The position numbers and the translations under genes were made by a program. A stretch of 64,000 bases of DNA from Somniosus microcephalus (Eukaryota): contig CM126219.1 in the NCBI GenBank assembly GCA_052327205.1, positions 50,840,001 to 50,904,000 of the forward strand. Direction: 5' to 3'. Shown in pieces: positions 1 through 64,000 of this stretch; the first letter of the stretch is position 1; every line of letters begins with the position of its first letter. Below the pieces are notes generated by a model. The model was not told where the DNA came from. It made no database searches and saw only the letters and a program-made list of their open reading frames with translations.

Positions 1-3000
1 GCCTTTGGTGGCCCACCAAGTGGAGAAAGCTGCCATTCCAAATTGTTGTTCAGACCCAACTCACTGTTCACTAAGGGATGTTGCAGAGGCCTTTTTTTAA
101 AGTCATGTCTGGTTGAAAGGCTTTGTTTTGGTTTAAAAATCAGATATTGTGTTGAGAGAGAAGTCTCAAAAGGATAGAAGTCCTTATCTACCAAGTTCCC
201 AGAGGAAGTCATAAAAGTCTTGTAGGGGCCTATAATGCACTTTCAGAAATATCTGTCTGGATGCATAAACAATGAACAAAGATAACAAACCGTAGTGATA
301 TGGGTGCCTACTGGGGACATAGCAACCTTTTAGAGACTGGAAAGTTCATATTCCTCATAGGCTTCCACCTTGCGTTCATGGCAATCCAATCAGCTTGGTT
401 TCCATGGTGGAGATATTTCTCAAACTGCATGCTACTCCCTTATAGGCACCTATAACACAGTCCACATCTGTTCAATTCAAATAGAACTTCACTCATCCCA
501 ATCAGGAGTGCATTGACCATGACTTTACAGCAATTATATGCAGTCGAATGATTTTTGTTCTAAAGCAAAACAGAAGTTGCCTACCTAGAAAAGCTTGTTT
601 TATTTCCATGGAATCCAGAGAGCTATTCTGAAAACCAATTTCACTACAATAGGAGCTTCATACACCTAAAATTAAAAAAAATAAGATTTTGTACTTATAT
701 TCAAGTCAGATTCGAATGAGTTTGGTGGGGTAACATGGAATTTGGGAGGAGGATATTCAACATAATACGTTAAATCAAAGGCACAAGACTGGTATATACG
801 GTTTGAGGGAAAACTATTTGCATAATTTACATAGTGAAATCTCATAAATATTTATTATTCACATCACTTAGGTTGAGATGAAAAGTATAGAGTAACAGGA
901 TGCCAGCAAGGCACATAATCTCCCCCCGGCCTCCCCTCTACCTCCCTGATATGTGATGTTGCACTTTGCCAGTCTGCTGCTGCTGATCACTGTGTGCACT
1001 GTTAGGACAAGAATGATTGCTGAACGCAATGTAATGTTAACATTAACTTGAGAAGAATAAAATGCACTGATGTCTTTAAGATTACGAAATGACTGAAGAA
1101 GTTACCGTGCATTGCAATTTTGATAGTCAAAATTGATGGTCTGTTTGTACAGTAACAAATCTTACTAATGAAACTGCCTAGGACTGAATTTTTTGATGGA
1201 TTATTATAATATTACCTTTCGCTTTAAAAAGATTGCAATCATTAAAGTTTTACTGTACAGAGACACATTAATATTAATGTCCTTAAGCTTTTTTTTGCCA
1301 TTAGTCATGTTCGCTGGCTGCTTGATATTAAGCTGATGTTGAGTGAGGTGTACTTTATCCTGTTTTTACAAAATGAGAAAAGTGAACGTATCTGACACCC
1401 CTCACTGTGATACTCTGTTACGGAAGGAGAATCTTTCTTACAGCATGAGTGGTGTTGCTGTCCTCTAGCAACGAGTACAATTCACAATCCCTCTCCCGCA
1501 TCCTCTCTCACACCCCCGACTATGCCACTCCAATGTGCACTTGGGATTTGCATTTGAATTTATGTGCACTTGGGAGTTCGGATGAAAGGAGATGTTCTGA
1601 CAAATGAATTCTGTAAATATTTCAGCCAAAAATCCTGCCGAACAAATGAGTGAATGAAAGCACGAACCCGGGTGAATATTTGATTCGCAAGTCAGAAAGC
1701 TGAAATACCTCATTTACTGGTACGCAAGCTCTGCTGCCCACACCTTCTCCTGCAGTGAGAAACTGGCAGATTCCTTCAGGCAATCACATTGTTCCAGGCA
1801 AATAGACCAGGTTGGCCAAGTAACTAAGTACGTACTGAAGCCACTAATATTGAGGGGGAATGTATGTGCCTTTGCATACATTTCTAAAGAAGCCGATGGG
1901 GCAAATTCACTGGCTTTGAAAGTTTGGGCATATCTGTTAAGTCCTATAAAGTCTTGAGTAACAGCAATTTTGATGGGATGGGAATCAACTTCAATTTAAT
2001 TTCTCCAGAAGGCTTTTGTACACAACAGCATTGAGTAGCACCGGGACACTTTCATGTCAATTTCTGCAAAAGTATATTTCAAATAAGTGAATATAATTTC
2101 ATAGAAAATAGGTCATTACGCAGGAAGAATTTTCTTGTAACTGCATGAATTTGGTTGAGATATTTTCTTGTCACTTGTAGATATTTATAAAACTAAAATA
2201 ATGAGTTAGTAAGTGCCACCGAGACATGTAATTGTCCTTACCTTGTTAGATGTTGAAGAATGGAATTTAATGCTGCTGGTTTGTGGGTGTTTTCTTTGTT
2301 GGGTGCAGTTTTGACATCCGCTGCCTTGCTGACGGTGTTAGAGCCAAAACTCTTGGCTGACAGTTTATTGTACCTAAGTGTCATTTCTTAAAGCTACTGA
2401 GTTGTCAAGTAAAGACAACATTGTGATTTGGATTGAGTTCAAAATTGAACAGTGGAGAACTGAAGGCATAAAAATGGTTCCTAGACCCAACTGATCACAT
2501 GCTTTAAATTTGGAGAGTCATGTGGTACTAAATTGAGACTCTTGATTGCCTGTTCCTAGGAGACTGTTAATATAGGCTCACCTGTTGGTCATTGCTCATA
2601 GCTATAGTTTGCCATCTACATATGATCATGAATTAATGACTGTTAGAAGAGATAACCTGTAGTGGATTTTGTAGCTTTTTAAAGTACCCAGTCAAGAGCT
2701 AGCATGGTTTTCTAGTCCTGTTACAGTGACAGCGCTACTGTTGGACTGGACACGTTTTTTTTTATTGGTTGTTTCAATAAGAAAATCAGTTTTAAGAATA
2801 CTAGGCAATAGTTCTTGTTACAGACCAGGAGAACATTGGCTATCAGTTTTGAATTGTGTTCTTTTTATTTGGCACACAAGAATATAGATTCATTTTGTAA
2901 CTTAATTTTTGTTATCTGTAACATGAAGCCCATAGGCACCGACAGTAAGAGATAATGTCCTACCATTTGAAAGCCCACTGCTATGAGGTTATTTTACTCT

Positions 3001-5581
3001 TCTGGCTCGGCTTGGAGTCTATATTAATACCCTGATTATACAGAAGCACTGTGTGTGTAGGTGGATACTGTATGCTGCACAAAAGACACATTTGTGCCAT
3101 TACTGTAGTGTGAAGTGGTTCTGTAAACTCTGATGAGTAGCAGCCTTCTGGAACAGCACAATGAACTGCCTTGGTATCCAGGGGAATGGAATATAAATTA
3201 CTGACTCCCTGCATTCCAACCTGGGAAACTCGATTACAGTTCAGCTGTTGCCAACAGATTTTTTTTTTTAATCAATACATCATCACTGACTGGTAAAGAC
3301 AAAACACAAACAAGTGGCTGTGAGACCAATTCTACTAACGTGTACCTGTCTAGCAGTCACTCTTGCCGGCTAAAATGGATCTCCGTTAGATATAAAAGCT
3401 TCACATCCTCATTGGGATTTAACTGTAATCTTCAGATGAAATAATGGTGTGCGCTGAACTCACGCGGCTGAGGGAAATCTCTTACAGATTTATGGACACG
3501 GGACTTTTTAATTTTTAACTTTACTTAGAATGGCACTCTTTTTGCTGTTGAACATTTATCTGGTGTTACACTCGGATGAGATTGAAGGCAGCAGAGCAGC
3601 GTGTAATCGGATAAAAAATAAAGAGATAGAAAATAATGTTAAACTAAGACCAACATATATTTCAATTAACATTGAATAAATTAGTAATATATAATTTAGA
3701 TACTCATATAATTGACTAGTATATCAGCAAAACACATACTATACTTGTAAAAAGGCAAACTTATCATGTAACTGCCACTAAATGCTTAAACCATAGAGAC
3801 ACAACCATTGGTTCCTTCAGCTTTCACTACATTTGCCATTACAGGCCCTGTGTCACTTTCAGTTAGCAACCTTGATTCTAAAATAATTTAAAATTCAGTT
3901 GAATTGTCTTTGCCTTGCCAAAAGATTTCATATATGTTTCTCACAAGGTACAACAGTATTTTGTAGAAAAATAGATTTGGGGCTTTTTCTGAGACAGTTA
4001 TGCTTAAAAATATTTCTGGATGTAGAAATTCCTTCTGTAGCGAAGCCCTCTCTAATATCACATGCACCTCTTCATTGGTTACATTTTATTTGATACTCCC
4101 CTTAACATTTTCCTCACTCGAGTGACAATTCCTTCCCTGGCTAAATTACTTCTTTATAAATCTGAAAATAATGTAGTTTTCAGAGGACATTGCTGTTTCG
4201 TTATTGTTCCCAACTCTTTGCTATCAAAGAAATTATTGTCTCCTTAAAGTGTTCGACTTGGCTTCCCTCCTGTCGTTTCTCTTATTTGGGTCACACATGT
4301 AGATGTGTCTGAAAATAGCTTGGCCTCCTGGGGAACCACCAAGGACTCCTAGACCTTCTGTAAGAAAACAGACTTCAGCATTATTTTCCACATGTAAATG
4401 AGCATTGGCAACTTGACAAGCCAAATATATTAAATTAGATCTTTGGATGCCTTCCACTTAATGAATTGAAGCCTCCTGAAAATTGAATTGAAAACGTGTG
4501 ATGCATTGGACTGTACTGTGAGGTAGCTTGCTCATAAAAGTGTCAGAATGAACAGCCTCTGTCTAACCTGCAATAACTTACTCCAGGTGAGTGTCCTACC
4601 AAATGGAATCAAATGACCTGAAGCCCATTCTTGTGTTTCCACCTCCAGCATTCACACTATTAAACTAAAAAAAATGTAATGAAACTTAAAGACCTGTGTA
4701 AGCCAGTGAGAGTTGTTAAAATCAGAAAGGTTTTAACTGTGAAGAAGGGAAGTGGCTTCGGTCAGTGTCAGACAAATTACATTCCAGGAAATCAGATTTG
4801 ACACACAGTCAAGGCAATAATAAATAAATTTAAGTTACGCATTGAGTTCTGCCAGTGTAAAGTTGATCTCTGAACAGCTATCATAGAGCAGAAAAGCTAT
4901 TTCTTAATATTTTGAAAACAGTAATCAGTTGCTAGATACAGCAATCTAAAACCACTTGTCCTACATGTACAAATATGTATGTTACGCTGCCTGTCTGTGC
5001 AATATACAGTATATGTGTGAGTCATTGTGTCATAAATAAGCGTACTATGTTTTTTTTAAACCATCTGCTTGTTCTGTCTGGAGAATGCAGCTGTACTGTC
5101 CTTCATTTTGATGAAATTTTGTACATTTTGTTTCTACTTTGTGTGAAAAAGTTTGTTGTGTAGTTTGAAATTACATAAGGGAATGTAAAGCAGAGTCCAT
5201 TAAAAATGTCTCATATCTCACTGTCCAAGTGTTGCCTGTTTGCTGACCTCGAAGCTTTGAAAGATGGAAAGCTACTTATAGACGGTGTGAAATCCGTCCC
5301 ACAGTTTAGCATTTGATGCCCCCTCTCCAATTTCCTCCCTTCCTATCCTGGCGGTGCTGACTGATACTGTAGGTAAAATTCAATGGACATTTTCTAATAC
5401 CTCACCCAACAGGCCATTTTTCACTCGGGATCTGAGATGGTTAATGTTGCAAGCTATTTAATTTTGGTGCAGTGGCGAGGGCATCACAGCTGAGCTTTCT
5501 CTGTCTTCATCCAAGGTGTGCACTCACACACACACATGTATGTACACTCACCTGCATACATGTACACACATACTTACACAA

Positions 5582-5685
5582 ATCAAAGGATATGGAGATC
5601 GGGCAGAAAAGTGGAGTTGAGGTCGATGACCAGCCATGATCTTATTGAATGGCGGAGCAGGCTCCTGCCCCTATTTCTTATGTTC
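5582..5685 (+). repeat. CR1-type LINE 3' tail fragment
   Basis: ggatatggag...cagccatgatcttattgaatggcggagcaggctc...cctatttcttatgttc resembles the reverse complement of the CR1 3' ends at 15689 and 31093. Confidence 0.65.
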
Positions 5686-7494
5686 ACACACATGTACATA
5701 CACACATGTCCCAAGCACGTGCACACACCTTTTCTGGTAGAAGTCACTGGATAGTGACCAGGAGTAGAATTTTGGATGACTTTTCCACTCCCTAGACCAG
5801 TTGCAACATTACTTCCACTAAGATAGGTTAATATCTGAGATCAGGTAGCTCAGCACGTTCAAGGGATCGAAAATAGGATCATCCTAGTCTGAATGACTCC
5901 GTTCCACAGTGAGTAGTGTTCTGACCAAATGAAGCCATCAGGGTCCACCACATTTTGGAGTTTCTTAAGCCTCACATATTGGATCAGCGAATGGCTTTAG
6001 GACTTCTCAGGTTAACAAATTTTACAAACATTGCACTCAGTTAAAAAGTGTCCACAGATGCAATTCAGCAAAATGGCCCCAATTCTTGTGTCAGCTGTGG
6101 GATTGAACTTTAGTTCTTGATGTACGACCACCTTTAGAAATCTGCTTTACAAAACACTTCTGGGGAAAAAAAAGTTTCGAACAGGTAGGCTGACCACTTG
6201 AAAAGGATACAGTTACACCCTCACAAAGATAACCACTATATTTTTTACATTCTCAGTGAATACGTGGTATTACAGTTTGAGTGTAACCTTGCTTAAGCTG
6301 CTATTTTTCCAATCCTGCAGTTACAATTTTGTGAAGAGAGGACATTTTAGTGAGTTTTCTTTTGCTACATCAAGTTTTTGACCAAAGCTTTGGTCGACAG
6401 GCAGTAAATCATTAGATTCCTCAGGTCACTTTTTAACAGGGCTTTTTTACTCAAATGCTACAAAGAAATTTAATTCATGGAGCGAATCTGTTATGAAATT
6501 AATAAAGTTCTAGAGGATTGGAGAATACGGCTCCGAGGAATGATTGCATAAATTAATTAATATCCCAAGCTATCTAAAAGGCAAAATAAACAAGAAGCTG
6601 AAAGACCCCCTTACAGCTAAAATACTGTATACTGCTGCGTTATGTACAGTACAACACTGACTGGCGATCTCCATTGATGAAACAAAACAAACCCGCAACA
6701 TCCAGTGGTGCACAGCTGAGGCTTACTTGGCTCCCACGTTGCTACAACCCATCAAGGACATCAGATTATAATTGATTTCAAACCACTGAACAAGCATCCC
6801 AATGCATGAAACCTTTCTGAAAGGAAGCTAACGGAGAACTTTGTGTCTTAAGGAGCAAGACACAAGGGACAAGCGCAAGCTAACAAGGTGATCGAAGTTA
6901 CACAGTAAGGGCATGACAGCAACAGACACATATAAATATTTTCAGCACAAATCCTCCAAGTGGAAAGGTTTTGCTAAGTGAGAACAACAACAGAGCACTG
7001 TTGCAAACATCATTCCGTGCTAAAAATATGACTGACATGGAGACAAGCTCTTACACTACCACATCAGCAAACGCTATACATCCACAGAATTCATTCTATC
7101 ACAAGGTACTTCCAGGGTCAGGGGACAATACGAATCCCGAAATTACTGATTCCGAAACAGCGAGAACACAGTCATCAGAATAAACCCTGGTTTGACTCCA
7201 GAAATTTATCCAAATTGAGAACGATGAATTCAAAGCATCAGAACAGCCCATTTTCTCTCAACTTGGCTGATTAAATAAATGTCATCAATTAACAGTTAGA
7301 ACTCTCAGTCTTATGGTCGACATATACTCATTGAATAGATAGTAATCGTATACTCAGTATGGAGAATAATAAAGTGCACACATCATGCTAATTAAACTGT
7401 AGATCAATACCACACTCCTAGATCAACCATATACATTTATATTTTGGCCTCCTTGAGGGCTCAAGCTGGTTAAGCCAGTATGTAGTTGAGCTAT

Positions 7495-8030
7495 ACAACA
7501 ACTTGCATTTATATAGAGCCTTTAGCATGGAAAAACGTTCCACGGCGCTTCACAGAATAAAAATAGACACCAAGCCAAAGGAGAGATGAGGAGGGGTGAC
7601 CAAAAGCTTGGTCAAAGAGGTGGGGTTTCATAGAATCATACAGCACCTTCAGCCCTTCGTGCCTGTGCGAGCACTTTGAAGGAGCTATCCGACTAGTCCC
7701 ACTCCCCTTTAAGGAGGGTCAAAGGAGGAGAGGGAGTTGGAGAAGTGGAAGGGTTTCGGGAATTAATTCGAGAGAGTGGGACTTAGGCAGTTGCAAGAAC
7801 AGCCACCAGTGGCGGGCAGCAGGGTTTGGTGTGGGGTAGGATATGGACAGCAGAGTTTGGGATGAACTGAAGTTGACGAAAGGTGGAGGATAGGAGGTCA
7901 GCCAAGAGAGAGTTGAAGTAGTCAAACTTGGAGGTGACAAAGGCTTCAATGGCAGATGAGCCGAAGTAGGTTTGGTGACCGGCAACATTATAGAGGTAGG
8001 AGATGGTTCTGTATACCAGCATGGAGTCAG
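7495..8030 (-). mobile_element. L2 LINE 3' fragment (degraded), with a short CR1-tail insert at ~7628-7707
   Basis: The minus-strand translation AIEAFVTSKFDYFNSLLADL resembles the L2 RT C-terminal motif (IHAFVTSRLDYCNSLL). The plus strand carries the L2-type tail acaacaacttgcatttatatag. Confidence 0.65.
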
Positions 8031-9358
8031 TGGAGAATAGGAAGAAGAAAATTGGCAGAAAAAGGCAATAAATATCTTATACATACTTAACAATTTATGC
8101 ATAAATATGTAAAGTTAACTATTTTTTAACTATCATACACTTTTTCCATATCAAGATTATTTTTTCACCATTACAATGGAAATCCAGCCCCCTCACAACC
8201 TTCCCTCACTTTTTCTTTACCTTTGAGCATTTTGGCTTCCGTTGCTACCTCTGTAACACTTGCTTCCTTCATTCCAGCCTTCGTTCTGGTTTCTCTCCTG
8301 TTGCTCTAGACCGGTCAGAGTGTGCAGATCTAACCACAGAGCCAAACCACGCACATCTTAACCTTCCTTCAAATCACATTAAAACAGTCAGATTTTGAAT
8401 TTATGCTGCAAATCTATTACATAACGTAGAAAAACAAGAGACTGTAAGGCAGTCACTGCATATTAGTTTCTGCCGGTCAGGAGCCACAAATTTACAAGCA
8501 CCTGACAAACAGCAAGTTCACTCAGGAATTAAACCCTGGCTCACTTCAGGACCACCTATTTATAATGGCAAGGGATTTGCTGGAGTAGGGCATCTTGCCT
8601 TGAATTGGATTTTTTTCTTCAGCCTTCAGGTCATATTATTTTTGCACCACAAGTTGCTCGACATGCAAATTGATAACATTGCGACGAGGTCAACGGGGCA
8701 GCTGGGACCTCTTGAACATCGGGTATAACCAATGGCATTTAAGGATAGAGAAAGAAATGGAGCGAAGGACACAGGGCGAATTAGAATCAAATTAGATACA
8801 GAAAGGGAAATAACGAGGGGGAAAGATTGGATTAAGAGAGAAAGAAAAATAGAAAGGAAAAATAAGAATTTTTTTTTAACATTTACAATTAAAATTTTTT
8901 AAAGCTTCTAGGAATAATTTACTACACGCACAAGTGAAACTTCACAGTTTCATTGTTTCCATTCTGTGCCTCCAAGGTTGAGTGGTATGTTAGGACCATA
9001 AATCTTGTCATTAGCAGGGTCCTTACAACATCAATTACCAGCCCTAAATGGCTGTGGTGAGATTCGGTCATAGTAACGGCGCAAATCCGGCAATTTCATG
9101 ACACTCTGGGAGGGGAGTGGTACACATGGTGAGATGGTATTTTTTTTGGTTTTGGCGAGGCTAACGGCGGAGCGGCACAAATCGTTCAGCAATTTGTGGT
9201 GAATCGGAACTAACGGCATACCTCATCCTCACCACAAAGTGCTGGGGTTTTTGCCCACTAATACTGGCGGGTGCTGTAAACTCGCCATTATATTTTCAGC
9301 AACTTCTGGGGCATGAAGACTTGGGGACCACTCGATATATTTTCTGGGAGGAGGCCTA

Positions 9359-10005
9359 TGGGGTGGAATTTAACTCGCAGCAGGTTTCCAGTGGGAAACT
9401 GCTCCATATCCCGCCCACCAGAGGCGACAGGGGACAACGGCGATGCCTCAATTAAATGACGCCAACCCACTTACTGCCCGTTCCGGGTGGGAAGAGGATG
9501 CGGAGTGGCTGCAGGAAGCTGATGATCAGGCGGGCTCTTGGCCACCTGCTGGCTTCCAGGTGAGCGGTGGGGAGGGGGTTTCGATAAGGTCTTGCAGGTG
9601 GGAAGGTGGTGGAGTCCAGGGTAGGGGAGGCCACGACTTTCCATGTGGGTTACAGAGGAGCACCCACTGCTTCTTCTGGCCCCACCAAGGACATTTTGTT
9701 GAGGTACCTGGGTGGCCTTTTCATCCTTCCCACCAGCTGACGACCTGCTTCAGCCTGGTGGGTAAACCAGGACTGCCTCCTCGCTCAGACCCCGGTTAAA
9801 ATACAATCGGGCTCCTTTTGATAAAATAGGGTGCGATTTGCCTAAATTCGCCTGCTTTAGACAGGCGCCTCATCCATCTGCAGAGTCCTGCAAGTTAATA
9901 TCGGAGACTGCGGGAAAGGGTCGAGTTCCAAGCGGGTAAGCAACCTATTCATTTTTGACCGATCATGAGCCCTGTTTCCACCAGGAGAGGAGAGGTAAAA
10001 TCATC
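9359..10005. mobile_element. Degenerate Harbinger-type MITE
   Basis: GC-rich block starting GGGGTGGAATTTAACTC and ending near GAGGTAAAATCA. This resembles the GGGC...ATTTT termini of other MITEs in the window. The TIRs are imperfect. Confidence 0.35.
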
Positions 10006-11697
10006 AAACCACCATTTCCAAGACTGTCACTGACCTCATATCTCCTCTGGAGATCTTCCCCCCCCCCACCCCCCCCCGCCACCACCAACCTCATAGTTCC
10101 CCAACCCCGCACAGCCCGCTTCTACCTCATTCCCAAGATCTACAAACAGGACTGCCCTGGTAGACCCATCGTTTCAGCCTGTTCTTGCCCCACGGAACTT
10201 ATCTCTTCCTATCTTGACTCTATCTTTTCTCCCCTTGTCCAGTCTCTTCCCACCAACGTCCGCAACTCTTTGGACGCCCTCCGCCACTTTAACAGTTTCC
10301 AGTTTCCTGGACCCAACCGCCTCCTTTTCACCATGGACGTACAATCCCTCTACACCTCCATCCCCCACCAGGATGGCCTGAGGGAGCTCCGCTTCTTCCT
10401 TGAACAGAGGCCCGACCAGTCCCCATCCACCACCACCCTCCTCCACCTGGCTGAACTTGTTCTCACATTGAACAACTTCTCCTTTAACTCCACTCATGTC
10501 CTCCAAATCAAAGGTGTTGCCATGGGTACCCGCATGGGTCCTAGCTATGCCTGCCTTTTTGTGGGCTATGTGGAACAATCTTTGTTCCAGTCCTACTCAG
10601 GTCCCCTCCCTCACCTCTTTTTCCGATACATTGATGACTGTATCGGTGCCGTTTCCTGCTCTCGCCCCGAACTTGACAATTTCATTCACTTTGCCTCCAA
10701 TTTCCACCCTTCCCTCACCTTCACATGGTCCATCTCTGACTCTTCCCTTCCCTTCCTCGACTTCTCCATCTCCATCTCTGGGGATAGGTTATCAACCAAT
10801 ATTCACTACAAGCCCACTGACTCCCACAGCTACCTGGACTACACTTCCTCCCACCCCGCTTCCTGTAAGGACTCTATTCCATTCTCCCAGTTTCTCCGTC
10901 TCCGCCGTATCTGCTCCGATGATGCCACCTTCCACACCAGTGCTTCAGACATGTCTTCATTTTTCCGCAAGCGAGGATTCCCCTCTACCGTGGTTGACAC
11001 TGCCCCCGACTGTGTCAGTTCTATCTCCCACACTTCTGCCCTCACCCCTGCCCCTCCCTCCCGGAACCACGATAGGGTTCCCCTTGTCCTCACCTTTCAC
11101 CCCACCAGCCTCCACATTCAACGGATCATCCTCCGGCATTTCCGCTACCTCCAAAGTGACCCCACCACCAAATGTATCTTCCCCTCCCCTCCCCTTTCAG
11201 CATTCCGTAGGGACTGCTCCCTCCAAGACACCCTAGTCCACTCCTCTATCACCCCAAACAGCCCTTCCCCTTCGCCTGGCACCTTCCCGTGCAAGCGGAG
11301 GAGATGTAACACCTGCCCCTATACCTCCCCCCTTCCCACTGTCCAGGGCCCCAAACACCCCTTCCAGGTGAAACAGCGATTTACTTGTACTTCTCGCAAT
11401 CTAGTATACTGTATTCGCTGCTCACGATGCGGTCTCCTCTACACTGGGGAGACCAAACGCAGATTGGGTGACTGCTTTGCGGAACACCTCCGTTCAGTCC
11501 ATAAGGGTGACCCCGAGCTTCTGGTCGCCTGTCATTTTAATTCACCGCTCCATTCCCACTCGGACCTCACCGCCCTTGGCCTCTTGTATTGTTCCACGGA
11601 AGCTCAACGTAAACTCGAGGAACAGCACCTCATCTTCCGATTGGGCACGCTACAGCCCCCTGGACTCAACATAGAGTTCAACAATTTCAGATCATAA
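9955..11697 (+). CDS. PLE reverse transcriptase + GIY-YIG endonuclease (580-aa open frame; the N-terminal ~40 aa before the poly-C tract are probably not genuine)
   Basis: Motifs FYLIPKIYK..GRPIV, MDVQSLY, QIKGVAMG, RYIDD, Cys linker CKRRRCNTC and LVYCIRCSRCGLLYTGET (GIY-YIG). Confidence 0.9.
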   Translation: MTDHEPCFHQERRGKIIKPPFPRLSLTSYLLWRSSPPPPPPATTNLIVPQPRTARFYLIPKIYKQDCPGRPIVSACSCPTELISSYLDSIFSPLVQSLPTNVRNSLDALRHFNSFQFPGPNRLLFTMDVQSLYTSIPHQDGLRELRFFLEQRPDQSPSTTTLLHLAELVLTLNNFSFNSTHVLQIKGVAMGTRMGPSYACLFVGYVEQSLFQSYSGPLPHLFFRYIDDCIGAVSCSRPELDNFIHFASNFHPSLTFTWSISDSSLPFLDFSISISGDRLSTNIHYKPTDSHSYLDYTSSHPASCKDSIPFSQFLRLRRICSDDATFHTSASDMSSFFRKRGFPSTVVDTAPDCVSSISHTSALTPAPPSRNHDRVPLVLTFHPTSLHIQRIILRHFRYLQSDPTTKCIFPSPPLSAFRRDCSLQDTLVHSSITPNSPSPSPGTFPCKRRRCNTCPYTSPLPTVQGPKHPFQVKQRFTCTSRNLVYCIRCSRCGLLYTGETKRRLGDCFAEHLRSVHKGDPELLVACHFNSPLHSHSDLTALGLLYCSTEAQRKLEEQHLIFRLGTLQPPGLNIEFNNFRS

Positions 11698-12045
11698 CCT
11701 CGGCCCCTATTACATTTTTGCTTGTAATTTTTCCACTCCTTTTCCCCCCCCCACCCCTTTCCTTTTGTTTCTCTCTCACACCTGGCAGCTATCTCTTGCC
11801 CTGCCAGTACACTTTACACCTAATCTCAGCCTATTACCATCTCGTCTAGCATCTAATACCTTTTATTGTCTCTTTTACTTCTTTTGTTTCTTTCACTTCT
11901 TTTGTCCGATCGCAGCACTGCCTTCGATCTATTTTCTTTTCTTTCCAGTTTTGAAGAAGGGTTCGACCCGAAACATCAACTCAAATTTCTCTCCACGGAT
12001 GTTGCCTGACCTGCTGAGTTTTTCCAGCATTTTCTGTTGTTATTA
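10010..12045 (+). mobile_element. Penelope-like element (probably Neptune-type), 5'-truncated
   Basis: RT + GIY-YIG ORF followed by a pyrimidine-rich 3' UTR, a hammerhead motif and the typical terminus cctgacctgctgagtttttccagcattttctg. Confidence 0.9.
11947..11981 (+). ncRNA. Minimal type-I hammerhead ribozyme motif in the PLE 3' end (variant core)
   Basis: agtt-TTGAAGA-a-gggt-tcg-accc-GAAA-ca-tc-aact. Stem I and stem II pair, but the core has U in place of C3. Confidence 0.55.
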
Positions 12046-12496
12046 GCTGGAGCACCATCCCTTACTCTAACAAGTACATGATGTAATAAAACTTGGTTTG
12101 AGCATAAAGCAAGGCTGTAATCAACTTATTTCAGAATGTATCCACTAGCTCCCTTGTCTTTACAAAATGTACCTGGCAAGCTGGGGCCAACGCCCGAGTA
12201 TTTATACTCCTTGGACGGTGCCACCAGCTGGCCATCCAGTGTTATTTCATAGGTAGTTTCTCGATGATGAGATTTATGACAGTACACTTTATTATTCTAC
12301 CCACTGCTGGAAGACTTTCCAATGAGAAATCAATCATTCTTTCAGTCATAACTCTGTCTTTGCAGCTTTTTGCTTCTAATTGTCACATTTCTGAAACTAT
12401 TCATGAGCTCCCAACTGAACTGTTGTAACCTGATGCCATTCTGTCACTGCTGCTTCCATTCTCCTGGTCGCAATTGGAAAATCCATTAAAGTCAAA

Positions 12497-14458
12497 GGCC
12501 TAGAAATTGGGTTGGTAGCGCCGGTGCTGAGCGCCTAAAGAGACCTAGAATTGGGGCGAAGCGCTATGTTGGGGCGGACACTATGAAGATAGCGCCAACT
12601 CAGATATTGACTATACATTTAGTGCCTGCGCTAAGTGTTTGCGCGCGCCCGTGAGCGCAAGCAGCTCATGACATCATTTCAGTGTGCAACGCCTTTTAGG
12701 AGCGCCTGAGCGCATATTGGGTGGCGCCCGGAGCCTTAGCGCCCAGCACTATTAGTGACAGTTCAAGGGAGGGCTAACAGGCCCTTCTCGGAGTAGGGGG
12801 GCGCTATTTAAAGGGGACAGCTCTACTGCAGAATCTTCTGCCACTTGGCCTGCTCATTGCGATCGCTGCTAGAGAGAGTTGGTGAGCTAATGTGGAGCGG
12901 AGTTCTGGGATTTGAGCTTTACGGTACTTGGGACCTTCAACCCTGTCCGAAGCACTTGCACCACTACACCTAAAAGCCTTTTGACCAACTGGCATCGGAA
13001 TGGGAGCTTGTTTGGAGGGCGACAGACCTCATCTGCACTCTGTGCAGCAGTCATGATGACCTGCCTTGCCCTGCAGGGAGACGGTGGCCGAACTTGCCTT
13101 TCCCCCCCTGCGTTGCTCCATGCCGCTTGGTCCGGCAACTGGTTCATCCTCAGAGCCACCCCCCCTCCCCTCCAGGGGACTACTTTCCCCAGTCTGCAGA
13201 TGGCTCCGCTCCCCGGATTCTGCAACGGCTGGTCCGGATTCCTCCTGGTCCTCGCCTCCGGTGGCACTGGCACTGGCAGCTTCAGCGCGTTGAGCCCGAG
13301 TTGGTGCTGCTTCATCTGAAAGTGGGAGGTGGAAGAGTGGCTTTAGCAAAAGGACAGGTTTGCTGAAAGGCATGCCAGATTGCGGCAAGGCTCTGACATG
13401 GCTGCACACTGAGGATGCATGCTGGCGGGGGGACCAAGTGGAAGGCAACAGGTGGAAAAGGCGAGAGTCTTACCCTCGCTGTCGGTAATGGGGTCGGCAG
13501 ATGCAGTGGTCACTGGACCAGACAGACGTCCTCCAAGTATCTGGTGCACTCTCTCCTCCAGATCCGTGAGAGTGACCACATGTGCAGGTCCGCCACCGGT
13601 TCGACGCTGCTCCTTTCTAATCTGTGCCATCTTGGACTGCAGGGGAAAGAAGGGGATGTTCTGTTACATGAGGCCTTGAGACCTCATCACATGCCCCCCA
13701 TGGTGCAAGAGCCCTTACATGAGGCCTTGAGACATCTGTCCATGTGTGTGGCCAGAAAGGGCCATGGGTGCATACTGACAGATGGCCATTGGCGCATCAT
13801 TGCAGCAGGGTGCCCGAAGTCAGCTGCAGATGGAGGGAAGCACAAGTTTGGTAAACCATCACTCACCCTAACGATCCGTGTGAGGTCGTTGAATTTCTTC
13901 CTGCACTGAACAGGGGTCCTGATCGCCATGCTGCTGGAATTCACCCTCACAGCAACCTCCCTCCAAGATCGTTGATAAGCCTTCTGATTTGGCCTCTTGC
14001 CATTATCCGGATACAGGACTTCTCGATGGTGTTCAACTGCAGCCACCAAGTGGTCCAGAGCCTCAGTGCTGAAGCGCTCTGCTTTCTGCCTACCCTTCTC
14101 CATAATGCACAAGTTTCTAACGCCAGACAAGGGCGAGCACCAAATCTAAGGCCTTCAGGGCGTTGGGTGTTTAACAGTCTGACTGACCCGCCCCTTTAAG
14201 AGCGGGCCGGCGCCTGTAGGTCTCGTGCTTTCCCGTAATTGAGTTCACCTGCGCTGCGCCCGTCCGCATCGATATTGAGTAGCGCCTGACCTTTTGCGCC
14301 TTAAGAGCACCGTGCAACGGCTGATTTAGTGCCTCAATCCCCTTTGGGGGCGATGCAACCCAATATCGCGCCAGGCGGCGATAAGTTTCGTCTGGCTATA
14401 AACTTAGCGCATCGCCAGTTCTAACGCCTCAAGCGGGGCTATACCCAATTTCTAGGCC
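12497..14458 (-). mobile_element. Non-autonomous PIF/Harbinger transposon carrying only the Myb/SANT gene
   Basis: Perfect 16-bp TIR GGCCTAGAAATTGGGT / ACCCAATTTCTAGGCC, flanks aaa/ata, subterminal (T)AGCGCC repeats and an internal Myb/SANT exon. Confidence 0.85.
13029..14103 (-). CDS. Spliced Harbinger Myb/SANT-like DNA-binding protein (NAIF1/MSANTD-like). Exons 14103-13867, 13636-13474, 13315-13029; ~228 aa
   Basis: RFSTEALDHLV...WREVAVRVNS...RTPVQCRKKFNDL. Donor agg|GTGAGT, acceptor tttcccctgcAG, exon 2 with RRTGGG, donor g|GTAAGA, acceptor cactttcAG. Intron phases 0 and 1 are compatible. Confidence 0.75.
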
Positions 14459-15024
14459 ATATTGTCTTGTGTATAAAAAAAAGTAATTGATATTACTGTT
14501 TGTATCTGAGTTAATTGACACATGGCCAATTACTAACTGAATAGCTCAGCGGGTAGACATGATGCTCAGTCCACAAGACCAGGAAGGGCCCAAATTCAAT
14601 TCTTAATATGTGCTCAGTTAGCTATCTTAGCCAGCTTAGGAGTGAAGCATTACTCATTAAATCAGTCCTTAGCTAGGATAGGGAAAAATAGTCGCGATAT
14701 CCAGTGCTGATCACTAACGAATGGATGCTGCAGGAATGACCATTACTCAGCTGAGTAAAGAATCAGGCTCAACTGTGATGCTGCCCACAGTAAAATTGCC
14801 TGTCTGCATTATACATGGAAAATGGTCAATTGGATTAACAACCAGAACACTGTTGGTGCATGTAGAACTGGGCTGTAGACACGTAGCATGTAGGCACGAG
14901 CCACTGCCTTCAAGAGGGGAGGGGACAAAGGGTGATTAAAAAAGATTAATTACTTCCATCATCCTAAATCCATATCTGTGAGCTAGTTATATCCCTGACT
15001 AAAATCTTAGACTCCTTACTTTAA

Positions 15025-15155
15025 TGCCAAAGGTATTAAGGGATATGGAGCAAAGGCTGGTATATGGAGTTAGGTCATAGATCAGGCATGATCTCATTGA
15101 ATGGCAGAACATGCTCGAGGGGCTAAATGGACTTCTCCTGATCTTCTGCTCCTAT
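15025..15155 (+). repeat. CR1 LINE 3' tail fragment
   Basis: aaaggtattaagggatatggagcaaaggctgg...ctcgaggggctaaatgg matches the CR1 3' end (KGIKGYGEKAG) seen at 15773. Confidence 0.7.
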
Positions 15156-15688
15156 TTTTTTATAAATGCTCACAATTTGAAGAAAGTAAGCGTTACTTGT
15201 TTTTTTTTTGTAATTTGTATCCAGTCCAGAACAATGAAATAAAGTTTTAGGTTAGAAGAGTTCTAAGTGAAATATGTAAGGGTGTCTCATCTTGACAGGA
15301 TGGCAACACTCAAGGATAGCTGGGGTAGGAAGTAAAATATACCATATAGATGAAGTACTGGTGGTCTTCTGAAATTTGGGTTAACGTACATTGTTAGGAC
15401 AGAGTGAGGGAGCTTTTCCCCATGTACTATACATGACCTGAGATTGCTTAATGCTGGCAAGTGCAAAATTTATATTTTTTTAAATGCTCTATTCTCCAGC
15501 ATTAACATCCGTTATCTTGATAAATGCAAAAATTCACAAAAAAGTATATTTTCCTCATCTCTACGTACTATTCCTGCTTCCAAACCTCTGCCAGCACAGT
15601 TCTTGGCTAAGCACTAGGAGGTGCACAACAGGCAGGATGACACGATCAGCTCCCCGACCTTCTCTGGAGCCTGATTTCCCACTTCAAA

Positions 15689-17393
15689 GATAGAAGATAG
15701 GAGCAGGAGTAGGCCATTCAGCCCCTCGAGCCCGCTCCGCCATTTAATGAGATCATGGCTGATCATCCAAATTCAGTACCCTGTCCCTGCTTTCTCCCCA
15801 TATCCCTTGATCCCTTTAGCCTCAAGAAATATATCCAACTCCTTCTTCAATATATTTAATGAATTGGCCTCAACTGCCCTGTGTGGCAGAGAATTCCACA
15901 GGTTCACCACTCTCTGGGTGAAGAAATTCCTCCTCATCTCAGTCCTAAATGGCTTACCCCTTATCCTTAGACTGTGACCCCTGGTTCTGGACTCCACCAC
16001 CATCGGGAACATCCTTCCTGCATCTAGTCTGTTTAGTCCTGTTAGAATTTTATAAGTTTCAATGAGATCCCCTCCCATTCTTCTAAACTCTAGCGAATAT
16101 AAGCCTAATCGACCCAATCTCTCGTCATACGTCGTTCCTGCCATCCCAGGTATCAGTCTGGTGAATCTTCACTGCACTCTCTCCATGGCAAGTGCATCCC
16201 TCCTCAGATAAGGCAACCAAAACTGCACACAATACTCAAGGTGTGGTCTCACCAAGGCCCTGTACAACTGCAGCACGACTTCCTTGCTCCTGTACCCAAA
16301 TCCTCTCGCTATGAAGGCCAACATACCATTTGCCTGCTGCACCTGCATGCTTACCTTCAGCGACTGGTGCACAAGGACACCCAGGTCTCGTTGCACTTCC
16401 CCTTTTCCCAATCTATTGCCGTTCAGATAATAATCTGTCTTCCTGTTTTTGCCACCGAAGTGGATAACCTCGCATTTATCCACATTATACTGCATTTGCC
16501 ATGCATCTGCCCAATCACCCAACCTGTCCAAATCATGCTGAAGTTTCTCTGCATCCTCCTCACAGCACATACACCCACCCAGCTTTGTGTCATCTGCAAA
16601 CTTGGAGATATTACATCTAGTTCCCTCGTCTAGATCATTTATATATATTGTGAATAGCTGGGGTCCTAGCACCGATCCCTGTGGTATCCCACTAGTCACT
16701 GCCTGCCACTCGGAAAAAGACGCGTTTATTCCAATTCTTTGCTTCCTGTCTGCCAACCAGTTCTCTATCCAAGACAGTACCTTACCCCAATCCCATGTGC
16801 TTTAACTTTACACGCTAATCTCTTATGCGGGACCTTATCGAAAGCCTTCTGAAAGTCCAAATACACCACATCCACTGGTTCTCCCTTATCTATTCTACCA
16901 GTTACATCCTCAATCAATTCCAGTAGATTAGTCAAGCATGATTTACCTTTTGTAAATCCATGTTGACTTTGTCCGATCCTGTCACTGTTTTCCAAGTGTG
17001 CTGCTGTTACATCTTTTATAATGGACTCTAGCATTTTCCCCACTACTGATGTCAGGCTTACCGGTCTATAATCCCCCGTTTTCTCTCTACCACCCTTCTT
17101 AAATAGTGGGGTTACATTAGCTTTCCTCCAATTCATGGGAACTGTTCCAGAGTCTATAGAATTTTGGAAGATGACCAGCAATGCATCTACTATTTCTAGG
17201 GCCACTTCCTTAAGTACCCTAGGATGTAGATTATCAGGCCCTGGGGATTTATCGGCCCGTCAATTTCCCTAACGCCATTTCCCTACAAATACTGATTTCA
17301 TTCAATTCCTTCCTCTCATTAGGCCCTATGTTCCCCGACATCTCTGGGAGGTTATTTTTGCCCTCCTTTGTGAAGACAGAACCAAAGTATGTA
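15689..17393 (-). mobile_element. CR1 LINE, 5'-truncated, frameshifted RT region
   Basis: ORFs 16765-17205, 16169-16756 and 15773-16144 give [35 protein letters not shown] and LEYCVQFW. The CR1 3' UTR is at 15689. Confidence 0.93.
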
Positions 17394-17516
17394 TACACCT
17401 TCGCCAGCCAGGAAACCAAGATGAGGAACACACTATGGGAGGAATTGTGGACGTGAAATGGAGTCCCAGCATTTTATAACTACTCCAATTTGTTGCCATT
17501 ATAATACCAATATATT

Positions 17517-18274
17517 GGCCCATATTTCCCAATTGCAGGCCTCCCGCGGGCGGAGGCCTGTGATCTGGAAAAATCTGCGTCCTTACCTGAGGGCTCCCGG
17601 GACGCGCACGCTTCCGTGCCTGGGCCTCACCAAACTTGAAGTGCGCAGGGCCCACGTATCCCAGAGGCGCATGAAGTTTGCAGCGTCCCTGGGATCACAT
17701 GGGCCATGGGGAGCCAATCACTGAAGGGAATCTCCCTTCATACATTTGACAGGAAGACCTGTCAAATATATGAATGGAGATCAATGAAAAAACATAGTAA
17801 AACTTTAAATACGTTTTTTTTAAATCACATTTTTAAAATGACTTGAAATTACAATAAATTAAGTATTTTAAACAAAAATTTAATTTTTTGAAAAAAATAA
17901 TTAATGTTTTTTACGGGGCTAAAAATAAACTTACCTTTTTTAAAGTATTTTTAAATGATAAATCAGTGGGAAAAAATTGTTTTTTTTACCTTTTTCAACT
18001 CTTATCCTGGTAAAAGCAGGCCTTATGCCTGCTTTTACCAGGCATAAGAATTGTAAGGGTTTTATGTGGGCGGAGGGGCTCCAAAAAGCGGAACTATCCA
18101 CCCGCAGAGGCCCTTCTCCAGGGCAGCCAGAGGATCTGTCAGGCGCTTTCTTGACAGATCGGAAATGCCGGTTTCCAGCGCATGCGCAATGCATGCCTGA
18201 AACCGGCATTTCCGATGTCCCTACGGGTGGGTACACAGCGCGTACTCCCCTGTAGGGATCGGAATATCTGGGCC
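17517..18274. mobile_element. Harbinger-type MITE (same family as 54258-55012)
   Basis: Imperfect TIR GGCCCATATTTCC / GGAATATCTGGGCC, GC-rich ends and AT-rich core. Blocks shared with the second copy include gggatcac.tgggccatggggg.agccaatca and ggggctaaaaataaacttacct. Confidence 0.8.
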
Positions 18275-18669
18275 ATAATGTATTTTTTAATTAATCAAGT
18301 CTCTGGAACTTAAAATTAATCTTTAATTTTATTTGATGAATTTATTTTCTGTGAGAGCGATTCAATAATGTGCCAAATCACCATGAGAATGATCCCTGGT
18401 GGTTGGCTTACATACATACTGAGTATTCAACACAACTGACTTGACTGCCCAGCCCTTCCCATTTAAAATTACTCCTGCAAAGAGCTGCTTGTGTGAGGCC
18501 TCAATTTATTTGACCTAAGGGCTTGCCAGTTTTGAGATTACTATGAGTCTCCCTCCCTTTTGCTCAATATCATCACTTGTTTAATCTGAACAGTAGGGAA
18601 GATGGCCATCTACTAAGTAGGTTGAAACTAGGATATTTCTAGAAGCACAGGAGAGCCATAGTGCTCCCA

Positions 18670-19125
18670 GAATGCCATCCAATCCCATATTAAATCCCGC
18701 TAACCTATCATGCCAATCCTTGATGGCCACCAGAACCAAGTACATTAACTTCAAAATCCTTGTTGTTTTCAAATCCTCTTATGGTCTCATTCCAACCTAC
18801 CTTTGCAACATCCTTGAATCCTACATCCCTGTCTGCACCCTTGGCTTTTTCAATGCTGTTTTCCTGAATTTTTCTACCACACCCCGCAACCCCCTACCCC
18901 CATTAGTGGCGAAGACTGCAGGTGTCTTGCCTGCACATTCTGGAATTACCTTCCTCAACACCTTCATCTTGTAATAACTCTTCCTACCTTCAATGTCATT
19001 CTGTAAAGATGCTGTTGAATAGCTAACTTTGGTCACCTTTTCAGGGTCCCCTCCTGATGCCCAACTATGAGGCATCTTGGGACAGTTCACTACAATAAAG
19101 GTGCTATATAAATGCAAGCTGATGT
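18670..19125 (+). mobile_element. L2 LINE 3' fragment (degraded)
   Basis: Translation YINFKILVVFKSSYGLIPTYL (L2 C-terminal motif) and tail aaaggtgctatataaatgcaag. Confidence 0.65.
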
Positions 19126-20241
19126 TGGTTCTGTGGTCAAGACCATATAACAATTGGGTCACTTAATAGGGGTTAGGAATATATACCTTAAGGACTGTCT
19201 TTAGGGAACCCACCCTGTACTTCCAAAAACTTTGTTCCATCAGGTTCCCCAATATGCAGTATGGTAAGATCCCTTCCATTTTGCCATCATATTGCCAACA
19301 GTTAGATGTTAATGAGATTCATAGACGCTTCAGCCTGCTAGAGGTTATATAAAACCTCTCAGATTTTTAGTGGAATCACCTGTAGCTTTGTATTACACCC
19401 AGCTTTCTTTAACCTCCCTCTGTATGTGAATCAATAGCTAAATCTATTTCCATCCTCGTGTTGAACAGCCAAACAGGCATAGATGCCCAGGAGATGTTAT
19501 CTGATCTTCAATAAAGTGATAGCACTTGATGATAAATTGGACATTGCACTTGTTCACCACTAGAAAGCTTCCTAATTTAGAAAGATGACTTTTATGAAGC
19601 TACTTTCCAAGGGTGTTATATTTATGTTGCTTGGAGCTCCATGTAATTAAAAAATTGATCTCGACCTAGGGTTTGGCAGCTTCTAAGATGTGCATTGGAT
19701 ACAGAAATCTCCCAGATAGAATATTTCTGCTGAATTCCACTTTTAATGATAAATGTATTGTTTGGTCTAGAGTACCAATTGGAGAATTTTTTGCACTGCC
19801 CAGAAGACACCACACAATATCAACATTTTCTTCTTCCATGCTTTTATTTTCAGCTTTGACATCCCCACCTTGATAAGCAGTGAAAATAAGCACCAAATAT
19901 TTCTTCTATTCTTCATACACAAACACAAATGAGGCTTAAAGGCAGTGGACCATTGAAAAGCAGTTGGCAGAGCGAATAGACTATTTTATCAAAGAAAGGT
20001 AAGCATATTCCACCAGTAGAGGCAACCCGATATTTAAAGTGGTGTATGCTACGCTTTGAGCTACACATAGAATCTCTCCTCTCTGCAGCTACATTTTCAA
20101 GCACTGATTTATAGGATTAGTTCCAAATCACTTAATTTGTAAAGATCTAGAGAACATTTTATACTAGGTTAGTTCATTCCGTCCTCGGGCTTGGGAAAGT
20201 GCCCAGTACAGAATAAACCTGATGTGCACACAGGAACGGCT

Positions 20242-21393
20242 CTAAACTTGCCTCAATCTATGGTTCAACAGCTTTCCAGATTTAACAATCCTCTCACCAA
20301 GGGTCCAGCTGGAGGGATTGCAATATACAAACACCTCTGCATTTTCATGAGGTGCCCACAATGCCACATGCGTGCAGTCAATGGCACCCTGAACCATGGG
20401 GGAGCCCGCTATCCTAGCGGAGCCACATGCGCGTTCACGCTGTTTGTCCTGGGTCATGGGGAAAGATATGTACTCCCTTCTCCTTTTGTAGAGAGCATTT
20501 GTGACCTCCAAGATGCAGCAGTGGACAGCGAACTAGGAGATATTCGCTATGTCCCCAGCTGAAGCCTGGAAGGAGCCGCTGGCATAGAAATTCAGAGCCA
20601 CCATCACTTTCACTGCCACCGACAGAGGCGTCCTGGTCCTGAGCTGAGGCTGGAGCTCTGGCTGCAGGAGGTGGCAGAGCTCAGTGACCAGCTCCTTGCT
20701 GAAGTGCAGCCTTCTGAAACACTGCTCCTCAGACAAATGAATGTAGGAGAATTGCTCCCGGAATACCCTGGGTGGGTAAGGTCTCCTGTGCAGATGCCTG
20801 TTGGCCCTACTCCCTCTGGCCATGTTTGCCACTCTCTCTCTGCGCCTCTGCTGCCTCCAAAGGTGAAGCTGGAGGATGACGCCCTGAGTTAGTACAGCCC
20901 CCATTTAATCTTGTAAATATGGTAAATATAAAGCTCAGAGAAATAGGAACCTGAAAAATGTTGCTCAGGAACAAAACTCCTTGTAGGACAGCGTTAAATG
21001 CCTCCAGACGTGTCTCTCCCTCTCTCAACCACCGTATGCCAAATATTTTGCCGACAGGAAAAAGCAGGAAGTGCACACCTTTAAATAGTGCTCCCCCAGC
21101 TCCCAGCTGCAAAACACCCCCCTCTACCTGTCGTTCCTAGTGGCAGGCGTTAAGGCAGGGGGCGAGAATCAATTTCCGGTCTGGGGCAGTACCGGGGCAT
21201 TGGTACGCTTGGATGATGTCACGATCTCTGGGTGCAGGAGATCGTGGTGGTAGTGTTTAGCGCCACCACAAAGCACCAGGTCAATTTCGTGGGCGGCGCT
21301 AAAATCGCCTCGCTCGGGTGGTAAGTCGTTAGCGCCCCATTAGCGCCCCCAAAGGCGCTAACGGGAGGCGCTAACCAACCCAATCTTTCCCCC
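20242..21393 (-). mobile_element. Truncated Harbinger element: one TIR plus the 5' half of a HARBI1-like DDE transposase pseudogene
   Basis: ORFs 20533-20904 and 20242-20511 give FRRLHFSKE..LC, MVALNFYASGSFQ..GD and VQGAIDCTHV. The terminus is GGGGGAAAGATTGGGTTGGTTAGCGCC, and TATTTAAAG lies upstream of the ORF. Confidence 0.85.
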
Positions 21394-22074
21394 TTTATGC
21401 TTCCAATGAGACCACAATCACAGGAATCTCACTTTCCTGCAGCATACACAGGAATCTCTCATCGTCCAGACAGAAACGACCTTTAGCAACGGTGCCAGTT
21501 TGGAAAGGCAGGAGTTGTTGTTACCTGGATGCTGTATGTACTTAGATGGCTGTCACAGGAACCATAGGAATGAGTTCCATAAATGCATTAGTCTGGCCAA
21601 CTGGGACAGTGCCAAGGAAAGATTAAAGCACTCCCTATGCTTAACGGTTCTTCTGCAAAAGAATTTTAACAGTTACTGAAGTGCTGAATAAACAATAATC
21701 ACAATGTGAACAGAAGATTTAACTAATTACCTGTGATTAATTGAGATATTATACTCTACCTCAATATGCTGTTTCAATTTATATTGCAGGCATTATTTAT
21801 AAAGTCACTGTCCAATCGCAGGATAATTTGTTGCAGCAAAGTTAACCTTTAGACTGCTGTTGTGTTATGGGGAACTTCAACCTCGGGTTGCCTCTACTGG
21901 TGGAATATGTTTATTTTAATGGTTTTCAGTCCACACAATGTGATCTGAAGCAAACTCTATTATTATTGTAGTAAATCTACTCAAAGGTCAGGAGCTGCTT
22001 TATTACTGGAATATTAACCCTGTGCAACTAAAACAGACAGGCAACTGATCTACATTGTCTCCAGGTTCCCCCCA

Positions 22075-22420
22075 ACATTTCCAATTTAAAATTCTCATCC
22101 TCATGTTTAAATCTCTCCAGCAGTACCCATCCACCCACCCCCCACACCCCCACTCCCCCCAAACACTATTCCTCCATCTCCAGCCTCTTGTGCATGCCCA
22201 CCATTGCTGCCGTTAGTCACCCGGGCCTGATGCTCTGGAATTCTTTCCCTCAATCTCTCTTTTTCCCTCTCCTCCTTTAAGACCCTCCATATATCAGACC
22301 AAGCTTTCTATCACCCTTCTGAATATCTCCTTCTTTGGATCAGAGCGCATTTTTTTTTGACTATGCCTCTATGAAGTACCTTGGGACATTTTTCTACGTT
22401 AAAGGGCTATACAATACGTT
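22075..22420 (+). repeat. L2 LINE 3' fragment (degraded)
   Basis: tttaaaattctcatcctcatgtttaaatctctcc (FKILILMFKSL) and tail cttgggacatttttctacgttaaagg. Confidence 0.55.
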
Positions 22421-23510
22421 GTGTTGCTCGGGTAAAAATAAACACATGGCATCTGCTAATCCTACCCTCCCTACTCTCCTGTTACTCCCTCGTCTCCCAA
22501 TTACCTTTTCCCACTTCCTCTGAAATTCCAACATCCATTGGAGAGGAGAACAAACTTGGATTTTGAATGGCTAAAAAATGGCTCTAAAGACCTTTTCAAA
22601 AACCAAAAGTCATCGCCATATCAGAATAATCCATGATATGCTAAGGGTTAAAAACAATAATTTGCTGCAGTAAAATCGTGCAATCATCCTACTTAACATC
22701 AGGGCTAGGATAGTGTTAGCAGCGCAGTGCTTCTATGATTAACAGTTCCCATTGCACATCACTATCAGGCTTGCTAACAATGACAGTGAGAATAAATGCC
22801 ATGTAGCACCAGCGATGTTACATCAAAGGTAGCTTTTCACTGTCTAAAAGGCCCTCATTGTTATTCACTTGTGCAGTGTTTGCAGGGCTTTTACACTCGC
22901 AGAAAGAATAATTCTAACGAACTGCCAGCACTGCTCCAACCTACAAAGAATACAAAATCACCAAACTAATTGATTCACAACATTATAAAGCACAAAAGCA
23001 ACGCTCAAGTAGTTTAGAGGCATTAATTTGACTTTATAATAAATGACAGTCTCATTACTCACTCCCCACCATCTTTTCAGTAATATATAAAATGGTTGAG
23101 AATGCAATAAGAGTTAAAATAATGTTGTATTGACCTTGAACAAAGCCTATGAAAGACATTGGCATCAGGAAAAGCAGGAATGTGCAATCATTTTTGCAGT
23201 TGGGAAGCAAACTCACAGGGCTATCAAGATCATAGTATACTGTTGTGTCTGTGTGTTGATAGAGACACTGAAGACAGGAGTTGGTTTCATAGGTGTTTAC
23301 TAAACAAAGTCTGGAGGGGAACTAATGGATACAACACAATATACAGGCTTATATAGCCCGAGTGGCCATTACCGGAATTACAGTACACATGGGGCTATTA
23401 AAGGCACATACACTACAATTCCTCCCCTTTTAGCTAACCAGTACATAATATTTTAAGTAATTATTAATTACATGTTATAAGCAAAATAATATACACATTG
23501 CTGCAGTTAA

Positions 23511-26500
23511 TTAATTATAAGTCAGTCTCTCTGGAGGCTTCCTGACTCGGTCCGGATAACGCCTCGGTGGTGTAGTAGTTTCTGGTGGTGTAGTAGGTTC
23601 TTTTGGCAAGGCTGATTCGGCTTGAATGCCAATGTCAGGTTCATCGGGTTCCAGTATCACCGGATCGGAGGTAGATATGGGTATCTCTACTTCATCGTTA
23701 GGCGTATAGAGTTGTGGTATAGGTTGTCCCTTTTCGGATGACTCTATGATTTGGTCAGCATGGCGCCTTATTCTGCTTTCTCCGATGTCCATGGTATACA
23801 TCAGCGGTCCTAGTCATGTGCAGATAGTTCCAGGCTGCCATTTCTCGGTACGGTAGTCCCGGGCCAAAACTTGTTGACCTATCTGGAAGGTTCTAGTTGG
23901 CCTTTCATTCATGCCTTGAAATTACTGGTTCTCCACGTCCCTTCTGATGTTGGGCTTGATCAAATCCAGCCGGCACCTTAGGCTTCTATTGAAGAACATC
24001 ATGGCGGGAGTTTGGTTTGTAACCATATGTGTTGCATTCCTGTATGCGAACAAGAAGCTATCCACCTTGTGCTGAAGTTTTATGTCTTCATTACCCATGG
24101 CGTTTATGGCCTTCTTGAAGGTCTGGACAAACCTTTCAGCCAATCCATTGGTGGCGGGATGGTATGGGGCGGACGTGTAGTGCTTAACCCTATTGTTTTT
24201 TAAGAACTTCCTGAATTCTTCGGACACAAATTGCGGTCCATTATCAGATCTGTTCCAGCAGCCCATTCCTGGCAAATATGGTCCTTAATACTGTGATGGT
24301 TTTTTCCGTGGTGGTGGAGGACATCTTTATTACCTCCGGCCACTTGGAGTGTGCATCAACCGCGATTAAGAACATTGAGTCCATAAATAGACCAGCAAAG
24401 TCGATGTGTACCCTTTGCCAGGGAGATGAGGGCCACTCCCATGGATGTAGAGGGGCTTGGGGTGGAGCGTTTTGGACCTTCTGGCATCCTAGGCAGCTCT
24501 TGGTCAATTCTTCTATGTCTCCATCGATACCTGGCCACCATACAAACGCTCTGGCTAGGTTCTTCATTTTCACTCCACCCAGATGCCCCTCGTGAAGCTC
24601 CTTTAGCACTTTATCCTGGAGTTTGGGTGGAATCACCACTCTGGATCCACACATCAAGGTTCCTTGGCATACTGACAGCTGTTCTCTTCTTTGCGAGAAT
24701 GCTGGCAACAGTGGTTCGCCATGTGCTGGCCATCCATTCACCGTTAAGTCGTAGACTCGTGAGAGAGTCGGGTCATTTCTCGTTTCCTTTTCAATGGCAG
24801 AATTTGTTACTGGTAGACATTCCACTATGGTTGAGTGGAACATCTCCACTGGGTCTACTGTAGGTGCCTCTTCTACCGTTGGCAATGGTAGGCGTGATAA
24901 ACCATCAGCATTCCCATGCTGTTTTGATCCTTTGTATTCTATGTTGTATTGGTGTGCCCCTAGAAAAAGGGACCACCTCTGTAGCCTTTGCGCTGTCATA
25001 ATGGGAACACCCTTTTTAGGGTTGAATATGGAGATGAGGGGTTGATGGTCAGTCAACAAGGTAAATTTTTGTCCGTGTAGGTAATGGTTGAATTTCTTCA
25101 CTCCCCATACCAGGCTGAGTGCTTCCCTGTCGATTTGGGCATAGTTACACTCAGCTGAGTTCAATGAGCGTGACGCAAAAGCTATCGGCCGTTCCGAGCC
25201 ATCAGGGAATTTATGCGATAATACTGCTCCTAGGCCGTAAGGGGATGCATCGCATGCCAGTCTGATTGGCAGTGATGGGTTGTAATGAGCCAAAACTTCT
25301 TTGGACGTGATTAAGTCTTTGCATTTATGGAAGGCACGTTTACAGTCTTCGCTCCATTTCCAAATTACTCCTGTTTGTAGCAATTCATTAAGAGGGTGTA
25401 GAAGAGTTGATAAGTTCGGTAAAAATTTATGATAGTAATTTATTAATCCCAGGAACGACCTTAATTGTGAAACATTTTCAGGTGCTGGGGCTTTTATGAC
25501 CGCTTCAATTTTTTCAGGTGACTTATGCAACCCTTCCTTATTAATTATGTGGCCACAATATGTTATTTGATTTTGGAAAAATTCGCACTTGGGGCGATTT
25601 GCTCGTAGGCCCCGTTCTCTCAGCCTAGTGAGCACCTGCTCAAAATTGGCAAGGTGCTCGTTGTCGTTTTCTCCTGTTACAAGGATGTCGTCTAGGTAGC
25701 ATTGAGTCCCCGGAATCCCTTGGAGGACTTGCTCCATAGCTCTTTGCCAGATAGCTGGAGCGGATGCTACTCCGAAAACCAGTCGATTGTACTGGTACAG
25801 ACCTTTGTGTGTATTTATTGTGAGATATTTTTTAGAGGCCTCTTCAACCTCCATCTGTAGATATGCCTGTGCCAAGTCAATTTTGGTGAAACGTTTCCCT
25901 CCGGATAGTGAGGCGAAAATATCTTCTATCCTCGGAAGAGGATACTGTACCGTGTGAAGGACCGGGTTTACCGTCACCTTGAAGTCTCCACGGATGCGAA
26001 TTTTTCTCTGTTCTTCAGATTTATTATTATTCAATGCTTTCTTCATGACTGGAACGATGGGTGTTGCCCACTCGCTCCAATCTATTTTGGATAATACGCC
26101 TGCATTTTCCAAATTCTCCAGCTCTGCCTCGACTGCTGGACGAATTGCGTATGGCACTGGTCTTGCTTTAAAAAACTTGGGAATTGCTGCATCTTCCACT
26201 TTTATTGAGGCGGTGATGCCTTTCAAGGTTCCTAGTTTCTCTTGAAACACTTCTTTGGCGTTGGCCAAGGTGTCTTTTAATCGTTCAGGTATGACGTCAT
26301 CATCATTTTTTTTCTTACTGGTCACCGTCAGTGCCTGAATGGAGTGCCAGTCTAAATGTATTTTCCTGATCCATTCACGTCCTAACAGTGGTGGGCCACC
26401 ATCTTGTAGAATGTATAAATACAACTTTTGTATTTCCTTGCCGTTGTATACAACAGGCACCCTTATTTTTCCTTTGGGGTATACTTTCTGCCCCGTATAT

Positions 26501-26754
26501 GTTTTCAAGATAATGGATGTGTCTTTTAAAGGTATATGCGGAAATAGCCTCTCGTAATCCCATCGATTTATTACGGTCAGAGCTGATCCTGTATCTAGCT
26601 CCATTTTAACTGGGGACCCTGCTATCGTGAGGGTAACCCAAATGGTCTGGTAATCATCCTTGGCAAGTACATTATGTAATTTGAGACAGCTTAGTCTCTT
26701 GTTTTCGGAGTCGCTATCGCTCTTCTGGTCTTCGGAGCTACTGTCCGTCATCAT
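23511..26754 (-). pseudogene. pol: Gypsy Pol (PR-RT-RH-IN), with an 836-aa open segment and frameshifts in the integrase
   Basis: MELDTGS (PR), YLDD (RT), ACDAS/TDHQPL (RH), GHLG..CLGC and HIDFAG, DNGPQF, NGLAER (IN) across ORFs 24244-26754, 23922-24275 and 23511-23801. Confidence 0.92.
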
Positions 26755-27581
26755 TTGTACCTTTCTGTACTTTTCTTTATTGATTTTTTTTTCCTGTCTG
26801 TGGATTTATTTTGTCCAGATCGGCATACCCGTGCAATGTGTCCAATCTTTCCGCATTGCCTGCATGCTTTGTCCTTGAGCCAGCAGTCCCTCTGGTCATG
26901 GGTGGATCTGCCGCAGCGATAACATCTCTCGAAACCCTGTGTTATTTCATGGGTGCCGAAGTCCTGTGTCTTTTGTTGTATTTCTGCAGCTCCTCTTGCA
27001 GCTGCTTCGTATGATACAGCCATACTGAAAGCCTTGTCCAGTGTTAAATCTTTTTCAGAAAGCAGCCTTTTCTGTGTTCCTTCACTTAAGAGACCGCAGA
27101 CGAATTTGTCTCGAAGATAATCTGCTAGTCCTGCCCCGAATTGGCAGTGTTTTGATAGCTTTCTTAATTCGGTGAGGTAATCAGCGTTACTTTCATTCTT
27201 GTGTTGATTTCTCTTGAAGAATTGGAATCGCTCCGCTATCAGCAGCGGTGTTGGGTTTAAGTGCTCCTGTAGGGTATCAACAATTTCTTTAAAATCCTTG
27301 TCCTTTGGTTTGGCTGGAGTGATTAAATTTCGTAACAGCCCGTATGTCTTTGCGCCCATTAGATTCAGCAGTACTGAAGCTTTTTTTTCATCTTCTATTC
27401 CATTTGCAGTGCAATATACCTCCACTCTTTCCACATATGTGGTCCAATCCTCTATCTCGCTATCAAAAGCATCAATATTGCCAGACTTAGGCATCTTAGA
27501 AAAGATATGGCGCTTCCCGCGCTTTTCTTTCTTTTCTGCAGAAAAGATATGGCGCTTTCCCGCCACTGCTGCCGATGACAA
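26751..27581 (-). CDS. gag: Gypsy Gag with two CCHC knuckles (likely start at MPKSGNIDAFD)
   Basis: DWTTYVERVEVYC, LRDKFVCGL, CYRCGRSTHDQRDC, CRQCGKIGHIARVC. Confidence 0.9.
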   Translation of the reverse strand: MSSAAVAGKRHIFSAEKKEKRGKRHIFSKMPKSGNIDAFDSEIEDWTTYVERVEVYCTANGIEDEKKASVLLNLMGAKTYGLLRNLITPAKPKDKDFKEIVDTLQEHLNPTPLLIAERFQFFKRNQHKNESNADYLTELRKLSKHCQFGAGLADYLRDKFVCGLLSEGTQKRLLSEKDLTLDKAFSMAVSYEAAARGAAEIQQKTQDFGTHEITQGFERCYRCGRSTHDQRDCWLKDKACRQCGKIGHIARVCRSGQNKSTDRKKKSIKKSTERYK

Positions 27582-28979
27582 CGCTGTTTCCCGCAGTTTC
27601 CGTTCTTTTTTTATTTATTTATTTACAGTTGGAGACTCGTTCCCACTGGACTTTCTCTCTAGGTCTGAACGCCAACCTGTTTGCAGCGCCGGCTGTCTCC
27701 CGAGTGCTCCCTCCCCGTCTGTTACTGCTTGCCTCCGCTTTCGCTGCTTGGCCCAGCTGTAGAACCAGCCGCTGGAGCCCCAGCCTGACGCCCAGGAAGG
27801 ATTAGCGCAGTACCTGCCACCAGCTTGGCCAGCTGGTGAAACCACAGCTTTTTTCACTTTCTTGATTCTTCTGGACGCCAGAGGAATCGATGTCCTTGAG
27901 GTGCTGCCGAATTGCAGGTAAGTCCGTTTCCACTTCGTCGCCACTGTTGTGTCTGTGTGTTGATAGAGACACTGAAGACAGGAGTTGGTTTCATAGGTGT
28001 TTACTAAACAAAGTCTGGAGGGGAACTAATGGATATAACACAATATACAGGCTTATATAGCCCAAGTGGCCATTACCGGAATTACAGTACACATGGGGCT
28101 ATTAAAGGCACATACACTACATATACGTTATATATGTATTTTTTCTCTTGCATTACCAATAGTCTTCTTTGAAGAATGATCACCACCCCTTCAGATGAGA
28201 CAACAGCTTGAGTAACAGACCTCTGCACTGTCACTACTGATCCGCGATCAGCTATCACAGGAGGTACAACTGATACAGGATGACCTGGCTGATGGTATTC
28301 CACTCTTCCTGCCCCTCCCAAGCGGTAGCAAGATGTACTGAGCTGCAAAATTGGACTGAGTGGCAGGTAAGCAACCCTGGGACTCAAAACTGCTGACCAT
28401 CTGGTTGAGAAGCGTACATCTTGATACCTGTACTGCTATATTGATTGAATACAAGTGTCATTTTCTAATTCTTCAACGGAAAATACAAATCATTTTCTGA
28501 TATCTAACAGGAAAATCAGATGTGCAATGCGAACTATCAATTGATATGATTGTGCATGTTGAATATGGTTCTCTCGACCATGTCAATGTGTTTGTAGATT
28601 GTTGTGTGTAAGGACACTGGATTTCACTGAAACAAAATTTCATAATATTTTAGACACTTAAATGACTTTAGTGCAGCCCAGTATAGTTGACATGAAGTAC
28701 ACAGCGATTCCACACTTTATTCAACCAGCCTTTTATTTAAAAGCACCTTCATCATTGATATCACGTGGTAATTCAGTGAACTGTTATGCTTCAAATCATA
28801 CAGGCCTCAATATTTTACCTTCCTATATAACTCGGTCCATGCCTTGGGATTTTTATACTGGATTCCCAGTACTTTGTCAAGGGAAGCTATTGTTTCAGCA
28901 GATTCATATACAAAGTCAAGCCTAGATTTGACATCAAAGTGCAAAAGGAAATGGGCCTGTTGGACTGCCTTTTAAAAGA

Positions 28980-29426
28980 AAGAACTAGCATTTATGTAGC
29001 GTCTTTCATGACCTCAGAACATCCCAAAGTGCTTTACTGCCAATGAAGTAGTTTTTTAAAGTGTAGTCACTGTTGTAATGTAGGGAAATGCAACAGCCAA
29101 TTTGCACACAGCAAGATCCCACAAATAGCAATGAAATAATGACCAGATAATCTGTTTGTATAGTGATGTTGGTTGAGGGATAAATATTGGCCAGGACACC
29201 TCCCCCGGCTCCTCTTGAAATACCATGGGATCTTTTACACCCACCTAAGAGGGCAGGGCCTCAGTTTAATATCTCATCAGAAAAATGGCAACTCCTACAG
29301 TGCAGCACTCCCTTAGTACTATTCTGAAGTGTCAGCCTAGATTGTGTGTTCAAGTCTCTGGAGTGGGACTTGAACCCACAATATTCTGACTCATAGGCAA
29401 GTGTGTAACCACTGAGCCAAGGCTGT
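28980..29426 (-). mobile_element. tRNA-derived SINE with L2-type tail (SacSINE1/DeuSINE-like)
   Basis: A box TGGCTCAGTGG and B box GGTTCAAGTCC on the minus strand. The body matches the copies at 55407 and 57797. Confidence 0.75.
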
Positions 29427-29454
29427 TCATGCTGCTGTTTGCAAGAAATCCCTC

Positions 29455-29839
29455 AACAGACACTTGCAGCATCCCTTCCCCTGCAACTGCGTCAGTTGCA
29501 ACACTAGTGCATTTACCTCCTCCCGCACCACTGTCTCGAGCCTCAAACACTCCTTCCATGTGACAGCAATTCACGTATACTTCCTTTAATCTTGTATACT
29601 CTTTGTTGTTCAAGGATACACCAAACACAGATTAAGTAACCACTTTGCCAAAAACCTCCATTCTATCCACAAGTGTGACCCTGTTCCTCAAAACTTTAAC
29701 TCCGCGTCCCATTCCCACTTTCTGGTCTCCTACATAGTTCCAACAAAGTGCAACACAAGCCTCAGGAGCAGGATCCTATCTTTCTGCTGGGCATTCTGGA
29801 TCCCTCTAGTCTGAACATTGACATTAGTAACTTCAGACC
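29455..29839 (+). mobile_element. Old PLE GIY-YIG fragment; its 3' UTR resumes after 34776 and ends near a hammerhead remnant at ~35415
   Basis: Resembles 11280-11700 (ttcccctgcaac..tgcaacac, ctccttcca.gtga, aacttcagacc). Confidence 0.55.
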
Positions 29840-29882
29840 TGTAATATACGTGGGTAGAACAAATGAAGGACAGAGACACGAT

Positions 29883-30711
29883 GGGCTGGATTTTCATTGA
29901 GGAGGCGGGACTACAACTTTCGGGGTTGCAGTCCCGCCTCCATCGAGTTGTAGCCAACCCACGCGATTTTGACTTGACTGACCTTGTTGAGCCCGCCCAG
30001 CGGGCTCAGCAGGCCAATTAAGGGCCACCCGGCAACAGGTGACGTCACAGATTGATATTTCATCTGTCAAGACTTTTGACAGATGAAATATTAGCGTTTG
30101 ACAGCTGTTTGAAGCTGTCAAACACTGACAATCTGTACTCTAAGTTAATTCCTTCCTCTCAGGATGATTTAGAGATCTCTCCGGAACAGAAAGTTGAATG
30201 CTGCAATTTTTGACAGATCGCGGCCATTCCGCTTTCTGTGCCGGTGAGATGAGGGACTCCCGAGACCTAAAGGAAGGAAGGCTGTAAAGGTAAGTAAAAC
30301 TTCTTTAAACACTTTAAACACACCAAACACACTTACCTCTGCACTCTTGCACCCATCACTCACCTGAAACCGGACATCTCGACCCCTCCAAGCCCTTCAG
30401 CCAGACGGCCCACCTCACTAACTTGGCGTGGTTTGGAGCTGTCGGGAATCCCACACTTCAAGAATGAAAATAGGGATTAGGCTAAAAACTGCCTGTTAAC
30501 TACCTGTTAACAGGCAGTTAATTGGCACTAATCCCCTTCCCGCCTCGGGGAGGCGGGTCCCAGTGCGGATCGGTTACCCGCCTCCTTTGAAAAGACATGG
30601 AGGCGGATTGGGGGGCAGGATGGATTCGTGCCCCCCCCACCCCCGATTTCAGGATTTTAACCCCCCACACGCCTCCAATCCCGCCTCCACGGCCCAATGA
30701 AAATCCTGCCC
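29883..30711. mobile_element. Harbinger MITE inserted in the Gypsy 3' LTR
   Basis: TIR GGGCTGGATTTTCATT / AATGAAAATCCTGCCC. The 3-bp TSD GAT is confirmed by the empty site in the sister LTR (gacacgatgagttg). Confidence 0.9.
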
Positions 30712-31092
30712 GATGAGTTGCTGGTCCATGTGCTTGCTTTATTAGGCCAGAGCGAACTGAGCATGCTCATAGCAAACCATGTGATAATACATTACGCTGC
30801 TTTCCCCCTTAAAAAATGTATATATTCCCCTCTCAAATACAACAAAACTATGGTCTCACCTTTCCCAGCATTGCATGTACCACATAACAAAAACTCTTGG
30901 CTCTTTTTCTTTTAAATGAACTACAAATCCTACAAATGAACTACAAATCCAGTTTAATAACAGGTTTGCGGAGCCTTCCTGATCTCTTTACAGAAGGCTT
31001 TGGTGTTGAACCAATTTTCGGGCTATTTTGTTTTGGTTCCGAACTCAAAGGTGATCCTGTTTCTATCTCAGACTTGTTTGGACCTGGTACTT

Positions 31093-32250
31093 AGAAACAT
31101 AGAACATAGAAGATAGGAGCAGGAGTAGGCCATTTGGCCCCTCGAGCCTGCTCCGCCGTTTAATGAGATCATGGCTGATCATCCAAACTCAGTAGCCTGT
31201 CCCTGCTTTCTCCCCATATCCCTTGATCCCTTTAGACTTAAGAAATATATCGAACTCCTTCTTGAATATATTTAATGAATTGGCCTCAACTGCCTTCTGT
31301 GGTAGAGAATTCCACAGGTTCACCACTCTCTGGGTGAAGAAATTCCTCCTCATCTCTGTCCTAAATGGCTTACCCTTATCCTTAGACTGTGACCCCTGGT
31401 TCTGGACTCCCCCGCCATCGGGAACATCCTTCCTGCATCTAGTCTGTCTAGTCCTGTTAGAATTTTATAAGTTTCAATGAGATCCCCTCTCATTCTTCTA
31501 AACTCCAGCGAGTACAAGCCCAATCGACCCAATCTCTCCTCATACGTCATTCCTGCCATCCCAGGTATCAGTCCGGTGAATCTTCGCTGCACTCCCTCCA
31601 TGGCAAGAATATCCTCAGATAAGGTGAACAAAACTGCACACAATACTCAAGGTGTGGTGTCACCAAGGTCCTGTACAACTGCAGCAAGACATCCTTGCTC
31701 CTGTACACTCATCCTCTCGCTATGAAGGCCAACATACCATTTGCCTTCTTAACCGCCTGCTGCACCTGCATGCTTACCTTCAGCGACTAGTGCACAAGGA
31801 CACCCAGGTCTCGTTGCACTTCCCCTTTTCCCAATCTATTGCCGTTCAGATAATAATCTGTCTTCCTGTTTTTGCCACCAAAGTGGATAACCTCGCATTT
31901 ATCCACATTATACTGCATCTGCTATGCATCTGCCCAATCACCCAACCTGTCCAAATCATACTGGAGTTTCTCTGCATCCTCCTCACAGCACACACGCCCA
32001 CCCAGCTTTGTGTCATCTGCAAACTTGGAGATATTACATCTAGATCCCTCGTCTAGATCATTAATATATATTGTGAATAGCTGGGGTCCTAGCACTGATC
32101 CCTGCGGTACCCCACTAGTCACTGCCTGCCACTCGGAGAAAGACCCGTTTATTCCAACTCTTTGCTTCCTGTCTGCCAACCAGTTCTCTATCCAAGTCAG
32201 TACCTTACCCCCAATCTCATGTGCTTTAACTTTGCATGCTAATCTCTTAT
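31093..32250 (-). mobile_element. CR1 LINE, 5'-truncated, inserted in the Gypsy internal region
   Basis: Highly similar to 15689-16820, with [12 protein letters not shown] and a tail of agaaacat-type repeats. Confidence 0.92.
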
Positions 32251-35200
32251 CTCAGTTACTGAAGTCTGAACTGAGTCAAACTCATGTATGTGTTCATGAT
32301 CAAGTGGTTCACGAACATGCCTTGGTTCATCTCTAGCAGAGATCATTTGATCTACATGAACACTTCGGATGTTGTCACCAATTTCAACCAAATACCTCTT
32401 GGTTCCACCAACCTCTACTATGGTTCCTATGTTCCACTTGTGTGAACTCGACTTGCCAGGGGGACTGAGAACACGAACACACTCGTTTTGTTTGAAACTG
32501 CATTCTTTCTGATTGGTGACGTAATAACGCTTCTGACTCAACTGTTTCTGTTCAACTCTTGAGGACAAATTCGGTTCAACAAGACTCAATCGTGTTCTCC
32601 TCTTCATCAGGGGTTCTGCTGGGGTATAGCCAGTTGTTGTGTGCAGAGTAGTTCTGTACTTCAGTAAGAAACTTGAAAAAATTGCTTCATGCTGAGTCCC
32701 AAACAACCCTGCAACACTTGCTTTTTGAGAACTTCTTTCACTATTCTGACTGACCTTTCGGCTGCTCCGTTTGAAGCTGAATGATATGGTGGAAGGAGAG
32801 TGTTTTTGGTACCGTTCCATTTCATGAATTCTTGGAGTAGAGCATAACTGCTCATCGTCAACTGCTTGGTTGATAGTAACTTTGTAGTCGCTGCACAAGC
32901 GTACAGTTTTGTCTGCTTTGGGTACTACAATAATCAGGATAGCCCATTCACTTTTGTCAGTTTTTACTAGCACTCCGTTCTCTTTGAGCTTCACTAACTC
33001 TTCCTCCACCTGACTTTTCAACGCATAGGGGACCGGCCTTGCCTTACAATAGACAGGCTTCGCGTTGGACTTGATGCAGATATGTGTGTCATACCCAGTG
33101 ATGCCCTCATAACTGTCTGTGAACATGCTTTCGCACTTGTTCAGCATTGCGTTGAGTTGCTTCTTTGAAGCATCTGCGCTGAAAATGTTTTTCCAGTCTA
33201 GTTTTAACTTTCTCAACCAGTCTTTGCCCATGAGAGTTGGCCTGTTGTTGTAGCTCACTACAATAATAGGCAGCTTTACTGACTGGCCATTGTGTTGAAC
33301 TGTACATTCCATTTGTCCACATGTCTCTAGGATTTCTCCAGAGTAGGTTTTTAACTCTACAGTACTCTTTGTAAGTGGTACTTGATTAAAGTTACTCTCA
33401 TACGTGTCCTTACTCATGATAGAGCAGTCCGCCGCCATGTCGATGCACGTATCAATATATTGCTCGTTGATCAAAGGTTTTGTATGGAATTCTTTCTCAC
33501 AACTGCTAGTGTTGCCGCTAATGGCATAGATACTGTAGATGCCTAATTCTTCAACATCAGGTGTGTTCACTTCAATATTGTTGTCACTGCTCTGCATTGC
33601 CACTAGAATGGTTCTTACATCCTACTTTAGATCTAGCTCTGCAAACTGTTGAAATATGGTCTTGCTTCTGGCAGTGAAATCACGTCGCATTTCTGTATTG
33701 GCAGGACTGTGGTGAATGATTTCCATTGCAGCGATAACAATTCACTGAACATGCTTTTGACTTGGTCTCACAGCTTTAGGTTTGGCTGTGGCTTTGTGGC
33801 TGAAGACCTCAGCTGCACTAGTCACCTGAGTTGGACGGTGTTCCCTAGCATTCTTAGATGCCATCTTCATAGATAGGACTATTTTGCATGCTATATCAAA
33901 TGTTAGATTCGGAGTGTTTGCTCATCCACCAGTCCACACACAAACTTATCTCACAACGCACGATCCAAAAATGTACCGAAGTTACAATGCAAAGACAGGT
34001 TCTTAAGAGCTACAATGTACTTACTGATGGTTTCACTTTGTTTTTGGTTTCTGGTACCAAACTTACAGTTCTCTGCTATTTCTAATGGCTTTGGGTCAAA
34101 ATGGTCCTCGAGTCTCTTGACAATGTCTTTAAACGACGCATCCTTCACTTTCCCTGGTGCGAGTAGGTTTGTCAAGATTTTGTAGACATCTAGCCCGATG
34201 TCCGTTAGAAAAATTGCTTTCTTCCGTTCACAAATTAACTTTATTTTGAGCTTGAACATTCTCATCTGCATCTTCGTTCTCAATAATGTTATTGGCCCTT
34301 AAAAAATCTCCATCCGCTCAATGTAACAACTGAATAGTTCATGAGCTCGGTCCTACATGCCGTGGCTTCTGATGAATCCCGTAGGCACAGTCGTGATTGT
34401 CCCGATCCCGTTGAACGGTGACTCAGCACACTACCTGTGTACCTGTGAGAATCAACGCCACTGTTGCTGTGTATACATACACATGAAGCCGAAGCACAAA
34501 CGATTCTGCATGAACATTAATGGTAAAACATCACAAAAATTCAGTTTAGGTGTCACAAATTCAACTTATACTTATCCACTCGAAAGTTGAACACTATGTC
34601 CTTCCATGATCCCTAAAAATGGCTTCGGGATCCCATCCTCATCGCCAAAATGTAACATACGTGGGTAGAACAAATGAAGGACAGAGACACGATGAGTTGC
34701 TGGTCCATGTGCTTGCTTTATTAGGCCAGAGCGAACTGAGCATGTTCATACCAAACCATGTGATAATACATTACAAGACCTTAGCTACATCTTCCATTTT
34801 CTTAACAGTATGGGATGCTTGTGATGTAGCTGGAAATGCTGGTGCTCTGAAGGAGGGGAGTTGGGGTGATGTTTGGGGTGATGCCCCTGCGATAGAACAC
34901 AGTGCTGGTGGTGGGGTGGGGGGAGGTTGTCTGAGGATTAACAGAGACATTGGGGTGAATCTCAACTTTGGCGGGAGCACAAAACGGATGGGAACAGATC
35001 GGCTTCCCTTTGTATACCTCATCTGATTTTCCTACTGAAGGAATTTCACCTCTACTGTGTTTGGCCAGCATTTTCTGCTTCAATTTCATATCTGCTGAAT
35101 TTTTAGCTGGCTTTTGTTACCCCCCCTCTCAATTTCCCCCCATTTTCCTACCTTCTTACTTGTGTAGGTCTCACCCATGGTTTTCACCCACCTACGCCAC

Positions 35201-35651
35201 CACTATTTATACATTCTTTTGTTCCTTTATGTCTCTTCATCACTTCACTGGTAATCTTTTAAATCATCTAACTGTTTTCGATTGGGCAACTAGGCCATTC
35301 AATCCATTAACTCTCTCTCTGTGATTGGCTGTCGATTCTCTCCGCTCTCCCTCCTCCCCTTTCTCTCTCTTTTTTCAAATCTTACTACAATTACTGCTTG
35401 TCTTTTAGTCCTCAATTCTGATGAAAGGTACATATGACAGCCTCATACCTTAGAGGCTCCCTATTTATTATTGAGCAAGCCTTTGGCCTAGTGATAGCAT
35501 TCCAGCCTCTAAGTCAGAAGGCGCAGGGTTCTAACACCCACCCCAGACAGTCCTGGTGAGCGGAGACTGGAGCTCCACCTCTGAATTTGAGGTCGACATC
35601 TGGTGGGATACTTACATCTGTTGGGTCATACCACCCCCACATCTTATGGAT

Positions 35652-36230
35652 TGTGGTAGCTCATAAAACCCTTCTGCCCTATGGGACTAATCACCCTATT
35701 ATTGGTATATAAAAATAATCACCTTGAAAGTCCTTCCATTGCTTGGAGGCAAAAACAACCCACTTGCCTTTGAATCCTATCCTTGATTAACAGTTTTGTT
35801 TAATTGTGAAGGTTACCCTTTGGGTTAACATCAAAGGAAAACCCAGGCTGTTAGCACTTGGCTTGCAGTGCCCTCTCACTGCAAGAGCTGCAGGGAGATG
35901 AAAGGAGTCTGTGGGTTGTCTGCCCCATGTAAAAGGTCTACTTTATGGATGTGTGGTCTGTGTTTATGAGAATTACTGCAACTTTGGGACTTTTGTTTTG
36001 AAGGTAATCTGAAAAAACTGGTGAGAAATGAAGTATTCTTTTAAGTGTACTTAATCTGGATTATTCTTGCTTCTGTTTAATATCACTTCTTAATAAACAC
36101 AGTTTAGCAGTTTTTGAGCTGAGATATGATCTGACGGTGTGTTAGATTCTGCCAGTTTCAGAGGTCAGCAGGTAAGGGCATATTCCCACTGTATATACTG
36201 ATGGTTAAAAGAGTTTCCAGGGATGTGACC
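35652..36230 (+). repeat. Possible old solo LTR
   Basis: Starts TGTGGTAG, has AATAAA at ~36092 and ends near gggatgtgac. No clear TSD. Confidence 0.25.
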
Positions 36231-36806
36231 GCCGTCCCCTGATACTTTGTGCATTAGATCAAGCTTCTGATCACTGTGACTGTGGAAGCTGACTTTTGTG
36301 CTAAATAAGCGGAAAATACTGGGACGGGCCCCGAATCAAAACAATCATTACTAACAGGATTCAAAATGGAAGATCTGCCTTTCTGTTCACTGCAGAATAA
36401 TATTGACGTGCAAATTTCAAGTTCTGCAAAATTGATTTTGTGTTTACGTTGTAGTATTGTTCAGATAGAAGCAGTGCTATGAAAATCCCCCATTCACCTT
36501 GCAGCGAGGATTCCATGACGCCAACAAACACCTGCACAGTCGTTGGCAAATCTAAATTTGGAACCTCATCTCTTTGTTGGGCCTCCCTGATGGCCAGGAA
36601 AGGTCATTACAGCCCAGCAAAGGGAAAGTTGCTTTGTTCGGCTTCACTGAAAAAACAATGACCAGTGTTTTGGTGGTGTTGCCTCCAGAGACACCAGTGA
36701 AAAGCATCGCTTCAGCAGGGCATTTACCATGCCACCGATGGCAAACCCACCTTTGGCAGCAGTGCTGTAAATAGGTTATTATCTTCCATTGAAGATAAAT
36801 GGTCAT

Positions 36807-36940
36807 GTTCTGACAAAAGGTCATCGACCTGAAACGTTAACTCTGTTTCTCTCCACAGATGCTTTCTGACCTGCTGAGCATTTTCCAGCATTTTCTGTTT
36901 TTATTTCAGATTTCCAGCATCCGCAGCGTTTTGCTTTTGT
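36807..36940 (+). mobile_element. PLE terminal fragment with degenerate hammerhead
   Basis: ctgacaa-aaggtc-atc-gacct-GAAAcgttaac followed by tgacctgctgagcattttccagcattttctg. Confidence 0.7.
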
Positions 36941-37451
36941 TCTATTATCTTCTCCATTTATTCAAGAGCAGGAGTGCAAATGCTGGTTGCATCTTTTTTT
37001 AAAACCCAATTGCACAGCCATCCTCTTTAGTGATGTATTTACCCTATAGTGCAGCCACCAAAAGCAGCCCCTCCTATGAGTGCAGTGTTGCAAGGTCAAT
37101 GAGGCAACACTGCTACCTCTGTGTTGACTTAAAAGCTCGGAAGCAGCAACATATTGGTGTCCCTGCTGGTGCTGGTCGCCATTTCATTTTTTTCCAACTC
37201 TGCAGACCTTCCCCAACCATCCATGAAGGTCTAGCAGCAAGAAATTAAGGCCACCAATCACACCTTTCAAACAACTGCCGGTGTCCAATCAAACAAATGG
37301 CAGCCCTGACTCTGGCGACAGAACTATGAGGTAAATGCAACATTAGAGATAAACTATTATAATCCGGTGGTTGGTAAGAGCTATTGAATTCTCAACTTGC
37401 ATAAATATTGCATGAGCTTCACATCACCCATTAAATTGTTCAATAAGATAA

Positions 37452-37640
37452 TTGTGGAGAGAAAAACTGAGTTAACGTTTCTGATCGATGACCTTTCATC
37501 AGAAGTGGAAGATGTTAAGAGATCAACAGCTTTTAAGCAAGTCCAGAGCCGGGGAAAAGAGGGCAGGTTAATAACAATATGGAGAGATTTGTGATAGGGT
37601 GGAGGGCAGGAATAATTAAATGACAAAAAGGGATGATAAC
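37452..37640 (-). mobile_element. PLE terminal fragment with hammerhead core
   Basis: The minus strand reads ttCTGATGAaaggtcatcgatcaGAAAcgttaactc. Confidence 0.65.
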
Positions 37641-38689
37641 TCTGCCACATACATCTTTATGGTCTTCAAAATGTTCCAGGCTGGGAAAATACTCCTATTC
37701 ATAAATAAAATGGGAAAGAATTTCAGTTTTTAGAATTTAGGCTTCATCCAAAAAGATCATGAAAATATTATTTTGCTGCATTTATTTTACACTGTACATC
37801 ACTGATGCGTGCTGCAGTAATTGCATTGAATAACCTTGTAAAATGAGGATGACACTGAAGGAAACTTATGAATCATTAGCACCATCTGGTGATTGCATAT
37901 GAGAAGAGCACCATTTATGTGCCTGTTGCAGTTTTATACTTAACTTTAAACAGAAGATTCAACAAACTTATAGTTCATACAATAATTAAAAGTACTGAAG
38001 TAGGGAAGATTAATATATGGGAAAAAAATGCCAAAATGGCATCACATTGGGAAAAAAAATCACAGGTAATGTGTGTTCATCAGTGGTCTGGTCTTCCAAA
38101 CGTTGCTGTTCCCAAATCATTTATTCTGTTCATACCATTGGGGTAGTTGAAATAAATATTTAAAAATGATGGATGTGGTTGCTTTAAGTGTTCGGAGTTT
38201 GAGACTGTCTGATTTCATTCATGTACTAATGCACATCACTGCGGGTGGGGAGAGGGAAGGAGGCAGACAGCAAATTTAGAATTGCATACATAATTGTCAA
38301 ATGCTTCTCCCCAGCAAATGCGAGCGGGGGAATTCCCAGTGGGTCTGGGGACATGTTCCACTGGGGGGAAAAAAAATCTAATTTATAGCAAGAATAATGT
38401 CTCCTGTTTAATTTCAATACATTTTTAAAAATTCATACATTTTTAATGTAGGAAACATATTTCTATCAATTTATATGAAATCAGGGCACCTTTTACTGGG
38501 ATTCATCTCTTTTCAACTCAATCAATTTTTGACAATCTTTTCTAATGAACGGTTCCGTTGAATAAACATTTTAAGCAGAGGAAGATATGGGGCGATTGGG
38601 AAAAATACAGGGCAGCAGGATTATTTTGGACTGCTCCAGCAAAGACACATTGAGCTGAATGACCTGTTGTCCTTTAACTACAAAAGTGA

Positions 38690-40305
38690 TGAGGGTGTAA
38701 GGCAAAAGGGGGTGGTAATGGGACAAGCAAGTAAAGAAACAAAAAATGGGTCCAGAGGAGGTGTTACAGCAGAATAGATTGGGGGGGGGACGGGGGGGCG
38801 GGGAGCATGGAAAGTCTGGCAAAGAGGAGAAGGTGCCCTAAGTTTGGGAGTGTGGTGGAAGAAAGGCAGGTAGACCCCAGAGGTGCAGACCACTGCACCA
38901 ACTGTGTCCCTAATCGGGGATCCCACCTCAAGCACCAGCCCACACCTCTTCCACTTCCAGTGCCTCTGGTGCAGCCATCCTTCATTAGCAGAACCTGCTG
39001 TCCGAGAAAATGGGAGCAGTGTTTAAGATCTAATGTTGTTAAACTCAGTGATAAGGCCGGAAGGCTGTAAAGTGCCTAAGCAAAAGATGAGGTGCTGTTC
39101 CTCGTACTTCTGTTGAACTTCATTGGAACAGTGTAGGAGGCCAAGGACAGAGAGGTCAGAGAGGGAGTGGGATCGAGAATTAAAGTGACAAGTGACCAGA
39201 AGCTCAGGGTCATGCTTGCGAACTGAACGGAGGTGTTCAGCAAACTGGTCACCTAATCTGCGCTTGGTGTCCCCAATGTAGAGGAGACCGCATCACAAGC
39301 AGCGAATACAGTACATTAAGTACAAGTAAGTCGCTGTTTCACCTTGAAGGTGTATCTGGGGCCCTGGATGGTGGGGAGGGAGGAGGTAAAAGAGCAAATG
39401 TTGCATCTCCTAAGATGTGTTTGGTAGTGGTATCATGCTGGAGGTGGCGAAAATGTCACAGGATGATCCGTTGAATGTGGAAGTTGGTGGAGTGGAAGGT
39501 GAGGACACGGGGAACCCAATCGTGGTTCTGGGAGGGAGGGGGAGGGGTGAGGACGGATGTGTGGGAAATGGGATGGATACAGTCGAGGGCCATGTCAACC
39601 ACAGTGGAGGGGAATCCTCAGCTGAGGAAGAAAAGGGTGGCGTTGTCAGAACAGATGCGACGGAGATGGAAAAACTGGGAGAATGGAATCGAGTCCTTGC
39701 AGGAAGCGAGGTGGGAGGAAATATAATGAAGGTAGCTGTGGGAGTCAGTGGGCTTAGAGTAAACACTGGTGGACAGGCTATCCCCAGAAATTGAGATAGA
39801 GAAGTCGAGAAGGAAAGGAAAGATTCAGAGACCATGTGAAGGCAAGGGAAGGATGGAAATTGGAAGCAAAGTTGCTGAAATTTTGCAGTTTGGGGCGAGA
39901 ACAGGAACTGGCACCGACACAGTCATCAATGTACCAGATAAAGCGGTCAGGGAGGGGACCTGAGTAGGAGCCGAACAAGAATGTTTCACGTATCCCACAA
40001 AACGCAGGCATAGCTAGGACCCATATATTTTCCCATAGCAAAACCTTTTATTTGGAGGAAGTAAGGGGAGTTATAGGAAAAGTTGTTCAATGTAAGTTCG
40101 GCCAGGCAGAGGAGGGTGGTGGTAGATGGGCATTGGTTGGGCCGCTGTGCAAGGATGAAACGGAAGTCCTGCAGGCCATCCTAGTGAAGGATTGAGATGT
40201 GGAGGGTCTGGATATCCATGGTGAAAAGGAGACAGTTAGGGGTAGGAAACTGGAAATGATTGAAATGGTGGAGGGCACTGGAAGAGTCATGGATGTTGGT
40301 CGGAA
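38690..40305 (-). mobile_element. Degraded PLE (RT and GIY-YIG part); the 5' part resumes at 55846-56350
   Basis: Remnants WYIDDCVG..NFASNFHPSL and LLFTMDIQTL, homologous to 9955-11697. Segment 55846-56247 gives the PLE N-terminus (HITSLSTCLPLRLIPYGFQLKF). Confidence 0.8.
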
Positions 40306-40873
40306 AAGGCAGGACAAATTGCCTGCAATTCCTATGCCATGTGGGAACTCCGGGGCTCTTCATTCAGGAAGTGTCTCCAGTTGCTCGAACTCAAGCTCAT
40401 TGTTTCGGAGCTTGAGGAGCAGCTGGAGTTACTGCAGGGCATACGGGAGGCTGAGAATTTCCTGGGGCACAGCTACAGAGAGTTCAGGAGGAAAGTAAGT
40501 GAGTGGCTATCCGGCAGCGCAGGTATCCTTGAAGTGTGCCACACTCAAACCGGTTTTCAGTACTGAGGGTAACGACCCCTTGGGGAGTGCAGTCTAGAGC
40601 ACACCCATAGCACTGTGGGGCAAACAACTGCACAGGGGGGCACAGCAAAATGTGTAGAAATGCAGTGGGGATTAGATAGTCGGTGGATAGACAGGTATTT
40701 CAGCAAACGCTAATGTGAGTCATGCATGGTGTGTTGCCTCCCTGGTGCCAGGGTAAAGGACATCACCGAACGGGTGCAGACAATGTTGTGGGGAGAAGGG
40801 GAACAGCCAGAAGTCATGGTCCATGTTGGAACCAATGACGTAGGTAAGAAAACAGTTGAGGTCCAGAGACAGA

Positions 40874-43800
40874 GGGCTTGATTTTAATAGTCCTGAGGAG
40901 GTGGGTTTGGAGGCGGGTCTGTTGGGAAAATCAGGAAAAATGGCTTCAGACACCCAACCTGCCTCCATCCCACCCCCACCCAATTTTCGTGAGTGTCTGT
41001 TTAGCCACTCCCAAACTGACCGATCTCCAACCGGTGGGACAAATCCTATTTTTATAGTTGTTTCCCATTTTCCTGCTTCTGGCTCCTGTTTCCCGACTTG
41101 TCAGAAACAGGCCAGATTCAAGGAGACGAGTTGCTGGAGGACATGATTTGTATGCATTGGTGGAGCACTTTAAGAGCGCCCCTGAAACATGGCTGACATT
41201 CAAATGCAACAAATTTGCTGTTGTAGGTATGGGATAAGATTTTGCACATCTACTGACCTTCTGACTGTTCAAGCTGACACCCTTCTGCAGTGTGTCATGA
41301 ACAGAAATATTTCAGGCCAATTCGACTGTGAGCTTGCAAGATTGTTACCTCAAATGAAATCTATAGCAAGGGTTGGGAAACACTTATGCCCTCTCATCCT
41401 GGTCTTCGGAATCGGGGGAGTAGCAGCTGTGTGGCTCAGCGCAGATCTTCCTGGGAAAAGGAGTAGGAGGAGGACGAAGGGAGCCTTGCATGCCCTGTTG
41501 TGACCAATGCAGCAACCCTCCAATTCACTGGGTATGCACACTGCCATGCCACACTACCATAAGCTTACTCTGGGACCATAGGTGGCCACCATATGGCTCT
41601 GTAATTGCAGGCAACACTTGTCCAACATCATACTTCATCTCTGCTATACCTTCTTATTTCCTATCACTTTTACCATCAACATTACAAATGCAAATTGCCC
41701 TGAGCCCTCAATGCGCTTTTGCCATTTCCCAGAACACATAAGCCACACAATCAACTGTTTGACATAACTTATCTTTAACACATGACAAAATATACCAGCA
41801 AGAGTCAGAAAAAAAAGAAACATCACCTAAGTGAGTCCCCTTGTGACTATAGTTGCTTAATCTTTCTCTTACGCGTGCTTCTACGTGGTGCTTCCCCTGT
41901 GGCTTCAGCAGATATAGAGGCACCATGCTGACTAGGATGCTGCGCCTGCTTATACACCTTTATCAGGCGTCCTCTGGGTTTGGGAACCTGGGAGGGCTCT
42001 TCAACAGTCTGCTCTTCCTGCAGCTGTGCAGGGGCTGAAATGGCCATCTCAGTTGTCTCTGCAAAGTGGGTCTCTGACCGAGGGCTCCGCAGTGGCATGG
42101 TCATGCGAGCACTTTGAGAGGAGCCCACACTTCCTTCTGTCCTGCCAACAACATCCCTCTCATGGGTCAGCCGCACCTCAGTGCTGGCAAGTGGCAGGAG
42201 AGCACCTTGCTGCACTTCAGGGGGGCCATGAGGACCCGTATCTGCACTGGCAGTCCTCCTCAAAAGGACGTCCATGAAGCTCTGGTCTCTCTGCTCAAAA
42301 GCTGCCCATCACTCCTCCAGAGATGTCATTCTATTCTGAACAGTCACCATGTTTTCCTGATTCTGGCGACTTATGTCCTCCATGGCCGTAGTCATCCTTT
42401 TCACTGAGGTAGCCATCCTTTCCTCAGAGGTTGCTATCCTATCCATGGTGGTGCGTTCATGCGCCATTGCCTCCACCATGGCAGTGCTGATGTTAGAGAT
42501 GGACTCCTCCATTCTCTCCACACTCGCACTAATCCTGGAGGTAAACCCTTCCAGAGACTCCTACACTTGTTCCTGTATTTCCCGAACTGCTCTTTTTCTG
42601 GATGGCCCCAGAGTTCTGGCACAGCGTCTGCATGCAGCTTAGCAGAGCTAGGAGAGTCCTGCGACCTCCGCCAACGACTCTCCACTGCTGTCGCTGTGTC
42701 CACTATCTGCTGATGCTCACTTGTGCGCTGTCATAGACCAGGTGGCAACACTACTCGAACTCGCGAGGGCCCCACCGAGGTGTGCATTGCTGTGCTGGTG
42801 CTGGGTGCGCTGAGACCTGGTAATGCTGCTCCCTCAGAGGCTTCAGGTTCCTCTGAGGAGATGTCTGGCTCTTCATCCTGGATCATCGGGAGGGGGGCGC
42901 TCGGTGGTCCTGTGGGAGAGTAAAGGCTTGAATTAGACATCTGATATTGATGTAGCAGACACATCCTTTTGAGCAGATGATACAAAGCGATTCTCTATGA
43001 ACAGCATATTCCATTGCTTTCTGAGAGGGATGAAACTCTATTCTGTTACCAGCTTCTTCGAGTGTGCCTGTCTCTCCATTGCCTACTTCCAGGTCCTCGC
43101 CGCCTCCAACAATCTCGTTTGCTGCTTCCTCAGCAGTGGTCAATGTTGCTAGGGTAGGTGTTCCTCCTCCAGTCAGTGCTCTCTTCCTCTTATTGTGGGC
43201 TATCTTTTCCTGCAAGGAGGGACACAAGCGGTGTTTCAGCCACAGTGACGGAGTGAGTGTGATTAATCCCTACCATAGAAGCTTTAAGTGAGACCAAGAT
43301 GGGGTAAGGGGCCAAGAGGAAGGTAGCTCCCTGTGCATTGTTAGTTGTTGTCACTGCATGACAGTGAGAGCGAATCCAAGGGGTGCATAGGCAGGATGCT
43401 GAAGTGATTCAGTGCAGTGACAGAGATGGATAGGAAAGGGTGCAAGGGAAGTAAGGGTAAGATGGGCTGTGAAGGAGGAGGCTTACAATGCAGAGTGCTG
43501 GTGATGCGAAGAGAAGGGAAACAGAGTGAAGGTAAGTGAGATGGAATACTCACTTTGGATGTTCTCACAAGATCATTAAACCATTTGCAGCACCAGATCC
43601 ATGACCATGCATAAATGGACCTCCTGAGCAATGCACAGCCAGGCTGCCTTGGTCTGCTGAGGAGGCTTCCTCTGGCCATCAGGAGGGAAGAGAATCTCCC
43701 TGTGCCCTCTGACAGCATCCACTTGGAGGGACTCATCATTAAAACGAGGAGCTGCCTTGCCTCTTGAAGAAGTCAGAGCTTTTCAAAGAAGTGCAGGAAA

Positions 43801-44039
43801 CCACAATAGAAAGGCTCAGGCTGGAGGGCAACTTGAACAGCATCTGCTATTATGACATCATTGGAGGTGGCCAGCCGACCCGATCCCACTCATTGGACCG
43901 GCCAGCGCACCTCATTGAAATTAACAAGGTACTTTAATAAAAATCACAACTCTGCAGCTGTTCCCGCCGGAAGCAGCTCCCGAACCCACCCACAGCACAA
44001 CACGACTCCAAACCCGCCTCGGGAATTAAAATCCAGCCC
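40874..44039 (-). mobile_element. Non-autonomous Harbinger with a degraded spliced Myb/SANT gene
   Basis: TIR GGGCTTGATTTTAA / TTAAAATCCAGCCC and 3-bp TSD AGA. Exon 1 remnant KWFNDL..|GTGAGT (43554), exon 2 43209-43050 (EKIAHNKRKRALTGGG), exon 3 from 42909 with a coiled-coil region and basic C-terminus. Confidence 0.85.
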
Positions 44040-46791
44040 AGAGTTTCATGAGCTAAGGAGGAAGTTAAAGAACAGGACTTCAAAGGTAGTAATCTCTGGA
44101 TGACTCCCAGTGCCACGTGCTTTATTTTTTATTATTCATTCATGGTATATGGGTGTCACTGGCAAGGCCAGCATTTATTGCCCTTGAGAAGGTGGTGGTG
44201 AGCCGCCTTATTGAACCACTGCAGTCCATGCGGTGAAGGTACTCCCACAGTGCTGTTATGGAGGGAGTTCCAGAATTTTGACACAGCGACGATGAAGGAT
44301 CGGCGATATACTTCCAAGTCAGGGTGATGTGTGACTTGGAGTGGAACTTGGAGGTGGTGGTGTTCCCATGCGCCTGCTGCCTTGTCCTTCTATGTGGTAG
44401 AGGTTGTGGGTTTGGAGGTGCTGTCGAAGAAGCCTTGGTGCATTGCTGCAGTGCATCTTGTAGATGGTACACACTGCAGTCACGGTGTGCTGGTGGCGGA
44501 GGGAGTGAATATTTAAGGTGATGAATGGGGTGCCTATCAAGCGGGCTGCTTTGTCCTGGGTGGTGTTGAGTTTCTTGAGTGTTGCATTTATTGAGTGTTG
44601 TTGGAGCTGCACTCAACCAGGCAAGTGGAGAGTATTCTATCACACTCCTGACTTGTGCCTTGTAGATGGTGGAAAGGCTTTGAAGAATCAGGTGGTGAGT
44701 CATTCACCGTAGAATACCCAGCCTCTTACCTGCTCTTGTAGCCACAGTATTTATGTGGCTGGTCCAGTTAAAGTTCTGGTCAGTGGTAACCCCAGGATGT
44801 TAATGGTGGGAGATTCGACTATGAAAATGCCATTAAATGTCAAGGGGAGGTGATTAAACATTCTCTTGTTGGAGGTAGTCATTGCCTGGCACTTGTACGA
44901 TAGCAAAATACTGCAGATGCTGGAAATCCGAAATAACAACAGAAAATGCTGCAAAAAACTCAGCAGGCCAGGCAACATCCGTGGAGAGAAATTAGAGTCG
45001 ACGTTTCAGGTGAACCCTTTTTCAAAACTGGAAAGGAAATGAAATAGATCGAAGGCAGGGCTGCGATAGAACAAAAGAAGTAAAGAGACATTAAGAGGTA
45101 TTCAAAACCAGACGAGATAGTAATAGGACAGTGGAGACAAAAGCCGGCTCAGATTAGGTGTGAAGTGTAGGGGGCATCTTTTCTGTGGTTTACGGTAATT
45201 TACCTGGTCAGCAGCCTTTGCCTGCACTCTGACCAATTCCAATCTTTTAACTGGTTTACGGTAATTCACCTGGTTAGGCAGCCTTTTGCTGCTACACTGT
45301 AAACCAATTTCCAAACAGTGGTTTCGAATCGCTAACCCCACCTTCCAGTTCTGACTGGAGGAACTTATAATTAATGATATATCAAAAACGGACAATTGAT
45401 CTGGATGTGAGAAAGTCAAACTTTATTAAACTAAAGAAACTATAATCAAATTTTAAACTATACCACACGAACACAGTAATTACAGTAAGTTGCTTAACAG
45501 GGGAAGGCAGATGGCAAAAATGAGGGATTAATGGCTACAATGTTAATTAAACAATCTTAGCAATTTCCCCTGAATTACCACCCTCTAACTCTTTGCTAGG
45601 TTGCCTTGCTGAGGAGTCAGAAACCTGCTCACCTGTGGTCCAAGGACATAAGAGAGAGATAGCTTCTCAGGAGCTATCGTTATATCCTGCCAGCCCCTGC
45701 TGTTTGGCGCTGAAAGGGTCTGTGTGCAAAATTCGCACCCAAAAGTCCGAATATACAAGAGAAAGGCTGTGATTGGCTGATTCAAAGTGGTTGGAGTGGT
45801 TAGAATGTGCCTACCTTCTGGGGCCAAAGTGTACCCGCCCCCATCCAGAGTTCACCTGGGCTAAAACAAAAAGAGAATCCAACTGCCCTATTGTTCAGTA
45901 ATGGGTGATTCAAAAACCCATTCAATCCAAACTGTTCTCTTTCAAAAATCCTTTTCCAGAGTTTCAATGTGCCTCATTGTGTGTAAGAGGTTTGAATGGG
46001 GCTGGATTTCTGTGTAAACAGAAACCGATTGTCCTGCGGTTAGCATAACTGCAACCTAAGTGGATAATCCCTTATGTCGATAAACAAACATCGATTGCTT
46101 CTATAGAGAAGGGAAACTCCCTGGTTTGATTGACAGGTCTGACTGCCACTGCTTGATTCTCCCACTTACACAGATACTTCGAGCTGCGAGCTGCTTTTGT
46201 CTTTTGGCCATGCTTTCTGACAGCCATTTTTTAAACCCCTTTACAATTACAAAACTCCAGGGAACAATTTTATTAATAAAGTGTACTGTCTTAAAGTGTG
46301 CGAATTTTTCCATGAAGTTCCTCAATTCTGGTGTTGTCCATGTGCTGTCCATCCCAACGCAGCCTTTTGGGGTTCTGGGCACGTTTTAAAGCATCACACA
46401 ATTCTTCGTCCACAATGTGGACCAATATTTTCCGATCTTCAGGGATTTAGGGGATTTTTGCAAACCCCTACAGACCCCCCCCCTTTGGATACTTCCAACT
46501 TGATTGTAGTACCCACTCGAAGGAGTGAGCAAAATTTTCTGACCCCCGACAAACAACCATCCCCTGTATTTACCTAATAGCTACCTACCACTGATCCCCT
46601 GACCCGTCTATTCCCCTCAAATTCGAGAAAAAAACGTGGTACGGTAGGCATCTTACAGATACATCAGTTTACAATAAGGGTCTCATACCCCTGCATCACT
46701 TGTTACATTATACAATGCAATCAAAATTTACAATCACTTGTTACATTATAACTTATTACAAAATGTTGCAATCTTAGTTATACAATGTAAT

Positions 46792-46905
46792 CAAAATGAT
46801 CCCAAGCACGGAGAGGGTCCTACACCTCTGCTCAACTTGGAGTTGTCACAAAATGATCCCAAGCACGGAGAGGATCCTACGCCTCTGCTCAACTTGGGGC
46901 TGTAA
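46792..46905. repeat. Two-copy 57-bp tandem repeat with hairpin potential
   Basis: caaaatgatcccaagcacggagagg.tcctac.cctctgctcaacttgg at 46792 and 46849. Confidence 0.85.
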
Positions 46906-48565
46906 CACAAAATACAAAAATCTTCATTAAACATTTGAACAAAATGCTGAATTAAACCCCGACCATCACGTGCCAATGATGGGTCGCGAAATTCGAGTGG
47001 GTAATTGCTCCTCCCACTCGGGCAGTAAATGTTCCTTCCACCCCCCTTGAATGGTCTTAAACCTTTAAAACATAAAGAATGGATTTACAGACCAGCCTGC
47101 TCCGCCATCTCTGAGCCATTCCCTTGTCCCTTTGTGGAGGCGGGGTATCCCTCATGTTTAAAATTACCTTGGCACAGACCGAGACCGGGGAGTATGGGAT
47201 CGTGACTCCCAGTCCCTCCCCCTCCCGTCTTCCCTCAACTGGCTGCAGAAAATGATGGGTGCCTGTGTGGCAGCTCTCCCTGGCCCCACACTCAAACTTG
47301 GATCCCAGATCCGGCCACCCACTCATCCTCCCCAGCCACACTTACACTCTAACCTTGCCCGTGGGCCCCCAGGTGAGTTCCTCCCTTCCCCAAACGCACC
47401 CACACGACTCTTGGGTCACCCCCTCCCCTTTACAATCTTTCCCGGGCCATCACCACCCACTCCCGGGGAACGCGTCCCTATCTGACAAGCCGACCGCGCT
47501 TCCCCACCATGACTCCTCAACAGCAAGGTCTCCCGCAAGTGGACTTCGGTCAGGATAGTGCTGGGTTGGAGGCCGTGCCCCACCCAGCTGGGGCCATCTC
47601 TTCTGCGTAGGAGGAGTAGGCAAGTTCCTCCGGACCCGGTCCGGTTTCTCCCGAAGGTCGCTGTGGGGTTTCCCTCTGGATTTGTCCAGTGGCGAGGTGA
47701 TCCCCAACATTCTGTATCCATATCTTCCTTCGATGCCCAGCTCGGGCTGGGCGAACAGGGCTGCTTCTTCGTCCAATCTCCTGCAAAAACTTAAAAGGAC
47801 ATGCAGCCAGGTCTCTGACTGACCTGCTGCCTTAGGTGGAGGTGTGGTCGGGTCCCTCGACCTCGGACCAAAAACACAAACATTTGGCACACTTATAAAC
47901 TTAAACTTTATACTTAAACTTAAAACTACCAGTTAATTTTAAACTTACAATTTACACCTTAAAGCAAGCTATATACACACATAGCTATAATACAAATGCC
48001 GCCCGTCTCCGGATGGCCAGGCTAATCTCTGGCACTGCCGCAGATTACTGCTGGCTGCAGCGAAGCTGGACTGCCTCCTGCTTCTTGTCCCTTGCAGCTT
48101 ATGGCTGCTGATTGGGGACCCCTGTTCTTTGGCTTCTCCCCGGTTTGGGAGATTGCTCTTTGTGGCAGGTACTCTGGTGACCATCTTTTCTTGGGCTTGC
48201 AGACCCGCTGAGACTTTCTGAGGGGCGTCTCTGTGGGGGAAACGTTGGCTGGCGGACCCTCAGCCGGAGTCACAGCCCTAGCTGGCTGGGAACCTTCTCC
48301 CCCTGGTGCAAACAGCCTGGACTGTATAATATACCTGGCAGCCTGCCGGTACTCCGGGTTTGTCTGCTTTTCCCTACCCACTCCTGTACTGGGGGCAGGT
48401 ATACCTTCACCACCTGCTGTTGATGGCTGAAAAACTTCCTCTCCAGGTCCAAAACCTGGTACCAGCTCCCCTGCAAGAGGGACTGCTATCCCTGCCTCCC
48501 CAGGGTCCCACACCATAGGGGGAACCACTCTGGAAGCGGGCTGGGAAGCTTGTCCCTTTAAACAA

Positions 48566-49215
48566 GCGACTGCGCCTGCGCAAACTTCCTCCCGAGTCCC
48601 ACGGCAGAGGCTGTGAAGCCTCTGTCTTCAAGCAGGCGACTGCACCTGCGTGAGAACACTGAAAAAGAGCCGCTGTGGCCCCGCCGGCAACTGCGCCTGC
48701 GTAACCTTCCTCCTCGGAGTCCCGCGGCAGAGGCTGTGAAGCCTTGGCTTCAAACAGGCGATTGCGCCTGCATGGGAAAACCGAGAAAGAGCCGCTGTGG
48801 TCCCGCAGGCAACTGTGCCTGCGTGAACAATCTTTTTACAGGGCTGGGGAACCACTAAACTAGCACAGGCAACCGCACCTGCGCGTTCGATTTGCTTGAG
48901 AAGGATAGGAATAACCACTGGGTCTTCCATGCAAGCTACTGCGCCTGCGCGTATGGATTGTGAAGCGGGGACCTGTAAACGGCTGACTGCGCCTGCGCGC
49001 TCGGCCTCACAGTGAGCAAGAGCCGCTCGAGGTTCCGAGTCCGCGACTGCGCCTGCGCGAACCCGGTGTTGAGAAACCTCTCCTCTCAGGCGCGCGGCTG
49101 CGCCTGCGTGAACCTCCTGTTGGCAAAACTCTCCCCTCAGGCGCGCGACTGCGCCTGCGCGGGAAAACTGAAGAGGAGCCACTTGGAGTATGGGCTGGGG
49201 AACTGCGCTTGCGCG
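48566..49215. repeat. Array of 12 conserved ~17-nt repeats (GCGACTGCGCCTGCGCG) with variable spacers
   Basis: Starts at 48566, 48636, 48687, 48758, 48809, 48869, 48935, 48983, 49043, 49094, 49145 and 49199. Confidence 0.9.
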
Positions 49216-49639
49216 AGCAGTCTCTTGTGAATGAATTGGCAGCAGCCTGCAGATTTCTAATCTCAGGTTGCTGTTTCTCTGTTTTTGAGCCACATAACTT
49301 GTTCAAATTTAAACTTTGGTTCGAATTTAAGCTTTGGCCAAAATTTAGGTCCCACTGGGGCAGGGAAGTGTCCCAATTTGTGGGCTGGACAACTTTTCCC
49401 TGGAAACAAGCCACAGTGCCTGTCTTTACAGGCTGTGAACTTGAACTTGTCTTGTCAGATTTATACACTTTTCCCTGTGTCCCATCCCTGCCTGTAATCA
49501 CTGCCACTGGCCCGGACTCATATGGGTCCCAGAAAGTGCCTGTACGTGCACCCTCCTTGGCCAGCCTACCGGCCAGTCATTGTGAGGAGGCAGAGGTGGG
49601 CGAGGGGGCTGCAGCACCACTGATGGCCACTACCTTTCC

Positions 49640-50917
49640 CTAGTTGGTCAGCAGAGACCGCATTGCCTCCAGTAGTGACTCGACTGAGGCGGGGGAAGTT
49701 CCTGTCTGTACCCTTTGAGTTGAGGCTGCGGGGGTCCCGGCTTTATCGTCTCTCTCAAGCCTTTTACAATCCCTGCGCCACTGGCCCTCCTCCCCCCACC
49801 TGTAACAAGTGACCTTGTTCTGGGAGGGACGGCTCCCCTCCTGGCAGCACTCTTTCTTATATTGAGCCCCAGGTTTAACCTCGTGGACTTTACCCTTTTG
49901 CTGGGGGGTCTCACTATTCCTCCCGTTTCCATATGCTACCGTGAGCTGCCGGATTACAGTCTCTTCGGTTACTAAGGTGTCTCGGGAGTCAAACCATGTA
50001 TCAGCTTTTACCTTTATCTGGGGCAGGCAATTGGACACCAGGCAACGAAACCATTCGGTCTGCTGCCGCTGGTTCAGTTGTGCCCTATCTTGTCCCCCTG
50101 CACAGGCACGGTTGTAGACTGGCCACAGCCTGTCTGCAAATGCCTGTGGAGTCTCCCCTTCCTTCTGCAGTGTTTTCCCCACGCAATCGAATGGATTGCC
50201 ATCGTTCGCACACATAGCTTCCAGTATTTCCTCCTTCAGGTCCTCAAAACCCTTCTGCCCTCTCTTAGCCTCATCTGAAAGGGTTTGATAGAGCTTGCTA
50301 TCCACAGAGAAAAGCAACATTCTGGCTTTCTCTTCATCATCACAGCTGTTAACACCGGCTGCCTGGTCTACTTGTTGGAAGTACATTGAGGGGTCTCCCT
50401 TTTCAGAGAGCATGGGAATATGTTTCACCATGCCTCTGAGCTGTTGGGTATCATAGGGTACCAGATAGGTATTTTGAACAGCCCCTGGGTCATTATCATT
50501 CACAGGCGGACCGTACCTCCGTTGTCGGAGGGGGTACACTGGTCCTGGTCCCTGCCTGGCTAGCGGGACCTGCTGGCATTCTCCTACCACCCCATTGTCC
50601 ACCCCTTCTTGCTGCCAGAGCTCCTCAAAACCCGGAGCTGTGGGCTGCTGTCTTGGGATCTCTAATTCCCTAGCCAGCCTTTCCCTGGGTGTTGCCTGTG
50701 GGGCGGTTTGATTTGGGCTGCTGGTAAAATCCGGCTGACCTGCCTTCGGGGCGATCAGGCAAATCATCCCCCTTGCTCCTTTTAAAGCCACATTAAGGCT
50801 TTCTACCTCTGCCCTACAGGGGCCATGATCTGCTTCACTAAACCTTTGGTCGCAGGCCAGCTTATAAGCTGCTGTAACTTCTGAGATGAGGCGAACATTC
50901 TCTTCCCACAGTCTCAT
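49640..50917 (-). CDS. gag: Gag-like protein (capsid-like region and degenerate zinc knuckle); frameshifted N-terminal coiled-coil part at 50914-51150
   Basis: Position directly after the PBS. QKEGETPQAFADRL (MHR-like) and CYRWGEEGQWRRDC (decayed CCHC). Confidence 0.75.
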   Translation of the reverse strand: MRLWEENVRLISEVTAAYKLACDQRFSEADHGPCRAEVESLNVALKGARGMICLIAPKAGQPDFTSSPNQTAPQATPRERLARELEIPRQQPTAPGFEELWQQEGVDNGVVGECQQVPLARQGPGPVYPLRQRRYGPPVNDNDPGAVQNTYLVPYDTQQLRGMVKHIPMLSEKGDPSMYFQQVDQAAGVNSCDDEEKARMLLFSVDSKLYQTLSDEAKRGQKGFEDLKEEILEAMCANDGNPFDCVGKTLQKEGETPQAFADRLWPVYNRACAGGQDRAQLNQRQQTEWFRCLVSNCLPQIKVKADTWFDSRDTLVTEETVIRQLTVAYGNGRNSETPQQKGKVHEVKPGAQYKKECCQEGSRPSQNKVTCYRWGEEGQWRRDCKRLERDDKAGTPAASTQRVQTGTSPASVESLLEAMRSLLTN

Positions 50918-51166
50918 CTTGCTATCTCGGCCTCAGTGGCTTCCTGCGCAAGGCGCTCTATCTCTGCCTGGCATTTTCCCAATTCTGACTCCCAATTCTT
51001 GGCCTCTTTAACCTCCTCCTGCACCCTCATCTCACCCTCCTTAACCCAGCCACCTATACCATGATAGGTCAGCCTACACGCTGCCGCTAACATACTGAAA
51101 ACGAGAGAAACAAGAGCTGATGCTTTCTCCAGATCCAGACCACTCATCATATCAAGAACTGCCTCC

Positions 51167-51185
51167 AGTCCTGCCGCGGTCGTCA
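51167..51185 (-). promoter_or_regulatory. Primer-binding site, tRNA-Arg(TCG)
   Basis: Plus-strand agtcctgccgcggtcgtca matches the vertebrate tRNA-Arg-TCG 3' end AGTCCTGCCGCGGTCGCCA at 18/19 positions (tRNA sequence recalled, not looked up). It lies 3 nt from the 5' LTR. Confidence 0.8.
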
Positions 51186-54100
51186 ATGTGCAGGGGGGCA
51201 TCTTTTCTGGGGTTTATGGTAATTTACCTGGTCAGCAGCCTTTGCCTGCACTCTGACCAATTCCAATCTTTTACCTGGTTTACGGTAATTCACCTGCTCA
51301 GGCAGCCTTTTGTTACTGCACTGTAAACCAATTTCCAAACAGCGGTTTTGAATCGCTAACCCCGCCTTCCAGTTCTGACTGGAGGAACTTATAATTAATG
51401 ATATATTAAAAATGGACAACTGATCTGGATGTGAGAAAGTCAAACTTTATTAAACTAAAGAAACTATAATCAAATTTTAAACTATACCACACGAACACAG
51501 TAATTACAGTAAATTGCTTAACAGGGGAAGGCAGATGGCAAAAATGAGGGATTAATGGCTACAATGTTAATTAAACAATCTTAGCAATTTCCCCTAAATT
51601 ACCACCCTCTAACTCTTTGCTAGGTTGCCTTGCTGAGGAGTCTGAAACCTGCTCACCTGCGGTCCTAGGAAGTAAGAGAGAGATAGCTTCTCAGGAGCTA
51701 TCTTTATATCCTGCCAGTCCCTGCTGTTTGGCACTGAAAGGGTCTGTGTGCAAAATTCGCGCCCAAAAGTCCAAATATACAAGAGAAAGGCTGTGATTGG
51801 CTGATTCAAAGTGGTTGGCGTGGTTAGAATGTGTCTACCTTCTGGGGCGGAAGTGTACCCGCCCACATCCGGAGTTCACCTGAGCTAAAACAAAAGGGAA
51901 TCCAACTGCCCTATTGTTCAGTAATGGGTGATTCAAAAACCCATTCAATCCAAACTGTTCTCTTTCAAAAATCCCTTTCCGGAGTTTCAATGTGCCTCAT
52001 TGTGTGTAAGAGGTTTGAATGGGGCTGGATTTCTGTGTAAACAGAAACTGATTGTCCTGCGGTTAGCATAACCGCAACCTAAGTGGATAATCCCTTATGT
52101 CAATAAACAAACATCGATTGCTTCTATAGAGAAGGGAAACTCCCTGGTTTGATTGACAGGTCTGACTGCCACTGCTTGATTCTCCCACTTACACAGATAC
52201 TTCGAGCTGTGAGCTGCTTTTGTCTTTTGGCCATGCTTTCTGACAGCCATTTTTTAAACCCCTTTACAATTACCAAACTCCAGGGAACAATTTTATTAAT
52301 AAAGTGTACTGTCTTAAAGTGTGTGAATTTTTCCACGAAATTCCTTGACTCCGGTTTTGTCCATCCCAACGTAGCATTTTGTGGTTCTGGGCACATTTTA
52401 AAGCATCACACAATTCTTCGTCCACGATGTGGACCAATATTTTCCGATCTTCAGGGATTTAGGGGATTTTTGCGAACCCCTACAGAATGTACTGGCAGGA
52501 TGAGACACAGCTGCCATGTGGGAGAGAGAAAAAAAAGGAAAGGGGGGAGGAAGGGAAAACCTAAAACAAAGGGGTGGGAAAAAATAAGTAAAAATGTAAT
52601 AGGGGCCGAGGTTATGATCTGAAATTGTTGAACTCGATATTGAGTCCAGAAGGCCTGGCACTTGTATGGCACGAATGTTACTTGCCATTTATCAGCCCAA
52701 GCCTGGATGTTGTTCCGATCTTGCTGCATGCAGGCACAGACTGTTTCATTATCTTTTGAATATAGGAGTAGTAAGATAAGACAGTTAACATGTGGATGGA
52801 GAAATGGTGCAGGAGGGAGGGCTTCAGGTTCTTGGTGCATTGGAACCAGTTCTGGGGCAGAAGCGACCTGTACAAGATGGACGGATTGCACCACAACAGG
52901 CCTGGGTCCAATGTCCTCACAGGGAGCTTAACTAGTGTTGTGGGGAAGGGTTTAAACTAATTTAGCCACAGGAAGGGCACCAGGATGAAGCATTAGAGAG
53001 GAGATACAAGGTGCGCAGAGGACTAGGTGAGAGAAACAGCATTAGAATAAAGAATAGTTCAGAAATAGGAGGGAGCAGAACAGGGGGAAATATGAGGCAA
53101 ACTATGATGGGTTTGGAGTACATGTCCATAAATGCATGGAGGGTGGCAGATAAGGTTGGTGAGCTGCAAGCATAAGTAGCCACATAGAATTCTGATGTAG
53201 TTGCAATAACAGAGACCTGACTCAAACAAAGAGTGGAATGGACACGTAATATTTCTAGCTACAATGTTTTCAGGAAAGATAGGAAAGGAAAAAAAAGGGA
53301 GGAGGGTGGCAGTATTGATCAAAGATACTATTATATCACTGGAAAGGCATGATGTACTTGAGGGTTCAAAGACAGAATCTATTTGGTTAGAATTAAGGAA
53401 CAATAGAGGCGTTATTATGCTGCTAGGTGTATGTTATAGGCCACCAGATCGTGTGAAGTAGATAGAGGAGCAAATCTGCAGGCAAATTACAGAAAGATGC
53501 AAGAACTTTAGAGTGGTGATAATGGAGGACTTCAATTGTCCTAATACAGACTGGGAAAATAGCAGTGTAAAGGGCAAAGTGGGGGAGGAATTTGTGAAAT
53601 ATGCACAAGAGAACTTTCTTGACTAGTATGTTTCCAGCCCAACAAGGAATGAAGCAGTACTGGATCTAGTTCTGGGGAATGAAGTGAAGCAAATGGGAGG
53701 CCATCGAAGACGAGATAGCTTGGGTACAGACTAGCCACATTCCCACGAGGGGGAAAGGAAGGGCATCCAAAGCCAGATCTCCCTGGATGACTAAAGATAT
53801 AAAAATTAAAATAAAACAGAAAAAGGAGCTTTCAATAATTGTTGGGTTCGTAATTCAGTAGAGAAAAGCTGAATACAAAAAGTAACAGAAAAAGGATATA
53901 AGAGGGGCAAAGAGAGTATGATAATAGATTAGCGGGTAACCTGAAACTGAACCAAAAAGTATTTTATGAACATATAAATACTAAAAAGGTAGTCAAAGGA
54001 AGGGTAGGGCCGATTAGGGACCAAAAAGGAGATCTTCTTATGGGCATGGCTGAGGTTCCAAATGAGGACTTTGCATCTTTCTTCACTAAAGAAGAGGATG

Positions 54101-54257
54101 TCACAGTTAAGGAGGAGGTAGTAGAGAAATTGGATAGGATAAAAATAGATAAAGAGGAGGTACTTAAAAAGTTGGCAGCGCTCAAAGTAGAAAATAAACC
54201 CGGCAATTACAGGCCAATCAGCCTAACATTGGTGGTGGGGAAATTTTTAGAGACATT

Positions 54258-55012
54258 GGCCCAGAAATTCGGGTCGGGGGCTTCCTGCGGGTGCAAGACC
54301 CAATCTGCACTTACCTTGCACGCCGGCCATTGAGATGTGGGCCCCCGTGGAATTCCGATCCGGGGCCTGGTCCAGCTGCCGGCGCGCAGTGCTTGCGTAT
54401 CCCAGGGGCGCAGTTAGTTCGATGCGTCCCTTGGGATCACGTGGGCCATGGGGAGCCAATCAGAGCAGGGAATGCTCCATTCATAAGTCTGACAGGAAGT
54501 GCTGTCAAGGCTTATAAATACTACGGCTTAACACTGAATCTTCAAATAAATTTTTTAAAAACATCACATTTTTTAATAAACTATAAATTACATGAAATAA
54601 CTTTTAAACAATAATTTAAATTTTTGAAAAAAATAATTTTATTTTCTAACGGGGCTAAAAATAAACTTACCTTACTTTAAAGTATTTAAAAATAATAAAC
54701 CTGTGGAAAAAATGTTTTAATTTTAATTAATTCACCACTTACCTTGTAAAAAACAGGCCTTATGCCTGCTTTTTACATTTCTAAATTCTGCAGGCTTACC
54801 TTCCCGGGAAAACCTGTAAAAAAAAATGAAGTTCGATGCGCACGCGCAGCCTCTCCCGCGCACGCGTTCGACCTCTGAACCCCTTCGTTCAGGGGAACGG
54901 AAGTGCCGGTTTCCCGCGCATGCGCAGTGCATGCAGGAAACCGACACTTCCATTGGGCCTACGGGTGAGTACCCCGTGCGTACTCACCCGTGGAGACCCG
55001 AATTTCTGGGCC
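54258..55012. mobile_element. Harbinger-type MITE inserted in CR1 ORF2
   Basis: Perfect 18-bp TIR GGCCCAGAAATTCGGGTC. Subterminal hairpin acgggtgagtac/gtactcacccgt. It interrupts CR1 at GKFLET/IIWGKI. Confidence 0.9.
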
Positions 55013-55406
55013 ATAATAATCTGGGGCAAAATTAATTGGCACATGGAAAAATATGGGTTAATAAATGAAAGCCAGCATGGATTCGATAAATGCAAGATGT
55101 ATTTGGCTAACTTGATTAGTTCTTTGATGAAATAATGGAGAGAGTAGTGTGGTTGATGTTCTGTATATGGACTTTCAAAAGGCATTTGATAAAGTACCAC
55201 ATAATAGACTTGTTAGCAAAATTGAAGCCCATGGGATTAAAGGGGCAGTGGCTATACGGATACGAAATTGGCTAAAGGACAGAAAGCAGAGAGAAGTGGT
55301 GAACGGTTGTTTTTCAGACTGGAGGGAAGTGTGCAGCAGTGTTCCCCAGGGGTCGGTATTAGAACCACTGCTCTTTCTGATATATATTGACTTGGAGGAC
55401 ACCACT

Positions 55407-55837
55407 GCATACTTCAATGACCACAGGATGTCCCAAAATGCTTTACAGCCAATGAAGTACTTTTGAAGTGGAGTCACTGTTGTAATGTAGAAAATGCGGC
55501 AGCCAATTGGCACACAGCAAGCTCCTACAAACAGCAATGTGATAATGACCAGATAATCTGTTTTAGTGATGTTGATTGTGGGATAAATATTGGCCAGGAC
55601 ACTGGGGAGAACTCCCCTGCTCTTCTTTGAAATAATGCCATGGGATCTTTTACATCAGCCTGAGAGAGCAGACAAGGCCTTGGTTTAGCGTCTCATCTGA
55701 AAGACGGCACTGCCAGTGCAGTACTCCCTCAGTCAGGTTGTCAGCCTAGATTTTGTTCTCGAGTCTCTGGAGTGGGACTTGAACCCACAGCCTTCTGACT
55801 CAGAGTCGAGAGTGCTGCCAACTGAGCCACGGCTGAC
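55407..55837 (-). mobile_element. tRNA-derived SINE (same family as 28980)
   Basis: A/B boxes TGGCTCAGTTGG and GGTTCAAGTCC on the minus strand, with a shared body. Confidence 0.78.
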
Positions 55838-58169
55838 AGTTTTTGTTAAAGTGCCGGATGAGGTGAAGGATTAAATGGAGTTGAGGACCAGGACAGCTGT
55901 GAAATAAAGTGAGTCAGTGCTGCTGGAGAGAGAGGTCGAGAGCATGCATGTGGCTGCCCATGGCAGGAAGCAGCAAGAGCAGTGGTTTGAGGAACGCTGA
56001 ATATCACAGAGATATCTGTGATCAAGGGTGGATCCAAAACATGAAGGTGGAATTTAAGTTGGAATCCATATGGAATAAGTCGGAGTGGGAGACAAGTGCT
56101 GAGGGAAGTGATGTGACTTTGAAAGCAAGCTTTAGCAGACACGTGATCAAACACAAGAAGGGAAACAAAATGTAATGAAGGTGAACAAGGTAAAAGAGAC
56201 AAAAGGAAATCCTGTCGGAGAGAACAGAACTTCTTCAAGGTGGGCATTCTTGGATGAGAAGCAGCAGTGAATTAAACACTAAAAAAAAAGGGAAATACTG
56301 CGGAAGCTGGAAATCTAAATAAAAACAGAAAATCCTGGAAAACACTCATCATTCAGCACCTTATTTTGCACTGGAGGTTATAGGGGCTGCCCATTACATT
56401 CTCCTATCTTCTTCGAACGGCAGAAAATACCACATTGTCACAGTGTAAGGTTCAGGCTAAAAGCAATAGTTTAATCATTTACAAGTAATGCAATTATACA
56501 GAAGCAGAAATACAGGAGGACACTAATTATACAAATCCTTATAAAGCAACAACAATTGTATCAATCCACAAGATTTTAAATATCTTTTTTGTAACATATT
56601 TCCTTCATGGTTTAATTATCTGTAAGACTTGGAAGGCATGGAATTTCAGACTTGCTATGTTTGTGAAGAAATATTCTTCTTTACTTTACAGAGTCCAGCT
56701 GTTCACTTTGATGCAACTGAAAACTGAACTAAAAACGACAGGAAAGGTGGTTTTTTCCAAATTGACAAAAATAAAGAACGGTCACTCACGGTACTTTAAA
56801 GACAAAATGGTGCATCTGATGCATAAAATAGTTTGACGAGAAGCTGTTCACACATTGCCTAGGTGTTGCATCACTATGGATGCTTTGCTGAGGTTAAATC
56901 AATTTGCCCTACATCAAAGTCGCTGCATCCTGGTTAATCTGCAGATCAATCACCCTTTGCTTGCATTTTGGCATCAGCTTCCATTTTATAGCTTAGTAGG
57001 GAAATACAACTTTCATCTTAATGCTAATAACCTGTAATCCTATGGTCATTAATACAGGAATTTCCTATTTGAAGCATAGTGGAGCTCTGCCATCAAAGCA
57101 ATACTCTCCAAGGGGAAGTGAAATTCACTCTGTTGATGATCCTACCAAAAGGGTAAAGAAAAATTAGTGACTTTTCACTACAAATGGCTTTATCCAAATC
57201 AAGGTCAGTGCAGTCACTGTATTCCAAAGTTTGTGTCACATGAACATATCTGGCAAGCATAGAATGAGAGGCTGTGTTTATAGGTGTTTGCACAAGTGTG
57301 TACAGCTCTTCACATGTCCACTTGTGAAAGGAAGCCAAAGCTTGATGAGTGGAACATATGTATAAAGTTTGTTTAAAGTTGAATCATTTAAGTCATCTAT
57401 GTGGTATGTCAGTGTTTATGGAGTATATACAGCTGCTTTATGTATATTTCCAAGGAGACCTCTTTTCTAATAAAAATTCACTCAAGGGGGTGATTTTATA
57501 CCTAAAGAAACCTTTAGCATTGGTGGGGGAGAAATCATAAAATAATCAAAAACATGTTTAATGAAAATATTTATGGTTTGAATATAATTAGCTTTGCCAA
57601 ATAGGGACTTGCAAAAGAGATGCTACTTTTGATCAAAATCAACTGCCTGCAGTGTTTGTGGACTAGGAGCTCCAATACCATATGGGGATATATCGCTCGA
57701 TCTGAACCCTTTGAGCATACTATGGTAAATATAGAACAATATTTTCTTGCTCGAGTACAATGTTTAATTTTATACGCAGATGATTACTTACATGATGTCA
57801 GCCTTGGCTCAGTTGTAGCACTCTCCCCTCCGAGACAGAAAGTTGTGGGTTCAAGTCCCACTCCAAAGACTGAGCAGATAATCGAGGCTGGGACTCCAGT
57901 GCAGTACTGAGGGAGTGCTGCACTGTGGGAGGTGCCATCTTTTGGATGAGATGTTAAGCCGAGGCCCCATCAGTCCTCTCAAGTGGACATAGAAGATTCT
58001 ATGGCACTATTCGAATTAGAGCATGGGAGTTTTCCCAGTGTCCTGGCCAAAAATTCATCCCTCAACCAACACCAGTAACCATGATGTGGAGATGCCGGTG
58101 TTGGACTGGGGAGGACAAATGTAAGAAGTCACACAACACCAGGTTATAGTCCAACAGCTTTATTTGAAA

Positions 58170-58206
58170 TCACAAGCTTTCGGAGCGCTGCTCCTTCGTC
58201 AGGTGA
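58170..58206 (-). ncRNA. Minimal type-I hammerhead ribozyme
   Basis: tcac-CTGACGA-a-ggagc-agc-gctcc-GAAA-gc-tt-gtga. Intact core with a palindromic AAGCTT helix III. Confidence 0.75.
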
Positions 58207-60140
58207 AGTGAAGAGTTGCATATAAGCACAGCATATATAGTCAGAGAGTACTGCCAGATGATTACAGGTAATCTTTCTAACTGCCCTTTATCACACCTCG
58301 GCAGAGATAATCACAGCAATCAATGGTGTCCAAACAGGTCAGTCAGGAAAACATTACATCAAAGAACAATGAGGTGGGGTCAGAAGGGGTCAAATGTTGC
58401 AGATGCTGGAGTCTGTATGAAAAACAAAAAAAACAAAAAAAAACTTTTTTGCTGGCGATCACAGCAGGTCCGGCCGCATCTGTGTAGCGAGAACAAGCCA
58501 AGGACGACTCGAGTCTGGATGACTCTACGTCAGGTGGGGTTATATGTAGCGTGACATGAACCCAAGATTCCGGTTGAGGCCGTCCTCATGAGTGCAGAAC
58601 TAGGCTATCAGTTTCTGCTCGACGATTTTGTGTTGTCGTGTGTCTCGAAGGCCGCCTTGGAGAATGCTTACCCGAAGATCGGAGGCTGAATGTCCTTGGC
58701 TGCTGAAGTGTTCCCTGACTGGGAGGGGACACTCCTGCCTGGCGATTGTTGTGCGGTGTCTGTTCATCCGTTGTCGCAGTGTCTGCATGGTTTCGCTGAT
58801 GTACCATGCTCCGGGGCATCCTTTCCTGCAACGTATGAGGTAGACAACGTTGGCCGAGTCACATGAGTATGTACCATGTACCTGGTGGGTGGTGTCCTCA
58901 CATGTAATGATGGTATCTGTGTTGATGATCTGGCATGTCTTGCAGAGGTTGCCGTGGCAGGGTTGTGTGGTGTCGTGGTCACTGTTCTCCTGAAAGCTGG
59001 GTAATTTGCTGCGAACGATGGTCTGTTTGAGGTTAGGCGGCTGTTTGAAGGCAAGTAGTGGAGGTGTGGGGATGGCCTTAGCGAGGTGTTCGTCGTCATC
59101 GATGACATGTTGAAGGCTGCGAAGAACATGGCGTACTTTCTCCGCTCCGGGGAAGTACTGGACAACGAAGGGTACTCTGTTGGTTGTGTCCTGTGTTTGT
59201 CTTGTGAGGAGGTCTATGCGATTTTTTGCTGTGGCCCGTCGGAACTATCGATCGATGAGTCGAGCATCATATCCTGTACTCACGAAGGCATCTTTCAGCG
59301 TCTGTAGGTGTACATCACTTTCCTCCTCGTCTGAGCAGATCCTGTGTATTCGCAGGGCTTGTCCAGAGGGGATGGCTTCTTTAACATGGTTAGGGTGGAA
59401 GCTGGAGAAGTGGAGCATCGTGAGGTTGTCCGTGGGCTTGTGGTAGAGTGAAGTGCTGAGGTGTCCGTCTTTTGATGGAGATTCGTGTGTCCAAGAATGA
59501 AACTGATTCTGAGGAGTAGTCCATGGTGAGTTTGATGGTGGGATGGAACTTGTTGATGTTATCGTGTAGTCTTTTCAGTGATTCTTCGCCGTGGGTCCAT
59601 AGGAAGAAAATGTCATTGATGTATCTGGTGTATAGCATTGGTTGGAGGTCCTGTGCAGCGAAGAAGTCTCGCTCGAACTTGTGCATGAAGATGTTGGCGT
59701 ATTGGGGTGCGAATTTGGTCCCCATGGCTGTTCCGTGTGTTTGGGTAAAGAACTGGTTGTCGAAGGTGAAGACATTGTGATCAAGGATGAAGCGGATGAG
59801 TTGTAGGATGGCGTCTGGAGAGTGGCTGTTGTTGGTGTTGAGTACTGAGGCTGTCACAGCGATGCCGTCATCGTGGGGGATACTGGTGTAGAGTGCAGAG
59901 ATGTCCATCATGGCGAGGAGTGTTCCCGGTTCAACTGGTCCGTGGGTGCAGAGTTTCTGTAAGAAGTCTGTAGTGTCGCGACAGAAGCTGGGGGTTCCCT
60001 GTACGATGGGTTTCAGGATGCCCTCGACGTATCCAGAGAGGTTCTCACACAGGGTTCCATTGCCTGATACGATAGGACGTCCGGGTGTGTTGGCTTTGTG
60101 TATCTTGGGAGGCAGTAGAAGTCTCCCACGCGGGGAGTAC

Positions 60141-61742
60141 TGTCGGGTTCAAAAATCCACAACCACGTTTTAACAAAAATTGGATTGCCCTATACAGTTT
60201 AAAACCAACATTTTCAGCCAAGGCAGAGGTCCCGACAAGCAGGCTGGGATATGCCTGGGACATCTGAATACAGGGGACTGTGGCTCAGAGGCGAGCCATA
60301 GATGTCGGCCAATCGAAGCAGATTGCATTCTCAAAGGCCAATCAGGGGGCCGAGTCAGACCTGAAGCGAGGAAACCCCCGGCCAATGGGGACCACCCGGT
60401 CTGGGTTTGAATATGTGACTCACCCCTAATCGGGCTATGAATACAAGCCATCATCACCTTAATCAACTTGGACTAGGGACAATAGTCTTGGGATCACTAC
60501 AGTTAAGAGGTGGCCCAAACTAATCAAGTCCCAGGACTGACACAATGGGGCAGCAGACTTGGAGGAGCCAATGTGCACTCAAAACAATACCCCTGTCCTC
60601 ACACCTACCTGTATAAATAGGGAACACAAGAAGCACCAACGCTAAGAGAGAACTATTACCAGAAGAGCGAACAGGAGAGCGAGTTAAGACGCTGAGGGAA
60701 AAGATGAGCCAGGGAGGGATCAGTTGGGGCAAACTAACATCTAAAGAACTCCAACCGCGCTGAGGAGAAGATCCACCATCAGACCCCAGGCTCAATCCGT
60801 ATACTGAAGGTTTACTCCGCTACCAGACGGCGCAACATCGCCGCAAGAAGCCGTACCGTATAACAACTCCCGTTCCGGGGACCTCGACACGAACGACCGA
60901 AGTGGCTGTGGAAGTCGGCATTCACTCCAGTCATTTCGGGAACCTTTTCCATCAAGCACATACCAACCAACGACAACCGACCGAAAGCGCAATCAACAAA
61001 ACCAAACTTCGAGAAAACCCGACCAGACGCAGCAAGGTCCTCTCCAAGGTTCAGGGTACGGCGAACCCCGAGGCACAGGTCGAATTCCGACGACGACAGC
61101 AGCAACAACAACCGCACTCAAAATTCCATCTGTCAAGGGAGGAGGCTGAGAGTATAATCCAAGGGCCTGCAACTGTCAGCCTAGTTTAGGTAGGAAAGTG
61201 GGTTGGTGGGATTGGACTTGGTAAAGATAAAACTGTGTAAACATTCTCGTTGTGTCCGTTCTCACTCATATTTTATTTATAGTTATAAATATGTGTGTGT
61301 GTTTATTACATTTGTGGTAGAACTTACCTTGGCAAATAAAATTGGTTGTCACCTGTTCTTTTTCCAAGGACTACTTGTCTCCGAGTGTCTATTTAAAGTG
61401 TATCGTTCTCCACCCAAATTCTGGAGTTAGAACCAGATAGGGGCATTAGGGCGCTTCAAACCCGCCAAACAAGGGAACAGCAGACTAGGGAAAAGAGAGA
61501 GGACTCCAGGAGCATTTGGGCTCAGGAGTACCCCACAGATTAGGTATAAACTGTGCGGGTCGCCACCGTATTTTAGTCCTCCTCTATAAGCTGTTGTTCT
61601 CTATCTCCTTAGAGGGTGTTTAGTGACACCCGACCTGCAGGCTAACATAAGCTGCAAGGGTATAAAGGAGACCGAGGCCCAATACATCAACAGGCACTAA
61701 AGACCCCTGCAATTGGGCAGAACAGAGCCCCATCCCCCTACA
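60141..61742 (+). mobile_element. Solo LTR (1602 bp)
   Basis: TG..CA termini and a perfect 4-bp TSD GTAC; removing it restores the PLE sequence. CCAAT boxes at ~60310-60385, TATAAATA at 60612 and AATAAA at ~61335. Confidence 0.9.
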
Positions 61743-63738
61743 GTACGTGGGATGAGAGCGCGTAGGATGCTTTGAAGGTCTGGATCGAAGGTCTTGATCA
61801 GTTTGTTGAGTTGGCGGGTGTGTTCTTTGGTCGGATCTGCGGGTAACTGTCTGTAGTGTTCCTGGTTGTCCAGTTGTCGGTATGCTTCTTTGCAATAATC
61901 CGTTCTGTTCGGTATGACGATGGCTCCTCCTTTGTCTTTGTCTGCTGGTTTGATGACGATGTTGCAGTTGGTCTTGAGAGCGTGGATGGCATTGCGTTGT
62001 GCTCGGGTGACATTCTGGGCTGTCTTGTGAGTGCAGCTGATGAATCTGGCATTGATGCATCTCCTGACAGCTTGAGCATACATGTCAAGCTTAGGGCAGC
62101 GACCCTGCGGAGGGGTCCAATTTGATTCTTTCTTCTTCGGTTGCCATCCTACAACTCATCCGCTTCATCCTTGACCACAATATCTTCACCTTTGACAACC
62201 AGTTCTTTACCCAAACACACGGAACAGCCATGGGGACCAAATTCGCATGCCAATACGCCAACATCTTCATGCACAAGTTCGAGCAAGACTTCTTCGCTGC
62301 ACAGGACCTCCAACCAACGCTATACACCAGATACATCGATGACATTTTCTTCCTATTGATCCACGGCGAAGAATCACTGAAAAGACTACACGATAACATC
62401 AACAAGTTCCATCCCACCATCAAACTCACCATGGACTACTCCTCAGAATCGGTTTCATTCTTGGACACACGAATCTCCATCAAAGACGGAAACCTCAGCA
62501 CTTCACTCTACCGCAAGCCCACGGACAACCTCACGATGCTCCACTTCTCCAGCTTCCACCCTAACCACGTTAAAGAAGCCATCCCCTATGGACAAGCCCT
62601 GTGAATACACAGGATCTGCTCAGACGAGGAAGAACGCGATGGACACCTACAGACGCTCTCGTAAGAACAGGATATGACGCTCGACTCGTCGATCGACAGT
62701 TCCGACGGGCCACAGCAAAAAATCGCATAGACCTCCTCACAAGACAAACACGGGACACAACCAACAGAGTACCCTTCGTCGTCCAGTACTTCCCCGGAGC
62801 GGAGAAACTACGCCATGTTCTTCGCAGCCTTCAACATGTCATCGATGACGACGAACACCTCGCTAAGGCCATCCCCACACCTCCACTACTCGCCATCAAA
62901 CAGCCGCCTAACCTCAAACAGACCATCGTTCGCAGCAAATTACCCAGCTTTCAGGAGAACAGCGACCACGACACCACATAACCCTGCCACGGCAACCTCT
63001 GCAAGACATGCCAGATCATCAACACAGATACCATCATCACACATGAGGACACCACCCACCAGGTACATGGTACATACTCATGTGACTCGGCCAATGTTGT
63101 CTACCTCATACGTTGCAGGAAAGGATGCCCCGGAGCATGGTACATCAGCGAAACCATGCAGACACTGCAACAACGGATGAACGGACACCGCACAACAATC
63201 GCCAGGCAGGAGTGTTCCCTCCCAGTCGGGGAACACTTCAGCAGTCAAGGACATTCAGCCTCTGATCTTCGGGTAAGCATTCTCCAAGGCGGCCTTCGAG
63301 ACACACGACAACACAAAATCGCCGAGCAGAAACTGATAGCCTAGTTCTGCACTCATGAGGACGGCCTCAACCGGAATCTTGGGTTCATGTCACGCTACAT
63401 GTAACCCCACCTGACGTAGAGTCATCCAGACTCAAGTCGTCCTTGGCTTGTTCTCGCTACACAGATGCGGCCGGACCTGCTGTGATCTCCAGCAAAAAAG
63501 TTTTTTGTTTGTTTTTTGTTTTTCATACAGACCACAGCATCTGCAACATTTGACCCCTCGTCACCCCACCTCATTGTTCTTTGATGTAATGTTTTCCTGA
63601 CTGACCTGTTTGGACACCATTCACAGCTGTGATTATCTCTCTGCCGAGGTGTGATAAAGGGCAGTTAGAAAGATTACCTGTAATCATCTGGCAGTACTCT
63701 CTGACTATATATGCTGTGCTTATATGCAACTCTTCACT

Positions 63739-63775
63739 TCACCTGACGAAGGAGTAGCGCTCCGAAAGCTTGTGA
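63739..63775 (+). ncRNA. Minimal type-I hammerhead ribozyme (inverted-arm copy)
   Basis: tcac-CTGACGA-a-ggagt-agc-gctcc-GAAA-gc-tt-gtga. The C>T change keeps pairing as a G-U wobble. Confidence 0.72.
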
Positions 63776-64000
63776 TTTCGAATAAAGCTGTTGGACTATA
63801 ACCTGGTGTTTGACTTCTTACAACATCAGTAACAAAACAGATTATCTGTGTATTATCTCATTGCTAATTGTGGGAGGTTGCTGTGTGCAACTTGGTCACA
63901 TTTCCTACATTACAACTGTGATTTCACTTCAAATTACTTCATTGGATGTAAAACACATTGGGACATCCTGAAGTTGTGAAAGGTGTTATATAAATACAAG

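What the first reader, a model, noticed from the sequence alone, without database searches (positions are those of the whole stretch)
45166..52484. Long-LTR retroelement with Gag but a novel repeat-rich ORF in place of Pol
Seen: complete cis elements (1.3-kb LTRs, tRNA-Arg PBS, PPT) and gag, but I find no D[ST]G, YxDD, RNase H or DDE motif. In frame after gag come a TAG (49640), 20 codons, CAA-TGA-CTG (49577) and a long coding-like region (49507 to 48022, with frameshifts). That region holds RAGAVA repeats and ends in PLRKSQRVCKPKKRWSP, resembling the basic tail of Gypsy integrases. A further 1.5 kb of GC-rich unexplained sequence precedes the PPT. Inference: a non-autonomous satellite-type lineage that supplies its own capsid plus a readthrough accessory protein and borrows Pol in trans. 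This is my best candidate for an undescribed system here.
Basis: partly seen in the sequence, partly recalled or inferred. Interest (0 to 1): 0.72.

Follow-up and report, generated by a model that had tools for sequence, protein, structure and literature searches.

The report
Shrunken shark endogenous retrovirus, frame kept
This is a dead copy of an abundant, cut-down endogenous retrovirus, likely from a shark, whose 'new gene' is only the leftover end of its enzyme gene; the surprise is that most independent deletions in the family kept that leftover in frame although its protein sequence drifts freely, so translation through it likely mattered more than its product.

Summary
The LTRs, tRNA-Arg primer site, polypurine tract and gag are real, but 'ORF2' is not a new gene. 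The same genome holds copies with a complete pol (protease, RT, two RNase H domains, integrase) behind the same CAA-TGA-CTG. The window copy lacks two pieces of it and keeps the RNase H end plus Pol's C-terminal tail. The 'unexplained' 1.5 kb is partly decayed env. The parent is a snakehead-retrovirus-related ERV, not Gypsy. Its double deletion defines an amplified non-autonomous subfamily (at least 317 copies) of the same age as its pol-bearing partners, like mouse IAP IΔ1 or zebrafish BHIKHARI. The TAG and frameshifts are decay. Three things exceed expectation. 15 of 17 independent large pol deletions are in frame while the tail's amino acids evolve neutrally (dN/dS 0.86 against 0.36 for capsid). 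The RAGAVA repeats are conserved as DNA and match an NRF1 site. The env-less lineage gained a hydrophobic Gag N-terminus, as IAP gained a new Gag targeting signal. Earlier notes of this scan report in-frame pol replacement in another family of this genome. Verdict: new variant of a known kind, moderate interest.

The parts
51189..52484 (-). 5' LTR (TGTA...TGCA), TATA-like 51708, AATAAA 51451
51168..51185 (-). primer binding site, tRNA-Arg(TCG), 17 of 18 matches
50917..51201 (-). 5' part of gag with a hydrophobic N-terminal segment specific to the env-less lineage; frame break near 50930; start codon uncertain (51201 in U5, or 51150/51147)
49580..50932 (-). gag coiled coil, capsid, degraded zinc knuckle (49807-49766); premature TAG 49642-49640 is decay
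49577..49579 (-). natural gag stop TGA in CAA-TGA-CTG; pol follows in frame in the parent (inferred readthrough site)
49471..49573 (-). remnant of the RNase H end and linker between deletion 1 (2349 nt: PR, RT, tether, most of RNase H) and deletion 2 (1209 nt: integrase with GPY); both in frame
48022..49471 (-).
48568..49161 (-). array of 11 units with DNA core YRYGCAGGYRCA (NRF1-type site), read as RAGAVA in the pol frame
47115..47516 (-). decayed remnant of env surface-unit coding sequence; the fusion/TM part is absent
46792..46913 (.). 57-bp tandem duplication in the 3' untranslated part
46475..46486 (-). polypurine tract
45166..46472 (-). 3' LTR (TGTA...TACA)

Best explanation
The element is a decayed copy of an amplified, pol-deleted subfamily of an env-less endogenous retrovirus related to snakehead retrovirus; it would have made its own Gag and borrowed protease, RT and integrase from same-age pol-bearing copies, and the leftover pol frame was likely kept open so that ribosomes reading through the gag stop could run on to the old pol stop, not to make a new protein. 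Shown: an env-bearing type, an env-less type with full pol, an intermediate lacking only integrase (L069; L163 similar) and the window type all sit in one genome; the env-less types carry a different LTR, a hydrophobic Gag N-terminus and an expanded array of one DNA motif inside the Pol tail; large pol deletions are mostly in frame; capsid is constrained, the tail is not. Inferred: order of events (env loss, integrase loss, then PR-RT-RH loss), intracellular assembly, trans-complementation in mixed particles, readthrough at TGA, protection of the RNA from nonsense-mediated decay as the reason for frame keeping (about 50% among mechanisms), and NRF1 binding to the array as an internal activator (about 40%).
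For: Full pol behind the same stop in 5 of 40 first copies, plus one interrupted by an insertion; Pfam RVP, RVT_1, RT_RNaseH, RNase_H, H2C2, rve. Window maps to L066 with two gaps. Junction 1 is identical in 43 of 43 subfamily copies; exact 25-mers genome-wide: 317 deleted-type, 353 protease-start type, 0 in reversed controls. LTR divergence medians 0.036 (29 deleted-type) versus 0.035-0.036 (21 others), p 0.68. In-frame deletions: 28 of 34 distinct lengths in env-less copies; 15 of 17 founder groups, p 4.5e-6 against 1/3 and 9e-4 against the most generous microhomology null of 0.49. Controls: small private pol deletions 12 of 32, 3' non-coding deletions 6 of 15, env-type large deletions 0 of 2. 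Shared small indels: tail 5 of 7 multiples of three plus one compensating pair, 3' region 9 of 47. dN/dS of shared variants in the subfamily: capsid-NC 0.36 versus 0.70 private (p 0.009); tail 0.86 versus 1.00. Motif third positions: Ala A 266 of 267, Gly C/T 266 of 267, flanks 43% identical; the Nrf1-Sdha probe in PMC11415578 contains TGCGCAGGCGCAG, as does the unit at 48582. Readthrough protects MoMLV RNA from NMD (PMC4917968 passages; PMC9661723 passages).
Against: No translation or RNA-stability data. Deletion 1 starts 7 nt after the stop, so any downstream readthrough signal is lost, and no significant stem-loop was found even in the parent (z -0.4 to -1.1). Only 5 of 40 subfamily copies are open from TGA to the pol stop and 18 of 40 are net in frame, so the signal lies in shared events, not in single copies. 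Deleted and pol-bearing copies recombined (interleaved gag tree), so some in-frame tail variants may be imported. The tail shows some long-term constraint between env-type and env-less copies (dN/dS about 0.5), and the 20-codon basic motif has too few variants to test. Seven of 42 subfamily copies have 0-1 motif units, so the array is dispensable. The RT tree leaves the relation to SnRV unresolved. The host is inferred from named Gag relatives and earlier notes.
Confidence: 0.78

Rival explanations
1. The frame is kept because a short peptide at the end of the tail (the basic PLRRSQRVRKPK motif, a possible nuclear-localisation or RNA-binding signal) must be fused to Gag by readthrough and acts in cis, as the Gag-Pol fusion of IAP IΔ1 does.
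For: All amplified deletion types keep the motif region, and the compensated frameshift lies just after it. The motif has a counterpart in env-type copies and SnRV Pol ends in a basic stretch. Tail dN/dS between env-type and env-less is about 0.5. The IΔ1 fusion acts in cis (review PMC6466679 passage).
Against: Shared variants in the motif: 2 synonymous, 5 non-synonymous, dN/dS 0.70, no better than private ones (low power). The rest of the tail is neutral.
Confidence: 0.25
2. One reading: a satellite lineage with a novel readthrough accessory protein whose RAGAVA repeats have a protein function.
For: The frame is kept and the repeats expanded in this subfamily (median 7.5 units versus 4 in other env-less and 0-1 in env-type, p 4e-5); spacing is a multiple of three in 227 of 243 cases.
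Against: The region is pol-derived. Its amino acids evolve neutrally. The repeat core is fixed at synonymous sites. Open copies of 243 codons exist and some copies lack the array. No Pfam match below E 0.02.
Confidence: 0.06
3. The in-frame excess is a by-product: a few founder deletions happened to be in frame, or were guided by codon-periodic microhomology or splicing, and hitch-hiked.
For: Many deletions share breakpoint clusters and may descend from one another; microhomology raises the null to 0.36-0.49.
Against: After merging clusters, 15 of 17 remain in frame (p 9e-4 against 0.49). Junction microhomologies are only 1-6 nt and 2 of 34 fit GT..AG. Private and non-coding deletions show no bias.
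Confidence: 0.1
4. The parent is a lokiretrovirus or a Gypsy element rather than an SnRV-related retrovirus.
For: Dual RNase H and 'NYNRIN-like' nearest proteins in frog and coelacanth fit lokiretroviruses; BHIKHARI has a similar gag-only layout.
Against: The lokiretrovirus RT rows I saw read PFGYANSP / IYVDD, while this family shares LDISNGFWSI and LQYVDD with the SnRV row. Gypsy RTs are split off with 100% support. No Fusion_gly match in the genome (weak search). No lokiretrovirus sequence was in my tree.
Confidence: 0.07

Closest known systems
Mouse IAP / IAPE and IAP IΔ1 (review PMC6466679 and PMC10924933, passages read; primary papers not held)
   Same: Env loss with a new Gag targeting signal and higher copy number; a non-autonomous subtype with an in-frame internal deletion that needs Pol in trans and whose translation matters in cis.
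   Different: IAP is class II; IΔ1 is one deletion fusing gag to pol. Here gag stays whole, the leftover pol lies behind a stop codon, and at least 15 independent in-frame deletions are recorded.
Snakehead retrovirus and SnRV-like ERVs (clade Huo; CmiERV lineage I of elephant shark, PMC4422223)
   Same: RT 44% identical to L195, whose RT matches the SnRV row of the PMC7947760 supplement; Pol E 2e-94 and 1e-35; about 625-aa Gag with one zinc knuckle; in-frame stop between gag and pol; GPY motif; coiled-coil Gag (PMC2717909 passages).
   Different: Stop is TGA rather than TAG; PBS sequence differs; no env similarity by blastp; closer relatives (53-56% RT) are unnamed frog and coelacanth elements; the tree does not resolve a sister relation.
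Zebrafish BHIKHARI Bik-1/Bik-2 (bioRxiv 2024.03.25.586437, passages read)
   Same: Non-autonomous fish ERV keeping a roughly 620-aa coiled-coil Gag without pol or env.
   Different: Lokiretrovirus-related; no autonomous partner found in the reference genome; no retained pol frame described in the passages read.
MoMLV gag-pol readthrough (PMC4917968, passages read)
   Same: In-frame stop between gag and pol; readthrough counters nonsense-mediated decay.
   Different: MoMLV uses UAG with a pseudoknot and an RNase H-eRF1 contact; here TGA-CTG, no significant structure, and RNase H is deleted.

Membership tests
Retroviridae (parent element) | RT groups with retroviruses, apart from Gypsy | tested here: met
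   SH-aLRT 99-100; best PDB hits foamy and MLV RT ahead of Ty3
Retroviridae (parent element) | Dual RNase H (tether plus active domain) | tested here: met
   PF17917/PF17919 followed by PF00075
Retroviridae (parent element) | env gene after pol | tested here: met
   Env-type copies have a signal-peptide-like start, RQRR site and C-terminal hydrophobic segment, read by eye, no Pfam env hit; window keeps a remnant
SnRV-like ERVs (clade Huo) | RT clusters with SnRV | tested here: inconclusive
   Shared motifs and 44% identity, above class I bird ERVs (32-35%), but an open polytomy
SnRV-like ERVs (clade Huo) | In-frame gag-pol stop, coiled-coil Gag with one zinc knuckle, GPY motif | tested here: met
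   coiled coil read from sequence, not predicted by a tool
SnRV-like ERVs (clade Huo) | Env related to SnRV Env | tested here: not met
   No blastp hit at E 0.01 between three env pieces and L195 ORFs; env swaps are common, so this is weak
ERV4 (crocodilian) | No zinc finger, no GPY/F, 5-bp TSD (PMC4299795 Table 1) | tested here: not met
   zf-CCHC and GPY present, 4-bp TSD
Lokiretrovirus | RT in the lokiretrovirus clade | tested here: inconclusive
   Motifs differ from the Loki rows seen in the supplement; no Loki sequence in my tree
Lokiretrovirus | Env similar to PF00523 | tested here: inconclusive
   No match in genome, but the search was strict and rang nowhere; env pieces have no such Pfam hit
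Metaviridae / Gypsy | Single RNase H, RT within Gypsy | tested here: not met
Non-autonomous ERV (IΔ1 / BHIKHARI type) | Amplified after enzyme loss, shared junctions | tested here: met
   43 of 43 copies share junction 1; at least 317 genome-wide
Non-autonomous ERV (IΔ1 / BHIKHARI type) | Contemporary autonomous partner with the same cis signals | tested here: met
   Same PBS, related LTR, equal LTR age, signs of recombination
Non-autonomous ERV (IΔ1 / BHIKHARI type) | Mobilisation in trans shown by experiment | not testable with these tools
   no assay possible
Known Repbase/Dfam family | Match to a curated consensus | not testable with these tools

The most novel reading that the evidence does not exclude
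A likely shark retrovirus replayed the mouse IAP path (env loss, new hydrophobic Gag N-terminus, higher copy number) and then shed its enzymes many times, each successful deletion keeping a junk pol frame open for readthrough ribosomes while hiding an expanding NRF1-site enhancer inside that frame. This would be a natural, replicated evolutionary experiment showing that translation itself, not the product, licenses a non-autonomous retroviral RNA.
Probability: 0.4. Interest if true: 0.68.

Novelty: new variant of a known kind. Interest (0 to 1): 0.45.

Why it matters
The claimed new gene dissolves, but the family offers genome-scale evidence on a question known mainly from single laboratory cases (IAP IΔ1, MoMLV reporters): why defective retroviral RNAs keep a reading frame they no longer need. 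It also records a full reduction series from env-bearing virus to gag-only passenger in a fish lineage where few ERVs are described, and shows a regulatory DNA array disguised as a peptide repeat, a trap for annotation.

Tried and rejected
Lokiretrovirus as parent: first favoured, dropped after the supplement's RT rows. ERV4: features not met. Stimulatory stem-loop after TGA: not better than shuffles in three parent copies; window z -1.8. Splicing as source of the deletions: 2 of 34 fit GT..AG. Pfam on the window's six ORFs: nothing below E 0.02. Fusion_gly search of the genome: no match, uninformative. Origin of the new Gag N-terminus: no match in env-type copies except a coiled-coil stretch. 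Expression: no RNA holder listed; two RNA runs with a matching species label gave depth under about 70 per strand, on both strands, mostly 90-95% alike, no informative splice joint, so family-level background only. The integrase dN/dS row used a wrong frame and was redone; pol rows mixed in env-type copies. The first careful RT tree did not finish; both trees are quick trees. Rows dropped: L181 (fetched on the wrong side), L041 (no junction), L095 (tandem copy, left out of LTR dating), L189 (from one alignment); copies without a PBS match or LTR pair in the fetched stretch were not dated. Literature: no paper on this family or on in-frame pol deletions in fish ERVs in ten searches; four primary papers (Hart 1996, Hogg and Goff 2010, Saito 2008, Ribet 2008) were not held. 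Earlier-finding look-ups by sequence, words and place near returned nothing.
Full report
1. The observation. The element lies on the minus strand between 52484 and 45166. Its LTRs are about 1.3 kb, 95.7% identical, K2P 0.044, with a 4-bp target duplication carrying one mismatch; 9 of 16 relatives with clean ends have an exact 4-bp duplication. The primer site matches host tRNA-Arg(TCG) at 17 of 18 bases. No YxDD, RNase H or DDE motif is present in any frame. The capsid part of Gag folds confidently (pLDDT 86) and its best matches are MLV, HTLV, Arc and PNMA2 capsids (top E 2e-3, probability 1.0). The copy is dead: Gag breaks frame near 50930, the zinc knuckle is degraded, a TAG at 49640 is found in only 3 of 43 subfamily copies, and the tail breaks frame near 49227, 48745 and 48594 relative to close relatives.

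2. What 'ORF2' is. A Gag search of the own genome gave 21,925 candidates; the 150 scored were all at least 84% identical. Of the first 40 copies fetched, five carry about 3.5 kb more right after CAA-TGA-CTG and a sixth carries it with an insertion. That DNA encodes protease, RT, a tether RNase H, a second RNase H and integrase with GPY, and continues in the same frame into the RAGAVA repeats and the basic tail. Against one such copy (L066) the window keeps 49573-49471 (end of RNase H, 94%) and 49471-48022 (tail), with 2349 and 1209 nt missing.

3. The 3' region. Among 80 copies fetched at the protease-start junction, 15 are of a diverged type. Several of these have an env with a signal-peptide-like start, an RQRR site and a C-terminal hydrophobic segment (read by eye; no Pfam hit). 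Window 47516-47115 matches the surface-unit part (tblastn E about 1e-9); the rest of env is gone.

4. Classification. RT plus tether scores best against foamy and MLV RT, then Ty3. The closest proteins are unnamed 'NYNRIN-like' Pols of frogs and coelacanth. I first read this as a lokiretrovirus (PMC7947760: parts 1-2 of 4 and supplement searches), but the Loki RT rows I saw differ, while the SnRV row shares LDISNGFWSI and LQYVDD. A 10,688-nt viral contig whose RT matches that row (L195) has the same plan: 625-codon Gag with one zinc knuckle, an in-frame stop, Pol with GPY; RT identity 44%, Pol E 2e-94. In a quick tree the family is split from Gypsy with 100% support but sits in an open polytomy with SnRV and class I ERVs. 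SnRV-like ERVs are already known from elephant shark (PMC4422223, part 1 of 2) and other vertebrates (PMC6001957, PMC4977317, passages). Named Gag relatives come from Heterodontus and Scyliorhinus, so the host is likely a shark.

5. A real non-autonomous subfamily. Junction 1 is the same in 43 of 43 copies. Exact 25-mers number 317 for the deleted junction and 353 for the protease-start junction; these are floors. L069 has lost only integrase, which suggests the order of losses. LTR divergence is the same for deleted-type (median 0.036, 29 copies) and other env-less copies (0.035-0.036, 21 copies), and the two are interleaved in a gag tree, as expected from co-packaging. None of 26 copies without a large pol deletion is open from the stop to the pol end and the youngest LTR pair is 0.018 apart, so the family looks extinct; with the rate assumed in PMC4422223 the ages are tens of millions of years, a rough figure.

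6. The unexpected part: frame kept, peptide not. Env-less copies show 34 distinct large pol deletions, 28 in frame. Merging those with nearby breakpoints leaves 17 founder groups, 15 in frame (p 4.5e-6 against one third; 9e-4 against the highest microhomology null). A stricter count over all types, needing every member in frame, gave 13 of 19 (p 0.002). Controls show no bias: 12 of 32 small pol deletions, 6 of 15 non-coding deletions, 0 of 2 env-type deletions. Shared small indels in the subfamily's tail are multiples of three in 5 of 7 cases, the other two compensate each other; in the env remnant 9 of 47 are. Yet shared substitutions in the tail are near neutral (dN/dS 0.86 versus 1.00 private) while capsid-NC is constrained (0.36 versus 0.70, p 0.009). 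The frame ranges down to 243 codons and is fully open in 5 of 40 copies. Against: no significant RNA structure follows the stop, deletion 1 begins 7 nt after it, a recurrent one-base loss in a G run occurs in 13 scattered copies, and recombination may have imported some in-frame tails.

7. Mechanism. Most ribosomes would stop at the gag TGA, leaving several kb untranslated. In MoMLV such a 3' region is expected to trigger nonsense-mediated decay and readthrough protects the RNA (PMC4917968 passages); under 1% readthrough can suffice (PMC9661723 passage). A deletion that shifts the frame would stop readthrough ribosomes early; one that keeps it lets them clear the RNA to the old pol stop. I rate this the most likely reason (about 50%), ahead of a cis-acting basic peptide (25%), chance (10%) and a new accessory protein (6%). 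It is inference; no translation was observed.

8. The repeats. Picked at protein level so that third positions were free, the units have Ala-A in 266 of 267 and Gly-C/T in 266 of 267 cases, whereas flanks of different units are 43% identical. The conserved thing is the DNA word YRYGCAGGYRCA; ten copies lie in the array, 13 in the whole window against 0.14 expected. The Nrf1 probe of PMC11415578 contains the same TGCGCAGGCGCAG (passage); that this is the standard NRF1 matrix consensus is recalled. Env-type copies have 0-1 unit, other env-less copies a median of 4, this subfamily 7.5. Binding is untested and some copies lack the array.

9. Gag N-terminus. Env-type copies and the outgroup-like proteins P0001 and P0122 share a basic N-terminus; env-less copies have instead a hydrophobic segment (best 19-residue hydropathy 1.7-2.3 in 8 copies versus 1.2 in P0001) that changes fast in sequence. 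IAP arose from IAPE by env loss and a new Gag addressing signal (PMC10924933, PMC6466679, passages). The parallel is inferred; no targeting predictor was run.

10. Verdict. A gag-keeping, Pol-borrowing ERV is a known kind (IAP IΔ1; BHIKHARI, bioRxiv 2024.03.25.586437 passages and one section). I found no paper on this family in ten searches and could not query Repbase, Dfam or bioRxiv supplements, which may describe it. The new gene is refuted; the replicated in-frame bias, the DNA-level motif array and the full reduction series make it a new variant worth a targeted follow-up. Interest 0.45.

Noticed in passing
L110:2:109.80 Mb, L114, L177, L096, L153 (G000 C1/C2 loci): Env-bearing relatives, 15 of 80 protease-start copies by sequence type; env has no Pfam match and no blastp match to SnRV Env. 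The three read most fully (L110, L114, L177) are split into pieces. PBS-adjacent 28-mers: 242 env-less versus 29 env-type.
   Followed up: partly
window 51201: In env-less copies an ATG at the end of the LTR is in frame with gag and the frame is open through the PBS, so Gag might start in U5.
   Followed up: partly
window 48184-47969 (-): A small alternative-frame ORF overlaps the pol end and has a look-alike in env-type copies; a 46-nt block at 48030-47985 is 78-85% conserved with them. Possible accessory ORF or splice signal.
   Followed up: no
L092, L086 and relatives: Some subfamily copies share a further deletion leaving only 500 nt between PBS and gag stop, i.e. a second-order non-autonomous form without capsid.
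   Followed up: no
L095 and G000:C1:195.37-195.39 Mb: Tandem copies about 6-7 kb apart.
   Followed up: no
window 23239-28121 (-): Young Gypsy-like element with 179-bp LTRs (99% identical) and gag and pol ORFs of 287 and 853 codons, nested in an older element with roughly 950-bp repeats at 15687-16631 and 31103-32054.
   Followed up: no
window 58135-63810: Inverted repeat with arms of about 1.7 kb, 91-99% complementary, overlapping a Penelope-like RT ORF at 59390-60148.
   Followed up: no
window 9940-11697 (+) and 39009-40317: Penelope-like RT plus GIY-YIG ORF of 585 codons (read by eye) and an inverted older copy.
   Followed up: no
window 45165/52488: RNA reads join the two flanks across the whole element: it sits inside a common transcribed repeat whose uninterrupted copies give these reads.
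   Followed up: partly
runs X6, X4, X2 on window 49250-49900: Contigs bridge junction 1 in X6 and junction 2 in X4 and X6, runs labelled as organisms B and C, so the deleted subfamily is not confined to one species label.
   Followed up: partly
G000:C35:1.58-4.40 Mb: Large tandem arrays (about 1.6-kb period) containing the primer tRNA-Arg(TCG); 341 matches genome-wide.
   Followed up: no
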